A stretch of DNA of 64,000 bases from an uncultured Holophagaceae bacterium (GTDB lineage Bacteria > Acidobacteriota > Holophagae > Holophagales > Holophagaceae), in the NCBI GenBank assembly GCA_903857495.1, contig CAIOFF010000034.1, positions 13,467 to 77,466 on the forward strand, read 5' to 3'. Below, in pieces: positions 1-64,000 of this stretch. The notes below the pieces were generated by a model. That model searched no databases and was not told the DNA's origin. It was given only the letters and a program-made list of their open reading frames with translations. Position 1 is the stretch's first letter, and the number at the start of each line of letters is the position of its first letter. The position numbers were made by a program, and so were the translations under genes.

Positions 1-104
1 AAAACCTTGGCCGAGTTCCAGTCCAGTTCAGCCGCCCGCTCAAAGGAAAGCCCCCGCGCCGCGATGTTGCGGAGGTTCTTATCGGGGTCGAACAAAATGT
101 CTAC
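1..104 (-). CDS. brnT: BrnT-family toxin (type II TA), 5' part only, runs off window; non-canonical GTA at expected start
   Basis: Not in ORF track. Manual translation 104->1: (V)DILFDPDKNLRNIAARGLSFERAAELDWNSAKV, matching the BrnT N-terminal pattern xxIxFDPxKNxxNxxxRGLSFExA. In-frame TGA just upstream; alternative TTG at 95. Confidence 0.72.
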
Positions 105-110
105 GTCCTT

Positions 111-138
111 AGTGTATGCACAAAAAACTCATCGTCAA
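111..138 (-). promoter_or_regulatory. sigma70-type promoter of brnT (TTGACG-N16-TACACT) overlapping a TGTGCATACA near-palindrome
   Basis: -35 at 138-133 and -10 at 116-111; -10 ends 6 nt before the GTA codon, which fits a leaderless transcript. Confidence 0.55.
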
Positions 139-242
139 GGACGAAAGCTCGCCTCAAGAAGCCTACCGCTCAGGGTGGGGGCTCCGCATGATCCTGCCCG
201 TGCGCTTTGTACCGATGGTGAAGGGCAACTGAGCGGCCGCCC

Positions 243-2033
243 TCAGCCCGCTTCCAGGACCAGCGGGAACCGGGAGGCCAGGGGCGCCTGGGGCGGCTCG
301 GAGGCGAGCCCTTCCGGGGCCGGGCTCGCGTCGAGGATGCGCTGCTCGGCGCAGGCCAGGGCGGCCTCGAGGGTCGCGAACCCCGCCTCCAGGCCGCTCC
401 CGGGGAAGCCTGCCGGGACCTGCTCCCAGGAGGCCTCGGCGCCGCAGAGCAGCAGGTGCCTGCCGGCGGTGCGGAAGCGGCTCGCCGCCTGCCCGAGGAC
501 CCCGAGGGCCGAGCTGTCGATCTCGCGGACCTGCCGGCAGTCCAGCACGACCACGTCCGCGTCCCGCTCCGCCGCGCGCAGGGTGGCCGCCAGGTTCTGG
601 GCATTGCCGAAGAACAGGACGCCGTGGAGCTCGAGGATGGCGAGGGCGCCGGGCCAGTCCTTCAGCGTCTGCTCTTCGGCCGGCGACCGGGGCTGCTGGG
701 TGGGCAGCAGGGGGTGCTCCCGCCGGACCGCCACCTCCGGGCGGCTCATGTCCAGCATGAACAGGATGCAGGAGAGGGCGATGCCCACGGTGACGCCGGC
801 CACGGGCTTGCCCAGCAGGGTGGCCAGGAACACGGCCAGCACGATGGCGGAATCCCGCAGCGCCCGCCGCCGCTTGCCGGGTTCCTTCGCGGTCAGCGCC
901 AGGTGCAGCACCTGGAAGCTCCACTTGTCCACCAGACGGCAGGCCAGGGTGCAGAGAATCGCGGCCAGCACCACCCGGGGGAGCAGGGCCAGCGCCTGGG
1001 GAAACAGCACCCCGGCCACAGCCAGGACCCCGCAGCTCGCGAGGGTCGAGGTGCGGGTGCGGCCGCCGGCCTTGTGGTTGGCCATGGAGACCGAGAGCGA
1101 GGTGGAGACCGCCAGGCCGCCGACCAGGGCCGAGACCAGGTTGCCGATGCCCTGGCCCAGGACGTCGCGCCGGGGATACACCGGAATGTCCGCGATGAAC
1201 TGCGCCGTCCGCAGCGCGAAGAACGTGTCCAGGGTTGCCACCAGGGCCAGGGTGAAGGAACCCAGGATCACCCCCTTGAGCAGCTCCGGTGTGTGCAGCA
1301 CCTGGAGCAGCCCGGTGGGTGAGGGCAGGAACCGGAGGACGTGGCCGGGGGCGGAGCCGATGACGCCGCCGAGGTCCAGGGCAGGCAGCGCCGCGTGCAG
1401 CAGGTGGAACCCGGCGGTGCCCAGCACGAGGCCCGCCAGCAGGTTCGGCACGCGGGGGGCGTAGGCTCCGAGGAGGAGCAGGAGGACCACTAGGCCGCCG
1501 CCCAGGAGGGTGGCCCAGGGCCGGGGCAGGAAGGCCCCCAGCCCGCCGGGGTGGCTGGCGGGAAGGCCCAGCAGCACCGTCACCTGGTGCCAGGCGATGA
1601 GCACGGCCACGCCGGACACGAAGCCCGCCATCACCGGGTGGGGCACGAAGCGCATGGCGTGGGCGATCCCGGAGTAGGCCAGCAGCACCTGCCACAGCCC
1701 GGCCAGCAGGACACAGGCCGTCATGGCCGCCAGCAGGCCCGGCCGGCCGATGCCGGGCACTGCCGACAGGCCCAGGAGGATGCTGCCCTGGATGACGCAG
1801 ATCGGGGTGGTGGGGTAGGTGACCACGAAGGACGAGCGCCGGACCAGGGCCGCCGCGGCCCCGCCGGCGATGGCGCAGAGGAGCCCCGCCAGGGCCGCCT
1901 CGGGCACCGTGTCCGCACCCAGGGGGGCGAAGGCCAGGACCCCCGCGCCCACGCACAGGGGCAGGGTGAGACAGGCCGAGACGACCCCGGCGCCAGCCTC
2001 CCTGAGGACCTCCTGGACTGCGGTCCTGCCCAT
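243..2033 (-). CDS. SulP/SLC26 family anion permease with C-terminal STAS domain
   Basis: Many TM helices, PHPVMAGFVSGVA and GGRTR motifs, STAS motif LFFGNA...VVLDC..V..IDSSAL; RBS GGAG upstream. Confidence 0.9.
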   Translation of the reverse strand: MGRTAVQEVLREAGAGVVSACLTLPLCVGAGVLAFAPLGADTVPEAALAGLLCAIAGGAAAALVRRSSFVVTYPTTPICVIQGSILLGLSAVPGIGRPGLLAAMTACVLLAGLWQVLLAYSGIAHAMRFVPHPVMAGFVSGVAVLIAWHQVTVLLGLPASHPGGLGAFLPRPWATLLGGGLVVLLLLLGAYAPRVPNLLAGLVLGTAGFHLLHAALPALDLGGVIGSAPGHVLRFLPSPTGLLQVLHTPELLKGVILGSFTLALVATLDTFFALRTAQFIADIPVYPRRDVLGQGIGNLVSALVGGLAVSTSLSVSMANHKAGGRTRTSTLASCGVLAVAGVLFPQALALLPRVVLAAILCTLACRLVDKWSFQVLHLALTAKEPGKRRRALRDSAIVLAVFLATLLGKPVAGVTVGIALSCILFMLDMSRPEVAVRREHPLLPTQQPRSPAEEQTLKDWPGALAILELHGVLFFGNAQNLAATLRAAERDADVVVLDCRQVREIDSSALGVLGQAASRFRTAGRHLLLCGAEASWEQVPAGFPGSGLEAGFATLEAALACAEQRILDASPAPEGLASEPPQAPLASRFPLVLEAG

Positions 2034-2072
2034 GCGTCTCCTTCCCTCGGGCCCAGTGCTGCGGGGATGGCT

Positions 2073-2252
2073 TCAGTCCCGGGACTGCTCCGCGGCGAAG
2101 GGATCCTTGACGAGGGTCGTCCGGGACTCCAGGGCGCGGGCCGAGCGGCTGAGCTGCTGGAGCGCCAGGAGCAGGGAGGCGGCCCTGGCGGTCCAGGAGC
2201 TCTCCTCGGTGAGCAGGGGCAGGGTGGTGGGAAGCTCGGCGGTGAGGCGCAT
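2073..2252 (-). CDS. 59-aa small protein upstream of sulP
   Basis: Below ORF-track cutoff. MRLTAELPTTLPLLTEESSWTARAASLLLALQQLSRSARALESRTTLVKDPFAAEQSRD; strong RBS (GGAGGGAG), nearly all third positions G/C, stop about 40 nt before the sulP start. Confidence 0.65.
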   Translation of the reverse strand: MRLTAELPTTLPLLTEESSWTARAASLLLALQQLSRSARALESRTTLVKDPFAAEQSRD

Positions 2253-2393
2253 GGGATCTCCCTCCAGGATCCAGGAGGCGCCGGAAGCCGGCCCGCTGAA
2301 CCGCTGATGGGCAATCGTGGCTCAGGCAGACTTCCGGCGTCAGAGCATGATCATGCGTTTTTTTTCTAATGCTTTCGCACTACTGGGGCCGCC

Positions 2394-3044
2394 TCAGGAG
2401 ATCAGGCCCTGGCGCAGGGCCTTGCTCACGGCCTCGGACTTGGAGTGGACGTGCAGCTTCTCGTAGATGCTGCGGATGTAGTTCCGGACCGTGTTCTCGC
2501 TCACGCCCAGCCGGTCCGCGGATTCCTGGTAGCCGTGCCCCTCGGCGAGCAGCGCCAGCAGCTGCAGCTCCCGGGGCGTCAGGCGGGTCTCCACCGGGTC
2601 GGGCCGGGGCGTGGTGCGAAACAGGGTGACCACCTTGCGGGCCACCTCCGGGGACATGGGGGCGCCGCCTTCGGTGGTCTCGCGGATGGCCTCCAGCAGC
2701 CGGGCAGGGGAGGTCTTCTTGAGCAGATAGCCTGCCGCCCCGTTGCAGATGGACTCGAACACGCTCTCCTGCTCCCCGTAGACCGAGAGCATGAGGACTT
2801 CGACTGCCGGCCAGCGGTCCTTCACGATCCGCACGCCCTCGCGACCGCTCAGGCCCGGCAGGTTGATGTCCATGAGCAGAACGTCCGGCAGGTCCTGGGC
2901 CAGCCCGGGCAGGGCCGCCTCAAAGGAGGGATAGGCACCGATGCAGCGGAAGCCGGGGCTGCCGTGGATGAGCATTCGCAGGCCCTCCCGGGTCGAGTCG
3001 TCGTCCTCGACCAGGGCCACGGAGAGCTCGCGGGGATCGCCCAT
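2394..3044 (-). CDS. NarL/LuxR-family response regulator (REC + HTH)
   Basis: VEDD, LMDINLPG and GYLLK motifs; LTPRELQLL...TVRNYIRSIYEKL HTH. ATG 3044 chosen for RBS spacing. Confidence 0.93.
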   Translation of the reverse strand: MGDPRELSVALVEDDDSTREGLRMLIHGSPGFRCIGAYPSFEAALPGLAQDLPDVLLMDINLPGLSGREGVRIVKDRWPAVEVLMLSVYGEQESVFESICNGAAGYLLKKTSPARLLEAIRETTEGGAPMSPEVARKVVTLFRTTPRPDPVETRLTPRELQLLALLAEGHGYQESADRLGVSENTVRNYIRSIYEKLHVHSKSEAVSKALRQGLIS

Positions 3045-3110
3045 CCTAGACACCCTCCTGGGTGGCAGTCTTCATCCTAGGCCGAGCCGGTGGATCTGGG
3101 GATGGCATGT

Positions 3111-6100
3111 TCATGCGCCCCCCAGCAGCCGGTGGGGCAGCTCCAGGTGGAGGAGGGTGCCGCTGGCCTCGGAGCTGATCACCAGGTGACCGCCCATCTC
3201 CAGGGCCCGGGCCTGCATGTTGACGAGACCCCGACCACGCCGGATGCCCGAGGTCTCGCCGGACGGCACCTCTCGGGGCAACCCCACGCCGTCGTCCCGG
3301 ACCTGGACGGTCAGCGCGCGGTGGCTGACCTCCACCTGCAGGGTCAGGGTGCGGCATCCGGAGTGTTTCACCGCGTTGTTGATGGCCTCCTTGAGGATCA
3401 GGAACATCCCCCGCCGCTGCTCCGGGCTCAGCTTGATCTTCGCGGGGTCGGCGGGGAGGCTCATGGACCAGCGGATGCCCTTCGCCTGGAGGACCCCGGA
3501 GGCGAACTGCCCCACCCGGGCCAGCAGCGACTGGAGGTCATCCCGGCGCGGGTCGATGGACCAGACGATCTCGGCCATGGTGTCCACCAGCTCGCGGGAG
3601 GACTCAGCGATCTCCGTCAGGAAGCGGAAGCTCTCAGGCTGAGCATTCGGGGTCTGCCGCTTGACCACCTCGCTGAGGATGGCGATCCGGGAGAGGCTGG
3701 CGCCGATGTCATCGTGGAGATCGGCCGCGATGCGGGTGCGGATCCGCTCCACCTCCAGCAGGTGCCGGAGGCGAGTCCGATAGACCTGCCAGACCAGCGC
3801 GATGAGGCTGGCCGAAGCCAGGAAGCGGAACCAGCCGCGCCGCCACACCGGAGCCAGGATGGTGAAGCGCAGCTCCGCCGGGGGATCGCTGGCCTGACCC
3901 TCGGCGCCCACGGCCCGGACCTGGAAGTGGTAGTGGCCGGGGGCCAGGTTGGCCAGGTCCACGCTGCGGGCGCTGCCTGCCGGGGTCCAGTCCTCGGAGA
4001 CGCCCTCGAGGCGGTACTGGTAGAGCAGGGCGGTGCCCGCCAGGCCCTCGGGGCTGGTGAACCCCACCTGGAGCCGGTTCTGGCCGGGGGCGAGCTCCGG
4101 CAGCTCCCAGTCCGTGGTGCCTGATTCGGGCAGGGGCCTGGGCACCCCCGCGACCCGCAGCCCGGTGAGGAAGATGGGCGGGGCCAGCGCGGGCCGGGGA
4201 GGCGCCGGCAGGTAGCGCGAGAGACCCCCGCTCAGGCCGAACCAGAGGGCGCCCTGCCGATCCCGGTAGGCCACCCGCGGCACCCCCGGAGCCAGTCCCT
4301 GGGCTTCCGAGAAGTGCTGCACGTGCTGGTGTGCGGCGTCAAAGCGGTCAATGCCCGCGCCGGTACCCACATAGACCCGGCCCCAGGAATCCTCCACCAG
4401 GCTCCAGACGGAGTTGCTGGCCAGGCCCTGGGCCGTGGTGAGGCTGCGGAAGCGGGGCTGGTCCTGCTCGGGGTCCTCGATGATGCCGGCGCCACCCAGG
4501 GAGCAGGCCAGCCAGATCCGGCCGGAGGCATCCTTCATCAGCGAGCGGATCCAGCCCTCGGGGACCCCCTGGGCATGGCTGAAGAAGTCGAAGCGCCCGT
4601 TCCGGAAGCGGGCCACGCCCGCACCGTTGAAGGCCACCCAGACATTCCCGGCCCGGTCTTCCGCAAAGGCCGTGGGCAGGGAATCGAACAGGCGGGGGAG
4701 GCCGTCCTGCTCGCGGAAGCCCTCGATCCGGTCCAGGGACCGTCGCCACCGGCCCAGGCCGTTGGTCACGGGCGAGGCGACGGAAAACCAGATGTCGCCG
4801 CGGCTGTCCTCGAACAGGGCGAAGACGCCCTCGGCGCCGGTGGCCTGGCCGACCGGGTAGACCATCGCGGGGCGGCGGCCGGCCAGCGCGGCTGCCCCGG
4901 GAGCCCGGTCGAAGCGGGCGAGCCCCTGGATGGCAGCCAGCCACCAGGCCCCGAGGTGGTCCTGTAGCACCGCCTGGTTCCAGCCCCAGCCCGCGGACAC
5001 CGCACCCAGCTCCAGCCGGTTGGGTGCGAAGCGCCGCTGCTGCAGGGTGTGGAGCCAGTAGGTTTTCTTGCCGGCCCGGCCTGCGACCAGTGCCCCCGTC
5101 TGGTCCTCGAAGACAGCGTCCACGCGGGTTTCGGCGAGGCCTTCCTCCGGGGTGAAGGTGGTCAGGCCGTCCTGGACCCACCGCTGGACGCCGCTGTCGT
5201 TGCCCAGCCAGAGGTCGCCGCTTGCGTTCTCCGCGAGGACGAACACGGGGCCCTTGATGCCGTGCTCCGGCCCATGGTTGTGGATTGCGCTGGCCTCGAA
5301 GACGCTCAGACCCCCGGCAGTGCCCGCGATCATGCGGCCCGAGGCCGTGCGCAGGAGCACCTGCACGTCGGCGTTGGCCATGCCGTTGGCGGCCGAGAAG
5401 GGCTCCAATGGCTGCAGCCGGGTCGCGCCGCCGGGGAGGCGGAACCGGGCGATGCCCCGGGAGGTGCCCACCCAGAGGGTGCCGTCGGTCTCCGTGGCGA
5501 GCGTGCGGATCAGCTGATGGGGGAGGCCATCGGCTTCCGTGAAGCGGAGCACCCGGCCCTGGGGGTCCAGGCTGTAGAGGCCGCTGCCGGTGCCGATCCA
5601 GAGCCCGCCGCCGGCCCGCTCCGCCAGGGTGGACACGATGGGGTCGTCATAGAGCTTCCGGGGCAGGCCCAGCTCCACGGTCTGCAGGGACAGGCCCTCG
5701 GGGCGGCGATCCACGCGGAGGAGGCCCGTGGTGGTGCCGCACCAGAGCACGCCGGCGGAGTCCTCGAACAGGTGGATGGGGTGGGCGGCGCCGGGCGGGA
5801 GGGGCAGGAGTCGCAGCCGGTCGGCGTTCCCTCGGCCCGGGGGAACGCTGGGGTCCAGTCGGCACAGCCCCTTGTCTGTCGCGAACCAGTAGCAGCCATC
5901 CCGCGTCTGCAGCAGATCGAGGATGGTCTGGAAGGGCAGGCCCCCCTCTTGGCTGAACCGGACAAAGGTCTGCCCATCAAAGCGGGCGGCGCCATCCGGG
6001 CCGCAGAACCAGAGGAAGCCGTGGGCATCCCGCAGGATGCGGCGGATGCCGCCGCCCGGCAGGCCATCCGCCGCCGAGAAGGACTTGAGGGGCAGGCGCT

Positions 6101-6206
6101 GGCCCCACAGCGCCGAGCACGCCCCCAGGGCCAGCAGCGCCACGGCCCTCCGGAGCAGGCTCGCTCGGGAGCCCGCGGGGTGGGGGACGTGGCGGATGTT
6201 GGGCAC
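3111..6206 (-). CDS. Sensor histidine kinase with periplasmic beta-propeller (Reg_prop/Y_Y_Y), HisKA_3 and HATPase
   Basis: Repeats DxxGxLWxGT and DGLP; Y_Y_Y region LYQYRLEG; RIAADLHDDIGASL H-box; EAINNAVKHSG, DDGVG and GLVNM..RA boxes. Start placed at GTG 6206 before a signal peptide (uncertain). Confidence 0.9.
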   Translation of the reverse strand: MPNIRHVPHPAGSRASLLRRAVALLALGACSALWGQRLPLKSFSAADGLPGGGIRRILRDAHGFLWFCGPDGAARFDGQTFVRFSQEGGLPFQTILDLLQTRDGCYWFATDKGLCRLDPSVPPGRGNADRLRLLPLPPGAAHPIHLFEDSAGVLWCGTTTGLLRVDRRPEGLSLQTVELGLPRKLYDDPIVSTLAERAGGGLWIGTGSGLYSLDPQGRVLRFTEADGLPHQLIRTLATETDGTLWVGTSRGIARFRLPGGATRLQPLEPFSAANGMANADVQVLLRTASGRMIAGTAGGLSVFEASAIHNHGPEHGIKGPVFVLAENASGDLWLGNDSGVQRWVQDGLTTFTPEEGLAETRVDAVFEDQTGALVAGRAGKKTYWLHTLQQRRFAPNRLELGAVSAGWGWNQAVLQDHLGAWWLAAIQGLARFDRAPGAAALAGRRPAMVYPVGQATGAEGVFALFEDSRGDIWFSVASPVTNGLGRWRRSLDRIEGFREQDGLPRLFDSLPTAFAEDRAGNVWVAFNGAGVARFRNGRFDFFSHAQGVPEGWIRSLMKDASGRIWLACSLGGAGIIEDPEQDQPRFRSLTTAQGLASNSVWSLVEDSWGRVYVGTGAGIDRFDAAHQHVQHFSEAQGLAPGVPRVAYRDRQGALWFGLSGGLSRYLPAPPRPALAPPIFLTGLRVAGVPRPLPESGTTDWELPELAPGQNRLQVGFTSPEGLAGTALLYQYRLEGVSEDWTPAGSARSVDLANLAPGHYHFQVRAVGAEGQASDPPAELRFTILAPVWRRGWFRFLASASLIALVWQVYRTRLRHLLEVERIRTRIAADLHDDIGASLSRIAILSEVVKRQTPNAQPESFRFLTEIAESSRELVDTMAEIVWSIDPRRDDLQSLLARVGQFASGVLQAKGIRWSMSLPADPAKIKLSPEQRRGMFLILKEAINNAVKHSGCRTLTLQVEVSHRALTVQVRDDGVGLPREVPSGETSGIRRGRGLVNMQARALEMGGHLVISSEASGTLLHLELPHRLLGGA

Positions 6207-6446
6207 GGGGAGGAGCCGGACCTCGGGGTGGGCAGGGTGATGGGGAAAAGCCGATGGTAACCGTATGTCACGCGGATTCTCTCTAGATGTTGGACCAGAG
6301 CCTGTTTCACACAGCCGGGGCTGGCCAGCCGCTGATTCCAGCCCCGCCCCGGGCGGAATCCAGGGTATAAAACTCCACCACCCACCCGACCAGCCCCTGC
6401 TCTCCCGGCCGCTCCACAGCCAGGCGAGCCGCTCCCAGGAGTGCCC

Positions 6447-8033
6447 ATGACCACCCCGACCCGGACGAAAGTCGTCAGCGCCGCCGAGGCCGTGGCCCTG
6501 ATCCGGGACGGGGACACGGTGGCTACCGGGGGCTTCGTGGGCATCGGCTTCGCGGAGAACCTGGCCATCGCCCTGGAGCAGCGCTTCCTGCAGACGGCGG
6601 TGCCCCGGGACCTCACCCTGGTCTACGCCGCGGGCCAGGGCGACGGCAAGACCCGGGGCCTGAACCACCTGGGCCATCCGGGCCTGGTGAAGCGAGTCAT
6701 CGGCGGCCACTGGGGCCTGGCGCCCAAGCTGCAGGCCCTGGCCCTGAGCGGCCAGGTGGAGGCCTACAACCTGCCCCAGGGCGTCATCGCCCACCTCTTC
6801 CGCGACATCGCCGCGGGCAAGCCCGGTACGCTCTCGCGCATCGGCCTCGGCACCTTCGTGGATCCCCTCCACGGCGGCGGCAAGCTGAACGACAGCACCA
6901 CCGAGGACCTGGTGGAGCACCTGTCCATCCACGGCGAGGACTTCCTGTTCTACAAGGCCTTCCCCCTCCACGTGGGCCTGATCCGCGGCACCACGGCGGA
7001 CGGCGACGGCAACATCACCATGGAGAAGGAGGCCCTGACGCTGGAGGCCCAGGCCATCGCCATGGCCGTCCACAACAGCGGCGGCAAGGTCATCGTGCAG
7101 GTGGAGCGGCTGGCGGAGCGGGGCTCGCTCAACACCCGGCAGGTGAAGATTCCCGGGATCCTGGTGGACCGCATCGTCGTGGCCGAGGAACCGGGCCACC
7201 ACATGCAGACCTTCCAGGAGCAGTACAACCCGGCCTACAGTGGCGAGATCCGCATCCTGCTCTCGGGCATGGCGCCCATGGAGTTCGACGAGCGGAAGAT
7301 CATCTCGCGGCGCGCCGCCCTGGAGCTGCGGCCCGGCAGTCTGGTGAACCTGGGCATCGGCATGCCCGAGGGCATCGCCGCCGTGGCCGTGGAGGAGGGC
7401 GCCTCGGACTTGATCACGTTGTCCACGGAGCCCGGCGTCTTCGGCGGCGTGCCCGCCGGGGGGCTCAGCTTCGGCGCGGGGTCCAACACCAGCTGCATCA
7501 TCGACCAGCCCTCCATGTTCGACCTCTACGACGGCGGCGGCCTGGACCTGGCCTTCCTGGGGCTGGCCCAGGCGGACCGCGAGGGCAACCTCAACGTCAG
7601 CAAGTTCGGCACCCGGCTGGCCGGGGCCGGGGGCTTCATCAACATCTCCCAGTCCGCCAAGACCGTGGTCTTCGTGGGCACCTTCACCGCGGGCGGCCTC
7701 CAGGTGGTCACGGAGGACGGCCGCCTGCGGATCCTCCAGGAGGGCACCACCCGGAAGTTCGTGGAGCAGGTCGAGCACCGCACCTTCAGCGGGGAAGTCT
7801 CTTTCCGGAAGGGCCAGCGGGTGCTCTACATCACCGAGCGCTGCGTGTTCCGCCTCACGGGCCAGGGCCTGGAGCTGTTCGAGATTGCGCCGGGCATCGA
7901 CCTGGAGCGGGACATCCTGGCCCACATGGCCTTCCGGCCCGCCCTCGCCCCGGACCTGCGCCTCATGCCGGCCTGCATCTTCCGGCCGGAGCCCATGGGA
8001 CTGCTGTCGCTGCTGCCCGGCGCGGAGTGCTAG
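6447..8033 (+). CDS. Acyl-CoA:acetate/3-ketoacid CoA transferase (fused alpha/beta, YdiF/Pct type)
   Basis: [30 protein letters not shown], catalytic E in [22 protein letters not shown]. Confidence 0.92.
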
Positions 8034-8091
8034 ACTCCCTTCCACCCCACCCCACCCATGACTTCTGCGCCCTGCCAGGGAGACCCCGAAG

Positions 8092-8862
8092 GTGTTGACT
8101 GAGAACCCCACAACGGACTGCATCCTGGAGACGAAGCGGCTCTCCAAGGAGTTCAAGGGCTTCGCGGCGGTCAGCGACCTGAACCTCCAGGTGCAGCGGG
8201 GGCACATCCACGCGCTGATCGGGCCCAACGGGGCGGGCAAGACCACGGTCTTCAACCTGCTGACGAAGTTCCTGATCCCCACCACCGGCACGATCCTGTT
8301 CAACGGCGTTGACATCACCCGGGAGGAGCCCGCCGACATCGCCCTGCGCGGCGTGATCCGCTCCTTCCAGATCTCGGCGGTGTTTCCCGGCCTGACGCCG
8401 CTTGAAAATGTGCGGGTGGCGCTGCAGCGGGCCACGAACACGTCCTACCAGTTCTGGAAGAGCGACCGCTGTCTGCGGCAGCTGGATGACCGGGCCATGG
8501 CCCTGCTGGAATCGGTCGGCCTGGCGGAGCTCAGCGGCGCCATCACCGGCGAGCTGGCCTACGGGCGCAAGCGGGCCCTGGAGATCGCCACCACCCTGGC
8601 CCTGGAGCCGAAGCTCATGCTGCTGGACGAGCCCACCCAGGGCATGGGGGCCGAGGACGTGGACCGCATCACCGCGCTGGTGAAGCAGGCCTCCGCAGGC
8701 CGCACGATCCTCATGGTCGAGCACAACCTCAAGGTGGTGGAGACCCTCGCGGACCGCATCACCGTGCTGCAGCGGGGGGCCATCCTCGCCGAGGGCACCT
8801 ACGCCGAGGTCTCGCAGGATCCGCAGGTCATGGAAGCCTACATGGGGAGCGCCCATGCCTGA
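8092..8862 (+). CDS. livG: LIV-type ABC transporter ATP-binding subunit
   Basis: GPNGAGKTT Walker A, LAYGRKRALE, LLDEPT, VEH. Confidence 0.92.
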   Translation: MLTENPTTDCILETKRLSKEFKGFAAVSDLNLQVQRGHIHALIGPNGAGKTTVFNLLTKFLIPTTGTILFNGVDITREEPADIALRGVIRSFQISAVFPGLTPLENVRVALQRATNTSYQFWKSDRCLRQLDDRAMALLESVGLAELSGAITGELAYGRKRALEIATTLALEPKLMLLDEPTQGMGAEDVDRITALVKQASAGRTILMVEHNLKVVETLADRITVLQRGAILAEGTYAEVSQDPQVMEAYMGSAHA

Positions 8863-9571
8863 AGCCACCCCCACCGAGATGCTCCGCATCAGCGGGCTGC
8901 ACGCCTTCTACGGCGAGTCCCACATCCTCCATGGCATCGACCTGGTGGTGGGCGAGGGCGAGCTGGTGACCCTGCTGGGGCGCAACGGCGCAGGCCGCAC
9001 CACGATCCTGAAGTCCATCATCGGCCTGGTGGGCAGCCGTACCGGATCCATCAAGGTCCGCGGGGTCGAGACCATCACCATGCCCACCCACAAGATCGCC
9101 CACCTGGGCTTGGGCTACTGTCCCGAGGAGCGCGGCATCTTCTCCAGCCTCACCGTGCAGGAGAACCTGATGCTGCCGGTGGCGGTCGGGCAGGGGGGCC
9201 TATCGCTGCCCGAGATCTTCGAGATGTTCCCCAACCTGCTGGAGCGCCGCGGCAGCATGGGCACCCGGTTGTCGGGCGGCGAGCAGCAGATGCTGGCCAT
9301 GGCGCGGATCCTGCGCACCGGCGCCAGCCTCCTGCTGCTGGACGAGATCACCGAGGGCCTGGCCCCGGTCATCGTGCAGACCCTGCGCCAGCTCATGGGC
9401 CAGCTCAAGCAGCGCGGCTTCACCATCATCCTGGTGGAGCAGAATTTCCACTTTGCGGCGGACCTGGCGGACCGCCACTACGTCATCGACCGCGGCACCA
9501 TCGCGGAGATGATCACCCGGGAGCAGCTCCCCGCCAGCACTGAAAAACTCAACCACTACCTGGGCGTCTGA
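8855..9571 (+). CDS. livF: LIV-type ABC transporter ATP-binding subunit
   Basis: GRNGAGRTT, LSGGEQQMLA, LLDEITEGLAP. Confidence 0.92.
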   Translation: MPEATPTEMLRISGLHAFYGESHILHGIDLVVGEGELVTLLGRNGAGRTTILKSIIGLVGSRTGSIKVRGVETITMPTHKIAHLGLGYCPEERGIFSSLTVQENLMLPVAVGQGGLSLPEIFEMFPNLLERRGSMGTRLSGGEQQMLAMARILRTGASLLLLDEITEGLAPVIVQTLRQLMGQLKQRGFTIILVEQNFHFAADLADRHYVIDRGTIAEMITREQLPASTEKLNHYLGV

Positions 9572-9685
9572 TCCCGATTTGAGGTTCAGGCGAATACCGG
9601 TATGCTGACCCACCCTTCCACCCCCATCCGTGTGACCCAACCCTGCCTGGGTGTCCCAGGTATTCGAATGGAAAGGACTATCGCC

Positions 9686-10909
9686 ATGAAGAGCCTGTAT
9701 TCCAGCGCAGCCCTGTCGGCCTCCCTGCTCCTGGCCACGGCCGGGCTCGCGGCGCCGCCCAAGGAGACCATCTCGGATGGCGTCGTGAAGATCGGCGTTC
9801 TCACGGACATGTCCGGTGTCTACTCCACCCTCGGCGGCAAGGGCACCCAGGTGGGCGTGGAGATGGCCGTGAAGGACTTCGGCGGCAAGGTGCTGGGCAA
9901 GCCCATCGTGGTCATCGGCGCGGACCACCAGAACAAGGCCGACATCGCCTCGGCCAAGGCCCGGGAGTGGTTCGATAACGAGAAGGTGGACATGATCACC
10001 GGCCTGCTGAACTCCGGCTGCGCCCTGGCGGTGCAGAAGCTCGGCGGCGACAAGAAGCGCATCACCATGAACACCGGCGCCGCCAGCACCGAGCTCACCA
10101 ACGGCGCCTGGACGCCCTACAGCATCCACTACGTCTACGACACCTACGCCCTGGGCAAGGTGACCGGCCAGGCCGTGGTGCAGACCGGTGGCAAGAGCTG
10201 GTTCTTCATCACCGCGGACTACGCCTTCGGCCAGTCCCTGGAAGGCAACACCAGCCTCTTCGTGAAGAAGCTGGGCGGCAAGGTGGTGGGCTCCGTGCGC
10301 CACCCGCTGTCCTCCGCGGACTTCTCGTCCTACCTGCTCCAGGCCCAGGCTTCGGGTGCGCAGATCATCGGCCTGGCCAATGCCGGCGGTGACACCATCA
10401 ACGCCATCAAGCAGGCCAAGGAGTTCGGCATCGGCCAGAAGGGCCAGAAGCTGGTGGGTCTGCTGATCTTCGACACGGACATCAAGAGCCTCGGGCTGAA
10501 CGTGGCCCAGGGCATGCAGTTCACCTCGGGCTTCTACTGGGACCGGGATGAGGCCACCCGCGCCTTCGCCAAGCGCTTCTTCGCCATCCACAAGGCCATG
10601 CCCACCATGGACCAGGCCGGCGCCTACTCCGCCACCATGAACTACCTGAAGGCCATCAAGCTGGCCGGCACCGACGACCCCGACGCGGTCATGGCCAAGC
10701 TGAAGTCCATGGACATCAGCGACTTCTTCGCGGTGCACGGCAAGATCCGCGTGGACGGCCGCATGGTGCACGACATGTACCTCATGGAGGTGAAGAAGCC
10801 CTCAGAGTCCAAGGGCGAGTGGGACCTGCTGAAGATCGTCAAGACCGTCAGCGGCGACGAGGCCTTCATGCCGCTCTCCGAGAGCACCTGCCCCGCGGTC
10901 AAGAAGTAG
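9686..10909 (+). CDS. LIV-type ABC transporter periplasmic substrate-binding protein
   Basis: Signal peptide; VKIGVLTDMSGVYS, ADHQNKADIA, FITADYAFG motifs; ATG 9686 with RBS. Confidence 0.9.
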   Translation: MKSLYSSAALSASLLLATAGLAAPPKETISDGVVKIGVLTDMSGVYSTLGGKGTQVGVEMAVKDFGGKVLGKPIVVIGADHQNKADIASAKAREWFDNEKVDMITGLLNSGCALAVQKLGGDKKRITMNTGAASTELTNGAWTPYSIHYVYDTYALGKVTGQAVVQTGGKSWFFITADYAFGQSLEGNTSLFVKKLGGKVVGSVRHPLSSADFSSYLLQAQASGAQIIGLANAGGDTINAIKQAKEFGIGQKGQKLVGLLIFDTDIKSLGLNVAQGMQFTSGFYWDRDEATRAFAKRFFAIHKAMPTMDQAGAYSATMNYLKAIKLAGTDDPDAVMAKLKSMDISDFFAVHGKIRVDGRMVHDMYLMEVKKPSESKGEWDLLKIVKTVSGDEAFMPLSESTCPAVKK

Positions 10910-10939
10910 GCTGCGCCTGAGGCTCCGGAGGTCCTACCC

Positions 10940-11845
10940 ATGGGCATGTCGCTCCAGACGGTGCTGTCCCAGGTCATGCTGGGGCTCAACAATGGCGTCT
11001 TCTACGCCATCCTGAGCCTCGGCCTGGCCGTGATCTTCGGCCTGCTGAACATCGTCAACTTCGTGCACGGGGCGCTCTACATGCTGGGCGCCTACGTGGC
11101 CCTGCTGGGCTTCAACCAGCTGGGCCCGCTGCTCGGCAGGCCGGACTTCCACCTCAACTACTGGGCGGCGCTCCTCGTGGCGCCCCTGGTGGTGGGGGCC
11201 CTGGGCGTCCTCATCGAGAAGACCATGCTGCGGCGGCTGCGCAAGTTCGACCACCTCTACGGCCTGCTGCTCACCTTCGGGCTGGCCCTCATCATCCAGG
11301 GCGTCTTCACCAACTACTTCAACGTCTCCGGCGACGCTTACGACGGCAAGCCGGAGGTGCTCAGCGGCGTGGTGGACCTGGGCTTCATGTTGTTCCCGAA
11401 GTACCGCGTCTGGGTCATCGGCATCTCGCTGGCGGTCTGCTTCGGCACCTGGTTCGTCATCGAGCGCACCAAGCTCGGCTCCTACCTGCGGGCGGGCACC
11501 GAGAATCCCGAGCTGGTGAAGGCCTTCGGCATCAACGTGCCGCTCATGATCACGCTCACCTACGGCTTCGGCGTGGGGCTGGCGGCCTTCGCGGGCGTGC
11601 TGGCCGCGCCGATCTACTCGGTGAGCCCGGTCATGGGCTCGGAGATGATCATCACGGTGTTCGCGGTCGTGGTCATCGGTGGCATGGGCTCGATCATGGG
11701 CTCGATCCTCACGGGCCTGCTGCTGGGCATGGTGGAGGGCTTCACCAAGGTGGTCTACGCCCCGGCCTCGGGCACCGTCATCTTCCTGATCATGGTGGTC
11801 GTCCTGCTGGTCAAGCCCGCGGGCCTGTTCGGGAAGGAAGCCTAG
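10940..11845 (+). CDS. livH: LIV-type ABC transporter permease
   Basis: GLAVIFGLLNIVNFVHG; RA..EN..L..AFGINV motif. Confidence 0.92.
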   Translation: MGMSLQTVLSQVMLGLNNGVFYAILSLGLAVIFGLLNIVNFVHGALYMLGAYVALLGFNQLGPLLGRPDFHLNYWAALLVAPLVVGALGVLIEKTMLRRLRKFDHLYGLLLTFGLALIIQGVFTNYFNVSGDAYDGKPEVLSGVVDLGFMLFPKYRVWVIGISLAVCFGTWFVIERTKLGSYLRAGTENPELVKAFGINVPLMITLTYGFGVGLAAFAGVLAAPIYSVSPVMGSEMIITVFAVVVIGGMGSIMGSILTGLLLGMVEGFTKVVYAPASGTVIFLIMVVVLLVKPAGLFGKEA

Positions 11846-12787
11846 GTGAACCGCTTCGTCTGGCTCGCCCTCCTGGCCCTCGGGCTGCTGGCCCCCTTCG
11901 CGGTCTACCCGGTCTTCATGATGAAGCTGCTCTGCTTCGCGCTGTTCGCGGCGGCCTTCAACCTGCTGCTGGGCTACACGGGGCTGCTCTCTTTCGGGCA
12001 TGCGGCCTTCTTCGGCGGTGCGGCCTATGTCACGGGCCACCTGGTCAAGAACCTGGGCCTCACGCCGGAGCTGGGCGTGCTGGCGGGCACCCTCTTCGCG
12101 GGCCTGCTGGGCTACCTGGTGGGCAGCCTGGCCATCCGGCGGCAGGGCATCTACTTCGCCATGGTGACCCTGGCCCTGGCTCAGATCGTGTATTTCCTGG
12201 CCCTGAAGCTGCCCTTCACCGGCGGCGAGGACGGCCTGCAGGGCATCCCCCGGGGCCTCCTCTTCGGCGTCATCGACCTGAACCGCCACGTCACCGTGGG
12301 CGGCACGCCCCTGCCGCTGGCCCTCTACTACTTCACCTTCGCCTTGTTCTGCCTCGGCTTCGGGATCATCTACCGGGCCATCCACTCCCCCTTCGGCCAG
12401 GTGCTGAAGGCCATCCGGGAGAACGAGCCCCGGGCGCGCTCGCTCGGCTACAAGGTGGAGCGCTTCAAGCTCATCGCCTTCGTCCTCTCCTCGGCCCTGG
12501 CGGGCATGGCGGGCGCCATGAAGTGCCTGATCTTCCAGCTGGCCTCGCTGACGGACGTGAGCTGGCACACCTCCGGCGAGGTGGTGCTCATGACCCTGCT
12601 CGGCGGCGTGGGCACGGTGCTGGGGCCCGCCGCCGGCGCCTTCACGGTGGTGACCCTCCAGTCCCAGCTGACCATGGTGGGCCCCTGGATCACGGTGATC
12701 ATCGGCGGCATCTTCGTGGTCTGCGTCCTGGTCTTCCGGCGCGGCTTCGTGGGCGAGCTGGGGCGCCTGCTCCGGCGCTCGCTCTAG
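11846..12787 (+). CDS. livM: LIV-type ABC transporter permease
   Basis: GYTGLLSFGHAAFFG, GIYFAMVTLA, GGEDG, AIRENE.RA.SLGY. Confidence 0.92.
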   Translation: MNRFVWLALLALGLLAPFAVYPVFMMKLLCFALFAAAFNLLLGYTGLLSFGHAAFFGGAAYVTGHLVKNLGLTPELGVLAGTLFAGLLGYLVGSLAIRRQGIYFAMVTLALAQIVYFLALKLPFTGGEDGLQGIPRGLLFGVIDLNRHVTVGGTPLPLALYYFTFALFCLGFGIIYRAIHSPFGQVLKAIRENEPRARSLGYKVERFKLIAFVLSSALAGMAGAMKCLIFQLASLTDVSWHTSGEVVLMTLLGGVGTVLGPAAGAFTVVTLQSQLTMVGPWITVIIGGIFVVCVLVFRRGFVGELGRLLRRSL

Positions 12788-12810
12788 GACCCAACACTGA
12801 GGGAGTCCCC

Positions 12811-13593
12811 GTGCTGAAGGGCAGACGCGCGCTGATCACTGGCTCCACCAGCGGCATCGGCCTGGGCATCGCCCGGGCCCTGGCCGCCGCGGGCTGCTCC
12901 GTGATGCTGAACGGCTCCCGGGAGGCTAAGGCGGTGGAAGCAGTCCGACGCGAGCTGGAAGGCCAGGCGGGCGTCCCCGTGGCCTACCATCAGGCGGACC
13001 TCACCCGGCCCGCCGAGGCCGAGGCCCTGGTGGCTGCCACCGTCGACCGGCTGGGTGGCCTCGACATCCTGGTGAACAACGCCGGGATCCAGTTCACGGC
13101 CCCGGTGGAGGACTTCCCGCCGGAGCTGTGGGACAGGATCATCGCGCTGAACCTGTCCGCGGCCTTCCACACCATCCACCACGCGCTGCCGACCCTGAAG
13201 GCCGGGGGCTGGGGCCGCATCCTGAACGTCTCCTCCGTGCACGGCCTGGTGGCCTCCGTGCGCAAGGCCGCCTACGTCACCGCCAAGCACGGCCTGGTGG
13301 GCCTCACCAAGGTCGTCGCCCTGGAGACCGCGGGGCAGGGCATCACCTGCAACGCCATCTGCCCCGGCTGGACCCGCACTGAGCTCATCGAGCCCCAGAT
13401 CGTCGCCCTCGCCGCCAAGCTGGGTGTCAGTGTCGAGGAAGGCGGCCGGGCCCTGCTGGCGGGAAAGCAGCCCACCGGCCAGTTCGTGGCCATCGAGCAC
13501 CTGGGTCAGCTGGCCGTCTTCCTCTGCTCCGACGCCGCCGCTCAGATCACCGGGACAGCGATTCCCATTGATGGGGGGTGGACGGCGCAGTAG
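12811..13593 (+). CDS. bdhA: D-3-hydroxybutyrate dehydrogenase (SDR)
   Basis: TGSTSGIG, NNAGIQ, SVHGLVAS, YVTAKHG, NAICPGW, C-terminal DGGWTAQ; GTG 12811 with RBS. Confidence 0.9.
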   Translation: MLKGRRALITGSTSGIGLGIARALAAAGCSVMLNGSREAKAVEAVRRELEGQAGVPVAYHQADLTRPAEAEALVAATVDRLGGLDILVNNAGIQFTAPVEDFPPELWDRIIALNLSAAFHTIHHALPTLKAGGWGRILNVSSVHGLVASVRKAAYVTAKHGLVGLTKVVALETAGQGITCNAICPGWTRTELIEPQIVALAAKLGVSVEEGGRALLAGKQPTGQFVAIEHLGQLAVFLCSDAAAQITGTAIPIDGGWTAQ

Positions 13594-13809
13594 CGAGCCT
13601 TCGACTCAGCGAGAGAGCGAAGCAAAGGCTGACCCCCGTGTAGACGGTTCCGTCGCCAAAGGTGAAGTTAGGAGCCTGCCGGTTTGGTCTGGATCTGGTG
13701 CTTATTTCGCAAGCACCTAGGTGCTGTATTTGGCCAGTGCCGCATTGGGTAGGCACTAAACCTCATGGCTCCTGTCCCATGGGGTTTAGTGCTGTTGGTT
13801 CTGAGTTCA

Positions 13810-14532
13810 TTATTGGCGGTTCTCGCTGAGAATCTGGGGGGCGTCTTGGACGATCTGGCTTTGTGCAAGGGCCCTTGCCCGGTGTATTTCCTCGGTCGTG
13901 GCTGCCAAGAGGTGCGGGGTTGTTGCAATCATGTTTCGCGCATTTGGGGAGTTTGCTGGGATGACGGAGTGATTCTTGCATTGCGGACAATTGTTCGGCG
14001 TGGTGGCTGCGATGCTGATGGCCGCATTCCGCTGGGACGATGTGATGGAAGCCGTGTTAGATGAGGATACAAGAATGATAGTCCCCAAGGCTATCGGGAG
14101 GACACCGATCCCCCCAAGCAACAGCATCGGAATGCCAATAAGGACCAGGAGTGCCCCGATAATCACGCCGCTTGCCCCCGCGCACCCGCCTGACCTCGCC
14201 GTGTGGATTACGCGAGGTGTCGCGCGCCCAAACCACCCACACGCGGTGCAAATCACGCATCCATCAAGTGGATTCTCGGCCTGATACTGAATGCGAGTAA
14301 AAGCTTGTTCCTTGTTGCGTTGCTCGGCCTTACGGTCATTTCTCACCTTCAATAGAACAACCAACCCTCCGATTCCCATGATCGCTGCAAGCATCCCAAA
14401 GTCATTCAGGCTGGCTGTCTCGGGCTTTGGAACTGTGGCTGGCTGTGCCGTCGTAGCTGTTTCCTGGACTGCGCTCTTCTGGCTCCGTTTGGCCTTAACA
14501 TGTTTTGGACTGCTCTGTTCCTGTATTTGCAT
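13810..14532 (-). CDS. Membrane protein with split zinc ribbon (CxxC - hydrophobic hairpin - CxxC)
   Basis: TM helix, then CVICTACGW, hydrophobic segment IIGALLVLIGIPMLLLGGIGVLPIALGTIILV, then CPQCKNHSVIP.SP; ATG 14532 after GGGGAG. Confidence 0.7.
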   Translation of the reverse strand: MQIQEQSSPKHVKAKRSQKSAVQETATTAQPATVPKPETASLNDFGMLAAIMGIGGLVVLLKVRNDRKAEQRNKEQAFTRIQYQAENPLDGCVICTACGWFGRATPRVIHTARSGGCAGASGVIIGALLVLIGIPMLLLGGIGVLPIALGTIILVSSSNTASITSSQRNAAISIAATTPNNCPQCKNHSVIPANSPNARNMIATTPHLLAATTEEIHRARALAQSQIVQDAPQILSENRQ

Positions 14533-14896
14533 TGGCTCCCCGCAAATAGTTGACCTAGTACTCCATTGTAAAAGAAAACATGCAATTTTCAAGATATTCA
14601 AATTCATACAATTGTTATATACAAGGTTATAAGCTCTGAACCACTTGAGTCTCTAACGAAAAAACCCGTGCAGCACCCCATGCCCCATGTGGCAGTTAGG
14701 GCTCCTGCTGTACCCCAGCCTCTGTCGAACTCACCTGGATGGAGGAGGTCGTTAAAGCTGATGTTCGTCGGTAATGAAATTCAAGTATTACTAGGCGATA
14801 GCCTACTGAAAAAGAGGCATCGGCATTCTTAACAACGCATTGCCTCAACTTTCTTCGCCATAAATGTTAGCGAAATTTCGTTGTGAGCCAGAGGCG

Positions 14897-15334
14897 TCAG
14901 CGTCCAACCACCGCATGAGGGGCCCATGAATAAGCACTCAACAGGAGACAGCAGAGTGCCCCCTGAAGAATGTCCGACAACCATATTGATTTTGGTGTTC
15001 GCTCCCAACCAGGGCGCGAATGAATGGCAACCAACCAGAGCGTGCGTAGGAGCGCCTGTCCAAGTAGCGCCATCGTCCATAGAAGGGCGAATCGCTGCAG
15101 CCTCCAGGACTCCATTACTCTTCCACGATATAGGAGAGCCAAACCCCTCGTGGATCCGCAGGTTGGACACGGTTGGCCTGAAGCAGCCTGGACCTGACAG
15201 GGCGGGATCGTAACCCCCGCGAGGCGGGATAAGCCAGATCCCGATTCTTGGGTGATGAAGAAGGGGGCAAGCAGCATCACTCCAAAAAACAGGAGCAGAA
15301 TCTGTTGTAATTTTCTGAATTCGCCGACGCTCAA
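14897..15334 (-). CDS. DUF2752-family membrane protein
   Basis: PPC....SGQPCPTCGSTRGL..L.RG motif flanked by TM helices; TTG start overlaps upstream stop. Confidence 0.75.
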   Translation of the reverse strand: MSVGEFRKLQQILLLFFGVMLLAPFFITQESGSGLSRLAGVTIPPCQVQAASGQPCPTCGSTRGLALLYRGRVMESWRLQRFALLWTMALLGQALLRTLWLVAIHSRPGWERTPKSIWLSDILQGALCCLLLSAYSWAPHAVVGR

Positions 15335-15636
15335 TGCTTTTTCATGAAACTGTCCAAAGCCTTGGTGCGGGCGTTAGTGTTGTAGATTTCCTTGACGGCC
15401 ATCCCGAAACCAACCAGAGACACCACCAGGGAGGCAACTGCCAGGCCTTTCTGGGCTTTCATCATGACCGCAGCCACCACGGCAATGAGGGCTGCCACGA
15501 TGCCCATCCCGGCCGGATAGACTCCAAACATGCCGAGACAGGGGATAAGGGAAAAAAGAAGCCCGGCAATTCCCAGCACCAGTCCCGTAATGGCCATCCC
15601 GGTGACCAGGCCGGAACTCTTGATTTCGTTTTCCAT
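15331..15636 (-). CDS. Small multi-TM protein (DUF4190-like)
   Basis: MAITGLVLGI..L..S.IPC.G...GIV...KG.A.A.L.S pattern; RBS GGAGAG. Confidence 0.7.
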   Translation of the reverse strand: MENEIKSSGLVTGMAITGLVLGIAGLLFSLIPCLGMFGVYPAGMGIVAALIAVVAAVMMKAQKGLAVASLVVSLVGFGMAVKEIYNTNARTKALDSFMKKH

Positions 15637-15885
15637 GAAGCTCTCCTTGGTGAATCCTAATAACTATATTTTTTATATATATTTCGCAAAAGAGGGAAAA
15701 TACTGCGCGGTTACAATTGCCGATCAGGGTGGGCGTCCCCCACTCAAAACGCCGGCGAGGAAAACGAACCTTCGACTGAATCCTTGTTTAAGGTCGGCCT
15801 GGGAAAGCCGCTGAGGATGTGACGCATCAGCTGTGCGCGAGAGAGTCCCTTGAGCATCAAGAACAATAACCCTTGCTAAGGGCTG

Positions 15886-15914
15886 TTGACAAGTAGATCC
15901 AAGTTTGTTAATTT
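15886..15914 (+). promoter_or_regulatory. Possible sigma70 promoter of the WD40-phosphatase-kinase operon
   Basis: TTGACA-N17-TAATTT, 43 nt before ATG 15958. Confidence 0.4.
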
Positions 15915-15957
15915 ACGAGAAATATCGCTATTAACACCGACATATTGAGGTGCCGAA

Positions 15958-17079
15958 ATGAGGGCAAAATTCTCGACTGTGGTCATCATGCTGGTCTTTG
16001 CTGTCTCGACGTTTGGCTTTGCTCAAAGTATGAACTGGTACGAGAGGGTCAAGGAGTCCACACCGGTCGATACCCTTGCTATTCATACCAACACCATTCG
16101 GAGCCTGGCATTTTCGTCTGACCGGACCAAACTCCTGACGTGCAGCAACGACATGACCTTAAAGGTCTATGATTTAAGTGCTAAGGCAATAGACAAGACG
16201 CTTAAAATGCAAGACATTAAGCTCTCGCAGCGCCTGTCCCAGGTCTGGGGTGGGAAGGGTGTCAGCGGATATTACAAGGCCATCTTCGGGCCCGATGGGG
16301 CGACGGTCATCTCCGGTTCGCCCGATACCGACGTGATCATCTGGGACCTGCCCAGTCAGGCCGAGCGGCGGAGGCTGAAGGGCCATGAGCAGCCGGTGTC
16401 ACGGCTCGCGCTCACGAAGGATGGCCGGTATCTGGTCAGCCAGTCCGCCAGCGAGGTCATCATCTGGGACGCGAAGACCTGGGTGGAATCCAGGCGAATC
16501 AAGAGTGGTGCCCTGATTACTCGGAACTTCCTGATCAAGGCCACGGATTTGATCATTGATTTCGCGCTCAGCTCCGACCAGTCGAAGCTGTACGCCTTGA
16601 CTGGAAAGGGGCTCATCACGGGGTTCAGCTTTCCGGAGGGCCAGCAAATTTTTCAGTTCCAGCACGATGCCAGGGTAATTGGCTATTCCAACTATGAGTG
16701 CATTGCCGTCTCTCCGGATGGCCGGTTTCTGGCGGATGGCAACGTCCACGGCGGCATCACGGTCTGGGACATTGAGCAGAAGAAGATCATCAAGACTTTC
16801 GGCCATTGGGACTCCCCATCCGGCTACCTGCCCAGCGTCTATGAGATCACCTTCATCAAGGATGGATCGAAGCTGCTGACCGCCTGCGCTGATGGGACCA
16901 GTCGCCTCTGGACGGTGGCGTCCCCGAAGGATGAGGCCGACATCTATTTCGGCCTGCATGGGAATAAGGCAACCGAACAGAAGGGCGTCTTTGCCCTGGG
17001 CGTTAGTCTCGATGGGAAAGTGTTCGCCACGGGTGGGGTGGACGCCACAATTCGGCTCTGGGAAATGCCTTCCGAGTAG
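15958..17079 (+). CDS. Secreted WD40-repeat beta-propeller protein
   Basis: Signal peptide ending FGFA|QS; repeated GH...(S/A)..D..I.(I/L)WD/WE motifs; RBS GAGGT. Confidence 0.88.
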   Translation: MRAKFSTVVIMLVFAVSTFGFAQSMNWYERVKESTPVDTLAIHTNTIRSLAFSSDRTKLLTCSNDMTLKVYDLSAKAIDKTLKMQDIKLSQRLSQVWGGKGVSGYYKAIFGPDGATVISGSPDTDVIIWDLPSQAERRRLKGHEQPVSRLALTKDGRYLVSQSASEVIIWDAKTWVESRRIKSGALITRNFLIKATDLIIDFALSSDQSKLYALTGKGLITGFSFPEGQQIFQFQHDARVIGYSNYECIAVSPDGRFLADGNVHGGITVWDIEQKKIIKTFGHWDSPSGYLPSVYEITFIKDGSKLLTACADGTSRLWTVASPKDEADIYFGLHGNKATEQKGVFALGVSLDGKVFATGGVDATIRLWEMPSE

Positions 17080-17095
17080 GAAGCAAGGCGTGCCG

Positions 17096-18718
17096 ATGAC
17101 CTGTCAACTCGTGATCCAAGGCCTGCCGCCCATCGTTCTTGGGAAGGACTCGGCCCCGGTCACGGTGGGCCGGGGCAACGACAATCGGATCGCAATCGAT
17201 GAGCCGAGCCTTTCCAGACAACATGGCTTCTTCCAGGCCGATGAGCAGGGCTGCTATTACGAGGACTGCCAGTCGCGCAACGGCTCGAAACTGAATGGTC
17301 ATCAGCTCAAGGCCCGCTGTACGCTCCACATCGGCGACGTGCTGGAGTTGGGGCGGATCCACGTGCGGATCGAAGCCGCCGCCCAGCATGTGCTCGAGGC
17401 GGCTTCCGAGCAGCTGTTTCCCTTGGAGCAGGTCCGGAAGTCCTTCTCGGCGCTGGAATCCCATGGCGGGAAGACGCTGGAGGAATCCCTCAACCTGCTT
17501 CAGGATATCTCGCTCGATCTGATCCACGATGCTCCATTGCAGAGCCAGGTAAAACAAATACTGGAGCGTCTGCACCTCATGCTCAAGCCACGTCGGCTGG
17601 TAGCCCTGCTGCGATCAGAGGGGGGCGATTTCCTACCCATAGCCTCTGTCCCTCACTCGAAGGAGGACCTTCCGGTTTCCAGGACTGCGGTCGCTTCCAT
17701 TTGCGAGAGCCGGCAGGCCCTGCTGGTCCAGGATCGGCTCAGCGATGTCCGAGTCCAGCACGCCACTTCTCTGGTCCACCAGTCCATCCGAAGCCTGATG
17801 GCCGCACCACTCGAATGCGAAGGGATGGTTGAGGGCTTGCTGTACGCCGATGCCGGTCTTGCCCGGGAGCCCTTTGGGAAGCGGGAACTGGCGCTGCTCG
17901 CCACCGTCGCCCACATGCTGGCAGCCCGGATCCGAACCCTCAGGCTTCTCGAGCAGCGAGAACAGGCACGGTCCATGGAACGTGAAATGGCCTTGGCCCG
18001 GCTGATCCAGCGGAACCTGCTACCTGAGGCTGACCCGAAGACCCCGAACTTCGAGTTCCTGGGCCGGGCCGTGCCGAGCCGACAGGTGGGTGGCGACCTC
18101 TATGGCTACTGGCAGCCAACGCCGGCGCGATTGTTCGCGGCCATCGCGGATGTGTCCGGCAAGGGCGTGGGACCCGGCTTGCTCATGGCCTGCCTGGTGG
18201 CCTACATGAATGGCTCCACGCGTACGAATCCCGAGACCGCCAGTCTGGCGACCTGGCTGAGCCGGGACTTGGCCGGGCACACCAGTCGGAACCGCTTTGC
18301 AACCGCCTTCCTGCTCCGTCTCGACCCCGAGGCCGACTGGGTCGAGTACACCAACGCTGGCCACAACCCGGGTCTCCTCGTGGATGCTGCGGGGGTCATC
18401 ACCCGCCTGGAATCACAGGGCCTGCCCCTGGCGATGTTTCCAGGTAAGGTCCCCTACGGCCAGAGCCGGATCACCATGCAGCCGGGGGATCTCCTGTTTC
18501 TCTATACCGACGGCATCACGGAAGCGACGAACGCCTTGGATGAAGAGTTTGGAATGGACCGCCTGGAGCAGGCCCTGGTTGCGTTCCGAGAGCAGCCTCT
18601 GGAGGAACTGGTTCGCCGGTTGGATGGCTGCATGGCGTCGTTCTCAGGGGAGGTCCCCTTTGGTGACGACCGCACCTTCCTCATCGTCCGTCGAAGCAGG
18701 ATACCGGCGGGTAGCTAG
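17096..18718 (+). CDS. FHA-GAF-SpoIIE(PP2C) Ser/Thr phosphatase
   Basis: FHA motifs VGR..N, S LSRQH, SRNGS.LNG; GAF region SIRSLMAAPL; PP2C motifs VGGDLY, IADVSGKG, NAGH, LYTDGITEA, GDDRT. Confidence 0.92.
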   Translation: MTCQLVIQGLPPIVLGKDSAPVTVGRGNDNRIAIDEPSLSRQHGFFQADEQGCYYEDCQSRNGSKLNGHQLKARCTLHIGDVLELGRIHVRIEAAAQHVLEAASEQLFPLEQVRKSFSALESHGGKTLEESLNLLQDISLDLIHDAPLQSQVKQILERLHLMLKPRRLVALLRSEGGDFLPIASVPHSKEDLPVSRTAVASICESRQALLVQDRLSDVRVQHATSLVHQSIRSLMAAPLECEGMVEGLLYADAGLAREPFGKRELALLATVAHMLAARIRTLRLLEQREQARSMEREMALARLIQRNLLPEADPKTPNFEFLGRAVPSRQVGGDLYGYWQPTPARLFAAIADVSGKGVGPGLLMACLVAYMNGSTRTNPETASLATWLSRDLAGHTSRNRFATAFLLRLDPEADWVEYTNAGHNPGLLVDAAGVITRLESQGLPLAMFPGKVPYGQSRITMQPGDLLFLYTDGITEATNALDEEFGMDRLEQALVAFREQPLEELVRRLDGCMASFSGEVPFGDDRTFLIVRRSRIPAGS

Positions 18719-18785
18719 GATACCCAAGGGCCAAGTGCGCTCTGGTTGGGTTACACTTGGTTGGAAAAATCCTAGGATCTAGTCC

Positions 18786-21212
18786 ATGCAAGCGGGTCAA
18801 AAAATAGATAAATACCGCCTTCTCTCCCAGATTGGTGTTGGCGGGATGGGGGAGGTCTGGAAAGCCGTCGATGAAGGGATCACCGGACGAGAGGTGGCCA
18901 TCAAGGTGGTCCGCACAGGCGCGACTGCGGGCTACCTGGAGGCGCTGGCCAGCGAGGCGCGAACCCTGGCCAAGACTCCCCACCATCCGAACATGGTCAT
19001 CCTTTACGATGTCATCGAAGCCAACGAAACCTTGGCGCTGGTCATGGAGTTCATCCCCGGGGCCGGGCTCTCCGCGCTGATCAAGGAATACCCCCAGGGG
19101 CTGCCCTGGGAGTTGGCCTACCAGGTCTTCCGGGGGCTCTTTGATGGTGTGGGCCACGCGCACAGGAACCGGGTCATCCACAGGGATCTCAAGCCCGACA
19201 ATGTCCTCATCAATCACTACAAGCCTGGACAGCCTTTCGACCAGAACGACATCAAGATCCTGGATTTTGGCCTGGCCCGGATCGAAAAGGAGTTCGGTAC
19301 CCAGTTCACCCGGAGCGCCGCCGGGACTTTGATCTACATGAGCCCGGAGCAGCTTCGGGAGGAGTCACAGGGCCCCTATACGGATGTCTATGCGCTGGGA
19401 ATCATGCTTTATGAGGCCCTCTTGGGGCACCCCCCCTTCGGCGGGTCGGAGCAGCACAGTTTCAGCGCCCTGATACGTGCCCACTGTGATCTTGTCCCAC
19501 CCGCGCTCAGCCCGAGGAGACGCGGGGTCGAAGGCCCGCTCGAGTCCGCCATCCTGAAGGCGCTCCAGAAGGAACCGGCGTTGCGCTTCCCATCGGCCAT
19601 CGAGATGGGCCAGATCATCCTACCCCTCCTCAAAAGCAACGCGACGAGCCTGCCCCAAACCCCTTCACGCGATCAGCAGACCGTGGACCTGAGCGAGATC
19701 ACAGGTGGAACCGCGCGCATCCCCAGCCTGGGCGAACCAATCCCGTCGACCTCCGATGCGACGGCAACAACCCTCCTCCCGGGGAAGCCGCCGCCACCCG
19801 AAGTCCCTAAAAAGCGCTGGCTCGAAACCAACTCCCTGAAATGGGGGATCGGTGCCCTCCTCGGCGGCGTGCTCCTCACGTCCGGCTTTGTGCTCTCCAG
19901 GGCACCCACGGCTCCTGTGGCGACTGCCGCCAAGGGCCCCCTCTCAGAGGCGCTTCCCGCGGCGCTCAAGAGCAAAGGCGGCGCGCCTGATCAGAAGGAT
20001 CCCCTGACGGGGAAACAGACCCCCCACGAGGAGCCCGCTGTCGCCTCACCGAAGACCGGGAAGCCAGGCCCCTCCGCCCCGGCGGTTTCCAGGGCCCCGG
20101 AGCCGGCCTTGGCCGCTGGAGCGGCGACCACCCCCTTCGAGTTCGGTTCGTACTGTCTGGCGCGGACCCGATTCCTGGAAAAGAAGAGGCGGGTCATCTC
20201 CTGGAGGGCCAAGTTCACCGAGGACCACCCAAGTCCCGAGGAACAGAAGTCCCTGCAGACCACCCTGGCGATTCCTCCGGCCGTCTATGCCCAGAGCAAG
20301 GTCTACCGGGTCTCAGGCAACAACAGCTTCGGTGCGAACAGGAGCACCTTCAAGTCTGTGCTTCTGATCAACGGCCCAGGGTTCATCAAGGCCGTCCTCG
20401 GTCAGGATATCCAACTGGGTGAAAGGCTCAGCACCAGCGAAGGCGTGACGGTTCGCTTCAAGTTCAGGGATTGCGAAGTGATGTTCTGGCCCATCCAGGC
20501 GCCCGGGACCTACCCGAATCACCTGGTGCTGGGCTACCAGAGCGGATCCCTCGTTCATTTTGGCAGGAACAAATCGAGCCTTATCCTTCCCTACAGCCTG
20601 GGAGGCATCCTGGCCCTGGATTACTCGGACCACGAGGCCGTGGGGGTCTTCCGCTTTCCCCTGAACGATGCGGTCATTCCCATGAGGGGCATCCGCCTGG
20701 GCAATGAGATCCTCCTGGAAGCCGACCAGCCGAGGCAGATCTCCCTGACCTACCACCGGAACGACCCCTCCCAGACGGCGGGAGTCGGGGGCATGGAGGC
20801 TCCGGGCCTTCTGCGGATCAAGGTCAAGCTTGGTGAGCCCAGGCAATTGGATGTCAGCTTCATCGCCAAGAGCAATGACCTCATCAGCCTTCCCTTTGAT
20901 CTTCACGGCGAATCCGAGCTCTCCGTGACAGTCTCTGGAACCAGCCTCAAGAATCTGAGCGCCACGCTTCCTGATCTTGGCAAGATCCTGAAGGCATCGG
21001 GGGAGAAGGCTGATCGGGAGGCGGTGGCGCTGCTGTCCCAACTGGATCAGGCCTATGCCAAGGGACGGCTCCAGGTCTATATGTGGCCCGCCAGCACTCA
21101 GCGCCCCGGCGGGGAAGCCAATGCAGCCTGGCGGACTATCCTGTCCAACAGCATCGCCAAGGCCATGAAACTTAAGCTGCCCGTGCAGGAAGCCACGGCG
21201 CCCAAGGACTGA
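18786..21212 (+). CDS. Hanks-type Ser/Thr protein kinase with TM helix and about 450-aa unknown extracytoplasmic domain
   Basis: GVGGMGEVW, VAIK, HRDLKPDN, DFG, YMSPE, DVYALG; Pro-rich linker; TM WGIGALLGGVLLTSGFVL. Confidence 0.93.
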   Translation: MQAGQKIDKYRLLSQIGVGGMGEVWKAVDEGITGREVAIKVVRTGATAGYLEALASEARTLAKTPHHPNMVILYDVIEANETLALVMEFIPGAGLSALIKEYPQGLPWELAYQVFRGLFDGVGHAHRNRVIHRDLKPDNVLINHYKPGQPFDQNDIKILDFGLARIEKEFGTQFTRSAAGTLIYMSPEQLREESQGPYTDVYALGIMLYEALLGHPPFGGSEQHSFSALIRAHCDLVPPALSPRRRGVEGPLESAILKALQKEPALRFPSAIEMGQIILPLLKSNATSLPQTPSRDQQTVDLSEITGGTARIPSLGEPIPSTSDATATTLLPGKPPPPEVPKKRWLETNSLKWGIGALLGGVLLTSGFVLSRAPTAPVATAAKGPLSEALPAALKSKGGAPDQKDPLTGKQTPHEEPAVASPKTGKPGPSAPAVSRAPEPALAAGAATTPFEFGSYCLARTRFLEKKRRVISWRAKFTEDHPSPEEQKSLQTTLAIPPAVYAQSKVYRVSGNNSFGANRSTFKSVLLINGPGFIKAVLGQDIQLGERLSTSEGVTVRFKFRDCEVMFWPIQAPGTYPNHLVLGYQSGSLVHFGRNKSSLILPYSLGGILALDYSDHEAVGVFRFPLNDAVIPMRGIRLGNEILLEADQPRQISLTYHRNDPSQTAGVGGMEAPGLLRIKVKLGEPRQLDVSFIAKSNDLISLPFDLHGESELSVTVSGTSLKNLSATLPDLGKILKASGEKADREAVALLSQLDQAYAKGRLQVYMWPASTQRPGGEANAAWRTILSNSIAKAMKLKLPVQEATAPKD

Positions 21213-21252
21213 AGAGCCCCGGACACGGGTACCGGCGAAGGTCAGGGGGGGA

Positions 21253-22380
21253 CTACCACCAGGCCACCCTGCTGAGGAATGCAGGAGGCTCCTGGCCTCC
21301 GGACTGAAGGACAAAGGCCTGCTCCGCCTCCAGGGGGCGCCCGGCGGGAGCCAGCACGGCCAGGAAGTGGCCTTCCCGGATGCCGTTGGGGTAGTTCCCC
21401 ACTGCGCCGTACATCCCGACCCAGTCCGGGCTCTGTGCGTAGCTGGCCTCGTAAGGAGGGTTCAAGTGGGTGACATCCGGCGCCAGTTTTTTCTTGCCCG
21501 TGCGCCAGCCGAAGGCGGGGGACAGGCCTTCGGCGTCACGCTCCTTCAGGGGGATGAGGTAGATCGCCCGGCCGGTCAACGGTTTGTCGGAGCGGAACCG
21601 CACGGAAAACTCCAGCCCCTTGGGAACATACAACTGGACGACGGGGAAGGCCGGACCGATAAAACTGTCCTGAACATCGAGGAAGGTCTCGGCCTTGTTC
21701 AGGAAGGCGGAAAACCCGGTTGCCTGGGGTTTGGGCTCAGCCTTCTTCAACACGCCCAGTCGGGTGAAGGCTTCGGTCAGGTCCATGCCGTTGTCCACGA
21801 AGTGCGCCGCCCGCTCTGCACGCAGCAGCTTCTGGGGTGTGACCCAGTAGGAGCGCATCTCACCATCCCACTCGCTATAGGTTCTCCTGGAGTCTGCGAG
21901 CACCCTGTCGCCGAGGCGCACCTGGACCCGGACGACGTTGGCGAACAGGGCACCGACGCCGCAGGAATAGCGCAGGCGCAGGGCCTGGCGGTCAACGATC
22001 CGGGCTCTGTCTTCGGCGGTCAGGGTGCCGAGAAGGGCTTGGCCAGAGCTGGTGCTGCCGTCAAAGGCATTGCCCCCCAGGAGCCGCTGGTAGGTGGAGG
22101 CCATGAGGAGCAGTTCCTTCCGCTCCTCATCGTTGAAGCCCAGGGCATAGAGTTCTTCGACCGTCGCCTTGCTTACCGGCAGATCCAGATCCCGCAGGTC
22201 GAGATAGCGGAACAGGAGCGCCTTGTTTCCCTGAAAGCCGGTGTGGAGGCGCTTCAATTCCCCCAGGGAGACTGGGGGGTTGCTCTTCAGCTGGGCTTGG
22301 TCCTGGGCTCTGGCCGGCACCGGGCCACCGAGCAGCAGGGACAGGAGCAGGGGCTTCAGGAAGGCGGAGGGGAGTCTCAT
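21253..22380 (-). CDS. Secreted hypothetical protein
   Basis: Signal peptide ending ARA|QD; 8 nt from upstream gene; no recognised family. Confidence 0.75.
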   Translation of the reverse strand: MRLPSAFLKPLLLSLLLGGPVPARAQDQAQLKSNPPVSLGELKRLHTGFQGNKALLFRYLDLRDLDLPVSKATVEELYALGFNDEERKELLLMASTYQRLLGGNAFDGSTSSGQALLGTLTAEDRARIVDRQALRLRYSCGVGALFANVVRVQVRLGDRVLADSRRTYSEWDGEMRSYWVTPQKLLRAERAAHFVDNGMDLTEAFTRLGVLKKAEPKPQATGFSAFLNKAETFLDVQDSFIGPAFPVVQLYVPKGLEFSVRFRSDKPLTGRAIYLIPLKERDAEGLSPAFGWRTGKKKLAPDVTHLNPPYEASYAQSPDWVGMYGAVGNYPNGIREGHFLAVLAPAGRPLEAEQAFVLQSGGQEPPAFLSRVAWW

Positions 22381-22388
22381 GCTGGGCC

Positions 22389-24251
22389 TCAGTTGCTGGC
22401 TGGCAGTGGGGTGGCGGCTGGTTTGGGAACCAGCTTCTCGATGACCTTGATGTCCTTGCTCACACCCGCCCAGAACGAGATGGTGATGTCTTCATAAACA
22501 AAGGTCTGGTTGAGGCCTCCCCAGGAGGATTCCTTCTGGGAGGGCGCCCCGAGCAGGCTCAGCACGGCGGCCAGCCCCATACCGGGCTTGATTCTGGCCA
22601 CAGCCCTGACGCGGGCTGCGACCACGGCCTCGGCGGCCTCGCGTTCCTCTCGGGCCGCTAGGTCGATGACGCCCTGCTCGGCTGTTTCCGTTTCCTGAAC
22701 CGCCTTTGTGAGCTCCTCTGCGGCCTCGGCGCCCGAAGGGGCGTCACCGAGGTAGGGGGCGTTCTCGATGCCGCGAACCTTGGCGGGTGGCACTGGGAAG
22801 GGGTCCTTCTCCTTGGGCCTGCCCTTCGGAGCGGGCTTGGCGGCCTCCTCGCCTTGGCTCTGGAGCTGGTCCAGGCCCTGGTCGAAGGTGATCACCATCT
22901 GGTTATGAAACTCTTGAAGCTGGTCCAATCTCACCGAGATGGTGCTCCCCTGGGGGCAGCCTGCATTCTGGTGCGCCACGAGCACTTTGACTTCCACATA
23001 TTCATCAGCCGGGTTGGGTGGGGAGGTCAGCAGCTGGAGGACGGAGCCCGCACCCACGGAGCACTCCTGGTTCTCAGAGGAGTCCATCAGCCCCTCGGAC
23101 ACCAGGAAGACCTTGGGTCCCTTTTCCGTGAACAGCGGAGGCATGGCCGATTCAGCCTCGATTCCCTTCGCATTCGCCTGCTCGGCCTGCCGCTCCTCCA
23201 TCATCCTGCGGACCTCGGCGGCGATGTATTCTTTCACTTCCGGGGTCATCGCGGGGGCGGCGCTGGGTGGTGGCGTAACCGGGGGGGCCTGGGTGTAGCC
23301 GGGCGCGGCCTCATTGGCCTCACGTGCCAGGTAGGCAGATTCAAGGCTGGCCGCGATCATGAAGTCTGTGAGCCAGAACATGGGACTGGCATAGGTGGGG
23401 TAGGGAGAGAAGTAGCCGCCGTAGTAGCCGTACCAGGACCGCCCCTCCCAGCCCCAGGCGTAGGGATAGGAATGGCGATAGGGTGAGTATGCCCAGGCAT
23501 AGAAGGCCGGCCGGTAGTAGTGGTTGTGTGCATAGACGTGATACTGCCGACCGCCGTGAGTCCAGGGGCGGTAGGCTCGGCTGTAGGTCATGCCGCCGCG
23601 GACGTAGGTCCGGCTGACGAACTTCTTGCCGTGAGATTCGAAGGGTCTCTGGATGTAACCCTGACGGCCGTTCCCGTGCGCCACGATGACGCGGCCGTCA
23701 GGCCGCTTGACCTCCGTCTGCCGGACCCCTCCGGGGGTGTGCCGAACAACAGCGCCGTTGGGCGTGCGAACCTCAAGCAACTTTCCACCCGGATCGCGGC
23801 GGACTTCCGCTCCGGATTTTGTCACCTGAAGCTGATGGTCGGGACCTCTCCCGCTGCTCTTGACCATGACCCTGGTCCCCGGCGGGGGAGGGGCGATTAC
23901 ACCAGGGTTCCGGTTGCTCACCCGGGATCCCGAGGGAGTGCCTGGTCTCGGAGTGTCGGTTCGACCCGTTAGTTCCTCGGCAGGGCGCTTGCCCCGCCCT
24001 GGCTGGTTGGGCTGGCCTATCCTATCGGTCCGCGTCGCCCCCCCCGCTTCGGGCTTGGCAGGGCCTTTGCCCTCTGCTTTGGGGGCAGGCTCCGCTTTCT
24101 TCGCCTTGCCCTTCTCTTTGTCTTTGTCCTTGTCCTTGTCGGAAGCCGCCGAAAGACTCGCCATTGAGGTCAGCAAGAGTGCAATCGCAATCCTTTCCAA
24201 CCCTTTGTGGATGTGGTGGGAGACCCTTCGGATGCACTTGCTTCTTTTCAT
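22389..24251 (-). CDS. Secreted hypothetical protein (disordered N-terminus, beta-hairpin repeats, Tyr/Trp-rich segment, C-terminal SmpA/BamE-like module)
   Basis: ATG 24251 after GGGAGA; signal peptide; C-terminal IKPGM.LAAVLSLLGAPS...TFVY pattern. Confidence 0.75.
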   Translation of the reverse strand: MKRSKCIRRVSHHIHKGLERIAIALLLTSMASLSAASDKDKDKDKEKGKAKKAEPAPKAEGKGPAKPEAGGATRTDRIGQPNQPGRGKRPAEELTGRTDTPRPGTPSGSRVSNRNPGVIAPPPPGTRVMVKSSGRGPDHQLQVTKSGAEVRRDPGGKLLEVRTPNGAVVRHTPGGVRQTEVKRPDGRVIVAHGNGRQGYIQRPFESHGKKFVSRTYVRGGMTYSRAYRPWTHGGRQYHVYAHNHYYRPAFYAWAYSPYRHSYPYAWGWEGRSWYGYYGGYFSPYPTYASPMFWLTDFMIAASLESAYLAREANEAAPGYTQAPPVTPPPSAAPAMTPEVKEYIAAEVRRMMEERQAEQANAKGIEAESAMPPLFTEKGPKVFLVSEGLMDSSENQECSVGAGSVLQLLTSPPNPADEYVEVKVLVAHQNAGCPQGSTISVRLDQLQEFHNQMVITFDQGLDQLQSQGEEAAKPAPKGRPKEKDPFPVPPAKVRGIENAPYLGDAPSGAEAAEELTKAVQETETAEQGVIDLAAREEREAAEAVVAARVRAVARIKPGMGLAAVLSLLGAPSQKESSWGGLNQTFVYEDITISFWAGVSKDIKVIEKLVPKPAATPLPASN

Positions 24252-24362
24252 GTATCTCCCCACAGAATCAGGTAGGCTCCAGCCGTCAATCATTCCCTTA
24301 TTTCTAGATGTGCAATAAGGAAAAATCGATAAATTGTTAACCATAAACGCAAACTGACCAAA

Positions 24363-24407
24363 AGTATACGGGGGTAACCAATGCCAAGGGTGGAGACCTT
24401 GGTCACA
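24363..24407 (-). promoter_or_regulatory. CRP/FNR-like site (TGTGA-ccaagg-TCTCC) centred about -43.5 from a TATACT -10 box
   Basis: 16-mer at 24392-24407; TATACT at 24368-24363; no good -35. Confidence 0.4.
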
Positions 24408-24673
24408 ACCTGATCCGAGGCCAGGTGTCGGGCCCGAAGTGGGTGACTCAGAGGTTCTTCAGAACCTTGAGACCTTCGCCTTCTTCTAGATTCTGTTGAA
24501 GGGCTTCGACTCCTTGTTCCAACGCACGGGGGTCCCCGGGAAGCGCGAGCAGGTCTGGATGTTCGCTGAACCCCATGCCTTTCCCTTGCCCCCCGGCGGG
24601 TGATGATCTGGCGCAGGTACTCTGTGCCGCCACGCCTGACTACGGTGCCGCGCGAAGCGAGGCTCCTCTCGCT

Positions 24674-25228
24674 GGGCCGGGATTCGAACGCACCCGGCTG
24701 CGCCGTGTGCCGGTCTCGCTACGGCGCCACATCAAGTGGCGCCTTCACGATCCTCCGCCTGACGCAGGCTCCCCCGGAGCCTGCTCCCGCGCGCCTCAGC
24801 GCGCGGAGTCGGAGCCTCCTCGGAGGTTCGAATCCTCTCGGACGTGCTCCGTAGCTGGTGCCGACACACCAGGGCGGGATTCGAACTGCGCCTGGCTGCG
24901 CCAGTCGCCGGTCTCGCTACGGGGCGACAGAGGCTCCGACTCCGCGAGTGAGCAAAGCGAAGAGCGGGAGGACAGCGCGGGGCGCTGTCCGTTAGTTGGA
25001 GGGTGGCGCCTTCACGATCCTCCGTCTGACGCAGGCTCCCCCGCGCCTCAGTGCGCGGAGTCGGAGCCTCCTCGGAGGTTCGAATCCTCTCGGCTGTGCC
25101 CCGTATTTGGCGTCGACTCACCAGGGCGGGATTCGAACTGCGCCTGGCTTTGCCAGTCGCCGGTCTCGCTTCGGCGTGCCATCAAGGCACGCCTCGGGCG
25201 ATCCCATTCGGAGGTTCGAATCCTCTCG
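24674..25228. repeat. Array of alternating tRNA-arm-like palindromic repeats containing two about 175-185 bp direct repeats
   Basis: Direct repeats 24736-24922 and 25003-25173; TCGGAGGTTCGAATCCTCTCG at 24820, 25072, 25208; GGATTCGAAC modules at 24680, 24877, 25129. Confidence 0.9.
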
Positions 25229-25250
25229 GCCCGAAGGGTCGAAGCACCCG

Positions 25251-25279
25251 AAAAAGGGACCCGGATGGGTCCCGTTTTC
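25251..25279 (-). terminator. Rho-independent terminator of tRNA-Pro (possibly bidirectional)
   Basis: GGGACCC-ggat-GGGTCCC stem with A5 on the left (U5 on minus) and GTTTT on the right. Confidence 0.8.
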
Positions 25280-25287
25280 TGGTGATT

Positions 25288-25364
<77 letters not shown>

Positions 25365-25374
25365 TGAATCATTG

Positions 25375-25403
25375 ACTCTAGTCCTGGTGGGCGCTGGGGT
25401 CAA
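25375..25403 (-). promoter_or_regulatory. sigma70 promoter of tRNA-Pro
   Basis: TTGACC-N17-TAGAGT, 10 nt upstream of the mature 5' end. Confidence 0.7.
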
Positions 25404-25757
25404 GGAGTGATGCGGCGGGAGGACCTCAGCACTGACGGTCGGCCGAGAGAAACTCTGCAGCGGGGTTGGCCTGCGGCGCAGCTGGGCCCGACAGAAGACA
25501 CCGCAGGCAACTCGGCGACACCCGAGGAAAGAGGCGGCCTTCCTGGCGGAAGGAATGTCCCGCTTCAGGCCGACCGGCACACAGAACCGGCCCGGCGATC
25601 GCAATCCACCTCTTGGTAGGCTGAGGCCGTTAATCAAATTATTAATATCGGATTATCCCAATTTGCATCACCGGGATGGTTGGTTCTTAGGGCAACATGG
25701 CCTCACTGAATTTTTCGGTCCCTGCCGTTCCCTCCGCACCTATTGGATGAGGTTTCC

Positions 25758-28700
25758 ATGGGCTCTTCGCGCCGTGTCATCTCCCTCTTCGCCACCCTGG
25801 TGATCGCTGCGCCGCTGATCCCCCAGGTCCCGCCTCAAGTGCTCCAGGCCCTCAAGCCCGTGGTCACCAAGCTGGGGGAGGCCCTCCTCAAGCCGAAGAT
25901 GCAGGTGGAGAGCTTTACCTTGGGGGGCTTCAGCGCCACCCGAGTGGAGCCTGACGGGGATGCCACGCCGGAGAAGTTCAGCGGCAGCGCCCTCTTCGCC
26001 CTGCCTCTGCCTCTGGGACCTCAGAAGCTCGAGTTCAAGAACCTCGTCCTGAAGGGGGCGGTCGCGGAGGGCAGCCTGGATGCGGCCCTCAAGGACTTCT
26101 CGGCCGCGCACCAGGGCTGGACCTACCACCTCACCAAGGTCGCGCTCTCGGACAAGGGCAGCCGGGTGGAAGGCCAGGCCACGCTCGCCGGCCTGAAGCT
26201 GGACGTCGGACCGCTCACCCTCGGCGCCAGCGGACTGCAAGGCACCTTGCCCCCGGCGGACCTCCCCCTGGCGGAGGGCGCCTTCACCGCGGTCCTCGTC
26301 GCCGGAGAGGCGACCTTCTCGGGTCAGGGCGTGAGCCTCAAGGGCAACCTGGAGGTGGTCATCGAGGCGCCCGTGCAGAACGGTGCCACCGGCGAGGAAC
26401 CCAAGTTTGACGGCGGCCCGGTCACCTTCGACAGCGCGCTGCTGGCGGGCACGGGCCAGGTGGCCCCCAGCCTCGCCAGTGGCCTGTCTCTGCTCCACAA
26501 GGGGCTGACCTGGCAGGTCCAGAAGCTGGCCTTTGGCTTTGAGCGGGGAACCCCGCAGCTGACCGGCCCCACCCAGCTCCAGTTTCCCCTGCAGGTCTTC
26601 TGCCGCGTGGGCGCGACGGATCAGCCCTACCTGTCTGAGACCATGACGGGCAGCATCCGGGGCCGCGCCCCGGCCCCGGCCGCGCCGGCGCCAGCGGGAT
26701 CGAAAGCCTTCGCGGTCCGGAAGACCACTCCGACCATCACTATCGCCAAGGCGAACCTCGGGTGGGAAGGCTTCAGCGCCAGCTTCACCCTGCCGGCCGC
26801 CAGCCTCCATCCCTCCGGTCTCACGGCCTATCGCCTGGAGCTGGCGAGCGGCATGGCCCGGGTGGAGAAGGGCGTGGTGGACGAAGCCAACACGCGCCTC
26901 ACGGGCAGCCTCGCCTGGGGGCCCAGCTTCACGTTCCGGACCTCATTCAAGGATGCTGCGGCGGCCCTCTCCCACGGCCTCTACGTGACTGGTTCCCCGC
27001 TCAAGCTCCCCGCCGAGGTGGGCGCCTACCGGGTCTACACGGCCTTCACGACGTTGGTCTGCGACTTCTCCTCGACCCACTCCCCCGAGGGTCTGCCCGA
27101 AGCCTGGATGGGCGTCTACCTGCCCACCTTCCACCTCTCCCTGCCCATCGAGCTCTACACCTTCAACAGCGCCAACGAGCGGTTGCCCGTGCTGGCGAGC
27201 GGCAAGGCCGGTCGCTTCGAAGGGAACGGCGCCTTCAGCGGCTCCGTCGGAGTGAACCTCACGAAGCTCGTCAACCTGCACATCACGCCCGTCCGGCTGG
27301 AACCCTTCGACCTCCACTTCATGGAGGGGGCCCTGCTGAACGGGCCCCAAGTAAAGGGCCAGATGGAGCTCACGGCCAAGCCCTTGCTGGTGGACTTCAA
27401 GGCGCCCATCTCCTTCCACCTGACCCAGAACGGGGCGGAGCAGATCGAGATCACGACCAACACGCCCAGCGGTCCCATGGCGGTGAAGACCCGGCTGGTC
27501 GGCATCGACATGGTGATGGACGCGGCCCGGCTGCATCCCACGAACATGGACTTCACCGGCCGCTTCGACTTCGACATCGCGGGCGCGGCGCTCCCCTCCA
27601 TCGCCTTTGACCACCTGGTGATGGAAGCCAGTGGCGGCGGCATCGAGGGCAGCCACGAGGACCTCTCCCTGGACTTCAAGGGGTCGCGCTGGTCTAGCTC
27701 GGCGGACCGCCCGCACGTGAACCTCTGGGGCTTCCCCCTGGCCCTTGGCGAGAGCGGCTACGGTGTGCAGGCTGATGGACGCTTCTACGTGGGCCTGGGC
27801 GGCGACATGGAGATCAATCCGATCCTGCCCTCGCTCTACAACCGCCTGCTCTTCACCACGGAGAAGGAGGACGAGGGCAAGGGCATCGTGGAGCTGGAGC
27901 ACCCCTACACCGTGGACCAGAGCGTGGCCTCCATGGGTTCCTTCAACGCCAGCCTCGGCTTCCAGGTGGATTCCGCCGATGACAAGGTGAGCGACGCCTA
28001 CTTCCTCGGCAAGGGTGACCTCAAGGTGAACCTCGGCGACACGCCCTTCGGGCTGAAGGCCGGCCTGCGCTTCGGGCGCAGCTACCTGGGCACGACCTCC
28101 TTCCCGTACTTCTACGCCCTGGGCCATTTCGAGGCGCCCGAGGGCGGCCTGCCCGTGGCGCCCAACCTCGAGGTCTACGGCCTCGTGGGCGGGCTCGCCC
28201 AGAACTTCCTCCCGGATGAGATCCGCAACACCACCGAGATCAAGGGCACCCCTGATCAGTCCCTCGGGATGGCCATCATGGCCGGCGTGGACGCAGGCAC
28301 CTCCGACAAGTCCACCTTCCACGGTGGGCTGGACCTCTACATCAGTCAGAACCTCACGACCATCCTGCAGGGCAAGGGCTGGCTCTTCTGCGGGCGCGAC
28401 AAGGAGCCCGCCGACAACCAGGTGACCGCGGACCTCCGCTTCACGCGCAAGCCCGACACCTTTGACGCCACCTTTACCGCGAACCTGAACCTCTACCAGG
28501 GCCTCATCCGTCCCTCGGGCGAGATCCAGCTCCACTTCGGCCCCGACAAGCAGTTCGTCCACATCGGCACCCGCGAGACACCCATCACGGCGCGCTTCCT
28601 GAATGCCTACGATGGCTCGGGCTACATGACTGCCGACTTTGAGGGCGGCGGTGCTGCCTTCGGGGCGGGCGTGGCCCTGAGCTATCGCAAGGAAGGCGAC

Positions 28701-29000
28701 TTCGGAATCATCTGGGGGAACGCCTATCTCAATGCGCGGGGCGATCTGATCATCGAGATCGACGCCGACAAGAACCCGCACCTGCTGGGCACCATCTCCG
28801 CCGAGGGCGGCGCCTCCTTCGGCATGCGGTTCGAGACCTTCTGGCACACCTACAAGATCACGATCTTCAGCGGCAGCATCGCCACCAACCTGGCCTTCCA
28901 GATCCCGGGGAGCCCGACGCTTTCGGGCGCCGTCTCCATCCACTACAGCGTGCTCGGCGGTGCCTTCAGCGGCTCTGTCAGCGCCCACCTGGACCTCTAG
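25758..29000 (+). CDS. Large secreted beta-rich protein of unknown function (about 1080 aa)
   Basis: Signal peptide ...AAPLIP|QV; Gly/Phe/Leu-rich alternating beta pattern throughout; host-like codon usage; ATG 25758 after GAGG. Confidence 0.85.
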   Translation: MGSSRRVISLFATLVIAAPLIPQVPPQVLQALKPVVTKLGEALLKPKMQVESFTLGGFSATRVEPDGDATPEKFSGSALFALPLPLGPQKLEFKNLVLKGAVAEGSLDAALKDFSAAHQGWTYHLTKVALSDKGSRVEGQATLAGLKLDVGPLTLGASGLQGTLPPADLPLAEGAFTAVLVAGEATFSGQGVSLKGNLEVVIEAPVQNGATGEEPKFDGGPVTFDSALLAGTGQVAPSLASGLSLLHKGLTWQVQKLAFGFERGTPQLTGPTQLQFPLQVFCRVGATDQPYLSETMTGSIRGRAPAPAAPAPAGSKAFAVRKTTPTITIAKANLGWEGFSASFTLPAASLHPSGLTAYRLELASGMARVEKGVVDEANTRLTGSLAWGPSFTFRTSFKDAAAALSHGLYVTGSPLKLPAEVGAYRVYTAFTTLVCDFSSTHSPEGLPEAWMGVYLPTFHLSLPIELYTFNSANERLPVLASGKAGRFEGNGAFSGSVGVNLTKLVNLHITPVRLEPFDLHFMEGALLNGPQVKGQMELTAKPLLVDFKAPISFHLTQNGAEQIEITTNTPSGPMAVKTRLVGIDMVMDAARLHPTNMDFTGRFDFDIAGAALPSIAFDHLVMEASGGGIEGSHEDLSLDFKGSRWSSSADRPHVNLWGFPLALGESGYGVQADGRFYVGLGGDMEINPILPSLYNRLLFTTEKEDEGKGIVELEHPYTVDQSVASMGSFNASLGFQVDSADDKVSDAYFLGKGDLKVNLGDTPFGLKAGLRFGRSYLGTTSFPYFYALGHFEAPEGGLPVAPNLEVYGLVGGLAQNFLPDEIRNTTEIKGTPDQSLGMAIMAGVDAGTSDKSTFHGGLDLYISQNLTTILQGKGWLFCGRDKEPADNQVTADLRFTRKPDTFDATFTANLNLYQGLIRPSGEIQLHFGPDKQFVHIGTRETPITARFLNAYDGSGYMTADFEGGGAAFGAGVALSYRKEGDFGIIWGNAYLNARGDLIIEIDADKNPHLLGTISAEGGASFGMRFETFWHTYKITIFSGSIATNLAFQIPGSPTLSGAVSIHYSVLGGAFSGSVSAHLDL

Positions 29001-29009
29001 GGAGCCGCC

Positions 29010-32000
29010 ATGATCCTGCACCGGACCCTCACCCCCCTCGCCCTGTTCCTCCTGGCCGCGCCGCTGCATCCGCAGGTGAAGACCGTCAACCAGACTGCCG
29101 CCCCGGCCCTGACGGCGCAGCCCATGCTGCAGCCCCGGGTGGCCCTGCGCGCCAACCTGCTGCCCGTGGGCAAGACCCAGGGCACCTTCCACCTCACCGG
29201 CCTTGTCCGCAAGGACCGCACTGTCATCCTCCGCTGGGCCAACGACCAGGGCGAGATGCCCACCGAGGGCATCCGCGTGTTCCGCCAGAAGGTCGGTGAC
29301 ACGACCTGGAAGGACCTCACCGGCTCGAAGCCTCTGGGCTTCCTCCAGGGCAAGGCCGCCGAGAAGCGCCTGAAGGCCATGCCCTCTGAGGAGCGGGAGC
29401 GGCTGCTGGCCTATCCCTTCGGCAATGTGCAGCACGATCCCGTCACCAAGCTCCGCGTGCTGGAGCTGCCCCGGCCAGACTCCGCCAAGTCCAGGGACCT
29501 GGCCCCCGCGAGGGCCAAGGATCTCTCCCCCGAGGCCTCGCTCAAGCAGTTCCGGGAGCTGCGCGCCACTGGCCGGCTCAACCGGACCGACCTCCAGCTG
29601 ATGCACGTCCGTGCCGACATGGACCAGGGCATGGCCGAGGTGCTGGGGCTCAGCTATACCGACGACCCCGGCAAGGGGCGCTGGAGCTACAAGATCATCA
29701 TCGCCCTGCCCGAGGGCGGCTCTGTGGAGGTGGTCTCCCCCAAGGTTTACAACACCCTGGAGCCCACCCCCATTCCCCAGCCCCTCAGCCTGTCCGCGGC
29801 GAGTGGCAACGGCGAGGTCCTGCTGAACTGGGACGAGACGCCCTCTGACGCCGTGGCCGGCTACAACGTCTACCGCGCGGAGAGCCCCGGCGGTCCGTGG
29901 CAGCGCCTGAACACCGACCCCGTCAAGAAGGTGGAGCTGGAGCTGGAGGACCCCGAAGTCACCCTGCGCCGGTCCATCGGCATCCAGGCTTCCATGGAGC
30001 GCATGCTGAAGCCCCTCCCCGCGGCGGCACGCACGCCCCAGAAGGTGACGGAGGCCCATCGTCAGGCCCTGGATCGGATCGATCAGCCTGGGGGCCTGCC
30101 GGCCCTGAGCGTGGGCACCTCCAAGTCCATCAAGGACGCCGTATCCGCCGGTCGCCTGCGGCCCGGGGGGCGCCAGGCGCCAAAGGCCATCTTCACTGAC
30201 AGTCGGCACACCGAGGGCAACCTGTTAGTGGATGAGAAGACCTATCACTACAAGGTCACGGCCGTGGATCTGGGCGGCCTCGAACAACCCATGGACACCG
30301 CACCCGTCGTGGCAGGGATTCCGAAGGACCTCGAGCCACCCCTCGTGCCCGGCCGCCCCATGCTCAAGGCCGAAGTCTCGGCACGCACCGACCTGCGCAC
30401 GGCCCAGGCGACCCGGGTCAAGGACACGCGCCTTGTGGCGCTGGATCAGGCCGTCGCCGTCAAGCGCCCCCAGGCCGTTGCACCCATGACCCCCTTCCAG
30501 TTGCAGGCCACCCAGGCCCCCGCTGCGGCCGCTTTTACGCCAAGCGGCCTCTCCCTGGGGGAGGCCAAGGGCATGCAGCTGTCCCGCCTGGCCGCCACCA
30601 TGCCGGTGTCGGCGCTCAAGAAGCTGGGGGAGGCCGCTGTCCTCCACTCCAACTCGGACGGGACCGTTCCACCCGCCAACCTGGCCTGGAGCCCGTCACC
30701 CGACGCCGATCTCAGGGGCTATGAGGTCTACCGCGCCACGGGCACGGGCCCCTTCGCCAAGGTGGCCGACACGATCGCGGCGGAGTGGACGGACACCAGC
30801 CTCGAAGCCGGTGTGGCCTACCGCTATGCGATCTGCTCCGTGGACAAGCTTGGGAACGTGAGCGCCAAGTCCCCGGAAGGGAAGCTCGAGGTGAGCGACA
30901 GCAGCCTGCCGGGCCGCCTCGCCATCGCGCAGCTCACGGGCAAGGTCACCAAGGAGGCTCCCGCGACCCTCGCGTCCCGCAGCTTCCTCCGCCCGGCGGA
31001 CCGGGTGATGGCCAGCGGCAGCCTGCGCGCTGCCAAGGCCCCGATCCAGCTGTCCCGAGCGACCGAGTCCACCGTGACGGACTTCCACGCCACCAAGACT
31101 GTCTCGCCCCTCAAGGCCAAGCCCCAGTTCCAAGCCGCCCCCACCACCAAGGCGACCCTGGCCAAGGAAGTGACGGCGGCGCCCGCCCTGGACCTCTCGG
31201 GGCTCAAGGCCTCCACCTTCATCAAGCCGGCCTTCCGAAGCGTGCCCCGCAGCTTCAACGCCATGCTGGGCACCCTGGTCGCGCCCAAGGAGATCCACGT
31301 CCTGCTGGAGTGGGCCAAGCCCATCCAGGGGCTTCCCGTGGAGTATGTCCTTCAGCAGGCGCCCCAGCGCATGGAAGCGGTGTCGAGCCCGCGACCCACG
31401 GTGGCTTTCCAGCCCGGAATCCAGGGCTTCGGAGCCCTGCGCACGCCGGTCGCCACGGGCGCGCTGGCTCCCGTGGCCGCTCCCTCCGGACCGAGCGCCA
31501 GGCCCAATCTGGCGCCAGTCGCAGCGGCGCCCTCCGCAGGGCTGGTGCTGGCCACTCCGGCCCACCACGCCCTCGCGGCGAAGGGGCTGGTGGCCTCTCA
31601 TGGCGCGGGCCTGAAACTCTCGGAGCTGCGCCGGGATCACCTGACTCTGCTGGTGCTGAAGGACGGGCCGGGCACCTTCACGCGGGTGAACGAGACCCCC
31701 ATCGCCACCGAGCGCTACCTCGTGACCTTCCCCGCGGAAGTGGCTCAGTATGGCGGCGCCACCGTCTACTTCCGGATCCAGACCTTCACCAAGGAGTTCG
31801 GCCGCACTGTGGAAGGCCCCCTCAGCGCTCCCATCGAAGTGCGCCTGCCCGATATCGTCGCGCCACCCAGCCCCACCGTGGGTGCGGTGGACCTCCAGGA
31901 AGGCGCCGGAGCCAGCCTGGACGTGGCCCTCAGCTGGACCCAGGCTCCGGCCCGGGATCTGGTCGGTGTGGTGGTGGACCGCCAGCCCATGTCCTACACC

Positions 32001-32456
32001 CTCGTGGACGGCGAGGCCAAGGCGGGCAGCGCCAGCGGCCCGGCGGAGCGGCTCACGCCCACCCCCGTCACCGGCCTCAGCTACCGGGACCCGAAGGCCC
32101 CTACGGGCTTCCAGCGGTACACCCTGCGGGCCGTGGATGGCACCGGCAATCTCAGCGAGGCCCTCGGCGTCATGGATGTGCTGATTCCCGGCGAGCCCAT
32201 CCCCGAGGCCCCCACCCAGCTCGTCCTCGTGGGCAATCGGCTGGCGTGGAAGGCCGCCCCCGGCGCCGCCGGCTACACCATCTGGCGCTCCTTCTCGGGC
32301 CAGGAGGAAGACTACACCTGCATCAGTGGCATCCTTGCGGCCACCGAGAGCAGCTTCATACTCCCTGCGGAGGGCAAGCTCCACCTGCGCGTCGTGGCCC
32401 GCAGCAGCACCGGGATGAACACCACCCCCAGCCAGACCCTGCTGCGGACGCCCTGA
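29010..32456 (+). CDS. Secreted fibronectin type III repeat protein (1148 aa)
   Basis: Signal peptide ...AAPLHP|QV; about 5 FN3-like units (LxW...GYxVYR...Y.Y.V.AVD..G..S). Confidence 0.85.
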   Translation: MILHRTLTPLALFLLAAPLHPQVKTVNQTAAPALTAQPMLQPRVALRANLLPVGKTQGTFHLTGLVRKDRTVILRWANDQGEMPTEGIRVFRQKVGDTTWKDLTGSKPLGFLQGKAAEKRLKAMPSEERERLLAYPFGNVQHDPVTKLRVLELPRPDSAKSRDLAPARAKDLSPEASLKQFRELRATGRLNRTDLQLMHVRADMDQGMAEVLGLSYTDDPGKGRWSYKIIIALPEGGSVEVVSPKVYNTLEPTPIPQPLSLSAASGNGEVLLNWDETPSDAVAGYNVYRAESPGGPWQRLNTDPVKKVELELEDPEVTLRRSIGIQASMERMLKPLPAAARTPQKVTEAHRQALDRIDQPGGLPALSVGTSKSIKDAVSAGRLRPGGRQAPKAIFTDSRHTEGNLLVDEKTYHYKVTAVDLGGLEQPMDTAPVVAGIPKDLEPPLVPGRPMLKAEVSARTDLRTAQATRVKDTRLVALDQAVAVKRPQAVAPMTPFQLQATQAPAAAAFTPSGLSLGEAKGMQLSRLAATMPVSALKKLGEAAVLHSNSDGTVPPANLAWSPSPDADLRGYEVYRATGTGPFAKVADTIAAEWTDTSLEAGVAYRYAICSVDKLGNVSAKSPEGKLEVSDSSLPGRLAIAQLTGKVTKEAPATLASRSFLRPADRVMASGSLRAAKAPIQLSRATESTVTDFHATKTVSPLKAKPQFQAAPTTKATLAKEVTAAPALDLSGLKASTFIKPAFRSVPRSFNAMLGTLVAPKEIHVLLEWAKPIQGLPVEYVLQQAPQRMEAVSSPRPTVAFQPGIQGFGALRTPVATGALAPVAAPSGPSARPNLAPVAAAPSAGLVLATPAHHALAAKGLVASHGAGLKLSELRRDHLTLLVLKDGPGTFTRVNETPIATERYLVTFPAEVAQYGGATVYFRIQTFTKEFGRTVEGPLSAPIEVRLPDIVAPPSPTVGAVDLQEGAGASLDVALSWTQAPARDLVGVVVDRQPMSYTLVDGEAKAGSASGPAERLTPTPVTGLSYRDPKAPTGFQRYTLRAVDGTGNLSEALGVMDVLIPGEPIPEAPTQLVLVGNRLAWKAAPGAAGYTIWRSFSGQEEDYTCISGILAATESSFILPAEGKLHLRVVARSSTGMNTTPSQTLLRTP

Positions 32457-32486
32457 GTCCAACCAGCGCCGCCCGAGGTGAAGGCT

Positions 32487-32891
32487 CTAGCCCTGCTTGG
32501 GCGTCTGCTGCAGCCGCTCGTGCAGGGTGCGGACGGCTTTGAGGATGGGCTGGAGGTCGCTGCTGGTGCGCAGCAGGCGGGGAATGGTGGGCCGCACCTT
32601 GTGGGTGGGCGCGGCGGGCAGCTCGTCGGGGGCCAGGCCCAGGTCCAGGCGCTGGGCCAGGTGCCCGTGGAGGAGCAGCTCGGCGCAGTCGGCGACGGTG
32701 AGGCCCTCGGCCAGCCAGCCCTTGATGCGCTTGAGCCGAGGCAGCTCGTCCACGTGGTAGTAGCGGAGGTTGCCCTTGCTGCGCCGGGGCTTGATGTCGG
32801 GGATGACGTCTTCCCAGTAGCGGAGATCTTTCGGCCCAACACCCACCTGGGCCGCTGCTTCACCGATCTTGAACCACTTGCGCTCGGCCAT
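32487..32891 (-). CDS. MerR-family transcriptional regulator
   Basis: FKIGEAAAQVGV..KDLRYWE...IKPRRSKGNLRYY HTH. Confidence 0.9.
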   Translation of the reverse strand: MAERKWFKIGEAAAQVGVGPKDLRYWEDVIPDIKPRRSKGNLRYYHVDELPRLKRIKGWLAEGLTVADCAELLLHGHLAQRLDLGLAPDELPAAPTHKVRPTIPRLLRTSSDLQPILKAVRTLHERLQQTPKQG

Positions 32892-32895
32892 GGCG

Positions 32896-34275
32896 TCAGC
32901 TCTCCCTGGGCTCGATGCCCAGGGCCTTGAGACGCTTGTAGAGGTTGGAGCGGTCCATGCCCACGCGCTCGGCGACGCGGGTCATGTTGCCGTTCTGGAA
33001 GCGCATCTCCCGCTGCAGGTACTGGGCCTCGAACCAGTCCCGGGCCTCCTTGAGGCTGGTGAACTCGGGGAAGGAGAAGGGATCCTGCTCCTGGAGGTGG
33101 CGGGTGGCCAGGGGGCCCAGGTCCCGGGGGCCCAGCTCGCTGCCGCGGCCCAGGATGACGGCCCGCTCCATGAGGTTCTTCAGCTCGCGCACGTTGCCGG
33201 GCCAGTCGTGGCGCAGCAGCGTGTCCTTGGCCTCGGGGCCCAGGTGCTTCGGCGGCCGGCCGTACTGGTGGCCGATGCGCGAGATGAAGGCCTCGGCCAG
33301 GGGCAGGATGTCCTCGGGGCGCTCGCGCAGCGGGGGAACGCGCAGGGGCACCACGGCGAGCCGGAAGTAGAGGTCCTCGCGGAAGCGACCCCGGGTGATC
33401 TCGCCGGCCAGGTCCTTGTTGGTGGCGGCGATGACGCGCACGTCCACGCCCACGGCGCCGCCGCCGCCCACGGGCTCCACGCGGCCCTCCTGCAGGGCGC
33501 GGAGGACCTTGGCCTGGGTCTTGAGGGACATGTCGCCCACTTCATCGAGGAACAGGGTGCCGCCGTCGGCCTCCCGGAACTTGCCCTTCTGGTCGCGGAT
33601 CGCGCCGGTGAAGGCACCCTTCTGGTGGCCGAACAGTTCGCTCTCGATCAGCTCTTCGGGGATGGCTGCGCAGTTCACCTCCACGAAGGGCGCGTCCTTG
33701 CGGGGGCTCTGCAGGTGGAGGAGGCGGGCCACTTCTTCCTTGCCACTGCCGTTCTCACCCGTGAGCAGCACGCGGCCCTCCGTGGGCGCCACCAGGGTCA
33801 CATCGGCCATGAGCCGCCGCATGGCGGGGCTGTCCGCCAGGAAGAAGCGGCCACCCTCGACCTCGGCGTGCAGGCGCTGGTTCTCCTGCTCCAGCCTGGA
33901 CTGCCGGAGGGCGTTGCCCACCACCAGCAGCAGGCGGTCCAGGTCGATGGGCTTCTCGAGGAAATCGAAGGCCCCCAGCTTGGTGGCCTGCAGGGCGGTG
34001 TCGATGCTGGCGTGACCCGAGATCATGACCACGGGCAGCTCAGGCCGGAGCTGCTTGGCCTGCTTCAGGGTCTCCAGGCCGTCCTGGCCAGGCAGCCACA
34101 CATCCAGCAGCACCAGCTCGATGCCCTCGCCATCCGGGTTGTGCAGCAGGTCGACAGCCTGCTCGCCGCGCTCGGCCTTCACCACCTGGTAGCCCTCGTC
34201 CTTGAGGGCTTCGCCGAGCGACCGCCGGATCCCCGGCTCGTCGTCCACCAGCAGGATGGTCGTGGGAGGGCGCAT
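32896..34275 (-). CDS. Sigma54-dependent response regulator, NtrX/NtrC family
   Basis: VDDE, LLDVWLPG..DG, MISGHA (NtrX-like), GENGSGKE, GAFTGA, LFLDEV, WPGNVREL, Fis HTH. Confidence 0.92.
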   Translation of the reverse strand: MRPPTTILLVDDEPGIRRSLGEALKDEGYQVVKAERGEQAVDLLHNPDGEGIELVLLDVWLPGQDGLETLKQAKQLRPELPVVMISGHASIDTALQATKLGAFDFLEKPIDLDRLLLVVGNALRQSRLEQENQRLHAEVEGGRFFLADSPAMRRLMADVTLVAPTEGRVLLTGENGSGKEEVARLLHLQSPRKDAPFVEVNCAAIPEELIESELFGHQKGAFTGAIRDQKGKFREADGGTLFLDEVGDMSLKTQAKVLRALQEGRVEPVGGGGAVGVDVRVIAATNKDLAGEITRGRFREDLYFRLAVVPLRVPPLRERPEDILPLAEAFISRIGHQYGRPPKHLGPEAKDTLLRHDWPGNVRELKNLMERAVILGRGSELGPRDLGPLATRHLQEQDPFSFPEFTSLKEARDWFEAQYLQREMRFQNGNMTRVAERVGMDRSNLYKRLKALGIEPRES

Positions 34276-34322
34276 GCCTCCATGCTGGGTGCGGGACAAG
34301 CCTTTGTCCAGCAGTGGGTTGT

Positions 34323-34922
34323 CTATAAATCCACCAATGCCTTACTCGCTTCGGCCACCAGGGCCACGGCCAGCTCCGCGGCGCCCAGGTAGTAGGGCTG
34401 CGCGGCCACCTGGGGCAGCTGCTCGGCCACGGCTGCCGTAAAGGGCTCCAGGTGCTCCCGGAGCAGCCGCTGGGCCAGCGCCACGAAGGTGGCCCGGTCG
34501 GCCAGGTCGCCCTCCACCACCTGCCCCAGCAGGTAGCTCAGGCAGGCCAGCTCCAGGCCCAGGTGGTCCGGCGGGGTGGCGAGGTCCTCGTCCACGGCGA
34601 TGTCGGCCTCGTCGTAGATGGCCTGGAGCGGCCCGATGACGGCCGGGGCCATGAGGTGCCCCCGGGCCTGGGCAGACTCGAAGAGGTGCACCGTGTCCGT
34701 GGTCAGGGCGTGCCGGAAGAGGCGGGCGTATTCCACGGGCTGGGCGGCCAGATCGAGCCCGGCGCCGGTCATGCGGGCCAGGGGCGCCAGCAGCTCCGGA
34801 CTGCCGCCCTCGGCCTGCAGCTGCGCGAGGACCTCCCGCAGGTCGTCGCCCAGGTCGGCGTCCGGTTCCAGGAAGACTTCGGCGAGGAGCTGGCTGAGAT
34901 CCGCGAGATAGGCAAGAGACAT
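34323..34922 (-). CDS. TorD/DmsD-family molybdoenzyme chaperone
   Basis: EYARLF, PPDHLGLEL, EHL motifs; last gene of a molybdoenzyme operon. Confidence 0.85.
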   Translation of the reverse strand: MSLAYLADLSQLLAEVFLEPDADLGDDLREVLAQLQAEGGSPELLAPLARMTGAGLDLAAQPVEYARLFRHALTTDTVHLFESAQARGHLMAPAVIGPLQAIYDEADIAVDEDLATPPDHLGLELACLSYLLGQVVEGDLADRATFVALAQRLLREHLEPFTAAVAEQLPQVAAQPYYLGAAELAVALVAEASKALVDL

Positions 34923-34931
34923 GGTGTGTCC

Positions 34932-35912
34932 TTAGTGCAGCATCCCCATCTTGTGGAAGCTGCTCACCTGGCCAGCGTAGACGAAGATGTAGCGGAGCAG
35001 GAAGCCGCCCAGGAGGACCAGGCTCGAGGCCACCAGGGCCAGCCTGCGGTCGCCGTGGAAGGCCTTGCCCTTGAAGAGGCTGGGGGCCAGCTCCGAGACC
35101 TCGATGCCCAGGGGCACCAGCAGGCCCAGGCCCATGAAGAAGACCCAGAACACCACGGTGTAGGGGCCGCCGAGGATGAGCCACAGGGCCTGCTTCACGG
35201 CCAGCACCGAGAGCTGCCCGTGGATGAGGTAGGGCAGGATGATGAACAGCTCCAGCACGATGAAGACGATGTCCAGGGTGATGAGGAACTTGGTCTCGTG
35301 GGTCTCGATGGGACTCCGCTTGTCGAGCACCATGGCCAGGAGCAGGGCCGCAGCGCCGCTGGAGAGGGCGGAGAACAGGAACATCTGGGCCACCAGGTTG
35401 GTGTTCCAGAAGGGGCGGGCGGAGACGGCGCCGAGCAGCACGCCGGTGTAGATGCCCACACCGATGGAGAAGGGGAAGCCCACCATGGCGATGACCTTGC
35501 GGTAGGGCGCCAGGTCCACGTTCAGGCGGTGCACCTGCTTCCAGGTCGCAGGGAGCTTCTGGAACAGCTGCTGCCGCCAGGCCTCCGGCAGCCAGGCGTA
35601 GGCGTAGACGAAGGTGATGCCCGTGAACAGCATCAGCAGGTAGGAGCCGATGGACATGGGGCTCTCCCAGCGGAAGTGCGTGAACAGCTTGTAGAACCGG
35701 TACCAGTTGCCCAGGTCGAGGATGAGCAGGGCCGAGCCGATGGCCACGGGCCACGGCGCCAGCAGGGCGCCCATGGCCGCCACGCGGGGGTAGGCGGGCT
35801 GGCCGTCGACCTCCAGGTAGTTGGCGAGGCCCGCGGCGAAGAAGAGGCCGGCGGAGAGGCCGCCCAGGAAGAGGTAGACGACGATCAGGAGACCCCAGTT
35901 GAACTCGTGCAT
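34932..35912 (-). CDS. NrfD/PsrC-family membrane anchor subunit
   Basis: WG..IVVYLFLGGLSAG, LDLG...RF, SPMSIGS, YTGVLL....RPFWN, R..FVY.GQ. Confidence 0.9.
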   Translation of the reverse strand: MHEFNWGLLIVVYLFLGGLSAGLFFAAGLANYLEVDGQPAYPRVAAMGALLAPWPVAIGSALLILDLGNWYRFYKLFTHFRWESPMSIGSYLLMLFTGITFVYAYAWLPEAWRQQLFQKLPATWKQVHRLNVDLAPYRKVIAMVGFPFSIGVGIYTGVLLGAVSARPFWNTNLVAQMFLFSALSSGAAALLLAMVLDKRSPIETHETKFLITLDIVFIVLELFIILPYLIHGQLSVLAVKQALWLILGGPYTVVFWVFFMGLGLLVPLGIEVSELAPSLFKGKAFHGDRRLALVASSLVLLGGFLLRYIFVYAGQVSSFHKMGMLH

Positions 35913-35921
35913 GGCTTCCTC

Positions 35922-36473
35922 CTACAGCAGGTAATAGAGTTGGGGGCCGTTGCCCGTCTGGGGTTCCTTCACGCGGTAGCGCCGCGTGGCGAGCAGCTCG
36001 TGGACCCGGCTGGTGGGGTCCTCCAGGTCGCCGAAGACGCGCACCTTCGAGGGGCAGGTCTCCACGCAGGCGGGCAGGTCGCCCTTGTCCACGCGGTGGC
36101 TGCAGAGGGTGCACTTGTGGACCGTGCCGCTCTCCTCATGGAAGTAGCGGGCGTCATAGGGGCAGGCCACCATGCAGTAGCGGCAGCCGATGCAGTCGTC
36201 ATAGTTCACGAGCACGACGCCGTCCTTGCGCATCCAGGTGGCGCCGGTGGGACAGACCCGGGCGCAGGAGGGATGCTCGCAGTGGTGGCACTGCTCCGGC
36301 TCGAAGTCGATGCGGAGCTTGGGATACTCGCCCTGCCGCGCCTCGTTGATCCAGTTCCGGGTGTTGCCCACGGGGACCTGGTTCTCGGCCTTGCAAGCGA
36401 CGGCGCAGGCTTTGCAGTTGATGCACTTCCTGGAGTCGAGGACGAGGGCGTAACGCTTCTTCTTCATGGCCAT
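35922..36473 (-). CDS. PsrB/NrfC-type 4x[4Fe-4S] electron-transfer subunit
   Basis: CINCKAC..AC, CHHC.HPSC..VCP, CIGCRYC..ACP, CTLC...CVETCP. Confidence 0.93.
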   Translation of the reverse strand: MAMKKKRYALVLDSRKCINCKACAVACKAENQVPVGNTRNWINEARQGEYPKLRIDFEPEQCHHCEHPSCARVCPTGATWMRKDGVVLVNYDDCIGCRYCMVACPYDARYFHEESGTVHKCTLCSHRVDKGDLPACVETCPSKVRVFGDLEDPTSRVHELLATRRYRVKEPQTGNGPQLYYLL

Positions 36474-36485
36474 GGCTCATCCTCC

Positions 36486-38672
36486 TCAGGCGTTCGCGAC
36501 TTTGACGAAGGTCTCGTGGAAGGCCGCGTTGCCGGAGACCTTGTCCCAGGCGGTCTCGAGGATCACGGCATCACTGGCGCCCACGTTGTAGACCAGGCTC
36601 TGCAGCTTCGACTTCTTGCCGAAGCCGTGGAGCATGAACACGCAGTCCGGCCGGATCTCCTCCGTGACGCGGGCCTTGAGCCTCACCTTGCCCACGCTGC
36701 TGGCGACCTCCACGAGGGCGCCGTTCCGGATGCCGAGCCGCTCCGCGGGCTTCGGATTGATCCAGAGGTCGTTCTCCTTCATGAACTCGTTCAGCCAGAC
36801 GTTGTTGGTCTGGTTCGCGTGGGTGAAGTAGCCCACCCGGCCCAGGATGAGGCGGAAGCGGTCGTCCGGCGGCTGCACCGGGGCGGTGTAGGCCGGCAGC
36901 GGGTCGTAGCCCGCCTCCTGCAGCCGCTGGGAGAACAGCTCGATCTTCCCGGTCTTGGTGACGAAGCGGAAGTCGGGGTTCAGGGTCTTGCCGTAGGTGG
37001 GCTTGCCACTGGCGGCCCACACGCCGTGCTTCTTCATGTGCTCCATGGCCATGGGGATGGGCAGCTCCTTGAACTCCGCCTCCACCCACTGCTCGATGGT
37101 GTAGTCGAAGTAGTCGGAGAGGCCGAGCCGCTTCGCCAGGCCCTGGATGATCTCCAGGTTGGGTTTCGTGTCGTGGATGGGCTTCACCACCTGCTGCCGG
37201 TAGACCACCGCTGGCCAGATGCCGGCCATGACCTCCACGGGGTCCGTGCGCTCCAGGTAGGCGCTCTCGGGGAAGACCACGTCGGCGTACCAGGCCATGT
37301 CGCTCATGGCCACGTCGATGACGCCGATGAAGTCCATGCCCTCGATCATCTTCAGGGTCTTGGCCTGGTCCGGCATGGCGTTCATGGGGTCCTGCTTGTA
37401 GACCATCCAGGCCTTGATGGGGTAGGGCTTCCCGCTGAGCACGTTCTCGCGCAGCTTCAGGTAGACCCCGTCGCCCTTGGCGGCCAGGGGGAAGTGCTTC
37501 TCGATCTCGTCCACCCGGGGGGCCTTTGGCTCGTCCCAGGGCATGAAGAGGAACTCGCCCTTGGGCAGCTTGGCGTTGGGCACCATGCCGCCGACCTGGT
37601 CCCAGTTGCCGATGATGGCATTCAGGATGGCCTGGGCGCGGCGCATCTGGAAGTCGTTCTGGTACCAGGAGGAGCGCCGTCCGGCGTAGTAGAGGGACCG
37701 GGGCGCGGCGTCCGCGAACTCCCGGGCGATACGGGTGATGTCCCTGGCCGGGATCTCGGTTTCCTTCTCGGCCCACTCCGGCGTGTACTGCTTCACGTGC
37801 TCGGCCAGCTCGTCGAAGCCCGTGGTGTAGGCGGCGACGAAGTCCTTGCTGTGCCGGTTTTCCTTGATGATCACGTGGATCATCGCAAGGATGAACGCCA
37901 GGTCGGTGCCGGGCTTGATGGGGTACCACTCGTCGGCCTTGGCGGCGGTGACGGTGAAGCGGGGATCCAGGTAGACCAGCTTCGCCTTGCGCTCCATGAC
38001 GCCGCCGATGAGGTCCATGGTGTCGGGCGTGATGATGCTCTCGAAGCGGTTGGCGCCGGACATGATGACGAACTTGCTGTTCAGCAGGTCGAAGCTGGGC
38101 ACGGTGCCGAAGGTGGCGCTGTAGGCCAGGTTCACGGAGGCCAGGCAGAGGGTTGGGTGGCGCACCAGGTTGGGCGAGCCGAAGGCCAGGCCCAGGTTCT
38201 TGAAGAAGACCTCCTGGAAGCCCTCGGTGGAGGACCAGAGGGAGGCCTCGGGGCCGTGCTTGGCCTTAACCTCGCCCAGCTTCTTCGCGGCGAAGTCGAA
38301 GGCCTCGTCCCAGCTCACTTCCTTCCACTTGCCCTCGCCCCGGGCGCCCATGCGGATCATGGGCTTCTTGATCCGGTCGGGGTCGTAGACCTGCTTGATG
38401 GCGGCGTTCCCGCGGGCGCAGAGCATGTCGCGCGACTTGGGATTCTCGGGGTTCGGGTTGAGCTTCTTGACCACCCCGCCCTCGACCACCGCGATGGCCG
38501 AGCACTTGTTGGGGCACAGCTCGCAGGTGGTGGGGACTTCCCGGTTCTCGGCGGCGGCGCTGCGGCCCTTCTTGAAGTAGCTGAGGCAGGCCACCTGCGT
38601 GGTGGCCGCGGCTCCGGCAGTGGCGCCCGCTGCCTTCAGGAACAGCCGGCGATCCATGCGAATGCTTCCCAT
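36486..38672 (-). CDS. Molybdopterin oxidoreductase catalytic subunit, polysulfide/thiosulfate reductase (PsrA/PhsA)-like
   Basis: Tat motif DRRLFLK; FS0 CELCPNKC...LCARG; putative Cys Mo ligand in GSPNLVRHPTLC; DVVFPESAYLER. Substrate is inferred. Confidence 0.85.
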   Translation of the reverse strand: MGSIRMDRRLFLKAAGATAGAAATTQVACLSYFKKGRSAAAENREVPTTCELCPNKCSAIAVVEGGVVKKLNPNPENPKSRDMLCARGNAAIKQVYDPDRIKKPMIRMGARGEGKWKEVSWDEAFDFAAKKLGEVKAKHGPEASLWSSTEGFQEVFFKNLGLAFGSPNLVRHPTLCLASVNLAYSATFGTVPSFDLLNSKFVIMSGANRFESIITPDTMDLIGGVMERKAKLVYLDPRFTVTAAKADEWYPIKPGTDLAFILAMIHVIIKENRHSKDFVAAYTTGFDELAEHVKQYTPEWAEKETEIPARDITRIAREFADAAPRSLYYAGRRSSWYQNDFQMRRAQAILNAIIGNWDQVGGMVPNAKLPKGEFLFMPWDEPKAPRVDEIEKHFPLAAKGDGVYLKLRENVLSGKPYPIKAWMVYKQDPMNAMPDQAKTLKMIEGMDFIGVIDVAMSDMAWYADVVFPESAYLERTDPVEVMAGIWPAVVYRQQVVKPIHDTKPNLEIIQGLAKRLGLSDYFDYTIEQWVEAEFKELPIPMAMEHMKKHGVWAASGKPTYGKTLNPDFRFVTKTGKIELFSQRLQEAGYDPLPAYTAPVQPPDDRFRLILGRVGYFTHANQTNNVWLNEFMKENDLWINPKPAERLGIRNGALVEVASSVGKVRLKARVTEEIRPDCVFMLHGFGKKSKLQSLVYNVGASDAVILETAWDKVSGNAAFHETFVKVANA

Positions 38673-38703
38673 GAGGATCTCCCAAGAAACGGGGGGACAA
38701 GAA

Positions 38704-38732
38704 CCGGGCCAGGGGGTGTCGCCCTGGCCCGG
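38704..38732 (-). terminator. 11-bp GC hairpin between porin gene and psrA (stabiliser or partial terminator)
   Basis: CCGGGCCAGGG / CCCTGGCCCGG with 7-nt loop, followed by TTCTTGT on the minus strand. Confidence 0.5.
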
Positions 38733-38744
38733 AGGTCTACTGCA

Positions 38745-40442
38745 CTAGAAACGGACCTCGAGCGAGGCGTAGTAGTTCCTCAAGGTGGCCGGGTAGGAGT
38801 ACTGCAGCATGGGATTGTTGGCGAGGTTCATCGCGGACTCCCAGTTCTGGCCAGCCTGGGCGGAAGGCCCGATCTGCCAGCCGCTCATGGCGGTGCTGTA
38901 CTTGTAGTCGATCACGCCGAGCCGGAGGCCGGCATTCTTGGCGAAGCGCCACTGGATGTAGCCCTCCCACACGTCGCCGCGGGCGCCGAGCTTGTCGGTG
39001 TATTCGCCGGTGGCGGGGGTGTAGGTCCACCAGCGAGGAGACCCGTGGTTGAACTCGACGCCGAACCCGAAGGCCGGGGTCGGGTCATAGCGCACGCCGG
39101 TGTAGTAGGCCGTGGCCGTCTGGCTCTTGTTGGGGTCGCCCATGAGGCCGCCGAAGCCGGACAGCTGCGTGAGGCCGGTGGGGTAGCCCGCGGGCATCAC
39201 GGAGGGGAACGTCCAGTAGGCGCCGTACTGCGAGACCTTGCCATTCGGCAGGCTCTTGAGGTAGCCGGCGCTCACGAAGTAGGTGAACGTGTCGCCGATC
39301 TTGTGCTTCCAGGTAGCCGTGAACTGGTCCATGTCGCCGAGGTTGGCGGTGGCGCTGACGTACTGGGTCGAAGGCGTCTGGCCGGGGATGGGGAAGTTGA
39401 TGGTGTTCCCGAAGGGGATGTCCGTCATGTTGCCCATGCGGTTGTAGCCCAGGTAGAGGTTCGCGCTCTGCACGGACTCGCCCAGCTGGAAGAGCAGGGG
39501 CATGTCGAACATCACGCCCAGGACCGTGGTGTCCTTGAGGGGGCCAATGTTGCCAACCACCGGCGCGATGGCGGAGGGGTTCGTCCCGTTGAACTTGGCG
39601 AAGTCCATGCCGACGATGTTCTGGTTCGACTTGACGTTGCCGCCGCCGCCGAAGCCGCTCTCGTAGCCCACGCCGTAGCAGAGGCCCAGCAGGGTGTCCT
39701 CGGGGAAGCCGAGCTTGTCGAGCTGGAACTTCCAGCCGATGCCGTCGATGGTGGCGTTCACGGCCAGGGCCTGGGGCGTCGCCTGGCGCTCACCGCCTTC
39801 ACGCACTTCGAAGGGCGGGCCGTCCGAGGTGTTCTGGCGACCGATGGAGAGGATGCTGGCGACGGAGTTGAAGTGGTAGACCAGGCTGGCCCGCTCCACC
39901 AGCAGCGCGTCCGTGGCGGGCGTCTGGCCGGCGGTGAAGGCGGTGCTGATGGTGTTGGGCGTGCCGTTGAAGGTGGGCACGTCCGAGCCGCCGTGGATCT
40001 TGTACATGACGAGGCGGCCCATGATCTTGGCGTTCTCGTTGATGGTCATGCCCATGTTCAGGCGGAGCCGGGTGGACCACTGGACCGAGTTGCTCCAGTC
40101 CTGGGCGCTGACCGGCTGGGCGATGGGCATGGGCATCCCGGCGGCCGGGCCGGAAGGCGTCTGCATGAAGCCCATGAACTGCTGGTAGGGCTTGAAGGAC
40201 TCCTTGGTGCTGTCGAAGCGGGTGCGGAGCTCGCCGCTCCAGGCGATGTTCATGCCGGAGACCTTGGTCTCGACCTTGACCAGGCGTTCATCCACCGCCT
40301 GGGCGGTGGCGGCCTTCTCTTCGATGGCCTTGAGCTGGAGCTTCAGCTGCTCGATCTGCTTCTGCAGCTCGGCGGGGGTCTGGGCGCTCAGGGCTGCGGG
40401 CGCCAGCAGGGCGACGAGGGCGAGCGTGATGCGGGATTTCAT
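38745..40442 (-). CDS. Outer-membrane beta-barrel/porin with N-terminal coiled coil, DUF3373-like
   Basis: Signal peptide LSA|QT, coiled coil ELQKQIEQLK, WSGELRTRFD first strand, LSIGRQ, terminal ..EVRF (C-terminal Phe). Confidence 0.75.
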   Translation of the reverse strand: MKSRITLALVALLAPAALSAQTPAELQKQIEQLKLQLKAIEEKAATAQAVDERLVKVETKVSGMNIAWSGELRTRFDSTKESFKPYQQFMGFMQTPSGPAAGMPMPIAQPVSAQDWSNSVQWSTRLRLNMGMTINENAKIMGRLVMYKIHGGSDVPTFNGTPNTISTAFTAGQTPATDALLVERASLVYHFNSVASILSIGRQNTSDGPPFEVREGGERQATPQALAVNATIDGIGWKFQLDKLGFPEDTLLGLCYGVGYESGFGGGGNVKSNQNIVGMDFAKFNGTNPSAIAPVVGNIGPLKDTTVLGVMFDMPLLFQLGESVQSANLYLGYNRMGNMTDIPFGNTINFPIPGQTPSTQYVSATANLGDMDQFTATWKHKIGDTFTYFVSAGYLKSLPNGKVSQYGAYWTFPSVMPAGYPTGLTQLSGFGGLMGDPNKSQTATAYYTGVRYDPTPAFGFGVEFNHGSPRWWTYTPATGEYTDKLGARGDVWEGYIQWRFAKNAGLRLGVIDYKYSTAMSGWQIGPSAQAGQNWESAMNLANNPMLQYSYPATLRNYYASLEVRF

Positions 40443-40503
40443 AGGGTGTCTCCGTGGAGAACGGTTCAGAAGGGGAAGGAAGAGACAGCGGCCTGGCGGC
40501 GGC

Positions 40504-40824
40504 TCAGCCGCCGCAGGTCTCGGGCTGCGGGGAGTCGGAGGCGTGATTGACCAGGAAGGTCTGCACGTCCTTGACCTGCTCGGGCTTCAGCACGGAGTCG
40601 AGCTTCTCGGCGCCCTTCTTGTGCTTGCCGGCCGCGAAGTAGGCCTTCCACTGGGCCTGGGTCTTCGAGAGCGGGGTGATCTCCTTGGCCGGGGTGCCGG
40701 GCGCGTGGCAGGCCTTGCAGGTCTTCTTGAAGAAGAACTTGCCCTTGGTGTCGCTGCCGCCCTCGGCGGCCAGGGGGGTCGCGAGCACGGCGAGGAGGGT
40801 GAGGAGCTTCAGGGTGTTCCGCAT
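40504..40824 (-). CDS. Small periplasmic monoheme cytochrome c
   Basis: Signal peptide; single CKACH; C-terminal NHASDSPQPETCG. Confidence 0.85.
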   Translation of the reverse strand: MRNTLKLLTLLAVLATPLAAEGGSDTKGKFFFKKTCKACHAPGTPAKEITPLSKTQAQWKAYFAAGKHKKGAEKLDSVLKPEQVKDVQTFLVNHASDSPQPETCGG

Positions 40825-40955
40825 GGAGCACGTCCTTTCTGGGGTGGGTGGAGGTAGAGAAAGGCCGAGGCACTGGGGGGTGCAGTCGGTCGGTTAGGAC
40901 ACTCGCGTGGGGTCGAACAGTGGACACATTTCCAGATCCGCTGGATAGAGGATGG

Positions 40956-40998
40956 AAGGGTAATGATCGGGGTCAAGCGGTTCGTGACCAAGGTCACA
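40956..40998 (-). promoter_or_regulatory. CRP/FNR-like site (AAATGTGA-ccttgg-TCACG) with downstream TACCCT -10: class II-like promoter of the cyt c-porin-psr operon
   Basis: 16-mer 40983-40998 matches TGTGA-N6-TCACA at 9/10; TAnnnT hexamer gives a site centre near -40.5. Confidence 0.55.
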
Positions 40999-41177
40999 TT
41001 TAATTAAATAACCACAAAGGAATAAATGCTCAACCTCCCTGTTTGTCGCGTTTCTTTTTTCATTAATCACAAAATCGCCCACATTGACCGACCCGGATTC
41101 CGCGTGGTGTTCGGCGTCAACGACCCCCGGATTCCGGTGTTGAGGCCGGAATCCAGGGGTGGAAAGGCACTGCTCGC

Positions 41178-42767
41178 CTAGGTCCGGAACTGCCCCACGG
41201 TTTTCGCGAGGTCCTCGGCCACGTGGGCGAGGTCGCTGGAGGTCCGGGCCACCTCCTGGACGGTGCTCGCGAGCTGCGCGGTGGCAGTTGCGTTCTGGGT
41301 GGCCTGCTGGGCGCCATCCTCGACGTTGGCTGAGACCTCGTCGCTGGTGTGGGCCTGCTCGTCCGTGGCGCTGCCGATCTCCAGGATGAGGGCGGAGAGG
41401 CCGCCCACGCTCTCCTGGATGGAGCTCAGGGCCCGCACGGTTTCGCTGACCGTCTTCTGGCCCCCGGCCACGGCGGTGTTGGCTTCCTTGATGATCCCGG
41501 CGATCTCCCGGGCGGCCTGGGTGGACCGCTCGGACAGCTTCCGGACCTCGTCGGCCACCACTGCGAAGCCCTTGCCGTGCTCCCCGGCCTTGGCGGCCTC
41601 GATGGCGGCGTTGAGGCTCAGCAGGTTGGTCTGCCGGGCGAGCTCCTGGATGACCTGGACGGCCTTGACGATCCGATCGGAGGTGCCCCGGATGGTGGTC
41701 ATGGCCTCCAGCGTGTGGCTGCCGGCCTGGTGTCCTTCGCCTGCGGCCCGCACGGCGGTGTCGGCCTGCTTGCCTGCCTGGTGGACGTTGGAGGCCACCT
41801 GCTGGATGGAGGCGGAGAATTGCGTGACGGCGGCGGCGAGGCGCTCGGTGCTCTGCCGCTGCTCCTCGGCATTCCGAGCGATCTGGTTGGTGGTGGCGGC
41901 CATCTGCTCGGCCCCTGCGGACAGCTCCATGGAGCCGCTGGCCGTGCGTGCCGAGGCGTCCGAGAGGCCCTGCCAGATGATCCTGAGTTGCGCGAGGAAC
42001 TCATTGAAGGCCTTGGCCACGCGGCCCAGTTCGTCATCGCTGTGGATTGGCAGGTCCGCGCGGAGGTCGCCTCGGACCAGGCCCTGCTCGATGGCCCGGC
42101 ACATCTCCTCGGCGGGTCGGGCCACGCTCCGCGAGATGACGATCGACAGCCAGATGCCAAGGCCCAGGGCGCTCACCCCCAGGGCCAACAGCAGTAGGTC
42201 CGCGCGCTCCGAGGCCTTGATCGCCGCGAGACTCTGGGTCTTGGTGGATTGTTCCTTCAGGGCCGAGAGCTTCTCGAGGCCGGCCTCCCAGGCGTTGATG
42301 GCCTTGCGCCCCTCGCCGAAGATCAGCCGGACCGCTTCGTCTTTCCGGCCCTGGTCCGCCAGGCTCACGAACTCGTCGTGGATCCGATTGGCCGCGTCCC
42401 GGTCCGGCCGGAGCGTCTTCAGGATGGCGAGGGTCTCGAGGTCTTCCGGGCTGGTGAGCGCGGCGACCTGCTTTTCCGCGTCGTCATAGGTGGCCTTGGC
42501 CTTGGCGAGCTTCGCCTTCTGGGTCGTGCGCGCCGCGTCCGAGGACTCCAGGGCGTAGGCGCGGATGAAGCGTCCGGTCAGGAGCATCTGCCGGTCCATG
42601 AGCGCCCCGAGGACCAGGCACCGCTGCTCCTTTTCCACCAGCTGCTTGAGCGTGGCCTGGGCCCGGTTGGCCTGGAGGTGGGCGACCAGGACTGCGAAGA
42701 GCAGGAGCGCGAGCAGCGTCCCGAAGCCCAGGCCCAGCCGCCGCGCGATGTTCAGTTTCGCCAGCAT
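41178..42767 (-). CDS. Methyl-accepting chemotaxis protein (4-helix-bundle sensor, HAMP)
   Basis: [11 protein letters not shown]1, TM2, [41 protein letters not shown]. Confidence 0.95.
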
Positions 42768-42846
42768 GATGCCACCTCAGAGCCGGGGTTCAGCTCACCC
42801 TCCGGATCGGAAGCGGATCTTTATGTCATTAATGGGGGACCGGGTT

Positions 42847-42862
42847 CGTGATATCAATCACG
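42847..42862. promoter_or_regulatory. CRP/FNR-like palindrome CGTGAT-atca-ATCACG between divergent MCP and ferredoxin
   Basis: Perfect 6-bp arms; shares the flank GGTTCGTGA with the 40983 site. Confidence 0.5.
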
Positions 42863-42951
42863 CTCAGTTAAATGCTTAATGAGGAATTTCTTTATCCGGC
42901 TGGTGTTTTCCCGGCGTTCTGAGCTATGTTCGGGGCTCAGGGAGCGAGCTC

Positions 42952-43329
42952 ATGACCGACACCAGACCCCACCCCACCCGGGAGCAGGATGCGGCGGTGG
43001 CGCCCATGATCGACCACGACCTGCAGCGCCAGGTCTTTGTCTGTACCGCCAAGAGCTGCGCGGCCAACGGCTCCGAGGCGGTGCTGGAGGCCTTCCGCAG
43101 CCAGCTCATGCAAGAGAGCCTCCTGTTCTTCAAGGGCAACCAGACGGGTCCGGTCCACTGCGGCCACTGCGGGTCCGTGGGCTTCTGCGCCATCGGCCCG
43201 GCGGTCCTGGTCTATCCCGATGGCGTCTGGTACGCCCACGTCACCCCCGCGGACGTGCCGGAGATCATCGCGAGCCACCTGAAGGGCGGCGTGCCCGTCG
43301 AGCGGCTGGTGCGGAAGCGGCTGGGGTAG
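42952..43329 (+). CDS. Thioredoxin-like (2Fe-2S) ferredoxin
   Basis: VFVC....C...G...GFC..GP.V.VYPDGVWY..VTP.DV.EI...HL.GG.PVERL. Confidence 0.88.
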   Translation: MTDTRPHPTREQDAAVAPMIDHDLQRQVFVCTAKSCAANGSEAVLEAFRSQLMQESLLFFKGNQTGPVHCGHCGSVGFCAIGPAVLVYPDGVWYAHVTPADVPEIIASHLKGGVPVERLVRKRLG

Positions 43330-43402
43330 GCCTGCGTGTTGACCCTTCAGGAATCGCCGGGAATCATACCGCCCTTGCGCAGCCCATTGGGATCTTCAAG
43401 GA

Positions 43403-43676
43403 TCTCCACGAAGGACACGAAGGCGCAGTCATCGCGCCGACAGGGCATCCGGGCCTGCAGCCCCCGGTCGCGTGCGACCGGCCAAGGGGGGGGGCGGCTG
43501 GGACGGCTTTCTGGGGCCGCAGCCAGCCGCCTCCCCCTTGGGGATGCCCGGGGTGGGCCAGGGCGCATTCGTGTGCTTCCTGCGCCCGCAGGGCGTCTTC
43601 GTGAACTTCGTGGAGAGGTTGTTCTGCGGAGTCTGGCCGACAACCAGATCTGGGAATGAAACCTAACCGCAGAACT
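43403..43676. repeat. Nested inverted repeats (REP/MITE-like or structured RNA) between convergent genes
   Basis: Outer arms TCTCCACGAAGGACACGAAGGCGC (43403) / GCGTCTTCGTGAACTTCGTGGAGA (to 43616); inner GGGCATCC/GGATGCCC and CCAAGGGG..GCGGCTGG/CCAGCCGC..CCCCTTGG; TTCTGCGG/CCGCAGAA. Confidence 0.7.
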
Positions 43677-43693
43677 CGCCGAGCAGGGGCCAG

Positions 43694-44275
43694 CTAGTCG
43701 CCGGCTTCGAAGGCCTGGCGGTCCTCGGGCGTGTCCACATCGGCCCACTCGGGGCCCGCCTGGGGCAGGGCCAGGTGGGGCAGGGCGCTGGTCAGGCGCC
43801 AGAGGGAGCGCTCCCCGGAGGCCGCCAGGAGGGGGCGCAGGCGGGCCGGGAGCCAGCCGCCCAGGGGCTGCAGGTGGCCTTCGTGGAGGCCCACGACCCA
43901 GCAGGCAGCGGCAGGATCCGCGGCCGCGCAGAGGTCGGCCCAGGCCCGCAGGCGCTCGGGGGTCCAGCGCACCTGATCACAGGCCACGACCCACCAGCGG
44001 TCCACCTCGGGAGCCGCCGCCGTCGCCCAGAGGCGCAGGGCCGCCGCCGGTCCCTCGCGGGGATCATCGAGGCGGGACAGGTCGGGACGGTCCGGCAGGG
44101 CCTCGCCCAGCACCTGGACGGGTCCGTCCGGGAAGACGGCCTCGAAAACCCGCACCAGGTGCCCGCCCCAGCTGCCGCCCGCGGGGTGCTCCAGGGCGTG
44201 CTTCCGGGCGCCCATGCGCTGCCCGGCGCCGCCGCTCAGCAGCAGCAGCCCCGCCCTCAACCGCCGACCTGCCAC
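43694..44275 (-). CDS. mobA: Molybdenum cofactor guanylyltransferase MobA-like (NTP_transf_3)
   Basis: LLSGGAGQRMG..K, GP.AAL, VVACD, HLQPL, terminal DVDTPED; overlaps moaA stop. Confidence 0.75.
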   Translation of the reverse strand: MAGRRLRAGLLLLSGGAGQRMGARKHALEHPAGGSWGGHLVRVFEAVFPDGPVQVLGEALPDRPDLSRLDDPREGPAAALRLWATAAAPEVDRWWVVACDQVRWTPERLRAWADLCAAADPAAACWVVGLHEGHLQPLGGWLPARLRPLLAASGERSLWRLTSALPHLALPQAGPEWADVDTPEDRQAFEAGD

Positions 44276-45258
44276 ATGCCCAGGGGAAGGTCCGGCGCCC
44301 CGCCGTGGCGCATGGGGTGGCAGTCGAGTTTCAGCGAGAGGGACTGGCGGATGAGCTCGACGAGCTCGTCATGGGTTGCCCGGGCTCGCAGGGGCTGGAG
44401 CAGGCTCACGGGGCGGTTGCCGAACAGGCAGGCATTGAGGTCGCCCTGGCTGGTGAGGCGCACCCGGTTGCAGTGGTTGCAGAAGTCCGCGCTGAGGGTG
44501 GAGATCACGCCGACCTTCCCCTGGCTCCCGGGGATGCGGAAGAGCCGCGCGGGGCCTTCTTCGAGGCCCACGCCGGGTTCCTCCTCCAGGGTGGTTCCCA
44601 GGCCGTCCTGGATGACACGGAGGATCTCCGCCGCGGGCATGAACTGCTCCCGGCCCCAGCCGTTGCCCAGGTAGGGCATGAACTCGATGAAGCGCACCTG
44701 GATGCCGTCCTGCTGGGCCAGCCGCGCCAGGGGCAGGATCTGGCTGTCATTCCAGCCGCGCAGCACCACGGCATTGAGCTTGGTCTTCAGGCCCACGGCC
44801 CGGGCGGCCTCCAGCCCCGCCAGCACCCGGCCGAGGCCGTCCTTGGTGGTGAGGCGCTCGAAGGTCTCGCGGTCCGCGGCGTCCAGGCTGACGTTGACGC
44901 CCAGCAGGCCGGCGTCCCGGAGGCTGCGCGCCCGTCGGGCCAGGTGGAGGCCATTGGTGGTGAGGTGCACCCGGCCTTCCACCTCGGGGCTGATGCCCGC
45001 GACGATGGTCTCCAGGTCCCTGCGCAGGAGCGGCTCGCCGCCGGTGAGGCGGACCTTGCGGATGCCCAGGCTGGTGAAGACCTTCACGAGCCGGACCACC
45101 TCATTGCGGCTCATGGCCGGAGTGGCGGTCCGCTCACAGGTGCCGGTCCTCGGCTTGCAGTAGACGCAGGCCAGGTTGCACTGGTCAGTGACGGACACGC
45201 GAAGGTAGGTGATGCCGCGGCCCAGGCCATCCTTGAGTTCGTCCTTCACGCGGAGCAT
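44257..45258 (-). CDS. moaA: GTP 3',8-cyclase MoaA (radical SAM)
   Basis: YLRVSVTDQCNLACVYC, RLTGGEPLLR, FIEFMP, FCNHCNRVRL...C, C-terminal GG. Confidence 0.95.
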   Translation of the reverse strand: MLRVKDELKDGLGRGITYLRVSVTDQCNLACVYCKPRTGTCERTATPAMSRNEVVRLVKVFTSLGIRKVRLTGGEPLLRRDLETIVAGISPEVEGRVHLTTNGLHLARRARSLRDAGLLGVNVSLDAADRETFERLTTKDGLGRVLAGLEAARAVGLKTKLNAVVLRGWNDSQILPLARLAQQDGIQVRFIEFMPYLGNGWGREQFMPAAEILRVIQDGLGTTLEEEPGVGLEEGPARLFRIPGSQGKVGVISTLSADFCNHCNRVRLTSQGDLNACLFGNRPVSLLQPLRARATHDELVELIRQSLSLKLDCHPMRHGGAPDLPLGMWQVGG

Positions 45259-45403
45259 GCGGGGCAGCGGGGTCTGGGGGGGCTGCAGATAGAGGGGAGG
45301 CACGGGGGCTCCATTCCTTCCCAGGATGCCGCGTAAGCCGACCTGCGGCAGGGGTTCGTGCCAACGGTCACAGCGGCCCGGGGCTCCGTGAGAGGATGGA
45401 GCC

Positions 45404-46183
45404 ATGCTCGTGGACGCGCACTGCCACCTCACCGGGACCTACCTGGAAGCCGACCAGGTGGAGGTCACTCTGGCCCGGGCGCGGGCGCAGGATGTGACCG
45501 GGTTCATCGCCGTGGGCACGGATCTGGAGGACTCGCGGACGGTGCTGGCCCTGGCGGTTCGCACGCCCGGCGTCCAGGCCAGCCTGGGGGTGCATCCCCA
45601 CGAGGCCAAGTCCTGGTCGCCGGAGGTCGCCACTGCCCTGGAGGCCCTGCTGCGCCATCCCGCCGTGCGCTTCGTGGGCGAGACGGGCCTGGACTGGCAC
45701 TACGACCTGAGCCCCCGCGACGTCCAGGAGACCGCGTTCCGGGCCCAGATCCGCCTGGCGAAGGCCATCGGGAAGCCCCTGATGATCCACACCCGGTCCG
45801 CCCCCGAGGCGACGCTCCAGGTGCTTGAGGAAGAGGGAGCCGACGCGGTGCGCGGCATCATCCACTGCTTCAGCGAGGACCGCGCCTTCGCCAGCCGGGC
45901 GCTGGACCTGGGCTTCTACCTGAGCTTCTCGGGCATCGCCACCTTCAAGAACGCCCTGGCGGTCCGCGAGGTCGCGGCCTGGGCCCCGGCGGACCGCATC
46001 CTGGTGGAGACCGACGCGCCCTTCCTGGCGCCGGTGCCCTACCGGGGCAAGCCCAACGAGCCGGGCTTCGTGCGGTTCACGGCGGAGGTTGTGGCGGGGC
46101 TGCGAGGGATTCCTGCCACCCGGCTCGCGGAGCAGACCACCCAGAACCTGGAGGCCCTGTGCGGCTGGGCGCCCTCCTCCTGA
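45404..46183 (+). CDS. tatD: TatD-family DNase
   Basis: DAHCHL, GVHPH, GETGLD, IHTR, HCFS, ETDAPFL.P.P.RGKPNEP. Confidence 0.95.
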   Translation: MLVDAHCHLTGTYLEADQVEVTLARARAQDVTGFIAVGTDLEDSRTVLALAVRTPGVQASLGVHPHEAKSWSPEVATALEALLRHPAVRFVGETGLDWHYDLSPRDVQETAFRAQIRLAKAIGKPLMIHTRSAPEATLQVLEEEGADAVRGIIHCFSEDRAFASRALDLGFYLSFSGIATFKNALAVREVAAWAPADRILVETDAPFLAPVPYRGKPNEPGFVRFTAEVVAGLRGIPATRLAEQTTQNLEALCGWAPSS

Positions 46184-46830
46184 TGGGCACGGCGCTGCTC
46201 GCGCCCACCCTCGCCGCCCAGGGCCGGAAGCCCCTCGCCTGGGAGCGGCTCGCGCCCCTGGACTGGCAGGTCGGAGCCCGCCCCGCGTCGGAGCCGGTCC
46301 CGGCACCACCGGCCCCCTCCACCGGGTCCGTGGTGGTGGCGCTGACGGGCGATGGCACGCTGCGGGTCCGGGATGCCCGGGGCGTCCTCCAGCTGCAGGC
46401 GGGGCTGCCGGGGCGGCCTCTCCGAGCCTGGCGGGACGGCGGCTTGCCGCTGCCCACCGCCTCGGGCGAGTGGCGCTTTCCCGACAACGCACCTCTGAAG
46501 CAGGGGCTCGGTGGGCTGCACTGGGCGGCCGCGGACTTCCGGCCTTTCCTTGAGGGGCTGCTCTGGGTGCTCGAGGATGGCGAGGGCTTCCTCACGGTGG
46601 TCCATCCGGGCACGGCCCGCGTGATCCACCTGCCGCTGCCTCCGGGGCGAGACCTGCAGATCAAGTTTCTGCCGGACCGCCTTGAGGTGCTGGCCGGGGA
46701 TGTGGAGAAGGGCGCTCCAAGGCAGTGGTCTCTGCCCTGGATCGGTCTCCTGCCGCGCCTGGCGGCCCTCGGACCGCACCCGAATCCGGTCAAGCCCGGC
46801 ACCGCCCTCGCGCCCTTCCCGAAGGACTGA
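46159..46830 (+). CDS. Secreted hypothetical protein
   Basis: GTG start after GGAGG overlapping the tatD end; signal peptide LAA|QG. Confidence 0.65.
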   Translation: MRLGALLLMGTALLAPTLAAQGRKPLAWERLAPLDWQVGARPASEPVPAPPAPSTGSVVVALTGDGTLRVRDARGVLQLQAGLPGRPLRAWRDGGLPLPTASGEWRFPDNAPLKQGLGGLHWAAADFRPFLEGLLWVLEDGEGFLTVVHPGTARVIHLPLPPGRDLQIKFLPDRLEVLAGDVEKGAPRQWSLPWIGLLPRLAALGPHPNPVKPGTALAPFPKD

Positions 46831-46849
46831 GAACGCTCCCTTTGAGGAT

Positions 46850-46865
46850 TGGCACGCCCCTGGCT
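46850..46865 (+). promoter_or_regulatory. Putative sigma54 (-24/-12) promoter
   Basis: TGGCACG-cccc-TGGCT vs consensus TGGCACR-N4-TTGCW (one mismatch, GG/GC spacing intact), 56 nt before ATG 46922. Confidence 0.5.
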
Positions 46866-46921
46866 GCCTGAAGGGTGGAACCGATCGGCATGGACTCGGC
46901 ACCCAACCTTGTGGAGGGCTT

Positions 46922-48838
46922 ATGAGCATCACCCGCACCCCGACCCGGATCGCCCTGTTGTTGTTGCCTGCGGCCATCGTGATGGCGGCGCCCCAGGCGC
47001 CCGCAGCCCCGGAAGATGAGACCTACCAGGGCGAGGCTCCTGAGCGGTATGCCATGGTGCGCGCCCTGGAGGGCGAGGTGATCGTCTTCAAGGGAGAGGT
47101 GCAAGAAGCCCTCACCCGGGGCACCCCCATTGGCGAAGGCGATGTCGTGGAAAGCCGCGGTCGTGGCGTTCTGCAACTCGGTGACGGCACCCGCATCGCT
47201 TTCGGCAGCGCCACCCGCTTCACCGTGGCGGCGCTCTTCACCGACAAGAAGGGCGAGCGGCAGGTGCTGCTCCGTCTCGACTACGGGCGCGTTCGGGTGC
47301 TCCTGGGCGGCCAGTCTGATGCCCGGCTGCGCGTGGACACCCCTTCAGGTAGCGCCTCCGTCTTCGACAAGGGCTCCTTCAGTCTCGAGGCCGAGCGCGA
47401 CCGCACGGTGCGGCTGAAGGTGCACACCGGCCGCGTGACCTTTGCCAACGAGCGGAACGAGACTCGCGTCGCGGCGGGCGACCGGCTCACCGTCTACAGC
47501 CCCCAGGATGGCCTGGACCGCGTGCGCAGCTTCAACACCTATGACGGGGACGACTTCGACCGCTGGTGCGACCGGGCCATGGCTGTCCGCCAGGGCGAGA
47601 GCTGGCAGAGGGTGCCCTCCGAGATCCGCTACTACGCCGACGACCTGGACCAGAGCGGCCACTGGATCAACAGCCCCGAGTTCGGCTGGGTCTGGCAGCC
47701 CAACGGGGTCGCCGAGGACTGGCGCCCCTACTACCGTGGCCGCTGGGCGCCCTACGCCGGCGGCATGACCTGGATCTCCGACGAGCCCTGGGCCTACGTC
47801 GCCTACCACCACGGCCGCTGGCACTGGGCCGCGGGAGCGGGCTGGTTCTGGATCCCCGGCATCTACTACAGCCCCGCCTGGGTGGCCTGGAACCACAGCC
47901 CCGGCTATGCCGGCTGGGCGCCCCTCGGCTACCACAACGAGCCCTGCCACTGGGGCTACGGCGCCTGGGGCGGCGGCTACGCCTGGAACGTGGTGGCGGT
48001 CGGGCACCTGAACTTCGGCAACATCCACACCCGGATCACCATCAATACCGGCCTGCTGCGGACCTTCAACGGAGGCAGGGACCTGCACGCGCCCTGGCAG
48101 CGGTCACCGCTCATCGTCTCCCGGGCTGAGTTCCACAGCGGTCATGTGGACACGGCCTTCCGGCCGGAAGTCCACCGGGAGCGGCTGGGGGCCTACGAGC
48201 GCCAGGCCCAGGTGGCCACGGGCCGCGTCATCGTCCGGCGCGAGCTGCGCCCCGCCGGTCCTGCAGAGGTCCGTCCGGGCGGTCCCGCACCCGGACCGAG
48301 CCGCGCCCCCTTCGAGGAGCGGCGCACCAAGTCGATGGAGGGGCTCACCCCCAAAGAGCGGCCCCGCGACCTGACCCCCAGCCGGATCGAGACCTCGCCC
48401 CGCGAGCGCATGCCCGAGTCCCGGCCCAGGGCCGAGGAGCGGCGTCCCGAGACCTTGCCGCGCGAGCGGATGCCCGAGTCCCGGCCCAAGGCCGAGGAGC
48501 GTCGCCCTGAGACCTCACCCCGCGAGCGGATGCCCGAGTCCCGCCCCAAGGCCGAGGAGCGTCGCCCTGAGACCTCGCCCCGCGAGCGGATGCCCGAGTC
48601 CCGGCCCAAGGCCGAAGAGCGGCGTCCCGAGACCTCACCGCGTGAGCGGATGCCCGAGTCCCGCCCCAAGGCCGAGGAGCGGCGCCCTGAGACCTCGCCC
48701 CGTGAGCGGATGCCCGAGTCCCGGCCCCGGTCCGAAGAGCGGCGTCCCGAGGCCGCCCCCAAGCCCGAGGCAAAGCCCCACGAGGCTCCCCCCAAGCACG
48801 AGGTCCCCAAGGAGAAGCCAAGGGAAGAGCGCCACTGA
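46922..48838 (+). CDS. Secreted FecR-domain + DUF6600-like protein with repetitive C-terminal tail
   Basis: Signal peptide; FecR-like N-region (GEGDVVESRGRG.LQLGDG..I); DDLDQSGHW...EFGWVW.P, WRPY..GRW, DEPW....YHHGRW, W.PAWV.W. Confidence 0.8.
   Translation: MSITRTPTRIALLLLPAAIVMAAPQAPAAPEDETYQGEAPERYAMVRALEGEVIVFKGEVQEALTRGTPIGEGDVVESRGRGVLQLGDGTRIAFGSATRFTVAALFTDKKGERQVLLRLDYGRVRVLLGGQSDARLRVDTPSGSASVFDKGSFSLEAERDRTVRLKVHTGRVTFANERNETRVAAGDRLTVYSPQDGLDRVRSFNTYDGDDFDRWCDRAMAVRQGESWQRVPSEIRYYADDLDQSGHWINSPEFGWVWQPNGVAEDWRPYYRGRWAPYAGGMTWISDEPWAYVAYHHGRWHWAAGAGWFWIPGIYYSPAWVAWNHSPGYAGWAPLGYHNEPCHWGYGAWGGGYAWNVVAVGHLNFGNIHTRITINTGLLRTFNGGRDLHAPWQRSPLIVSRAEFHSGHVDTAFRPEVHRERLGAYERQAQVATGRVIVRRELRPAGPAEVRPGGPAPGPSRAPFEERRTKSMEGLTPKERPRDLTPSRIETSPRERMPESRPRAEERRPETLPRERMPESRPKAEERRPETSPRERMPESRPKAEERRPETSPRERMPESRPKAEERRPETSPRERMPESRPKAEERRPETSPRERMPESRPRSEERRPEAAPKPEAKPHEAPPKHEVPKEKPREERH
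48389..48748 (+). repeat. Six tandem 60-bp coding repeats (ETSPRERMPESRPKAEERRP)
   Basis: Directly visible near-identical 60-nt units. Confidence 0.97.
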
Positions 48839-48853
48839 CCCCCTTCACAGCAT

Positions 48854-48883
48854 GGAAAAGGGCCCCGAACGGGGCCCTTTTCC
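48854..48883. terminator. Bidirectional Rho-independent terminator
   Basis: GGAAAAGGGCCCC-gaac-GGGGCCCTTTTCC between convergent genes. Confidence 0.85.
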
Positions 48884-48913
48884 GATCTCCGCCGCACCGC
48901 GGCGGAGCAGCAG

Positions 48914-50698
<1,785 letters not shown>

Positions 50699-50862
50699 CT
50701 TGGACCTCCGGATTGGGTAGGGATCAAGATGGGCGGCAGGACGGTTCTTGACTAGTCTCTACCTCTGGTCAACGAGGCGTTACTTCGGGTAAAGGCGCGG
50801 CTCTGGTTCAATGGAAGTTCGCAGGAGCGCGCCTGAGCCAGTCTTCGGGCAGCGGAGGTGGG

Positions 50863-51558
50863 ATGCCGGAAGGCCGACAGGTGCAGCAGATGTTCTCGGC
50901 CATCGCCGGGAAATACGACGTGCTCAACCATGTCCTCTCGGGTGGCGTGGACTTCTGGTGGTGGTGGCGCATGGCCCGGGCCAGCGGTGCGGCGCCCGGC
51001 AAGCGGTTCCTGGACGTGGCGGCCGGCACCGGGGACTCCAGCGTGGCCCTGGCCCGCCGGGGCGCGGAAGTGCTCAGCACCGACTTCACCCACGCCATGC
51101 TGCGGCTGGGGCCGGCCAAGTTCGCCCGGAAGGGACTGGCGGGCCTCATCTGGGCCTCCAGCGACGCCGACGCCCAGCAGCTGCCCTTCCGGGACGCCAG
51201 CTTCGACGGCCTGACCATCTGCTACGGCATCCGCAACGTCGAGGACCGTCCCCGAGCCTACGCCGAGTTCCTCCGCGTCTTGAGGCCCGGCGGCCAGCTC
51301 ACCATCCTGGAGTTCAGCACCCCGGTGCTGCCCGGGCTGAGGGGCTTCTACACGTGGTACAGCCTGCGCGTGCTGCCCCGGATCGGAGCCTGGATCAGCG
51401 GGGACGGCTCGGCCTACACCTACCTGCCCGAGAGCATCCGGACCTTCCCAGATCAGCGGGCACTCGCGGCGGAACTGGCGTCAGCGGGCTTCCAGGGGGT
51501 CCACTGGACCAACCTCACGGGCGGCATCGTGGCGCTGCATGTGGGTCTGAAGGGCTGA
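50863..51558 (+). CDS. ubiE: Ubiquinone/menaquinone biosynthesis C-methyltransferase (UbiE/MenG)
   Basis: MFSAIAGKYDVLNHVLS.G.D..W, LDVAAGTGD, YGIRNV, LEFS.P, YTYLPESI..FP. Confidence 0.93.
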   Translation: MPEGRQVQQMFSAIAGKYDVLNHVLSGGVDFWWWWRMARASGAAPGKRFLDVAAGTGDSSVALARRGAEVLSTDFTHAMLRLGPAKFARKGLAGLIWASSDADAQQLPFRDASFDGLTICYGIRNVEDRPRAYAEFLRVLRPGGQLTILEFSTPVLPGLRGFYTWYSLRVLPRIGAWISGDGSAYTYLPESIRTFPDQRALAAELASAGFQGVHWTNLTGGIVALHVGLKG

Positions 51559-51562
51559 GGGC

Positions 51563-53020
51563 TCAAGCCATCCGGTGGCGCTCGGCCACCATCTGATCGA
51601 TGATCTGCACCACTTCCTCGCTGGCCCGCTCGGCGTCCTCGAAGTGGGCGTAGATGTCGCCCTGGGTGACCGGGTCGTTCTCCCAGTGGGTGCCCAGCAG
51701 CGCCACGGCCTGGTGGACGCTGGCATGGACCCGGGTGTGCGGCTGTTCCAGCCGGGGGTAGGAAGGCACGTGGGAGAAGCTGGTGGCGCCGTCTCCCTCG
51801 TAGTACCAGGTGCCCAGGCGGCAGCCCCGGTGGTCCGTCTGGATGGCCCGGGCCTCCGGCGAGCCGGCCCCCTGGTGCAGCACGCGGTAGCCGTTCTGCT
51901 TGTAGAGGAAGTGGTCCATCTTCACCAGGGAGGCGAAGCTGAAGTCCTGGGCCCGGCTGATCTGGGTGAAGGAGGTCTTGGCGGAGTCGGCGAACTTCAG
52001 GACCTGGGCCCGGAACTCGGTCACGGCGCTCCGGCTGCCCTCGGCGATCTCCTTGACCTGGCGGGAGTCGTTGATCATCCGGTTGGTGGCCTGGCCGAAG
52101 GACTCAATGGTCGCGGCGATGCTGGCGGCGGCGTCCTTGGTGTTCTCGGAGAGGGTGCGCACCTCCTCGGCCACCACGGCGAAGCCCTTGCCCACGTCGC
52201 CCGCGTGGGCGGCCTCGATAGCGGCGTTCAGGGCCAGGAGGTTGGTGCGGTCGGCCACGTCGGTGATGACCTGGACGATCTGGTTGATCTCCTCCCCCTT
52301 CTCGTGGAGGAGGGTGATCTGGGCGTTGGTTTCGGCCACCATCTCGGCCACCTGATTCAGGTTCGCAACCAGGTCCTCGATGGTGGTGCGGCTGCCGTCG
52401 GCCTCCTTGGCCGTCTCCCGGGAGAGCTGGCCGACGATGGACAGCTCCTGGGTCATGTTCATCAGGTATTCCTGGATGGACTTCAGGTTCCCGATGAGGT
52501 TGCCGGAGTTCAGGTCGGTGATGCGCGTGATGAGCTTCTCCTTGAGGGCCATCTGCTGCACCTGGCCCATGCTCTCCACCGAGACGTTGATGCGCTGCAT
52601 GCCGTCCTTGAAGGCCCCGTGCAGACCCTGGTCCATGGCCAGCCGGAAGGTCTGCCCCCGGGAGGCGTGGTCGAAGGCGGAGAACACCTCGCGGAAGTAG
52701 GCCTCCTGCTGGTCGAGCAGGTCGTTGAGGGCCCAGGCCAGCTTCCCGGTGGCGGCGCCTTTCTTGATGCCGGTGATGCGCTGGTCCAGGTTGCCCAGGG
52801 CCGCGGCTTCCAGCTGCCCCGTGATCTTGCCGACGGCGTTCAGGATGCGGTGCACGGTGTAGTAGGTCAGGGTCAGCACCGCGGCCGTCAGGGCGAAGGC
52901 GGCCCAGGCTGCGGTCGAGTAGCCGCCAGAACCCAGTCCCAGGTAGGCGAACCCTAGGAACAGGCCGAAGCTGAGGGCCACCAGCAGGTGGACCCTAGAG
53001 CCCAAAGACAAATTCTTCAT
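51563..53020 (-). CDS. Chemoreceptor without periplasmic domain, with C-terminal CZB (zinc-binding) domain
   Basis: Two closely spaced TMs; [29 protein letters not shown]; CZB motifs DHFLYK, DH..CRLG.WY, H..VH. Confidence 0.9.
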   Translation of the reverse strand: MKNLSLGSRVHLLVALSFGLFLGFAYLGLGSGGYSTAAWAAFALTAAVLTLTYYTVHRILNAVGKITGQLEAAALGNLDQRITGIKKGAATGKLAWALNDLLDQQEAYFREVFSAFDHASRGQTFRLAMDQGLHGAFKDGMQRINVSVESMGQVQQMALKEKLITRITDLNSGNLIGNLKSIQEYLMNMTQELSIVGQLSRETAKEADGSRTTIEDLVANLNQVAEMVAETNAQITLLHEKGEEINQIVQVITDVADRTNLLALNAAIEAAHAGDVGKGFAVVAEEVRTLSENTKDAAASIAATIESFGQATNRMINDSRQVKEIAEGSRSAVTEFRAQVLKFADSAKTSFTQISRAQDFSFASLVKMDHFLYKQNGYRVLHQGAGSPEARAIQTDHRGCRLGTWYYEGDGATSFSHVPSYPRLEQPHTRVHASVHQAVALLGTHWENDPVTQGDIYAHFEDAERASEEVVQIIDQMVAERHRMA

Positions 53021-53516
53021 AGCTCAAGCCCTTCTGTTCGAGTGTCTGGTTGAGGAGTGCAAGAGAGGCCTTCATGCCGGCCTGGCCATCTCCGGCCCGC
53101 CGCTCGGCTTCCAGCAGGGCCTGGTAGACGCCGCTGATGGCCTGGATGGCCTCGGGCCGGGGCTTCCGGCGGACGGAGTAGTAGCCGATGAGGCTGCCCC
53201 TGGAGTCCAGGGAGGGCGTGATGTTGGCCCACACCCAGTAGAAGCTGCCGTCCTTGGCCAGGTTCTTCACGTAGGCGGAGATCTCGCGCTTGGCCTGGAT
53301 GGTGTCCCAGAGCAGCTTGAACACCACCCGGGGCATGTCCGGGTGGCGCAGGATGTTGTGCGGGGCGCCCAGCAGCTCCCGCTCGGCGTAGCCGGACATG
53401 GCGATGAAGGTGCGGTTGCCGTAGGTGATGAGGCCCTTCAGGTCCGTCTTCGAGACGATGAAGTCATCCTCTGCCATCACGCGTTCGTTCGAGGTCGGTA
53501 GGGGCCGGGCGGTCAT
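52995..53516 (-). CDS. Stand-alone Aer-type PAS protein (CetB-like)
   Basis: IVSKTD..G.ITY.N..F...SGY...EL.G.PHNI.RHPDMP...F..LW.TI, VKN..KDG..YWV; overlaps MCP start. Confidence 0.9.
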   Translation of the reverse strand: MTARPLPTSNERVMAEDDFIVSKTDLKGLITYGNRTFIAMSGYAERELLGAPHNILRHPDMPRVVFKLLWDTIQAKREISAYVKNLAKDGSFYWVWANITPSLDSRGSLIGYYSVRRKPRPEAIQAISGVYQALLEAERRAGDGQAGMKASLALLNQTLEQKGLSYEEFVFGL

Positions 53517-53588
53517 AGGGGGAGTCTCCACTCCTCTGCTATCGGCTACGGAGCCCTCTCCCCCTGAGTTCTGCCAAAACCCGGGCGT

Positions 53589-55166
53589 TCAGACCTTGAA
53601 CAGGGCCACTTCCTCCCGGATGCTCTCCGCGATGCGGGACAGCTCCGAGGAGGTGGCTGCCACCTCGGTGATCGTGGCCGAGAGCTGGTGGCTGGCAGAG
53701 GCATTCTGCCGCACATCCTCGGAGACCTGGCCCACCAGGGACCCGACCTCGTGGCTGATGCGCACCTGCTCGCCCGCCGAGCGCCCGATGCGGGTGGCCA
53801 TCGCGACCGACTCCTGCACGTGGGCCTGGATCTGCTGGAGGGCCTTGGTGGTGGCTTCGGTGGTGAGGGTGCCCTTGCCCAGCGCCTGATCCGTGGCGCT
53901 GATGAGCTGGTTGATCTGATGGGTGGCCTGGGCGCTGCGCTCGGCGAGCTTCCGCACCTCCTCGGCCACCACGGCGAAGCCCTTGCCCATCTGGCCCGCC
54001 TTGGCGGCTTCGATGGCCGCGTTGAGGGAGAGCAGGTTGGTCTGCCGGGCGATGTCCTGGATCACGGAGACGGCGCTGATCATCTGGGCGGTCGCCTCTC
54101 GGATCTCATCCATGGCCCTGGCCGTGTCCTGGCCCGTGGTGATCCCGTGCTGGATGGCCTGCTCGGAACCCTCGGAGTGGGTGTGGGACTGCTCCGCCAG
54201 CTTGATCACCTCCTCCAGCGAAGCCAGGAGGGTCTGCATGGCATTCCCCATGGCCTGGGCGCTGCCCTGGGTGGACTGGGTGTGGGAATCCAGCAGGTTG
54301 GCCGTCTCGGAGAGGGAGGAGGCGGTGACAGAGAGCTGGGTGGAGCCGCTGGCGACGCCCTGGGAGTGAAGCCCCAGGCGCTGGAAGAACAGCTGGTAGA
54401 ACTCCGTAAGGCGGTTGGCCTTTGCCGCGATGCGGCAGAGCTCATCCTGGCCCGCCACCGGGAGCCGCCGGGTGAGGTCGCCCTTGCCGCTGGCCAGTTC
54501 CTCCATGGCCTGATCCAGCGCTCCCAGCCGTTGCTGGATGCTCCGGATGGACACCAGGCCCAGCCCCGCCCCCAGGGCGATGGCCGCCAGGGCCACGATG
54601 ATGGCCAGGGTGATGGCCCTGCCGAGGCTGCGGTTGGCCTGCTCCTTGGCCGCGGCCATGGCCAGCTCCTGGGCTCGGACCCGCTCCAGGAGCTGGGTCC
54701 GCAGCTCGCGCCAGAGGGGCGTGACCTCGGCCTTCGTGAGGGTCGCCCCGGCGGCGGGGGGGAGGGCCTTGTCCCGGATGGGTGCCTGCAGGGCCAGGAG
54801 CCGGGTCCACTTGTCCTGGATGCCCGCCAGGGACTTCCGGGCCTCGGGGCGCTCCCCCAGGAGGGCCGGGGCGCCCTGCAGGGCGTCGTTGAACTCCTTC
54901 ACGGCGCCGTCGTAGTTCTCGTAGGCCTTGGTGTTCGCCGAATCCAGCAGGATGTTGCGGAGGGCCTGACCCGTCTGGAGACCATAGGCGTAGAGCCGGG
55001 TGTAGAGGAGCAGCTCCGGGGCTTCGTGGTCTGCATAGGCAAGGAAGGTCGACCGGCCCTGCTGGAGCCCCTGGAGGGCCACCAGGAGGGCCGCAGCGAA
55101 GAGGAGGGCCGTGACCCCCGTGGCGAAAAAGAGTCGGGTGGCGATGGTGCGAGCGTTCTTGAACAC
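53589..55166 (-). CDS. Methyl-accepting chemotaxis protein (periplasmic sensor, HAMP)
   Basis: Two TMs, [31 protein letters not shown]; GTG 55166 (alternative ATG 55190). Confidence 0.93.
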
Positions 55167-55249
55167 TTTCCCCTCCGGAGCTAACTGCATCCAGCCTTCC
55201 CATCGGCAGGATTTCCGGAATATTAAGTGATGGATAAAGGACGTTTAAG

Positions 55250-55798
55250 TCACAAGAGCCGCTTCTGGCTCCCAGGGTGGTTCAGCACCACCTGCTTGAC
55301 GCGGTCGATCCAGGTGGACCGGGCGCCGGGTTCCAGGCGCTCGTGGGGCAGGCCGCGCTCGGCGAGGAGGCGGTCCACCAGCTGATCCACGGCCTCGGCG
55401 AAGAAGGCGTCCGTGTCCCGGATGCCGTCCGGGGCCAGCTGGCCCTCGAAGGGCACCTTGAAGAGCAGGTCGTAGCTCTTCATCCAGTGGTGCATGTAGC
55501 GCTCGATGGGCAGCTGGCGGCCACAGGCCAGCATCAGGTAGGCGTAGTTGTCCAGCACGCTGCGGTCGCAGACCAGCACGTCATGCTGGCTGGCCGAGCG
55601 GATCTCCTCGGCCATCTGGGTGAGGAAGATCCAGGTCTGGGCCTCCAGGGAGGTCTTCTGGTTGATGGGCAGGGGCGAGAGCCGCGCCACTTCCTTCACG
55701 ATGTCCACATGGACGCCCTCCCGCTTGAGGGCTGCGGCCAGCTCATAGCAGAGGGTGGTCTTGCCCACGCCGTGGGTGCCGATGAATGCGACTTTCAT
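55250..55798 (-). CDS. P-loop NTPase, AAA_28/NadR-kinase-like
   Basis: GTHGVGKTT Walker A; CDRSVLDNYAY. Confidence 0.8.
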   Translation of the reverse strand: MKVAFIGTHGVGKTTLCYELAAALKREGVHVDIVKEVARLSPLPINQKTSLEAQTWIFLTQMAEEIRSASQHDVLVCDRSVLDNYAYLMLACGRQLPIERYMHHWMKSYDLLFKVPFEGQLAPDGIRDTDAFFAEAVDQLVDRLLAERGLPHERLEPGARSTWIDRVKQVVLNHPGSQKRLL

Positions 55799-55854
55799 CT
55801 CTCCAGTATCCCGGGGCCGGGCACCCCGGAAATGTGTTCTGCATCACCTTGGGC

Positions 55855-57378
55855 TCAGAACAGGCTGCTGCCGTCCATGACGTCGGGCTGGGGCAGGCTG
55901 AACAGCTTCAGGAGGGTGGGGGCCACGTCGCTGAGGGCGCCGCCGGCGCGGAGCTGCCGGGCCTCGAAGCCCCTGGCGACCAGCACGGCGGGCACTAGGT
56001 TCAGGGTGTGGGCCGTGTGGGGGTTGCCGCCCTCGTCGCGCATGCACTCGCAGTTGCCGTGGTCGGCGGTGATAAAGAGAGCGCCCCCGGCGGCCAGGGT
56101 GGCGTCGGCGATGCGGCCCACGGCGGCGTCCACGGCCTCGCAGGCGGTGACGGCAGCAGCCAGATCGCCCGTGTGGCCGATCATGTCGGGGTTGGCGAGA
56201 TTGCAGACCAGCAGCCGGTAGGTGCCGGAGGCGATGGCGGCCTCCAGGCCCTGGCTCACGTCTGCCAGGCTCATCTCGGGCTGCAGGTCATAGGTGGCCA
56301 CCTTGGGCGAGGGCACCAGGCGCCGCTCCTCGTGGTCGAAGGGCACCTCTCGGCCACCGTTGAAGAAGTAGGTCACGTGGGCGTATTTCTCGGTCTCGGC
56401 GGTGCGGAACTGCGGCCAGCCCTGGGCGCTGATGAGCTCGCCCAGGATCAGGTCCAGGCTCTGCGGCGGATAGGCCACGCTCAGGTAGGGCTCCAACTCG
56501 CCATCGTAGGCGGTGAAGGTGAGCAACTTCACCGCGGGGCGGTGCCTGGGCGTGAAGGCCGTGAAGCCCGGATGCACCAGGGCGTGGCACAGCTGGCGGG
56601 CCCGGTCTGCCCGGAAGTTGAAGAAGAGCACCCCGTCGCCGTCGGCGAAGGGCTGGAAGGTGTCCAGGGCCGTGGGCGCCACGAACTCGTCCGTCTCGCC
56701 CCGCGCATAGGCGGCGGCGATGGCCGCGAGGGCATCCGGAGCGCGCTGGGCGGCCTCTCCATCCACGTAGAGCTTCCAGGCCTGCTCGGTCCGCTCCCAG
56801 CGCTTGTCGCGGTCCATGGCGGTGTAGCGGCCGCACACGGAGCCGATCGTCACCAGGGGGCAGGTGCGGAGCTGGAAGGTGAGCCACTGGAGGAAGCCGT
56901 CGGCGCTCTTCTGGCCCGTGTCCCGGCCGTCGGTGATGGCGTGGACGGTGGTGGGAATGCCCTCAGCCTGGGCCCACTGGGCCAGGGCCACGATGTGGTT
57001 CTGGTGGCTGTGGACGCCGCCGTCGCTCACCAGGCCCAGGAGGTGCAGCCGCTTGCCGGAGGCCTTCAGCCCGGCCAGCAGCGTGGTGATGGGGGGATTC
57101 TCGCGGAAGGTGCCACGCCGGATGGCGGCGTCGATCCGCGTGAGCTCCTGCCAGACCACGCGGCCGGCGCCCAGGTTCATGTGGCCGACCTCGGAGTTGC
57201 CGAACTGCCCCTCGGGCAGGCCCACGGCCTCGCCGCTGGTGCCCAGCTGGGTGGTGGCGTAGTCCTTCCGCAGGGCGTTGAACCGGGGCATCGAGGCCAC
57301 GAAGGTGGCGTCGAAGGCGTTCCGCGGACCGTCGCCGAAGCCGTCCAGGATGAGGAGGGTGATGGGGCCTTGGATCAT
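55855..57378 (-). CDS. gpmI: 2,3-bisphosphoglycerate-independent phosphoglycerate mutase
   Basis: ILDGFG, GNSEVGH, HSH, DGRDT, MDRDKRW, NFRADRARQL, AETEKYAHVT, NPDMIGHTG, TADHGN. Confidence 0.97.
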   Translation of the reverse strand: MIQGPITLLILDGFGDGPRNAFDATFVASMPRFNALRKDYATTQLGTSGEAVGLPEGQFGNSEVGHMNLGAGRVVWQELTRIDAAIRRGTFRENPPITTLLAGLKASGKRLHLLGLVSDGGVHSHQNHIVALAQWAQAEGIPTTVHAITDGRDTGQKSADGFLQWLTFQLRTCPLVTIGSVCGRYTAMDRDKRWERTEQAWKLYVDGEAAQRAPDALAAIAAAYARGETDEFVAPTALDTFQPFADGDGVLFFNFRADRARQLCHALVHPGFTAFTPRHRPAVKLLTFTAYDGELEPYLSVAYPPQSLDLILGELISAQGWPQFRTAETEKYAHVTYFFNGGREVPFDHEERRLVPSPKVATYDLQPEMSLADVSQGLEAAIASGTYRLLVCNLANPDMIGHTGDLAAAVTACEAVDAAVGRIADATLAAGGALFITADHGNCECMRDEGGNPHTAHTLNLVPAVLVARGFEARQLRAGGALSDVAPTLLKLFSLPQPDVMDGSSLF

Positions 57379-57404
57379 GGGTCCTTCTCTCGGCGGTGGC
57401 GTGC

Positions 57405-58364
57405 TCAGGGCACCTGCTCCCCGTGGGGATTGGACAGCAGGTAGAGGACCGCCATGCGGACCGGGACCCCGTTGGTCACCTGGTCGAGGATGAGGTTGTT
57501 GGGGCCGTCGGCCACGTCGCTGGTGATCTCAAGGCCCCGGTTGATGGGTCCCGGATGCAGCACGACGACATCCTTCCGGGCGCGCTTCATCCGCGCCGTG
57601 TTGAGCTGGTAGAAGCGGCTGTATTCGCCCTGGCCCGGGATGTAGGCGCCGGTGCCGCGCTCGAACTGGGCGCGGAGCATCATGATGGCGTCCTGCTCGG
57701 GCAGCACGGCGTCGAAGTCGTGGCAGATCTCGATGGCGGGCCAGGTGGCCTTCATCTCCTGGGGCACCAGGGTCGGCGGGCCCACGAGCGTGACCTTGGC
57801 GCCCATGCGGTTCAGGAGCCAGAGGTTGGAGCGGACCACGCGGCTGTTGCGGATGTCGCCCACGATGGCAACGCGCAGGCCCTCCAGCTTGCCGAACCGC
57901 TTGCGCAGGGTGTAGGCGTCCAGCAGGGCCTGGGTGGGGTGCTCATGGGAGCCGTCCCCGGCGTTGATGATGCTGGCCTTCATGTGCCGGGACAGCAGCG
58001 CGTGGGCGCCGGGGGCGCTGTGGCGCATGACAATCAGGTCCGGGTGCATGGCCTGGAGGTTCATGGCCGTGTCGATGAGGGTCTCGCCCTTGTTGAGGCT
58101 GCTGGTGTCGGCGTCGAAGTTGATGATCTCGGCGGACAGCCGCTTCTCGGCGATCTCGAAGCTGTTGCGGGTGCGGGTGCTGTTCTCGAAGAAGAGGTTC
58201 ACCACGAGCTTCTTGCGCAGGGCCGGCACGATCTTGATGCTGGGGCGCTCGCAGACCTCCTCGAAGGCCTGGGCCTGATCCAGGAGGGCGGTGATGTCCC
58301 GGGGGCTGAGGGGCTCGATGCCGAGCAGGTGCCGGTGGGGGAAGACGTAGCGTTCGGAGGTCAT
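57405..58364 (-). CDS. pyrB: Aspartate carbamoyltransferase catalytic subunit
   Basis: FFENSTRT, HPTQALLD, GDI.NSRV, HPGP.NRG.EI. Confidence 0.97.
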   Translation of the reverse strand: MTSERYVFPHRHLLGIEPLSPRDITALLDQAQAFEEVCERPSIKIVPALRKKLVVNLFFENSTRTRNSFEIAEKRLSAEIINFDADTSSLNKGETLIDTAMNLQAMHPDLIVMRHSAPGAHALLSRHMKASIINAGDGSHEHPTQALLDAYTLRKRFGKLEGLRVAIVGDIRNSRVVRSNLWLLNRMGAKVTLVGPPTLVPQEMKATWPAIEICHDFDAVLPEQDAIMMLRAQFERGTGAYIPGQGEYSRFYQLNTARMKRARKDVVVLHPGPINRGLEITSDVADGPNNLILDQVTNGVPVRMAVLYLLSNPHGEQVP

Positions 58365-58906
58365 CAGCAGGCCTCCACGGTGACGCCATCTTCGCCGTCG
58401 ATCTCCTTCATCCGCACGGCCACCCGGTGGCCCGGCGGTACTTCCACGGTGAGGCCTGCCAGGTCCGCCTGGATGGGTAGCTCGCGCCCGCTGCGGTCGG
58501 CCATGACGAGCAGCATCACGCGCCGGGGGCGCCCGTGGTCCAGCAGCGCATCCAGGGCGGCGCGCACCGTACGGCCGGTGTAGAGCACATCGTCCACCAG
58601 CACCACGGTGCGCTCCTTCAGGGTGAAGGGGATCTCCGTGGGCCGGACGATGGGGCTGCCCACCATCTCGGTGAGGTCGTCCCGGTAGAGGGTGATGTCG
58701 AGGGTGCCGACAGGGACCGCGGCCCCGGTGAGCGCGCGCAGCTGGATGGCCAGGCGCTCAGCCAGGGGCATGCCCCGGGAGCGGATGCCAAGCAGGACAA
58801 TCTCCTCTTCAGGCTTGACCCGGGCCAGGAGATCCGTGGCGAGACGATGGACGATCGCCTCCATCTGGCCGGGGTCCACGGGGCAGGGGCCTTGGGCAGC
58901 GGGCAT
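58364..58906 (-). CDS. pyrR: PyrR bifunctional pyrimidine regulator/uracil phosphoribosyltransferase
   Basis: GIRSRG, LDITLYRDDL, VVLVDDVLYTGRTVRAA, RELPI; ATG 58906 after GGAGG. Confidence 0.95.
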   Translation of the reverse strand: MPAAQGPCPVDPGQMEAIVHRLATDLLARVKPEEEIVLLGIRSRGMPLAERLAIQLRALTGAAVPVGTLDITLYRDDLTEMVGSPIVRPTEIPFTLKERTVVLVDDVLYTGRTVRAALDALLDHGRPRRVMLLVMADRSGRELPIQADLAGLTVEVPPGHRVAVRMKEIDGEDGVTVEAC

Positions 58907-59118
58907 GGATCCTCCGACGAGCGCCTGTTCCAGGCGGGCGCCCACGATTCCAAGTCTAGCCGAGGCGGGGGTAAGGAGCTGGAACGGAATAACCATGGCC
59001 CTCGTTGGCCCCAGTCGGGATGCATCCGCAGGGAAGTGGATGTCCGATCCCCTCCAGGTAGTATTTGCAGTATTCAAGTCGAATACGCCACCCTCCGATG
59101 CCCCATCTGAGGACAAAC

Positions 59119-59514
59119 ATGAGTCAGGAACGACGGCAATACCGAAGAATCCCCTTGGAGGCCTCCCTGAGCTTCCAGGAACTCAGCTTCCACAAGGGGG
59201 CGGATACGGCCACCAGCAGCTACCGGGATGTCTCGGCCGGCGGGCTCCTGCTGGACTCTCCCCGGGCCTACCCCCTGGGGGCCCTGCTCAAGCTCGAGCT
59301 GCGAGTGCCGGGCTGGGGCCGCTACCAGAACCACTTCGGCCCCGTCCAGGAGGCTGAAGTCCGGCCCCTGGTCGCCCTGGGCATGGTGGTGCGCGTCGAG
59401 CAGATGGATGCCGGAGACTACGAGCTGGGAATCAAGTTCCAGAACGTCTATCCCGATGACCTTGAAGCCCTTGTAAAATTCCTGGAGGCCACTGCGCCTC
59501 CTTCCTCACTCTGA
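59119..59514 (+). CDS. Single-domain PilZ protein
   Basis: ERRQYRR (RxxxR) and DVSAGG (DxSxxG) c-di-GMP motifs. Confidence 0.85.
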   Translation: MSQERRQYRRIPLEASLSFQELSFHKGADTATSSYRDVSAGGLLLDSPRAYPLGALLKLELRVPGWGRYQNHFGPVQEAEVRPLVALGMVVRVEQMDAGDYELGIKFQNVYPDDLEALVKFLEATAPPSSL

Positions 59515-59546
59515 TCCCGAGTCACCACCCCTTTCAGGAGGCCCCC

Positions 59547-59903
59547 GTGAAGATCCTCATCGTGGACGATTCCTCGACGATGCGGCGCATCATCATCAAC
59601 ACCCTGTCCCGCATCGGCTACACCGATGTGGTCGAGGGTGACAACGGCAAGAGCGGCCTCGAGCGGCTCGGCCAGGGCGGGGTGGAGATGATCATCACCG
59701 ACTGGAACATGCCGGAGATGGATGGGCTTGAGTTCGTGAAGACCGTGCGGACCCAGAACCCCGTCATCCCGATCCTGATGGTGACGACCAACGCTGCCAA
59801 GGAGGACATCGTCGAAGCCCTCCAGGCTGGCGTGAACAACTACGTGGTGAAGCCATTCACCCCGGAGACCCTCAAGGAAAAGATCGAGTCCCTCCTGGGA
59901 TAG
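59547..59903 (+). CDS. cheY: Chemotaxis response regulator CheY
   Basis: VDDSSTMRRII, TDWNMPEMDG, MVTT, YVVKPFT. Confidence 0.95.
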   Translation: MKILIVDDSSTMRRIIINTLSRIGYTDVVEGDNGKSGLERLGQGGVEMIITDWNMPEMDGLEFVKTVRTQNPVIPILMVTTNAAKEDIVEALQAGVNNYVVKPFTPETLKEKIESLLG

Positions 59904-59912
59904 GAGCAGGCC

Positions 59913-60512
59913 ATGGATCAGTCCGAAATCGATGCCCTCCTCTCGGGAGGGGCGAAGTCGCCGAAAAAGCCCGAGGCCAGCGCCCCCGTCAAGGATCCCG
60001 TGATTGCCCCGCCGGCCGTCACGGTGGCCCCCCACGCCGAGCCACAGGCGGATGGCAGTGGGCACGTGATCTCCGAGCTGGACACGGTCACCGCCGTCAC
60101 CGAGCGGGAATCCAACAAGGTCATGGACCAGCTGGATCAGATCGGCCAGCTCGTGAACCGCCAGCAGCGCCTCGTCACGGAGATCATGAGCAACGAAGGC
60201 GCCCAGGCGCCGGGCGTGCAGAAGGCGATCCTCGAGGTCATGAGCGCCAGCAAGGAGATCCAGGACAAGGTCTTCGAGGCCATGGACCTGATGCAGTTCC
60301 AGGACATCACCCGCCAGAAGCTGGAGCGCATCCTGCACCACCTGCGCCAGATCCACGACTACATCGTGGACCTGCTGGGCACCGGCCTGAAGAGTGACAC
60401 CCAGCGACCCTCCATCAGCCACACCATCGCGCAGACCGGCACCACGCCCGACGAGAACAAGGCCCACGCGGATGCGGTGATCGAGGCCTTCAAGTCCCAG
60501 AAGAAGGGGTGA
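59913..60512 (+). CDS. cheZ: CheZ-like phosphatase
   Basis: Catalytic-type motif MQFQDITRQK (DxxxQ); helical; N-terminal MDQSEIDALL. Confidence 0.7.
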   Translation: MDQSEIDALLSGGAKSPKKPEASAPVKDPVIAPPAVTVAPHAEPQADGSGHVISELDTVTAVTERESNKVMDQLDQIGQLVNRQQRLVTEIMSNEGAQAPGVQKAILEVMSASKEIQDKVFEAMDLMQFQDITRQKLERILHHLRQIHDYIVDLLGTGLKSDTQRPSISHTIAQTGTTPDENKAHADAVIEAFKSQKKG

Positions 60513-60515
60513 CCC

Positions 60516-62048
60516 ATGGCCGTCGAGTCCGCCCAGACCCTGCTCGCCACCGAGTTGGTGCCTTCAGGCCAGCTGGTCACCTTCACGCTCGACAACGTTG
60601 AGTTCGGCCTGGACATCGACCGGGTGCAGGAGATCACCCACCGGACTGACATCACCCCGATCCCCGGCAGCCCCAGCTTCATCCTGGGCGTCATCAACCT
60701 CCGCGGCCTGATCATCCCGGTCATCGACAGCCGGGTCCGGTTCCATCTGGCCCCCCAGGAGACCACCTCCAAGACCCGCATCATCGTGCTGCGCCTTGCC
60801 AGCGGACCCACGGGCCTGCTGGTGGACTCCGTGGCCGAGGTGGTGCGGCTCGAGGACCACGCCATTCGCGAGACCCCGCCCCTGGTGGCGGGCATCCGCG
60901 CCGAATACCTGGCGGGCATGGTTACCGTAGGCACCCGCCTGATCACCCTGATCCACCTGGAGAAGCTCCTGGAGAGCGCCGAGTTCACCCGTCGCGCCGA
61001 GTTCGATGATCTGGGCCTGGCCGGCACCATCGGGGGCACGGACGCCGACGACGACGATGACCTCGAGGAGGATGGCCAGCCCTACGTCACCTTCCGCCTG
61101 GGCCGGGAATCCTTCGGCATCGCCCTGCACGAGGTGGAGGAGATCGTCGAGCTGCCGCCGGTGACCAAGGTGCCGGATGCGCCGGACTACGTGCTGGGGG
61201 TGATCTGCCTGCGGGACCATGTCATGCCCTTGGTGGACATCTCCGAGATCCTCTCCATCCAGCAGGAGGGCGTCGAGCGCAAGCGCGACATGGTGGTGCT
61301 GCTCTCCTTCGGCAGCGCGAAGATCGGCGTGGTCGTGGACGAGATCCAGGAGATCCTCCGGGTGCAGGAGGGCCAGACCCTGCCGCCGCCCCAGACCCTC
61401 TCCGAGGACGAGCGCGAGCACCTGAGCGGCATCCTCCTGCTGCCGGGCCGCATGGTGAGCCTCATCAACGTCCTGAAGATCATCACGGGCGATGACCAGG
61501 AGAAGATCGCTGCCCTGGGCCAGGGCCTGGGCCTGGCGGACACCCGCACCCAGGAAGCGGCTCCCAGCCTCGAGCTGGTCGTGTTCCGCCTCGGGCCCGA
61601 GAACTACGCCCTGCGGCTCCACGAGGTGCGCGAGATCGTCATGGTGAGCCAGATCACGCCGGTGCCCCGGGCCCCCGAATTTGTGGACGGCGTCCTGAAC
61701 CTGCGGGGCGAAGTGATGCCCGTGGTGGACCTCCGCACGCGCTTCGGCCTGGAGCGCGTGGAGGCGACCAGCATCTCCCGCATCCTGATCACGAGCATCG
61801 GCGGGGTCTTCACCGGCCTCGTGGTGGATGCCGTGGACGAGGTCCGCCCCGTGGAGCTGAGCCGCTTCGGCCCGCCTCCCGCCGTCACGGCCGTGGGGGC
61901 CAACCGCTACATCGAGAAGGTCGCCCGGCTCGACAGCAGCATGATCTTCCTGCTGGAGCTCCAGCAGCTGCTGACGGACACGGAAACCAGCCAGCTCCAG
62001 AACCTCCAGGGACGCCGCCCTGCGGCCAGCCGAACGGGTGAGCCATGA
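60516..62048 (+). CDS. cheW: CheW protein with three tandem CheW domains
   Basis: Three units with V.F.L...FG/YA, V.EI, P.P..P..V.GV.NLRG...PV.D. Confidence 0.9.
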   Translation: MAVESAQTLLATELVPSGQLVTFTLDNVEFGLDIDRVQEITHRTDITPIPGSPSFILGVINLRGLIIPVIDSRVRFHLAPQETTSKTRIIVLRLASGPTGLLVDSVAEVVRLEDHAIRETPPLVAGIRAEYLAGMVTVGTRLITLIHLEKLLESAEFTRRAEFDDLGLAGTIGGTDADDDDDLEEDGQPYVTFRLGRESFGIALHEVEEIVELPPVTKVPDAPDYVLGVICLRDHVMPLVDISEILSIQQEGVERKRDMVVLLSFGSAKIGVVVDEIQEILRVQEGQTLPPPQTLSEDEREHLSGILLLPGRMVSLINVLKIITGDDQEKIAALGQGLGLADTRTQEAAPSLELVVFRLGPENYALRLHEVREIVMVSQITPVPRAPEFVDGVLNLRGEVMPVVDLRTRFGLERVEATSISRILITSIGGVFTGLVVDAVDEVRPVELSRFGPPPAVTAVGANRYIEKVARLDSSMIFLLELQQLLTDTETSQLQNLQGRRPAASRTGEP

Positions 62049-64000
62049 ACGATTTCGCCCTGGACGACCCCAGCTTCTATGAGGACTTCCTTGTCGAGGC
62101 CCAGGAACACTTCGAGCAGATCGAGACCAACTTCCTGGCCCTCGAAGAGGCCCCGGGCGACCTCGACCTGCTGAACGCCATCTTCCGCAGCGTCCACACC
62201 ATCAAGGGGGCCGCGGGCTTCCTCGGACTCCAGAAAGTGCTCTCGGTCAGCCACATGGGCGAGAACGTGCTGGACGACCTGCGCAAGGGCCGCATGGAGC
62301 TCAGCGACCGGGTCATGGAGCTGCTCTTCGAGACCGTGGACCTGCTCAAGGTGCTGGTCGACGACGTGGGCATCCAGGTCCGCAAGCAGGGCGAGCCCCA
62401 GGATCCGGATCCCAGCGAGCTGCTCCGGAACCTCGAATCCCTCAAGCGGGGAGAAGCTGTCGCCGCAGCCGCCGTCGGCGCGCCGGCGGTGCCCGCCCCC
62501 GCGAGCGTGGTCCAGCTGCCGCCCCTCCTGGCCGGGGTCAGTGAGGCTGGCAGGACCGCTGCCTTTGCTTCCCTCGCCGAGGGCAACACGGTGGTCGGCG
62601 TGCACGCCGAGCTCTCCGGCGCCATCTACGGCACGGCGTTCAATCCCTTCACGCTCTTCCAGGTCGCAGACCTGGTGGGGCGCCCGCTCCATCGGCAGCT
62701 CATTCCCCGCGAGCCCCTGGTGGACCTGGATTCCTTCGACCCCCGCAGCTTCCACCTGGATCTGGTGATCCTGCTTGAAGTCACCGAGTCGATGGAGGAG
62801 GTCAAGAAGGTCTTCGGCGCCGTCACCCACGCCGTCATCACCTACCATCCCCTGGCCATCGGCCCGGCACAGCCGCAGGCGGCCCCGGCCGCACCGGTGG
62901 CAGAAGTCGCTCCGGACCTCGCCACGCCAGAGCCCGCCACGCCGGAGCCTGCCGCGGCAGGGCCTGCCACTCCAGACCCGGCCGCCCCCACCGATGACCG
63001 TCGCAAGAACAGCCGTCGGGGCGGTGACGACAAGGGCGCTGGCGACACCATCCGGGTGAGTCAGGCCAAGCTCGAGCAGTTCATGAACATCGTGGCGGAG
63101 CTGATCATCAGCAAGACCATGATCAGCCACCTGGTGGAGCGCCTGGTGCCGCAGGTCAACGGCCATCCGGCCGCCGGCGTCGCCAAGGAGCTCGCGCACG
63201 CCTCGGTCTACCTGGACCACGTGAGCAAGGAGATCCAGGCCTCGGTGCTGGGCATCCGCATGGTGCCCGTGAAGACGGTCTTCTCGAAGTTCCCTCGCAT
63301 GCTCCGGGATCTGGCCAAGGCCAGCGGGAAGAAGATCGAGCTGCAGCTGGTGGGTGAGGACACCGAGATCGACAAGAGCATCATCGAGGAGCTGGGCGAC
63401 CCGATGATCCACCTGATCCGGAACAGCGCCGACCACGGCATCGAATCGCCGGAAGTGCGGCTCAAGGCGGGCAAGTCCGAGACGGGCATCGTGATCCTGC
63501 GCGCCCGCCACGAAGGCGACAGCGTGGTGGTCGAGATCGAGGACGACGGCAAGGGCATCGACCCGGCGGTCATCCGCGCCAAGGCCATCGAGAAGGGCCT
63601 GCTGACCACGGACCGGGCCGAGGCCATGCCCGATGAAGAGATCATCGAGCTCATCTTCGCGCCGGGCTTCAGCACCGCTGCCCAGGTCACGGACATCTCC
63701 GGCCGCGGCGTCGGCATGGACGTGGTGCGGTCCAATGTCCGCAAGCTCAACGGCCGGGTGGGCATCCGCTCCACGGTCGGGAAAGGCTCGGTCTTCACCA
63801 TCAAGCTCCCCCTGACCCTGGCCATCATCGACGCCCTGCTCGTGAAGAGCGGCGGGCAGGTCTTTGCCATCCCGGGCACCGCCGTCGAAGAGACCCTGAT
63901 CGTGCCCCTCGAGAGCGTGTCGCACCTCACCAGCCGGCAGGCCATCAACCTGCGCGGGGAGGTGCTGGGCGTGAGCCGCCTGCAGCACCTGCTGAAGTCC
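62045..64000 (+). CDS. cheA: Chemotaxis histidine kinase CheA (3' end beyond window)
   Basis: Not in ORF track because it is truncated. HPt IFRSVHTIKGAAG, TIRV...KLEQFMN.V.EL, HLIRNSADHG.E, DDGKG, FAPGFST, SGRGVGMDVV, LPLTLAI. Confidence 0.95.
   Translation, partial: MNDFALDDPSFYEDFLVEAQEHFEQIETNFLALEEAPGDLDLLNAIFRSVHTIKGAAGFLGLQKVLSVSHMGENVLDDLRKGRMELSDRVMELLFETVDLLKVLVDDVGIQVRKQGEPQDPDPSELLRNLESLKRGEAVAAAAVGAPAVPAPASVVQLPPLLAGVSEAGRTAAFASLAEGNTVVGVHAELSGAIYGTAFNPFTLFQVADLVGRPLHRQLIPREPLVDLDSFDPRSFHLDLVILLEVTESMEEVKKVFGAVTHAVITYHPLAIGPAQPQAAPAAPVAEVAPDLATPEPATPEPAAAGPATPDPAAPTDDRRKNSRRGGDDKGAGDTIRVSQAKLEQFMNIVAELIISKTMISHLVERLVPQVNGHPAAGVAKELAHASVYLDHVSKEIQASVLGIRMVPVKTVFSKFPRMLRDLAKASGKKIELQLVGEDTEIDKSIIEELGDPMIHLIRNSADHGIESPEVRLKAGKSETGIVILRARHEGDSVVVEIEDDGKGIDPAVIRAKAIEKGLLTTDRAEAMPDEEIIELIFAPGFSTAAQVTDISGRGVGMDVVRSNVRKLNGRVGIRSTVGKGSVFTIKLPLTLAIIDALLVKSGGQVFAIPGTAVEETLIVPLESVSHLTSRQAINLRGEVLGVSRLQHLLKS

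Follow-up and report, generated by a model that had tools for sequence, protein, structure and literature searches.

Arrays of tRNA-derived structured modules downstream of tRNA genes in Holophagaceae: a possible read-through trailer RNA

Between the tRNA-Pro(GGG) gene of an uncultured Holophagaceae bacterium and the gene for a 651-aa protein (22389-24344, minus strand) lie about 600 nt of non-coding, hairpin-rich DNA in which parts of the tRNA recur. This raises the question of what these parts form together, and whether they act as RNA, as DNA or not at all. The original prediction, made from the 64,000-nt stretch of DNA analysed here (the window), described two separate motifs that alternate three times: an inverted T-arm copy (type II) and a tRNA-Pro D-arm joined directly to a T-loop (type I). 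It proposed a family of the REP/BIME type that might mimic the tRNA elbow or provide spare att-like cores.

Three tandem modules beside tRNA-Pro(GGG)

The repeats themselves are well supported. Exact matches to the 21-mer TCGGAGGTTCGAATCCTCTCG lie at 24820, 25072 and 25208 (plus strand), with a fourth inside the tRNA (25297-25317, minus strand), where 0.01 matches are expected, so type II does consist of three perfect inverted copies of the tRNA T-arm. The second motif, GTTCGAATCC, is found seven times in the 64 kb, where 0.10 matches are expected. All seven fall within 24680-25311, and the three on the tRNA strand coincide with the places given for type I. Direct repeats 252 bp apart are also present, as a 147-nt repeat (24783-24929 and 25035-25181) with 89% identity, as are the extra hairpins CGCGGAGTCGGAGCCTC / GAGGCTCCGACTCCGCG.

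What does not hold is the view of two separate elements. Type II (hereafter invT) and type I, which comprises a hairpin (H2) and a direct T-loop copy, are the 5' and 3' ends of a single module and pair with each other as helix P1. Three such modules, U1 to U3, lie in tandem on the tRNA-sense (minus) strand. The features of the locus, read from the promoter onwards, are:

25375..25403, minus strand: sigma-70-like tRNA promoter, TTGACC-17-TAGAGT, identical at three related loci
25288..25364, minus strand: tRNA-Pro(GGG), the host tRNA gene (ARAGORN; Rfam tRNA, 60.8 bits)
25256..25273: bidirectional intrinsic-terminator hairpin GGGACCC-GGAT-GGGTCCC, between the tRNA and module U1
25095..25238, minus strand: module U1, nearest the tRNA and best preserved
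25208..25228, minus strand: U1 invT, inverted copy of tRNA positions 47-67, 5' strand of P1
25198..25206, minus strand: U1 P2 5' strand, UGGGAUCGC
25173..25193, minus strand: U1 H1, variable hairpin GGCGUGCC-UUGAU-GGCACGCC
25161..25169, minus strand: U1 P2 3' strand, GCGAGACCG, pairing with 25198-25206 around a tandem G.A
25140..25160, minus strand: U1 H2, hairpin GGCGACUGGC-AAA-GCCAGGCGC, the 5' part of type I
25129..25138, minus strand: U1 direct T-loop copy, GUUCGAAUCC, 3' strand of P1 and 3' part of type I
25108..25123, minus strand: U1 H3, weakly conserved hairpin UGGUG-AGUCGA-CGCCA, followed by the tail AAAUACGGGG
24843..25094, minus strand: module U2 (covariance model R1 match 24834-24971, 73.6 bits), with invT at 25072-25092, T-loop copy at 24877-24886, and insertions after invT and within H1
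24628..24842, minus strand: module U3, furthest from the tRNA (R1 match 24628-24782, 69.3 bits), with invT at 24820-24840, an insertion after invT, a short hairpin GGCGCCAC-UUGAU-GUGGCGCC as H1, and T-loop copy at 24680-24689

U1 is matched by covariance model R1 at 25086-25238 with 143 bits (E 3e-42), and its sense-strand minimum free energy (MFE) structure is a three-way junction plus H3 (-66.5 kcal/mol, z -4.6). U2 and U3 are rearranged by insertions and reach about half the R1 score of U1. The only promoter-like site in the array region is that of the tRNA, on the same strand as the modules, and the terminator hairpin at 25256-25273 forms the centre of a larger palindrome made by the tRNA 3' half and invT, an arrangement that recurs in about 24 of 30 related loci.

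Other accounts of the locus found little support. A 236-aa open reading frame across the array (24575-25285, plus strand) has flat GC1/GC2/GC3 values and no Pfam hit, and is therefore not coding. Read depth over exact contig pieces in the source lake metagenomes (run X1) is about 125-210x in the array and 174-208x in the flanks, and since the two are about equal the array is not an assembly artefact. Another idea was that the array marks the edge of an integrase island, namely the stretch of lower GC at 13.7-24.3 kb. The search revealed no integrase, and neither integrase nor transposase lies next to the array between 13.8 and 32.5 kb of the window. The 64-kb window holds no second copy of the tRNA 3' end, of which the modules here retain only the 10-nt T-loop copy.

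The protein of a 1085-aa neighbouring gene places the organism in the Holophagaceae (Acidobacteriota). Among relatives found through this protein the tRNA-ward side is not syntenic, except at one locus, L003 (72% protein identity), which carries one unit downstream of an identical tRNA-Pro(GGG). The 651-aa neighbour is not on record, hence no synteny is available from that side.

Distribution, hosts and host-matched flanks

The search for further members used a pattern of CGAGACCGGC, 15-25 nt and GTTCGAATCC, with which 185,579 species genomes were scanned. It matched 102 loci, of which 33 are true members and the rest chance matches in coding DNA. All 33 come from Geothrix, Holophaga, Holophagaceae or unclassified Acidobacteria, six cultured Geothrix species included, and a metagenome scan added nine further loci. 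The cross-genome search suggested in the original prediction thus returned many homologues, and they are tRNA-adjacent.

Modules lie nearly always 30-150 nt downstream of a tRNA gene and in its orientation. Of 32 loci, 26 have a co-oriented tRNA-Pro gene as host (10 GGG, 12 CGG and 4 TGG), and rarer hosts are tRNA-Arg(TCT) (L075 and L267) and tRNA-Asp(GTC) (L256). Single modules measure about 114-250 nt, and arrays hold from one to at least four units, with a period of 114-137 nt among the loci of the pattern search and of 114-252 nt overall. The surrounding genes are core genes, among them dciA-like, merR, cutA and glpX genes, together with a tetR-family gene and others. CGG loci show a dciA-like gene, tRNA-Pro(CGG), the module and cutA/glpX in this order, and GGG loci show merR, tRNA-Pro(GGG) and the modules.

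This distribution bears on the proposed REP/BIME-like family, that is, dispersed palindromes mobilised by a RAYT (Y1 transposase). The modules are indeed repeated, hairpin-rich and intergenic, with motifs in alternating orientation. However, significant R1 copies occur beside tRNA genes only: the rest of the 64-kb window and of the roughly 370 kb of related loci contains none, and motif searches agree. The units are also 114-250-nt multi-helix structures, and the linked RAYT/TnpA(Y1) gene that had been suggested is absent from the neighbouring genes tested (those flanking the array in the window, and 10 genes at seven related loci), as are integrases and transposases of any other kind. A dispersed REP/BIME family is therefore a very remote explanation. 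The same comparison extends to MITEs, with which the modules share their short, non-coding, repeated and hairpin-rich nature and their inverted terminal segments. Unlike MITEs and REP/BIME elements, the modules sit strictly at tRNA 3' ends, have ends that copy the target, are undispersed and have no cognate transposase among the neighbouring genes tested. In particular, their inverted ends are copies of the target tRNA and the duplication consists of 21-24 nt of tRNA, which sets them apart from MITEs.

Carriage by phages or plasmids was also considered. No true member was found in IMG/VR (a loose pattern gave 119 chance matches and a core-specific pattern none), and this idea was rejected. The literature searched contains no description of the element, which by Rfam 15 and to our knowledge is undescribed.

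The flanks of the modules follow the host. Across five host tRNA types invT is the reverse complement of the T-arm of the upstream tRNA. It mirrors the T-stem of standard tRNA-Pro (GGAGG/CCUCU), of tRNA-Pro(TGG) in L075 (GCGAG/CUCGC) and of tRNA-Arg (GCUGG/CCAGC), and also that of tRNA-Asp. Its boundary is always tRNA position 47. The T-loop copy is host-matched as well, reading GUUCGAAUCC, GUUCGAGUCC or GUUCGAGCCC. The sequence types of H1 are distributed as a mosaic over loci and genera.

A fold closed by invT and the T-loop copy

Read 5' to 3' in the tRNA sense, a module consists of invT, GAG, the P2 5' strand, H1, the P2 3' strand, H2, the T-loop copy, and H3 with a tail. invT spans tRNA positions 47 to about 67 and sometimes extends to 76. 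The P2 strands read UGGGAUCGY (5') and RCGAGACCG (3'). Three sequence types of H1, unrelated to one another, occur, and in some copies about 90 nt are inserted; such length variation is common in the arms of structured RNAs and was counted for RNA. H2 follows the consensus GGCGRCYGGC-NNN-GCCRGRYGC, with a variable loop (GCA, AAA or GTA). P1 is formed by the invT loop-complement GGAUUCGAAC and the T-loop copy.

In an alignment of 34 sequences, 80.5% of cells are paired in this structure, against 30-41% with slid partners, and no shuffle equals this value. H2 is 95% paired and has three covarying pairs, and in H3 63% of the cells are paired. P2 at first seemed invariant because the search pattern fixed one of its strands; diverged copies found with R1 show compensatory changes, from GAUCG/CGAGA to ACUGC/GCAGG in L091 and from UCG/CGA to UUG/CAA in the tRNA-Arg modules. 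The covariance modelling that had been proposed revealed covariation in H2 and compensation in P2. P1, P2/H1 and H2 were recovered independently by RNAalifold on the model-based alignment and by MFE folding of single units. Covariation and folding together show that, in the modelled structure, the helix P1 of invT and the T-loop copy closes a three-way junction.

The changes also have a direction. P2 and H2 contain 59 G.U against 10 A.C combinations, the terminal pair of P2 is a near-invariant U.G, and one-sided changes in P1 are all G.U. Departures of invT from perfect complementarity to tRNA positions 47-61 comprise 14 of G.U type, three transversions and none of A.C type. The sense strand also folds better than the antisense strand (-65.3 against -60.7; z -4.6 against -3.3). 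The G.U bias and better sense folding indicate that the tRNA-sense strand is the folded strand, either as RNA or as single-stranded DNA. Covariation of inverted repeats and a G.T bias are also expected from folded single-stranded DNA.

Two further structural ideas were set aside: a kink-turn at the tandem G.A of P2, for which the 3-nt bulge is missing, and a pairing between CGGCGAC and the 3' flank in the manner of an acceptor stem, for which no consistent covariation was visible by eye.

Does this fold resemble a tRNA? According to the elbow-mimic explanation, modules would be substrates of RNase P/RNase Z, or decoys for tRNA-targeting nucleases or elbow-binding proteins. At the sequence level the D-arm likeness stood up. 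In window copy 3 the H2 region agrees with tRNA-Pro positions 1-27 at 19 of the 24 positions aligned, and the Geothrix campi copy agrees with tRNA-Pro at 15 of 17, a score reached by two of 2000 shuffles. The T-loop decamer GUUCGAAUCC follows directly and is nearly invariant, although the search pattern required it. Given this likeness and the decamer directly after it, descent of the H2 segment from tRNA-Pro is plausible on sequence grounds. With the inverted T-arm copy and the direct T-loop copy, the view that the array is made in part of tRNA sequence is supported.

The D-arm and elbow fold, however, fails. The D-arm pairs that a cloverleaf would need are broken in 9 and 21 of the 34 sequences, no better than in shuffles, and the same bases form the plain covarying hairpin H2, inside which the equivalents of G18 and G19 are paired. 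The T-loop copy has no T-stem and is instead paired with invT in P1, so an elbow-mimic fold is unsupported. In modules beside tRNA-Arg and tRNA-Asp, H2 is unchanged and does not track the host D-arm, whereas the flanks change. ARAGORN reports only the real tRNA in the window, and Rfam 15, searched at the gathering threshold and at E<=10 on three loci, returned no relevant family. At E<=10 weak tRNA-Sec matches appeared on the other strand, scoring 22.6 and 15.3 bits where the threshold is 47 bits; the YrlA Y RNA, the tmRNA tRNA-like domain, the T-box and other known RNAs gave no relevant match. Function as an elbow mimic is thus quite improbable.

The conservation of the fold also speaks to whether the arrays are functionless debris, left by extension of a terminator palindrome and unequal crossing-over around tRNA genes. 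The large palindrome of tRNA 3' half, terminator and invT fits such a process, as do the rearranged, low-scoring U2 and U3. Between G. campi and G. fermentans, on the other hand, the module is 92% identical, the terminator spacer 83% and glpX third codon positions 78%; the module being more conserved than both, its core is under constraint. The changes gather in loops, H3 and the tail, and the free divergence of H3 and tail is itself compatible with debris. Cross-genus conservation of the core, its stronger conservation than that of synonymous sites, compensatory changes, the fixed boundary at tRNA position 47 and the directional G.U bias all argue against debris, which is considered improbable, although less so than elbow mimicry.

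Array growth and the choice between RNA and DNA

Comparison of related genomes reveals how arrays are built. In L106, the stretch from tRNA-Pro(GGG) to the ancestral terminator T1 is filled exactly by two identical 175-nt modules. Each is made up of a terminator of its own, invT, the core and CGAATCCUCUCGCGCCGACCA, and each insert closes with an exact CGAATCCTCTCGCGCCGACCA. In the orthologues from three Geothrix genomes (L078, L006 and L061) the tRNA is followed directly by T1, which represents the empty site. Similarly, L075 has three 180-nt modules that each close with the exact 24-nt 3' end of tRNA-Arg, and the last module of L091 closes with an exact tRNA-Pro 3' end. Unit number differs between lake populations, with related ones carrying fewer. 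From the filled and empty sites and the exact 3'-end copies it follows that modules are added by recombination in the segment from T-loop to CCA, the newest beside the tRNA. Older copies have a derived 3' flank that is nonetheless conserved. Arrays are shown to gain and lose units by recombination in T-loop/3'-end copies. The agent may be either a dedicated recombinase or microhomology-based exchange, between which the sequence cannot tell.

These observations are the basis for regarding the module as a non-autonomous insertion element, a mini CIME or MITE-like unit whose target is the T-loop-to-CCA segment. The core would be its recombination site, which a recombinase encoded elsewhere would recognise either as single-stranded DNA in folded form, comparable to integron attC or CTX-phage attP, or as inverted sites for protein binding. 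Such a module would bring its own copy of the tRNA 3' end, in many cases along with a terminator, leaving the tRNA intact, and would accrete in tandem. The filled and empty sites of L106, the exact 3' ends in L075 and L091, the match between both flanks and the host in all five tRNA types, the variable unit number, the H1 mosaic and the inverted terminal segments around the core are all consistent with this. The idea of spare att-like cores likewise gains some support, because young modules end in exact tRNA 3'-end copies. Against an insertion element stand the absence of integrase or transposase genes beside any tested array and of copies in IMG/VR, the size of 114-175 bp, which is very small for circle excision, and a core that evolves more slowly than synonymous sites at syntenic loci. 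Furthermore, T-loop microhomology with unequal exchange, or homology-facilitated illegitimate recombination, gives the same junctions without an enzyme. An insertion module is a possibility to be taken seriously, if somewhat doubtful.

The explanation tentatively preferred, at less than even confidence, is that these Holophagaceae-specific arrays at tRNA 3' ends act as a cis-acting read-through 3'-trailer RNA. In its favour, the modules lie on the same strand as the tRNA, the sole promoter-like site is that of the tRNA, and the sense strand is the one indicated by the G.U bias. From the tRNA promoter, RNA polymerase would read through the tRNA terminator, or run on where there is none, and the module, whose fold we infer to act as RNA, would serve as a cis-acting 3'-trailer element, most plausibly in protein binding or processing. 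Here, invT could alternate between pairing with the tRNA's own T-arm/3' half and with the module's T-loop copy, and the alternative pairing would affect the resolution of read-through tRNA precursors. DNA recombination is a simpler account of the host-matched flanks and the exact 3'-end repeats, which counts against an RNA function. The trailer RNA is ranked above the recombination module only narrowly, and the two are not mutually exclusive.

The layout of terminators is relevant here. Between the tRNA and the first module, about 24 of 30 loci have a strong terminator hairpin (-21 to -45 kcal/mol), which counts against a read-through RNA; three loci lack one at this place, which counts for it. 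On the sense strand, a terminator-like site was seen after only 2 of 31 arrays. No discrete RNA gene is thereby delimited, and a small RNA gene between two terminators was rejected as the general layout. Low-depth module contigs occur in three metatranscriptomes of strandless cDNA, and five of eight RNA runs have none; module depth is 2-15 against tens to thousands for tRNA, and DNA carry-over is possible. No pure-culture Geothrix RNA-seq is indexed.

Known systems offer partial parallels for both readings. A precedent for the RNA reading comes from small RNAs that arise by terminator read-through downstream of stable-RNA operons (E. coli RrA/B/F, PMC8144298). The modules resemble them in that they, too, follow a stable-RNA gene and its terminator directly, share its strand and have no promoter of their own, and a comparable order of tRNA, terminator, module and terminator is found in L003 and L106. 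Unlike RrA/B/F, the modules are tandem, contain copies of the upstream tRNA T-arm and rarely have the second terminator (the 2 of 31 arrays above), and their transcription is predicted.

For the insertion reading, integration into a tRNA gene is known to split the target, whereby island sequence restores the gene and the displaced fragment marks the island end (PMC4383910; PMC9897764). As with islands and CIMEs of tyrosine integrases, direct repeats from T-loop to CCA bound the insert, the tRNA is regenerated and insertions stack (L106, L075 and L091). Unlike them, the modules are gene-less, measure 114-250 bp, have no integrase nearby and combine an inverted T-arm copy with a multi-helix core.

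Folded recombination sites provide another comparison. Integron attC sites and the CTX-phage attP are strand-specific folded elements; attC has the cores RYYYAAC and GTTRRRY and forms a single imperfect hairpin. The modules share with attC/CALIN arrays and CTX attP the arrayed, strand-specific folds of about 60-140 nt in which structure is conserved above sequence. As in attC, the fold is closed by complementary ends (...AAC / GTT...), and its apical part is of variable length. In contrast, the module heptamers UUCGAAC and GUUCGAA fit RYYYAAC and GTTRRRY at five of seven positions each, and the fold is a three-way junction. The modules also abut without cassette ORFs, with a tRNA gene upstream and no intI in the loci examined.

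A further precedent is the set of 178-bp tandem repeats distal to E. coli tyrT, which lie directly downstream of the tRNA and each contain a tRNA 3'-terminal segment. The modules are likewise tandem, directly 3' of a tRNA gene and equipped with its 3' segment. The tyrT repeats occupy a single locus, and we know of no conserved covarying fold or inverted T-arm copy in them, whereas the Holophagaceae modules form a family over several tRNA genes and genera.

A more speculative combination of these elements would be a gene-less element that rides on tRNA genes. Its one-strand fold, flanked by a guide-like complement of the host T-arm that changes with the target and by a copy of the T-loop crossover region, would direct a recombinase encoded elsewhere to insert the module at the T-loop; the insertion would rebuild the tRNA 3' end and supply a new terminator, amounting to structure- or RNA-guided, retargetable insertion. 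This is thought unlikely, though not as improbable as debris.

If the modules act as RNA, they would constitute an undescribed class of tRNA-linked structured RNA in widespread, little-studied iron reducers of soil and freshwater, with a bearing on how tRNA precursors and terminator read-through are handled. If they act as DNA, they would be minimal insertion modules of 114-250 bp that retarget by copying the target T-arm and repair the gene they enter, of interest to mobile-element biology and for site-specific insertion tools. In either case the arrays affect genome data: short-read assemblies break at them beside tRNA-Pro genes, and annotation could mistake them for tRNA fragments. Contigs of 96%-identical relatives break off at the array, and the assemblies of L001 and L002 both end at the tRNA-Pro array.

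Extent and exceptions of the T-arm relationship

At four related loci with tRNA-Pro(CGG) (L024, L077, L082 and L088), the spacer just 5' of the inverted T-arm copy is an A-rich stretch, e.g. UGGAUGAAACGAAAAAAUGAUUCGAACC, which is the decayed part of that copy expected to complement the acceptor 3' strand. G-to-A changes account for most of the decay. At all four loci, the 15 nt complementary to the T-loop and to the 5' strand of the T-stem are intact. This pattern of decay and retention indicates that constraint on the inverted copy stops at the T-arm.

Two modules, both from the same MAG (JACPUT01), have no tRNA gene immediately upstream:

L017, 5085-5242: module lying after a terminator, about 100 nt upstream of tRNA-Arg(TCT)
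L068, 1231-1389: module

The inverted T-arm copy of the L017 module matches no tRNA within the L017 stretch examined. The two modules could be relics, or else cases in which the rule of tRNA attachment does not hold.

Assembly breaks at the array

Evidently, the combination of inverted and direct T-arm copies breaks short-read assemblies at the array. Metagenome contigs L001 (1-120) and L002, from 96%-identical relatives, both stop either at the tRNA-Pro terminator or immediately in front of it, and in the source runs the array was assembled solely as pieces of 78-236 nt.

Surroundings of the tRNA-Pro(GGG) array

A promoter-like site, TTGACC-17 nt-TAGAGT, accompanies tRNA-Pro(GGG) in the window and at three related loci:

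Window, 25375-25403, minus strand: promoter-like site
L003, 5435-5463: promoter-like site
L061, 7056-7084: promoter-like site
L106, 2607-2635: promoter-like site

The site is identical in all four, although the protein of the neighbouring gene has diverged by about 30%.

Beside the tRNA, two large neighbouring genes (25743-32456, plus strand; GC3 0.90-0.91) encode proteins of 1085 and 1148 aa, in which no Pfam domains were found except a faint fn3 signal. The 1085-aa protein has 34 full-length homologues (47-96% identity), which appear restricted to Holophagaceae, and the two genes are adjacent in 5/5 relatives examined.

Directly adjoining the far end of the array is a stretch of lower GC content (13700-24344; 0.52-0.64 versus about 0.68-0.72 elsewhere). 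Its products include small membrane proteins, a WD40 protein, an FHA-GAF-PP2C (SpoIIE) phosphatase and an 808-aa Ser/Thr kinase, as well as 375-aa and 651-aa proteins with no match in Pfam, NCBIfam or PADLOC. A classical tRNA-bounded island was rejected because the stretch has neither an integrase nor a second copy of the tRNA 3' end.

In the interval that separates the last module from the AT-rich region at the start of the 651-aa gene, a 43-codon ORF, MGFSEHPDLLALPGDPRALEQGVEALQQNLEEGEGLKVLKNL (24445-24576, minus strand), was noticed by eye, as was a purine-rich stretch upstream of it, GGGCAAGGGAAAGGC.

Follow-up and report, generated by a model that had tools for sequence, protein, structure and literature searches.

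Introduction

The known enzymes closest to the one considered here are PsrABC of Thermus thermophilus (PDB 2VPW-2VPZ), Psr of Wolinella and Phs of Salmonella, each of which joins a Tat-exported bis-MGD catalytic subunit and a four-cluster FeS subunit to an NrfD-type quinol anchor. A paper on MccSep of Geobacter, published in Science Advances in 2026 (PMC13510729), states that the route by which polysulfide, thiosulfate, tetrathionate or solid sulfur passes through the outer membrane (OM) to periplasmic reductases is unknown, and the same gap is acknowledged in studies of Campylobacterota and of sulfur disproportionators (PMC10045233, PMC13490349). A preliminary description of the DNA analyzed here held that canonical psr/phs operons lack an OM component, and we likewise found none described for them in the open literature that we searched.

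The Omp50 porin family has been known only from Campylobacter, where the C. jejuni protein OMP50 (Cj1170c; PDB 10aw/10dn) possesses a 16-strand barrel and a long N-terminal helix that forms a trimeric coiled-coil stalk (PMC13759207). Its gene stands beside that of a small secreted partner, the co-transcribed periplasmic protein Cj1169c. In the MtrAB and Geobacter Pcc/Ext systems a cytochrome gene adjoins an OM barrel gene in a metal-reducing bacterium, as it does in the locus described below. SoxYZ is a carrier with a C-terminal GGCGG swinging arm, and SoxA, TsdA, DsrJ and MccSep are sulfur cytochromes with His/Cys-ligated haem.

Here we analyze an operon within a 64,000-nucleotide stretch of DNA (the window) from a lake Geothrix bacterium (Holophagaceae). 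Its reductase shares the subunit composition of the Thermus, Wolinella and Salmonella enzymes, but only here are a cytochrome c and a porin encoded at the head of the operon and a TorD-like chaperone at its end. We propose, with moderate confidence, that the locus specifies a periplasmic sulfur-compound reductase equipped with a dedicated, redox-active OM entry module and encoded in an anaerobically regulated operon.

Organization of the locus

All six operon genes, from the cytochrome to the chaperone, are co-oriented on the minus strand (Table 1), as the preliminary description had proposed. The chaperone gene is present in most Geothrix loci and is missing from Mesoterricola. The response regulator gene is a conserved neighbor, with 91-97% identity in relatives. 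More distant loci are also flanked by sigma-54 activators.

Table 1. Features of the operon and its flanks, with positions counted from the first letter of the window.
Feature	Position	Strand	Characteristics
CRP-type palindrome TGTGACCTTGGTCACG	40983..40998		~175 nt 5' of the cytochrome c start
TTGACC hexamer	40976..40971		Flanks the CRP-type palindrome together with a conserved AT-rich box
Periplasmic monohaem cytochrome c	40504..40824	-	106 aa; single CKACH motif; Sec signal; weak Pfam matches to class-I cytochrome c
DUF3373/Omp50-family outer-membrane porin	38745..40442	-	565 aa; signal peptide; PF11853 E 6.5e-54
GC-rich hairpin	38704..38732	-	Directly 3' of the porin stop codon, in the porin-psrA gap
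PsrA-like bis-MGD catalytic subunit	36486..38672	-	728 aa; Tat motif RRLFLK; PF04879 + PF00384 + PF01568
PsrB-like FeS subunit, four-cluster	35922..36473	-	183 aa; PF13247 E 1.4e-26
NrfD/PsrC-type integral membrane quinol-binding anchor	34932..35912	-	326 aa; PF03916 E 3.6e-51
TorD/NarJ-type Tat proofreading chaperone	34323..34922	-	199 aa; PF02613 E 6.7e-14
Sigma-54-dependent response regulator	32896..34299	-	23 nt 3' of the chaperone gene

The molybdoenzyme and its substrate

Judged by its sequence, the molybdoenzyme is a member of the Psr/Phs family, in line with the original view of it as PsrABC/PhsABC-like. This placement is drawn from profile and PDB scores. The best solved relative of the catalytic subunit is Thermus PsrA (PDB 2VPW), which matches over its full length with an E value of 1e-133 and a score of 450 bits, as against 182 bits for ArrA. 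Among NCBIfam profiles PhsA scores 623.2 bits, compared with 293 for DmsA, 197 for ArrA and 86 for TtrA. Because the PhsA score falls below the cut-off of that equivalog (NF012032, 694 bits), the name PhsA is unwarranted. The twin-arginine signal is followed by the 4Fe-4S (FS0), molybdopterin oxidoreductase and dinucleotide-binding domains expected of the Psr/Phs family, and the four-cluster ferredoxin subunit and NrfD-type anchor are encoded downstream. The FeS subunit gives DsrO-, TtrB- and NrfC-type NCBIfam matches, each under its cut-off. With respect to the active site of Thermus PsrA, the Mo ligand Cys173 and Arg332 are conserved and His145 aligns with a Glu.

We infer that the substrate is a sulfur compound. 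To our knowledge, sulfur-compound respiration is not reported in the species description of Geothrix fermentans. The same architecture could instead serve a non-sulfur substrate such as selenite, tellurite, arsenate or nitrogen oxides, with the cytochrome and porin importing that oxyanion, a proposal that we consider rather improbable. It can appeal to the missed PhsA cut-off and the replacement of His145, to a rhodanese gene near one distant locus (L003), and to the selenite reductase SrrA, which also falls within the Psr/Phs clade (PMC8528874). Weighing against it are the ArrA, TtrA and DmsA scores, which lie far below those of PhsA and PsrA, and the gene call of the Geothrix campi locus, which holds no rhodanese gene.

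Transcription and regulation of the operon

The palindrome upstream of the cytochrome gene matches the sequence TGTGA-N6-TCACA at 15 of 16 positions. CRP-like sites are not above chance in the window (2 found, 0.83 expected), and the palindrome is credible because it is conserved: GTGA-N6-TCAC recurs at about -173 from the cytochrome start in 49 Holophagaceae loci, which include both the Psr-type loci and the Otr-type loci described below. Its flanks are conserved in G. campi. We regard the palindrome as a putative CRP-family operator. No promoter emerged from a simple sigma-70 scan, and inspection by eye revealed no sigma-54 -24/-12 element 5' of the cytochrome gene or in the ~30 nt that separate psrA from the hairpin.

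The strong hairpin previously noted between the porin gene and psrA is confirmed. Its stem comprises 11 bp, 10 of them GC; the 88-nt intergenic stretch that contains it has a folding energy of -36.6 kcal/mol (z -2.2), and the best 44-nt window around it -27.5 kcal/mol. Of the 58 Psr-type loci scanned, most have a hairpin of differing sequence at the same position. An intrinsic (Rho-independent) terminator would combine a GC-rich stem with a run of U directly after it; here the stem is strong, the U-tract that follows is weak (UUCUUGU), and RNA partly reads through. The structure is probably an attenuator or an mRNA-stabilizing 3' structure.

Lake metatranscriptomes demonstrate that the operon is expressed. 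The RNA contigs cover positions 34137-40915, ending before 40916, so that coverage starts downstream of the CRP-type palindrome, and the upstream MCP gene has no RNA although its DNA is present. The ratio of depth over the cytochrome-porin pair to depth over psrA is 3.2-4.1 in RNA and 0.86 in DNA from the same sample. The RNA evidence derives from contigs that were assembled from related strains (90-99% identity) and whose depth is a poor measure of expression. The step in depth falls at the hairpin, which one RNA contig crosses into psrA. The hairpin behaves as an element that leaves more mRNA for the pair than for the enzyme, and not as a divide between two independent units. The suggestion that one CRP/FNR-like site governs all six genes stands as far as the site itself is concerned; its control of the whole set is shown only in part, in that the RNA contigs stop before 40916 and one of them crosses the hairpin.

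The porin and the cytochrome

The porin profile (A4) matches C. jejuni OMP50 (PDB 10aw) with an E value of 1.9e-64, which places the protein in the DUF3373/Omp50 family (TCDB 1.B.60/1.B.62). In the AF2 model (pLDDT 81) a long N-terminal helix (residues 23-63), a feature shared with OMP50, leads into a beta-barrel whose top Foldseek matches are general porins of 16-18 strands. We take the protein to be an Omp50-type diffusion porin, probably trimeric. Its single cysteine, C255, lies within the motif LCYGVGYESGF. Of 71 porins aligned, 68 have Cys at the corresponding position and the other three have alignment gaps there. OMP50 differs in having Ala at this position. C255 belongs to strand 251-260, where it shares a face with the invariant residues G257, G259 and E261, and probably points into the lumen, an orientation derived from residue alternation and homology and not from coordinates.

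The C-terminal tail of the cytochrome, NHASDSPQPETCGG, is invariant and contains Cys104. In all cases the cytochrome terminates in DSxQPxTCG, and both tail and CXXCH are kept down to 31% identity. Although the haem-binding motif is that of a class I c-type cytochrome, the mature protein has no Met to act as sixth ligand, which makes His/Cys or bis-His ligation possible, and His68 or Cys104 could fill the position. In the AF2 model the fold is c6-like and the tail disordered. When the PDB was searched with the cytochrome, by sequence and by fold, generic c6-type matches alone were returned; Foldseek comparisons with TsdA and PsbV2, which have His/Cys haems, were non-significant (E 0.06-0.3) and carry no weight in our argument. 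No Pfam family covers the small partner proteins.

The tail is reminiscent of SoxYZ: its end (TCGG) is flexible and rich in Gly, the Cys stands two or three residues from the C-terminus, and the protein is linked to sulfur-compound enzymes. A c-type haem lacking a Met ligand brings to mind SoxA, TsdA, DsrJ and MccSep. However, the predicted fold is c6-like whereas that of SoxY is Ig-like, and the resemblance to a SoxY-type carrier goes no further than the C-terminal Cys-Gly-Gly.

The preliminary description had envisaged a trans-envelope module in which the porin imports polysulfide or thiosulfate or contacts solid sulfur and the cytochrome gates it or relays electrons. Relay of electrons or contact with solid sulfur, understood as a trans-envelope wire, is not supported. 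The corresponding arrangement, which follows MtrAB and Geobacter Pcc in seating the cytochrome inside the barrel to carry electrons from the periplasm to an extracellular solid such as S8 or Fe(III), has in its favor that the cytochrome-then-barrel gene order resembles that of porin-cytochrome clusters and that the host genus reduces Fe(III). It is nevertheless very hard to reconcile with a single haem, where MtrAB and Pcc have 8-12, and with a barrel that matches 16-18-strand porins and the 16-strand OMP50, with its pore radius of <3 Å (PMC13759207), in place of a 20-26-strand sheath. There is also no gene for an extracellular cytochrome, and each partner enzyme is by itself a complete reductase of the periplasm. 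The number of haems and the fold of the barrel lead us to reject the conduit.

Conservation of the cytochrome-porin pair

The cytochrome and porin genes are adjacent in ~170 loci from Acidobacteriota and diverse metagenomes. A genome scan recovered 135 relatives, from which 80 loci, almost all from Acidobacteriota, were kept; wherever the contig permits, these have a DUF3373 gene near the cytochrome gene and mostly adjacent to it. A metagenome scan returned more than 312 relatives. Two entries, P0242 and P0259, had contigs too short to reveal neighboring genes. In the census, proteins with haem and Cys tail lie beside a Cys-bearing porin, adjacent in 113 cases and nearby in 14, with no exception where the column can be read.

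The pair precedes one of three quinol-linked periplasmic reductases: a Psr-like enzyme, an Otr octahaem protein with a cytochrome b561 (TIGR04315 543 bits; PDB 1SP3 E 2e-105), or an anchored multihaem protein, again with a cytochrome b561. In Holophagaceae a second copy of the pair precedes the Otr homolog. The pair is thus a portable two-gene module that is not specific to Psr, and one that has not previously been described. The view that porin and cytochrome are dedicated to the reductase as its accessory, and regulated together with it, is supported. The association of DUF3373 porin and cytochrome c with sulfur enzymes, raised in the preliminary description, recurs in this way across the ~170 loci; its picture of a dedicated sulfur-respiration module holds for the dedication and co-regulation, and has to be widened in that the pair also serves Otr-type and the third, multihaem, reductases. 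Otr reduces nitrite and hydroxylamine in vitro, which counts toward a non-sulfur substrate. What counts against one is that tetrathionate induced acidobacterial otr in microcosm experiments with sediment (PMC8528874).

In Geomonas the partner of a Cys-type porin is an unrelated protein, of the DUF5666 type, that likewise has Cys at its end; two Otr genes come next. In Shewanella oneidensis, SO_4142 and SO_4143 of the otr locus (SO_4142-4144) are probably the counterparts of the pair. The likeness is one of annotation: SO_4142 is named 'periplasmic monoheme cytochrome c', as is the Geothrix cytochrome. No function has been published for either gene in the literature searched (PMC5789149).

In an Omp50-type sister clade, four porins lack the Cys and each stands beside a homologous small protein that has neither CXXCH nor tail Cys. 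In the cases examined, these partners of Omp50-type porins do not adjoin reductases. Porins with and without the Cys form two clean clades in the tree, separated by one change, and the covariation of porin Cys, tail Cys and haem is consequently a single evolutionary split, which makes it a trait of the subfamily and does not amount to independent evidence gained repeatedly. We had at first assumed repeated covariation and downgraded that interpretation in view of the tree. The Cys tail, the invariant porin Cys and their joint absence, together with that of the haem, from the sister clade had no place in the preliminary description.

The sister clade bears on a simpler account, which we think unlikely, in which an ordinary diffusion porin is co-expressed with the reductase and the cytochrome is either tethered to it by a structural disulfide or uses its tail Cys as haem ligand. 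It would then sense redox state or carry electrons in a minor way, and the cysteines would take no part in sulfur chemistry. The lack of a Met ligand, which would allow His/Cys or bis-His ligation, speaks for this account. The joint Cys-to-Ala change is most simply a disulfide pair lost together. Moreover, the tail motif and its His (His94) are kept in the haem-less homologs, which argues that the tail docks with or without the Cys. This account leaves the extra cytochrome without a need, since PsrABC and Otr/cytochrome b have quinol-oxidizing subunits of their own. Nor does it sit easily with the genomic setting, the haem/Cys form lying with reductases of S-S-type substrates wherever the context can be read while the Cys-less form on a long contig (L172) has no such reductase nearby.

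A proposed route across the outer membrane

In the mechanism that we favor, a CRP-family regulator bound at the upstream site would turn on the whole operon, and the intergenic hairpin would raise the mRNA of the module several-fold over that of the enzyme while allowing read-through. PsrABC, together with its TorD-like chaperone, would constitute a periplasmic menaquinol-dependent reductase. The flexible cytochrome tail may dock in or at the porin barrel, where the two cysteines and the haem would form a redox-active unit. Such a unit could bind S-S-bonded sulfur (polysulfide, thiosulfate or tetrathionate) as a thiol adduct and convey it in that form from the exterior to the enzyme in the periplasm, or it could gate the pore through a reversible disulfide. 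We infer both the docking of the tail and the chemistry of the cysteines and the haem. A point against this mechanism is that the cryo-EM paper on native OMP50 mentions no bound small partner.

More tentatively, and with some doubt, the Cys-bearing porin and Cys-tailed cytochrome may represent the long-postulated thiol-bearing OM system, capturing zero-valent or S-S-bonded sulfur (S8, polysulfide or tetrathionate) by nucleophilic attack. A persulfide would then move from the pore Cys to the swinging tail Cys and on to the downstream periplasmic reductase, with the haem resetting or gating the thiol pair.

The pair offers a specific and widespread candidate for the passage of sulfur across the OM, defined by features open to direct mutation, namely its two cysteines, its single haem and the motif of the tail. 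It is found in the culturable Geothrix fermentans and Geomonas, and probably in Shewanella MR-1. Its occurrence suggests sulfur-compound respiration in iron-reducing Holophagaceae, which are abundant in lakes and soils, and this respiration could in turn fuel the sulfide-mediated reduction of iron (cryptic sulfur cycling). The Omp50 family would gain a second, redox-active branch. A homology between Cj1169c and the small partner family is at present a lead and not a result. In lake water the module is transcribed.

The operon and its reductase

The six closely packed genes of the operon all lie on the minus strand, in a window with a GC content of ~66-70%, and were assigned to domain families by Pfam search. 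Gene calls, domains and sequence confirm the co-oriented locus, with its hairpin and CRP/FNR-like site, that was set out in the preliminary description.

Features of the operon and its flanks, in window positions
Feature	Position	Strand	Description
palindrome	40998..40983		TGTGACCTTGGTCACG
cytochrome c	40824..40504	-	106 aa; Sec signal, single CKACH motif
DUF3373 protein	40442..38745	-	565 aa; PF11853, E 6.5e-54
hairpin	38732..38704		just after the porin stop codon
molybdopterin subunit	38672..36486	-	728 aa; twin-arginine RRLFLK; PF04879/PF00384/PF01568
four-cluster ferredoxin	36473..35922	-	183 aa; PF13247
NrfD-type anchor	35912..34932	-	326 aa; PF03916
TorD/NarJ-type chaperone	34922..34323	-	199 aa; PF02613
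sigma-54 response regulator	32896-34299	-	23 nt downstream of the chaperone gene

Among solved structures, the catalytic subunit is nearest to Thermus thermophilus PsrA (2VPW), which it matches from end to end at E 1e-133; acetylene hydratase (E 1e-58) and ArrA (E 1e-52) come next. It scores 623 bits against the NCBIfam PhsA equivalog, under the cut-off of 694 for that model, and 293, 197 and 86 bits against DmsA/YnfE, ArrA and TtrA, respectively. The Mo-ligand Cys173 and Arg332 of the Thermus enzyme are kept, and His145 is replaced by Glu. Judged by these solved-structure and profile scores and by the kept residues, the subunit is a member of the Psr/Phs family, a clade into which the SrrA-type selenite reductases also fall (PMC8528874). 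The enzyme itself is ordinary. The locus is shown to encode a periplasmic reductase of the Psr/Phs family with a dedicated outer-membrane module, and to this extent the original interpretation, of a sulfur-type reductase with an outer-membrane component of its own, is right.

The closest matches of the porin and the cytochrome, with 86% identity to G. limicola, assign the organism to Geothrix (Holophagaceae, Acidobacteriota), and the DNA runs containing this stretch are lake-water metagenomes. Upstream of the operon (41178-42767 and 44257-45432, both minus strand), a four-helix-bundle chemoreceptor gene separates it from Mo-cofactor genes for MoaA and a probable MobA; in G. campi the cofactor genes adjoin the operon with no chemoreceptor gene between. 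The downstream response regulator is better conserved (91-97% identity) than the chaperone or porin of the operon. Distant versions of the locus are likewise flanked by sigma-54 activators, which are frequent neighbors of the pair; no sigma-54 promoter was identified.

The pair precedes three classes of reductase

Gene order in G. campi is identical to that in the window, and is the same in Mesoterricola silvestris but without the chaperone and with different flanks. Scanning a single genome for each species, with the cytochrome alignment as query, returned 135 relatives; 80 loci were kept. These are nearly all from Acidobacteriota (Holophagae, Thermoanaerobaculia and Terriglobia/Bryobacterales; one is labelled Aminicenantes). 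Wherever the contig permits, a DUF3373 gene is found near the cytochrome gene, mostly adjacent to it and at times beyond the reductase genes. One variant order runs cytochrome, ZnuA-like periplasmic binding protein, PsrABC, and then the porin after psrC (locus L069:10330-11328, also L062, L066, L079 and L082).

The preliminary description had tied the module to Psr enzymes. Surveying the synteny upheld the association, with Psr-like Mo, FeS and NrfD genes following the pair in 57 of the 86 first loci, and refuted its exclusivity. In nine loci, other Geothrix among them, the pair is followed by an Otr-like octahaem cytochrome of the tetrathionate-reductase family (TIGR04315, 543 bits, cut-off 375; PDB 1SP3, E 2e-105) and cytochrome b561, and in ten by a 700-755-aa membrane-anchored multihaem protein and cytochrome b561. 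This last protein found no match among solved structures; it bears a faint resemblance to Otr and methanogen multihaem families, and in L064:10272-13917 and L005:9944-12650 (695-755 aa) it has a C-terminal membrane helix, and its gene is followed by that for cytochrome b561. A metagenome scan returned more than 312 relatives, the longer loci comprising 14 of Psr type, seven of Otr type and one with the anchored multihaem protein, and a Geomonas locus found separately (L088) is one more Otr-type case. Pairing and partners are unchanged on unrelated metagenome contigs whose porins have 27-36% identity. Each of the three partner classes is a complete periplasmic reductase, linked to quinol and with no need of a further cytochrome. 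The best reading of the pair is therefore an accessory for substrate, not electron supply.

Within Holophagaceae a second pair can stand ahead of an Otr-family octahaem reductase and cytochrome b561 (L048:10001-14491, a Geothrix sp. MAG; also L042, L045, L047, L049-L051, L060 and L080), with a GTGA-N6-TCAC palindrome upstream here too. In many metagenome loci the porin is preceded by two small cytochromes in tandem, with tails ...QPQTCG and ...QPATCGQ (L102, L106, L116, L124, L128, L129, L149, L165). Relative to the window porin (38745-40442), the Psr-linked Geothrix porins (loci L014-L060) fall into two groups of ~84% and ~68% identity, and several Otr-linked porins (77-84%) are nearer to it than many Psr-linked ones. 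Since neither the cytochrome nor PsrA follows this pattern, the identities suggest that the porin gene has been exchanged between Psr-type and Otr-type operons.

Of the three papers mentioning DUF3373 that our search of the open literature found, none ties the family to reductases. Work on Psr- or sulfur-respiring organisms invokes other porins (OprD-like, OprO/P-like) or calls the outer-membrane route unknown, Flieder et al. report Psr and Otr in Acidobacteriota without describing the pair (PMC8528874), and Shewanella SO_4142 is listed as a 'periplasmic monoheme cytochrome c, role unknown'. The module appears to be undescribed; it is widespread and open to direct testing.

The porin has a general-porin fold

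The porin family profile matches Campylobacter jejuni OMP50 (PDB 10aw) with E 1.9e-64. A 2026 cryo-EM structure shows OMP50 to be a trimer of 16-strand barrels with a narrow pore; its periplasmic coiled-coil stalk is built from an N-terminal helix of 44 residues, and loop L4 (residues 240-260) enters the neighboring barrel (PMC13759207). Our AlphaFold model of the window porin (pLDDT 81) has the same N-terminal helix, at 23-63, ahead of the barrel, and its top structural matches are general porins of 16-18 strands. Such a fold and the presence of one haem only in the cytochrome rule out an Mtr-type electron conduit, and the electron relay envisaged earlier as one role of the module is wrong.

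The only cysteine of the porin, C255 (in LCYGVGYESGF), lies in strand 251-260, five residues ahead of the L4-equivalent loop. The invariant G257, G259 and E261 lie on the same side of the strand, the alternate residues being hydrophobic, and from this we infer that C255 points into the lumen on a glycine-smooth wall.

Porin cysteine, cytochrome tail and haem occur together

The mature cytochrome contains no methionine, and AlphaFold models it with a c6-like fold and a tail that is disordered. The C-terminal tail is invariant across Holophagaceae (NHASDSPQPETCGG) and still reads H-A-x-D-S-x-Q-P-x-T-C-G at 31% overall identity. In the first set of loci, 68 porins have this column covered by the alignment and every one of them has C255, as do 48 of the 98 distant representatives of DUF3373. 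Across all loci, a census gave 113 adjacent and 14 nearby pairings of a haem/Cys-tail protein with a Cys-porin, with no exceptions where the column was readable.

The other half of the family, C. jejuni OMP50 included, has Ala at this column (AYGKGYQ). A small protein gene lies beside each of the four Ala-type porins inspected; three of the products have conserved QW and HAADSDQP motifs and the fourth is more divergent (RAADNPNK). All four lack both CXXCH and the tail cysteine, ending ...ESAGF, ...EAAGM, ...AVAGK and ...TVAGG. Such haem-less, Cys-less secreted partners of Omp50-type porins (77-88 aa; L089:63-314, L172:4735-5001, L173:284-538, L170:1454-1687) carry the QW motif and a ...HAADSDQP...G tail, and Pfam has no entry for them; C. 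jejuni Cj1169c may be another member. His94 of the tail is retained in these homologs and is thus probably a docking residue, not a haem ligand.

Placed on a tree with 99 representatives, the Cys and non-Cys porins fall into two clean clades separated by a single change, so porin cysteine, tail cysteine and haem are jointly a subfamily trait rather than repeated covariation; the weight of the association comes from its strict invariance across very deep divergence. Geomonas gives a small, independent hint that what the Cys-porin requires is a cysteine at the C-terminus of its partner: here an unrelated DUF5666 protein, also Cys-terminal, comes after a Cys-type porin and before two Otr genes. 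In G. azotofigens (L088:6001-11645) this protein, ending ...KTAGC, takes the place of the cytochrome after the porin, and it is kept across Geomonas and Citrifermentans.

The substrate would be an S-S-bonded sulfur species, given that, among the three partner enzymes, two come from families known for polysulfide/thiosulfate and tetrathionate and that tetrathionate induced an acidobacterial otr (PMC8528874). Docking of the conserved tail in or at the barrel may bring its cysteine, C104, to C255, and the haem would render this thiol pair redox-active. The two thiols could then relay sulfur inward, as persulfide or thiosulfonate, or serve as a disulfide gate. The main rival reading of the same two cysteines is a purely structural disulfide tether.

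The module is co-regulated with the reductase

The preliminary description placed the whole operon under one CRP/FNR-like site. Taken by itself the palindrome at 40998..40983 would not be significant, but 49 Holophagaceae loci, Psr-type and Otr-type alike, have GTGA-N6-TCAC ~173 nt ahead of the cytochrome start; lineages further away lack it.

The strong hairpin proposed between porin and psrA is present. Of 58 Psr-type loci scanned, most have a hairpin in the same position, with unrelated sequences and usually without a good U-tract; where the stem is clear, dG is -27 to -44 kcal/mol. Only ~30 nt separate the hairpin from the psrA start, leaving no room for a psrA promoter.

In four lake metatranscriptomes, contigs at 90-99% identity span 34137-40915, and none covers 40916-41400. 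DNA from the same sample covers the upstream chemoreceptor gene, the 3' end of which lacks RNA contigs, so the signal is not DNA carry-over. Although contig depth is a poor measure of expression and the RNA contigs come from related strains, summed depth over cytochrome and porin relative to psrA was 3.2-4.1x in the three deeper runs and ~16-fold in the sparse fourth, against 0.86 in same-sample DNA, showing the module to be expressed above the reductase. The step falls in the bin containing the hairpin. One RNA contig (38635-39130) reads across the hairpin into psrA. Co-regulation of the module with the reductase is thereby shown along with its higher expression, and we read the operon as a single transcription unit in which the hairpin partly terminates transcripts or stabilizes their 3' ends.
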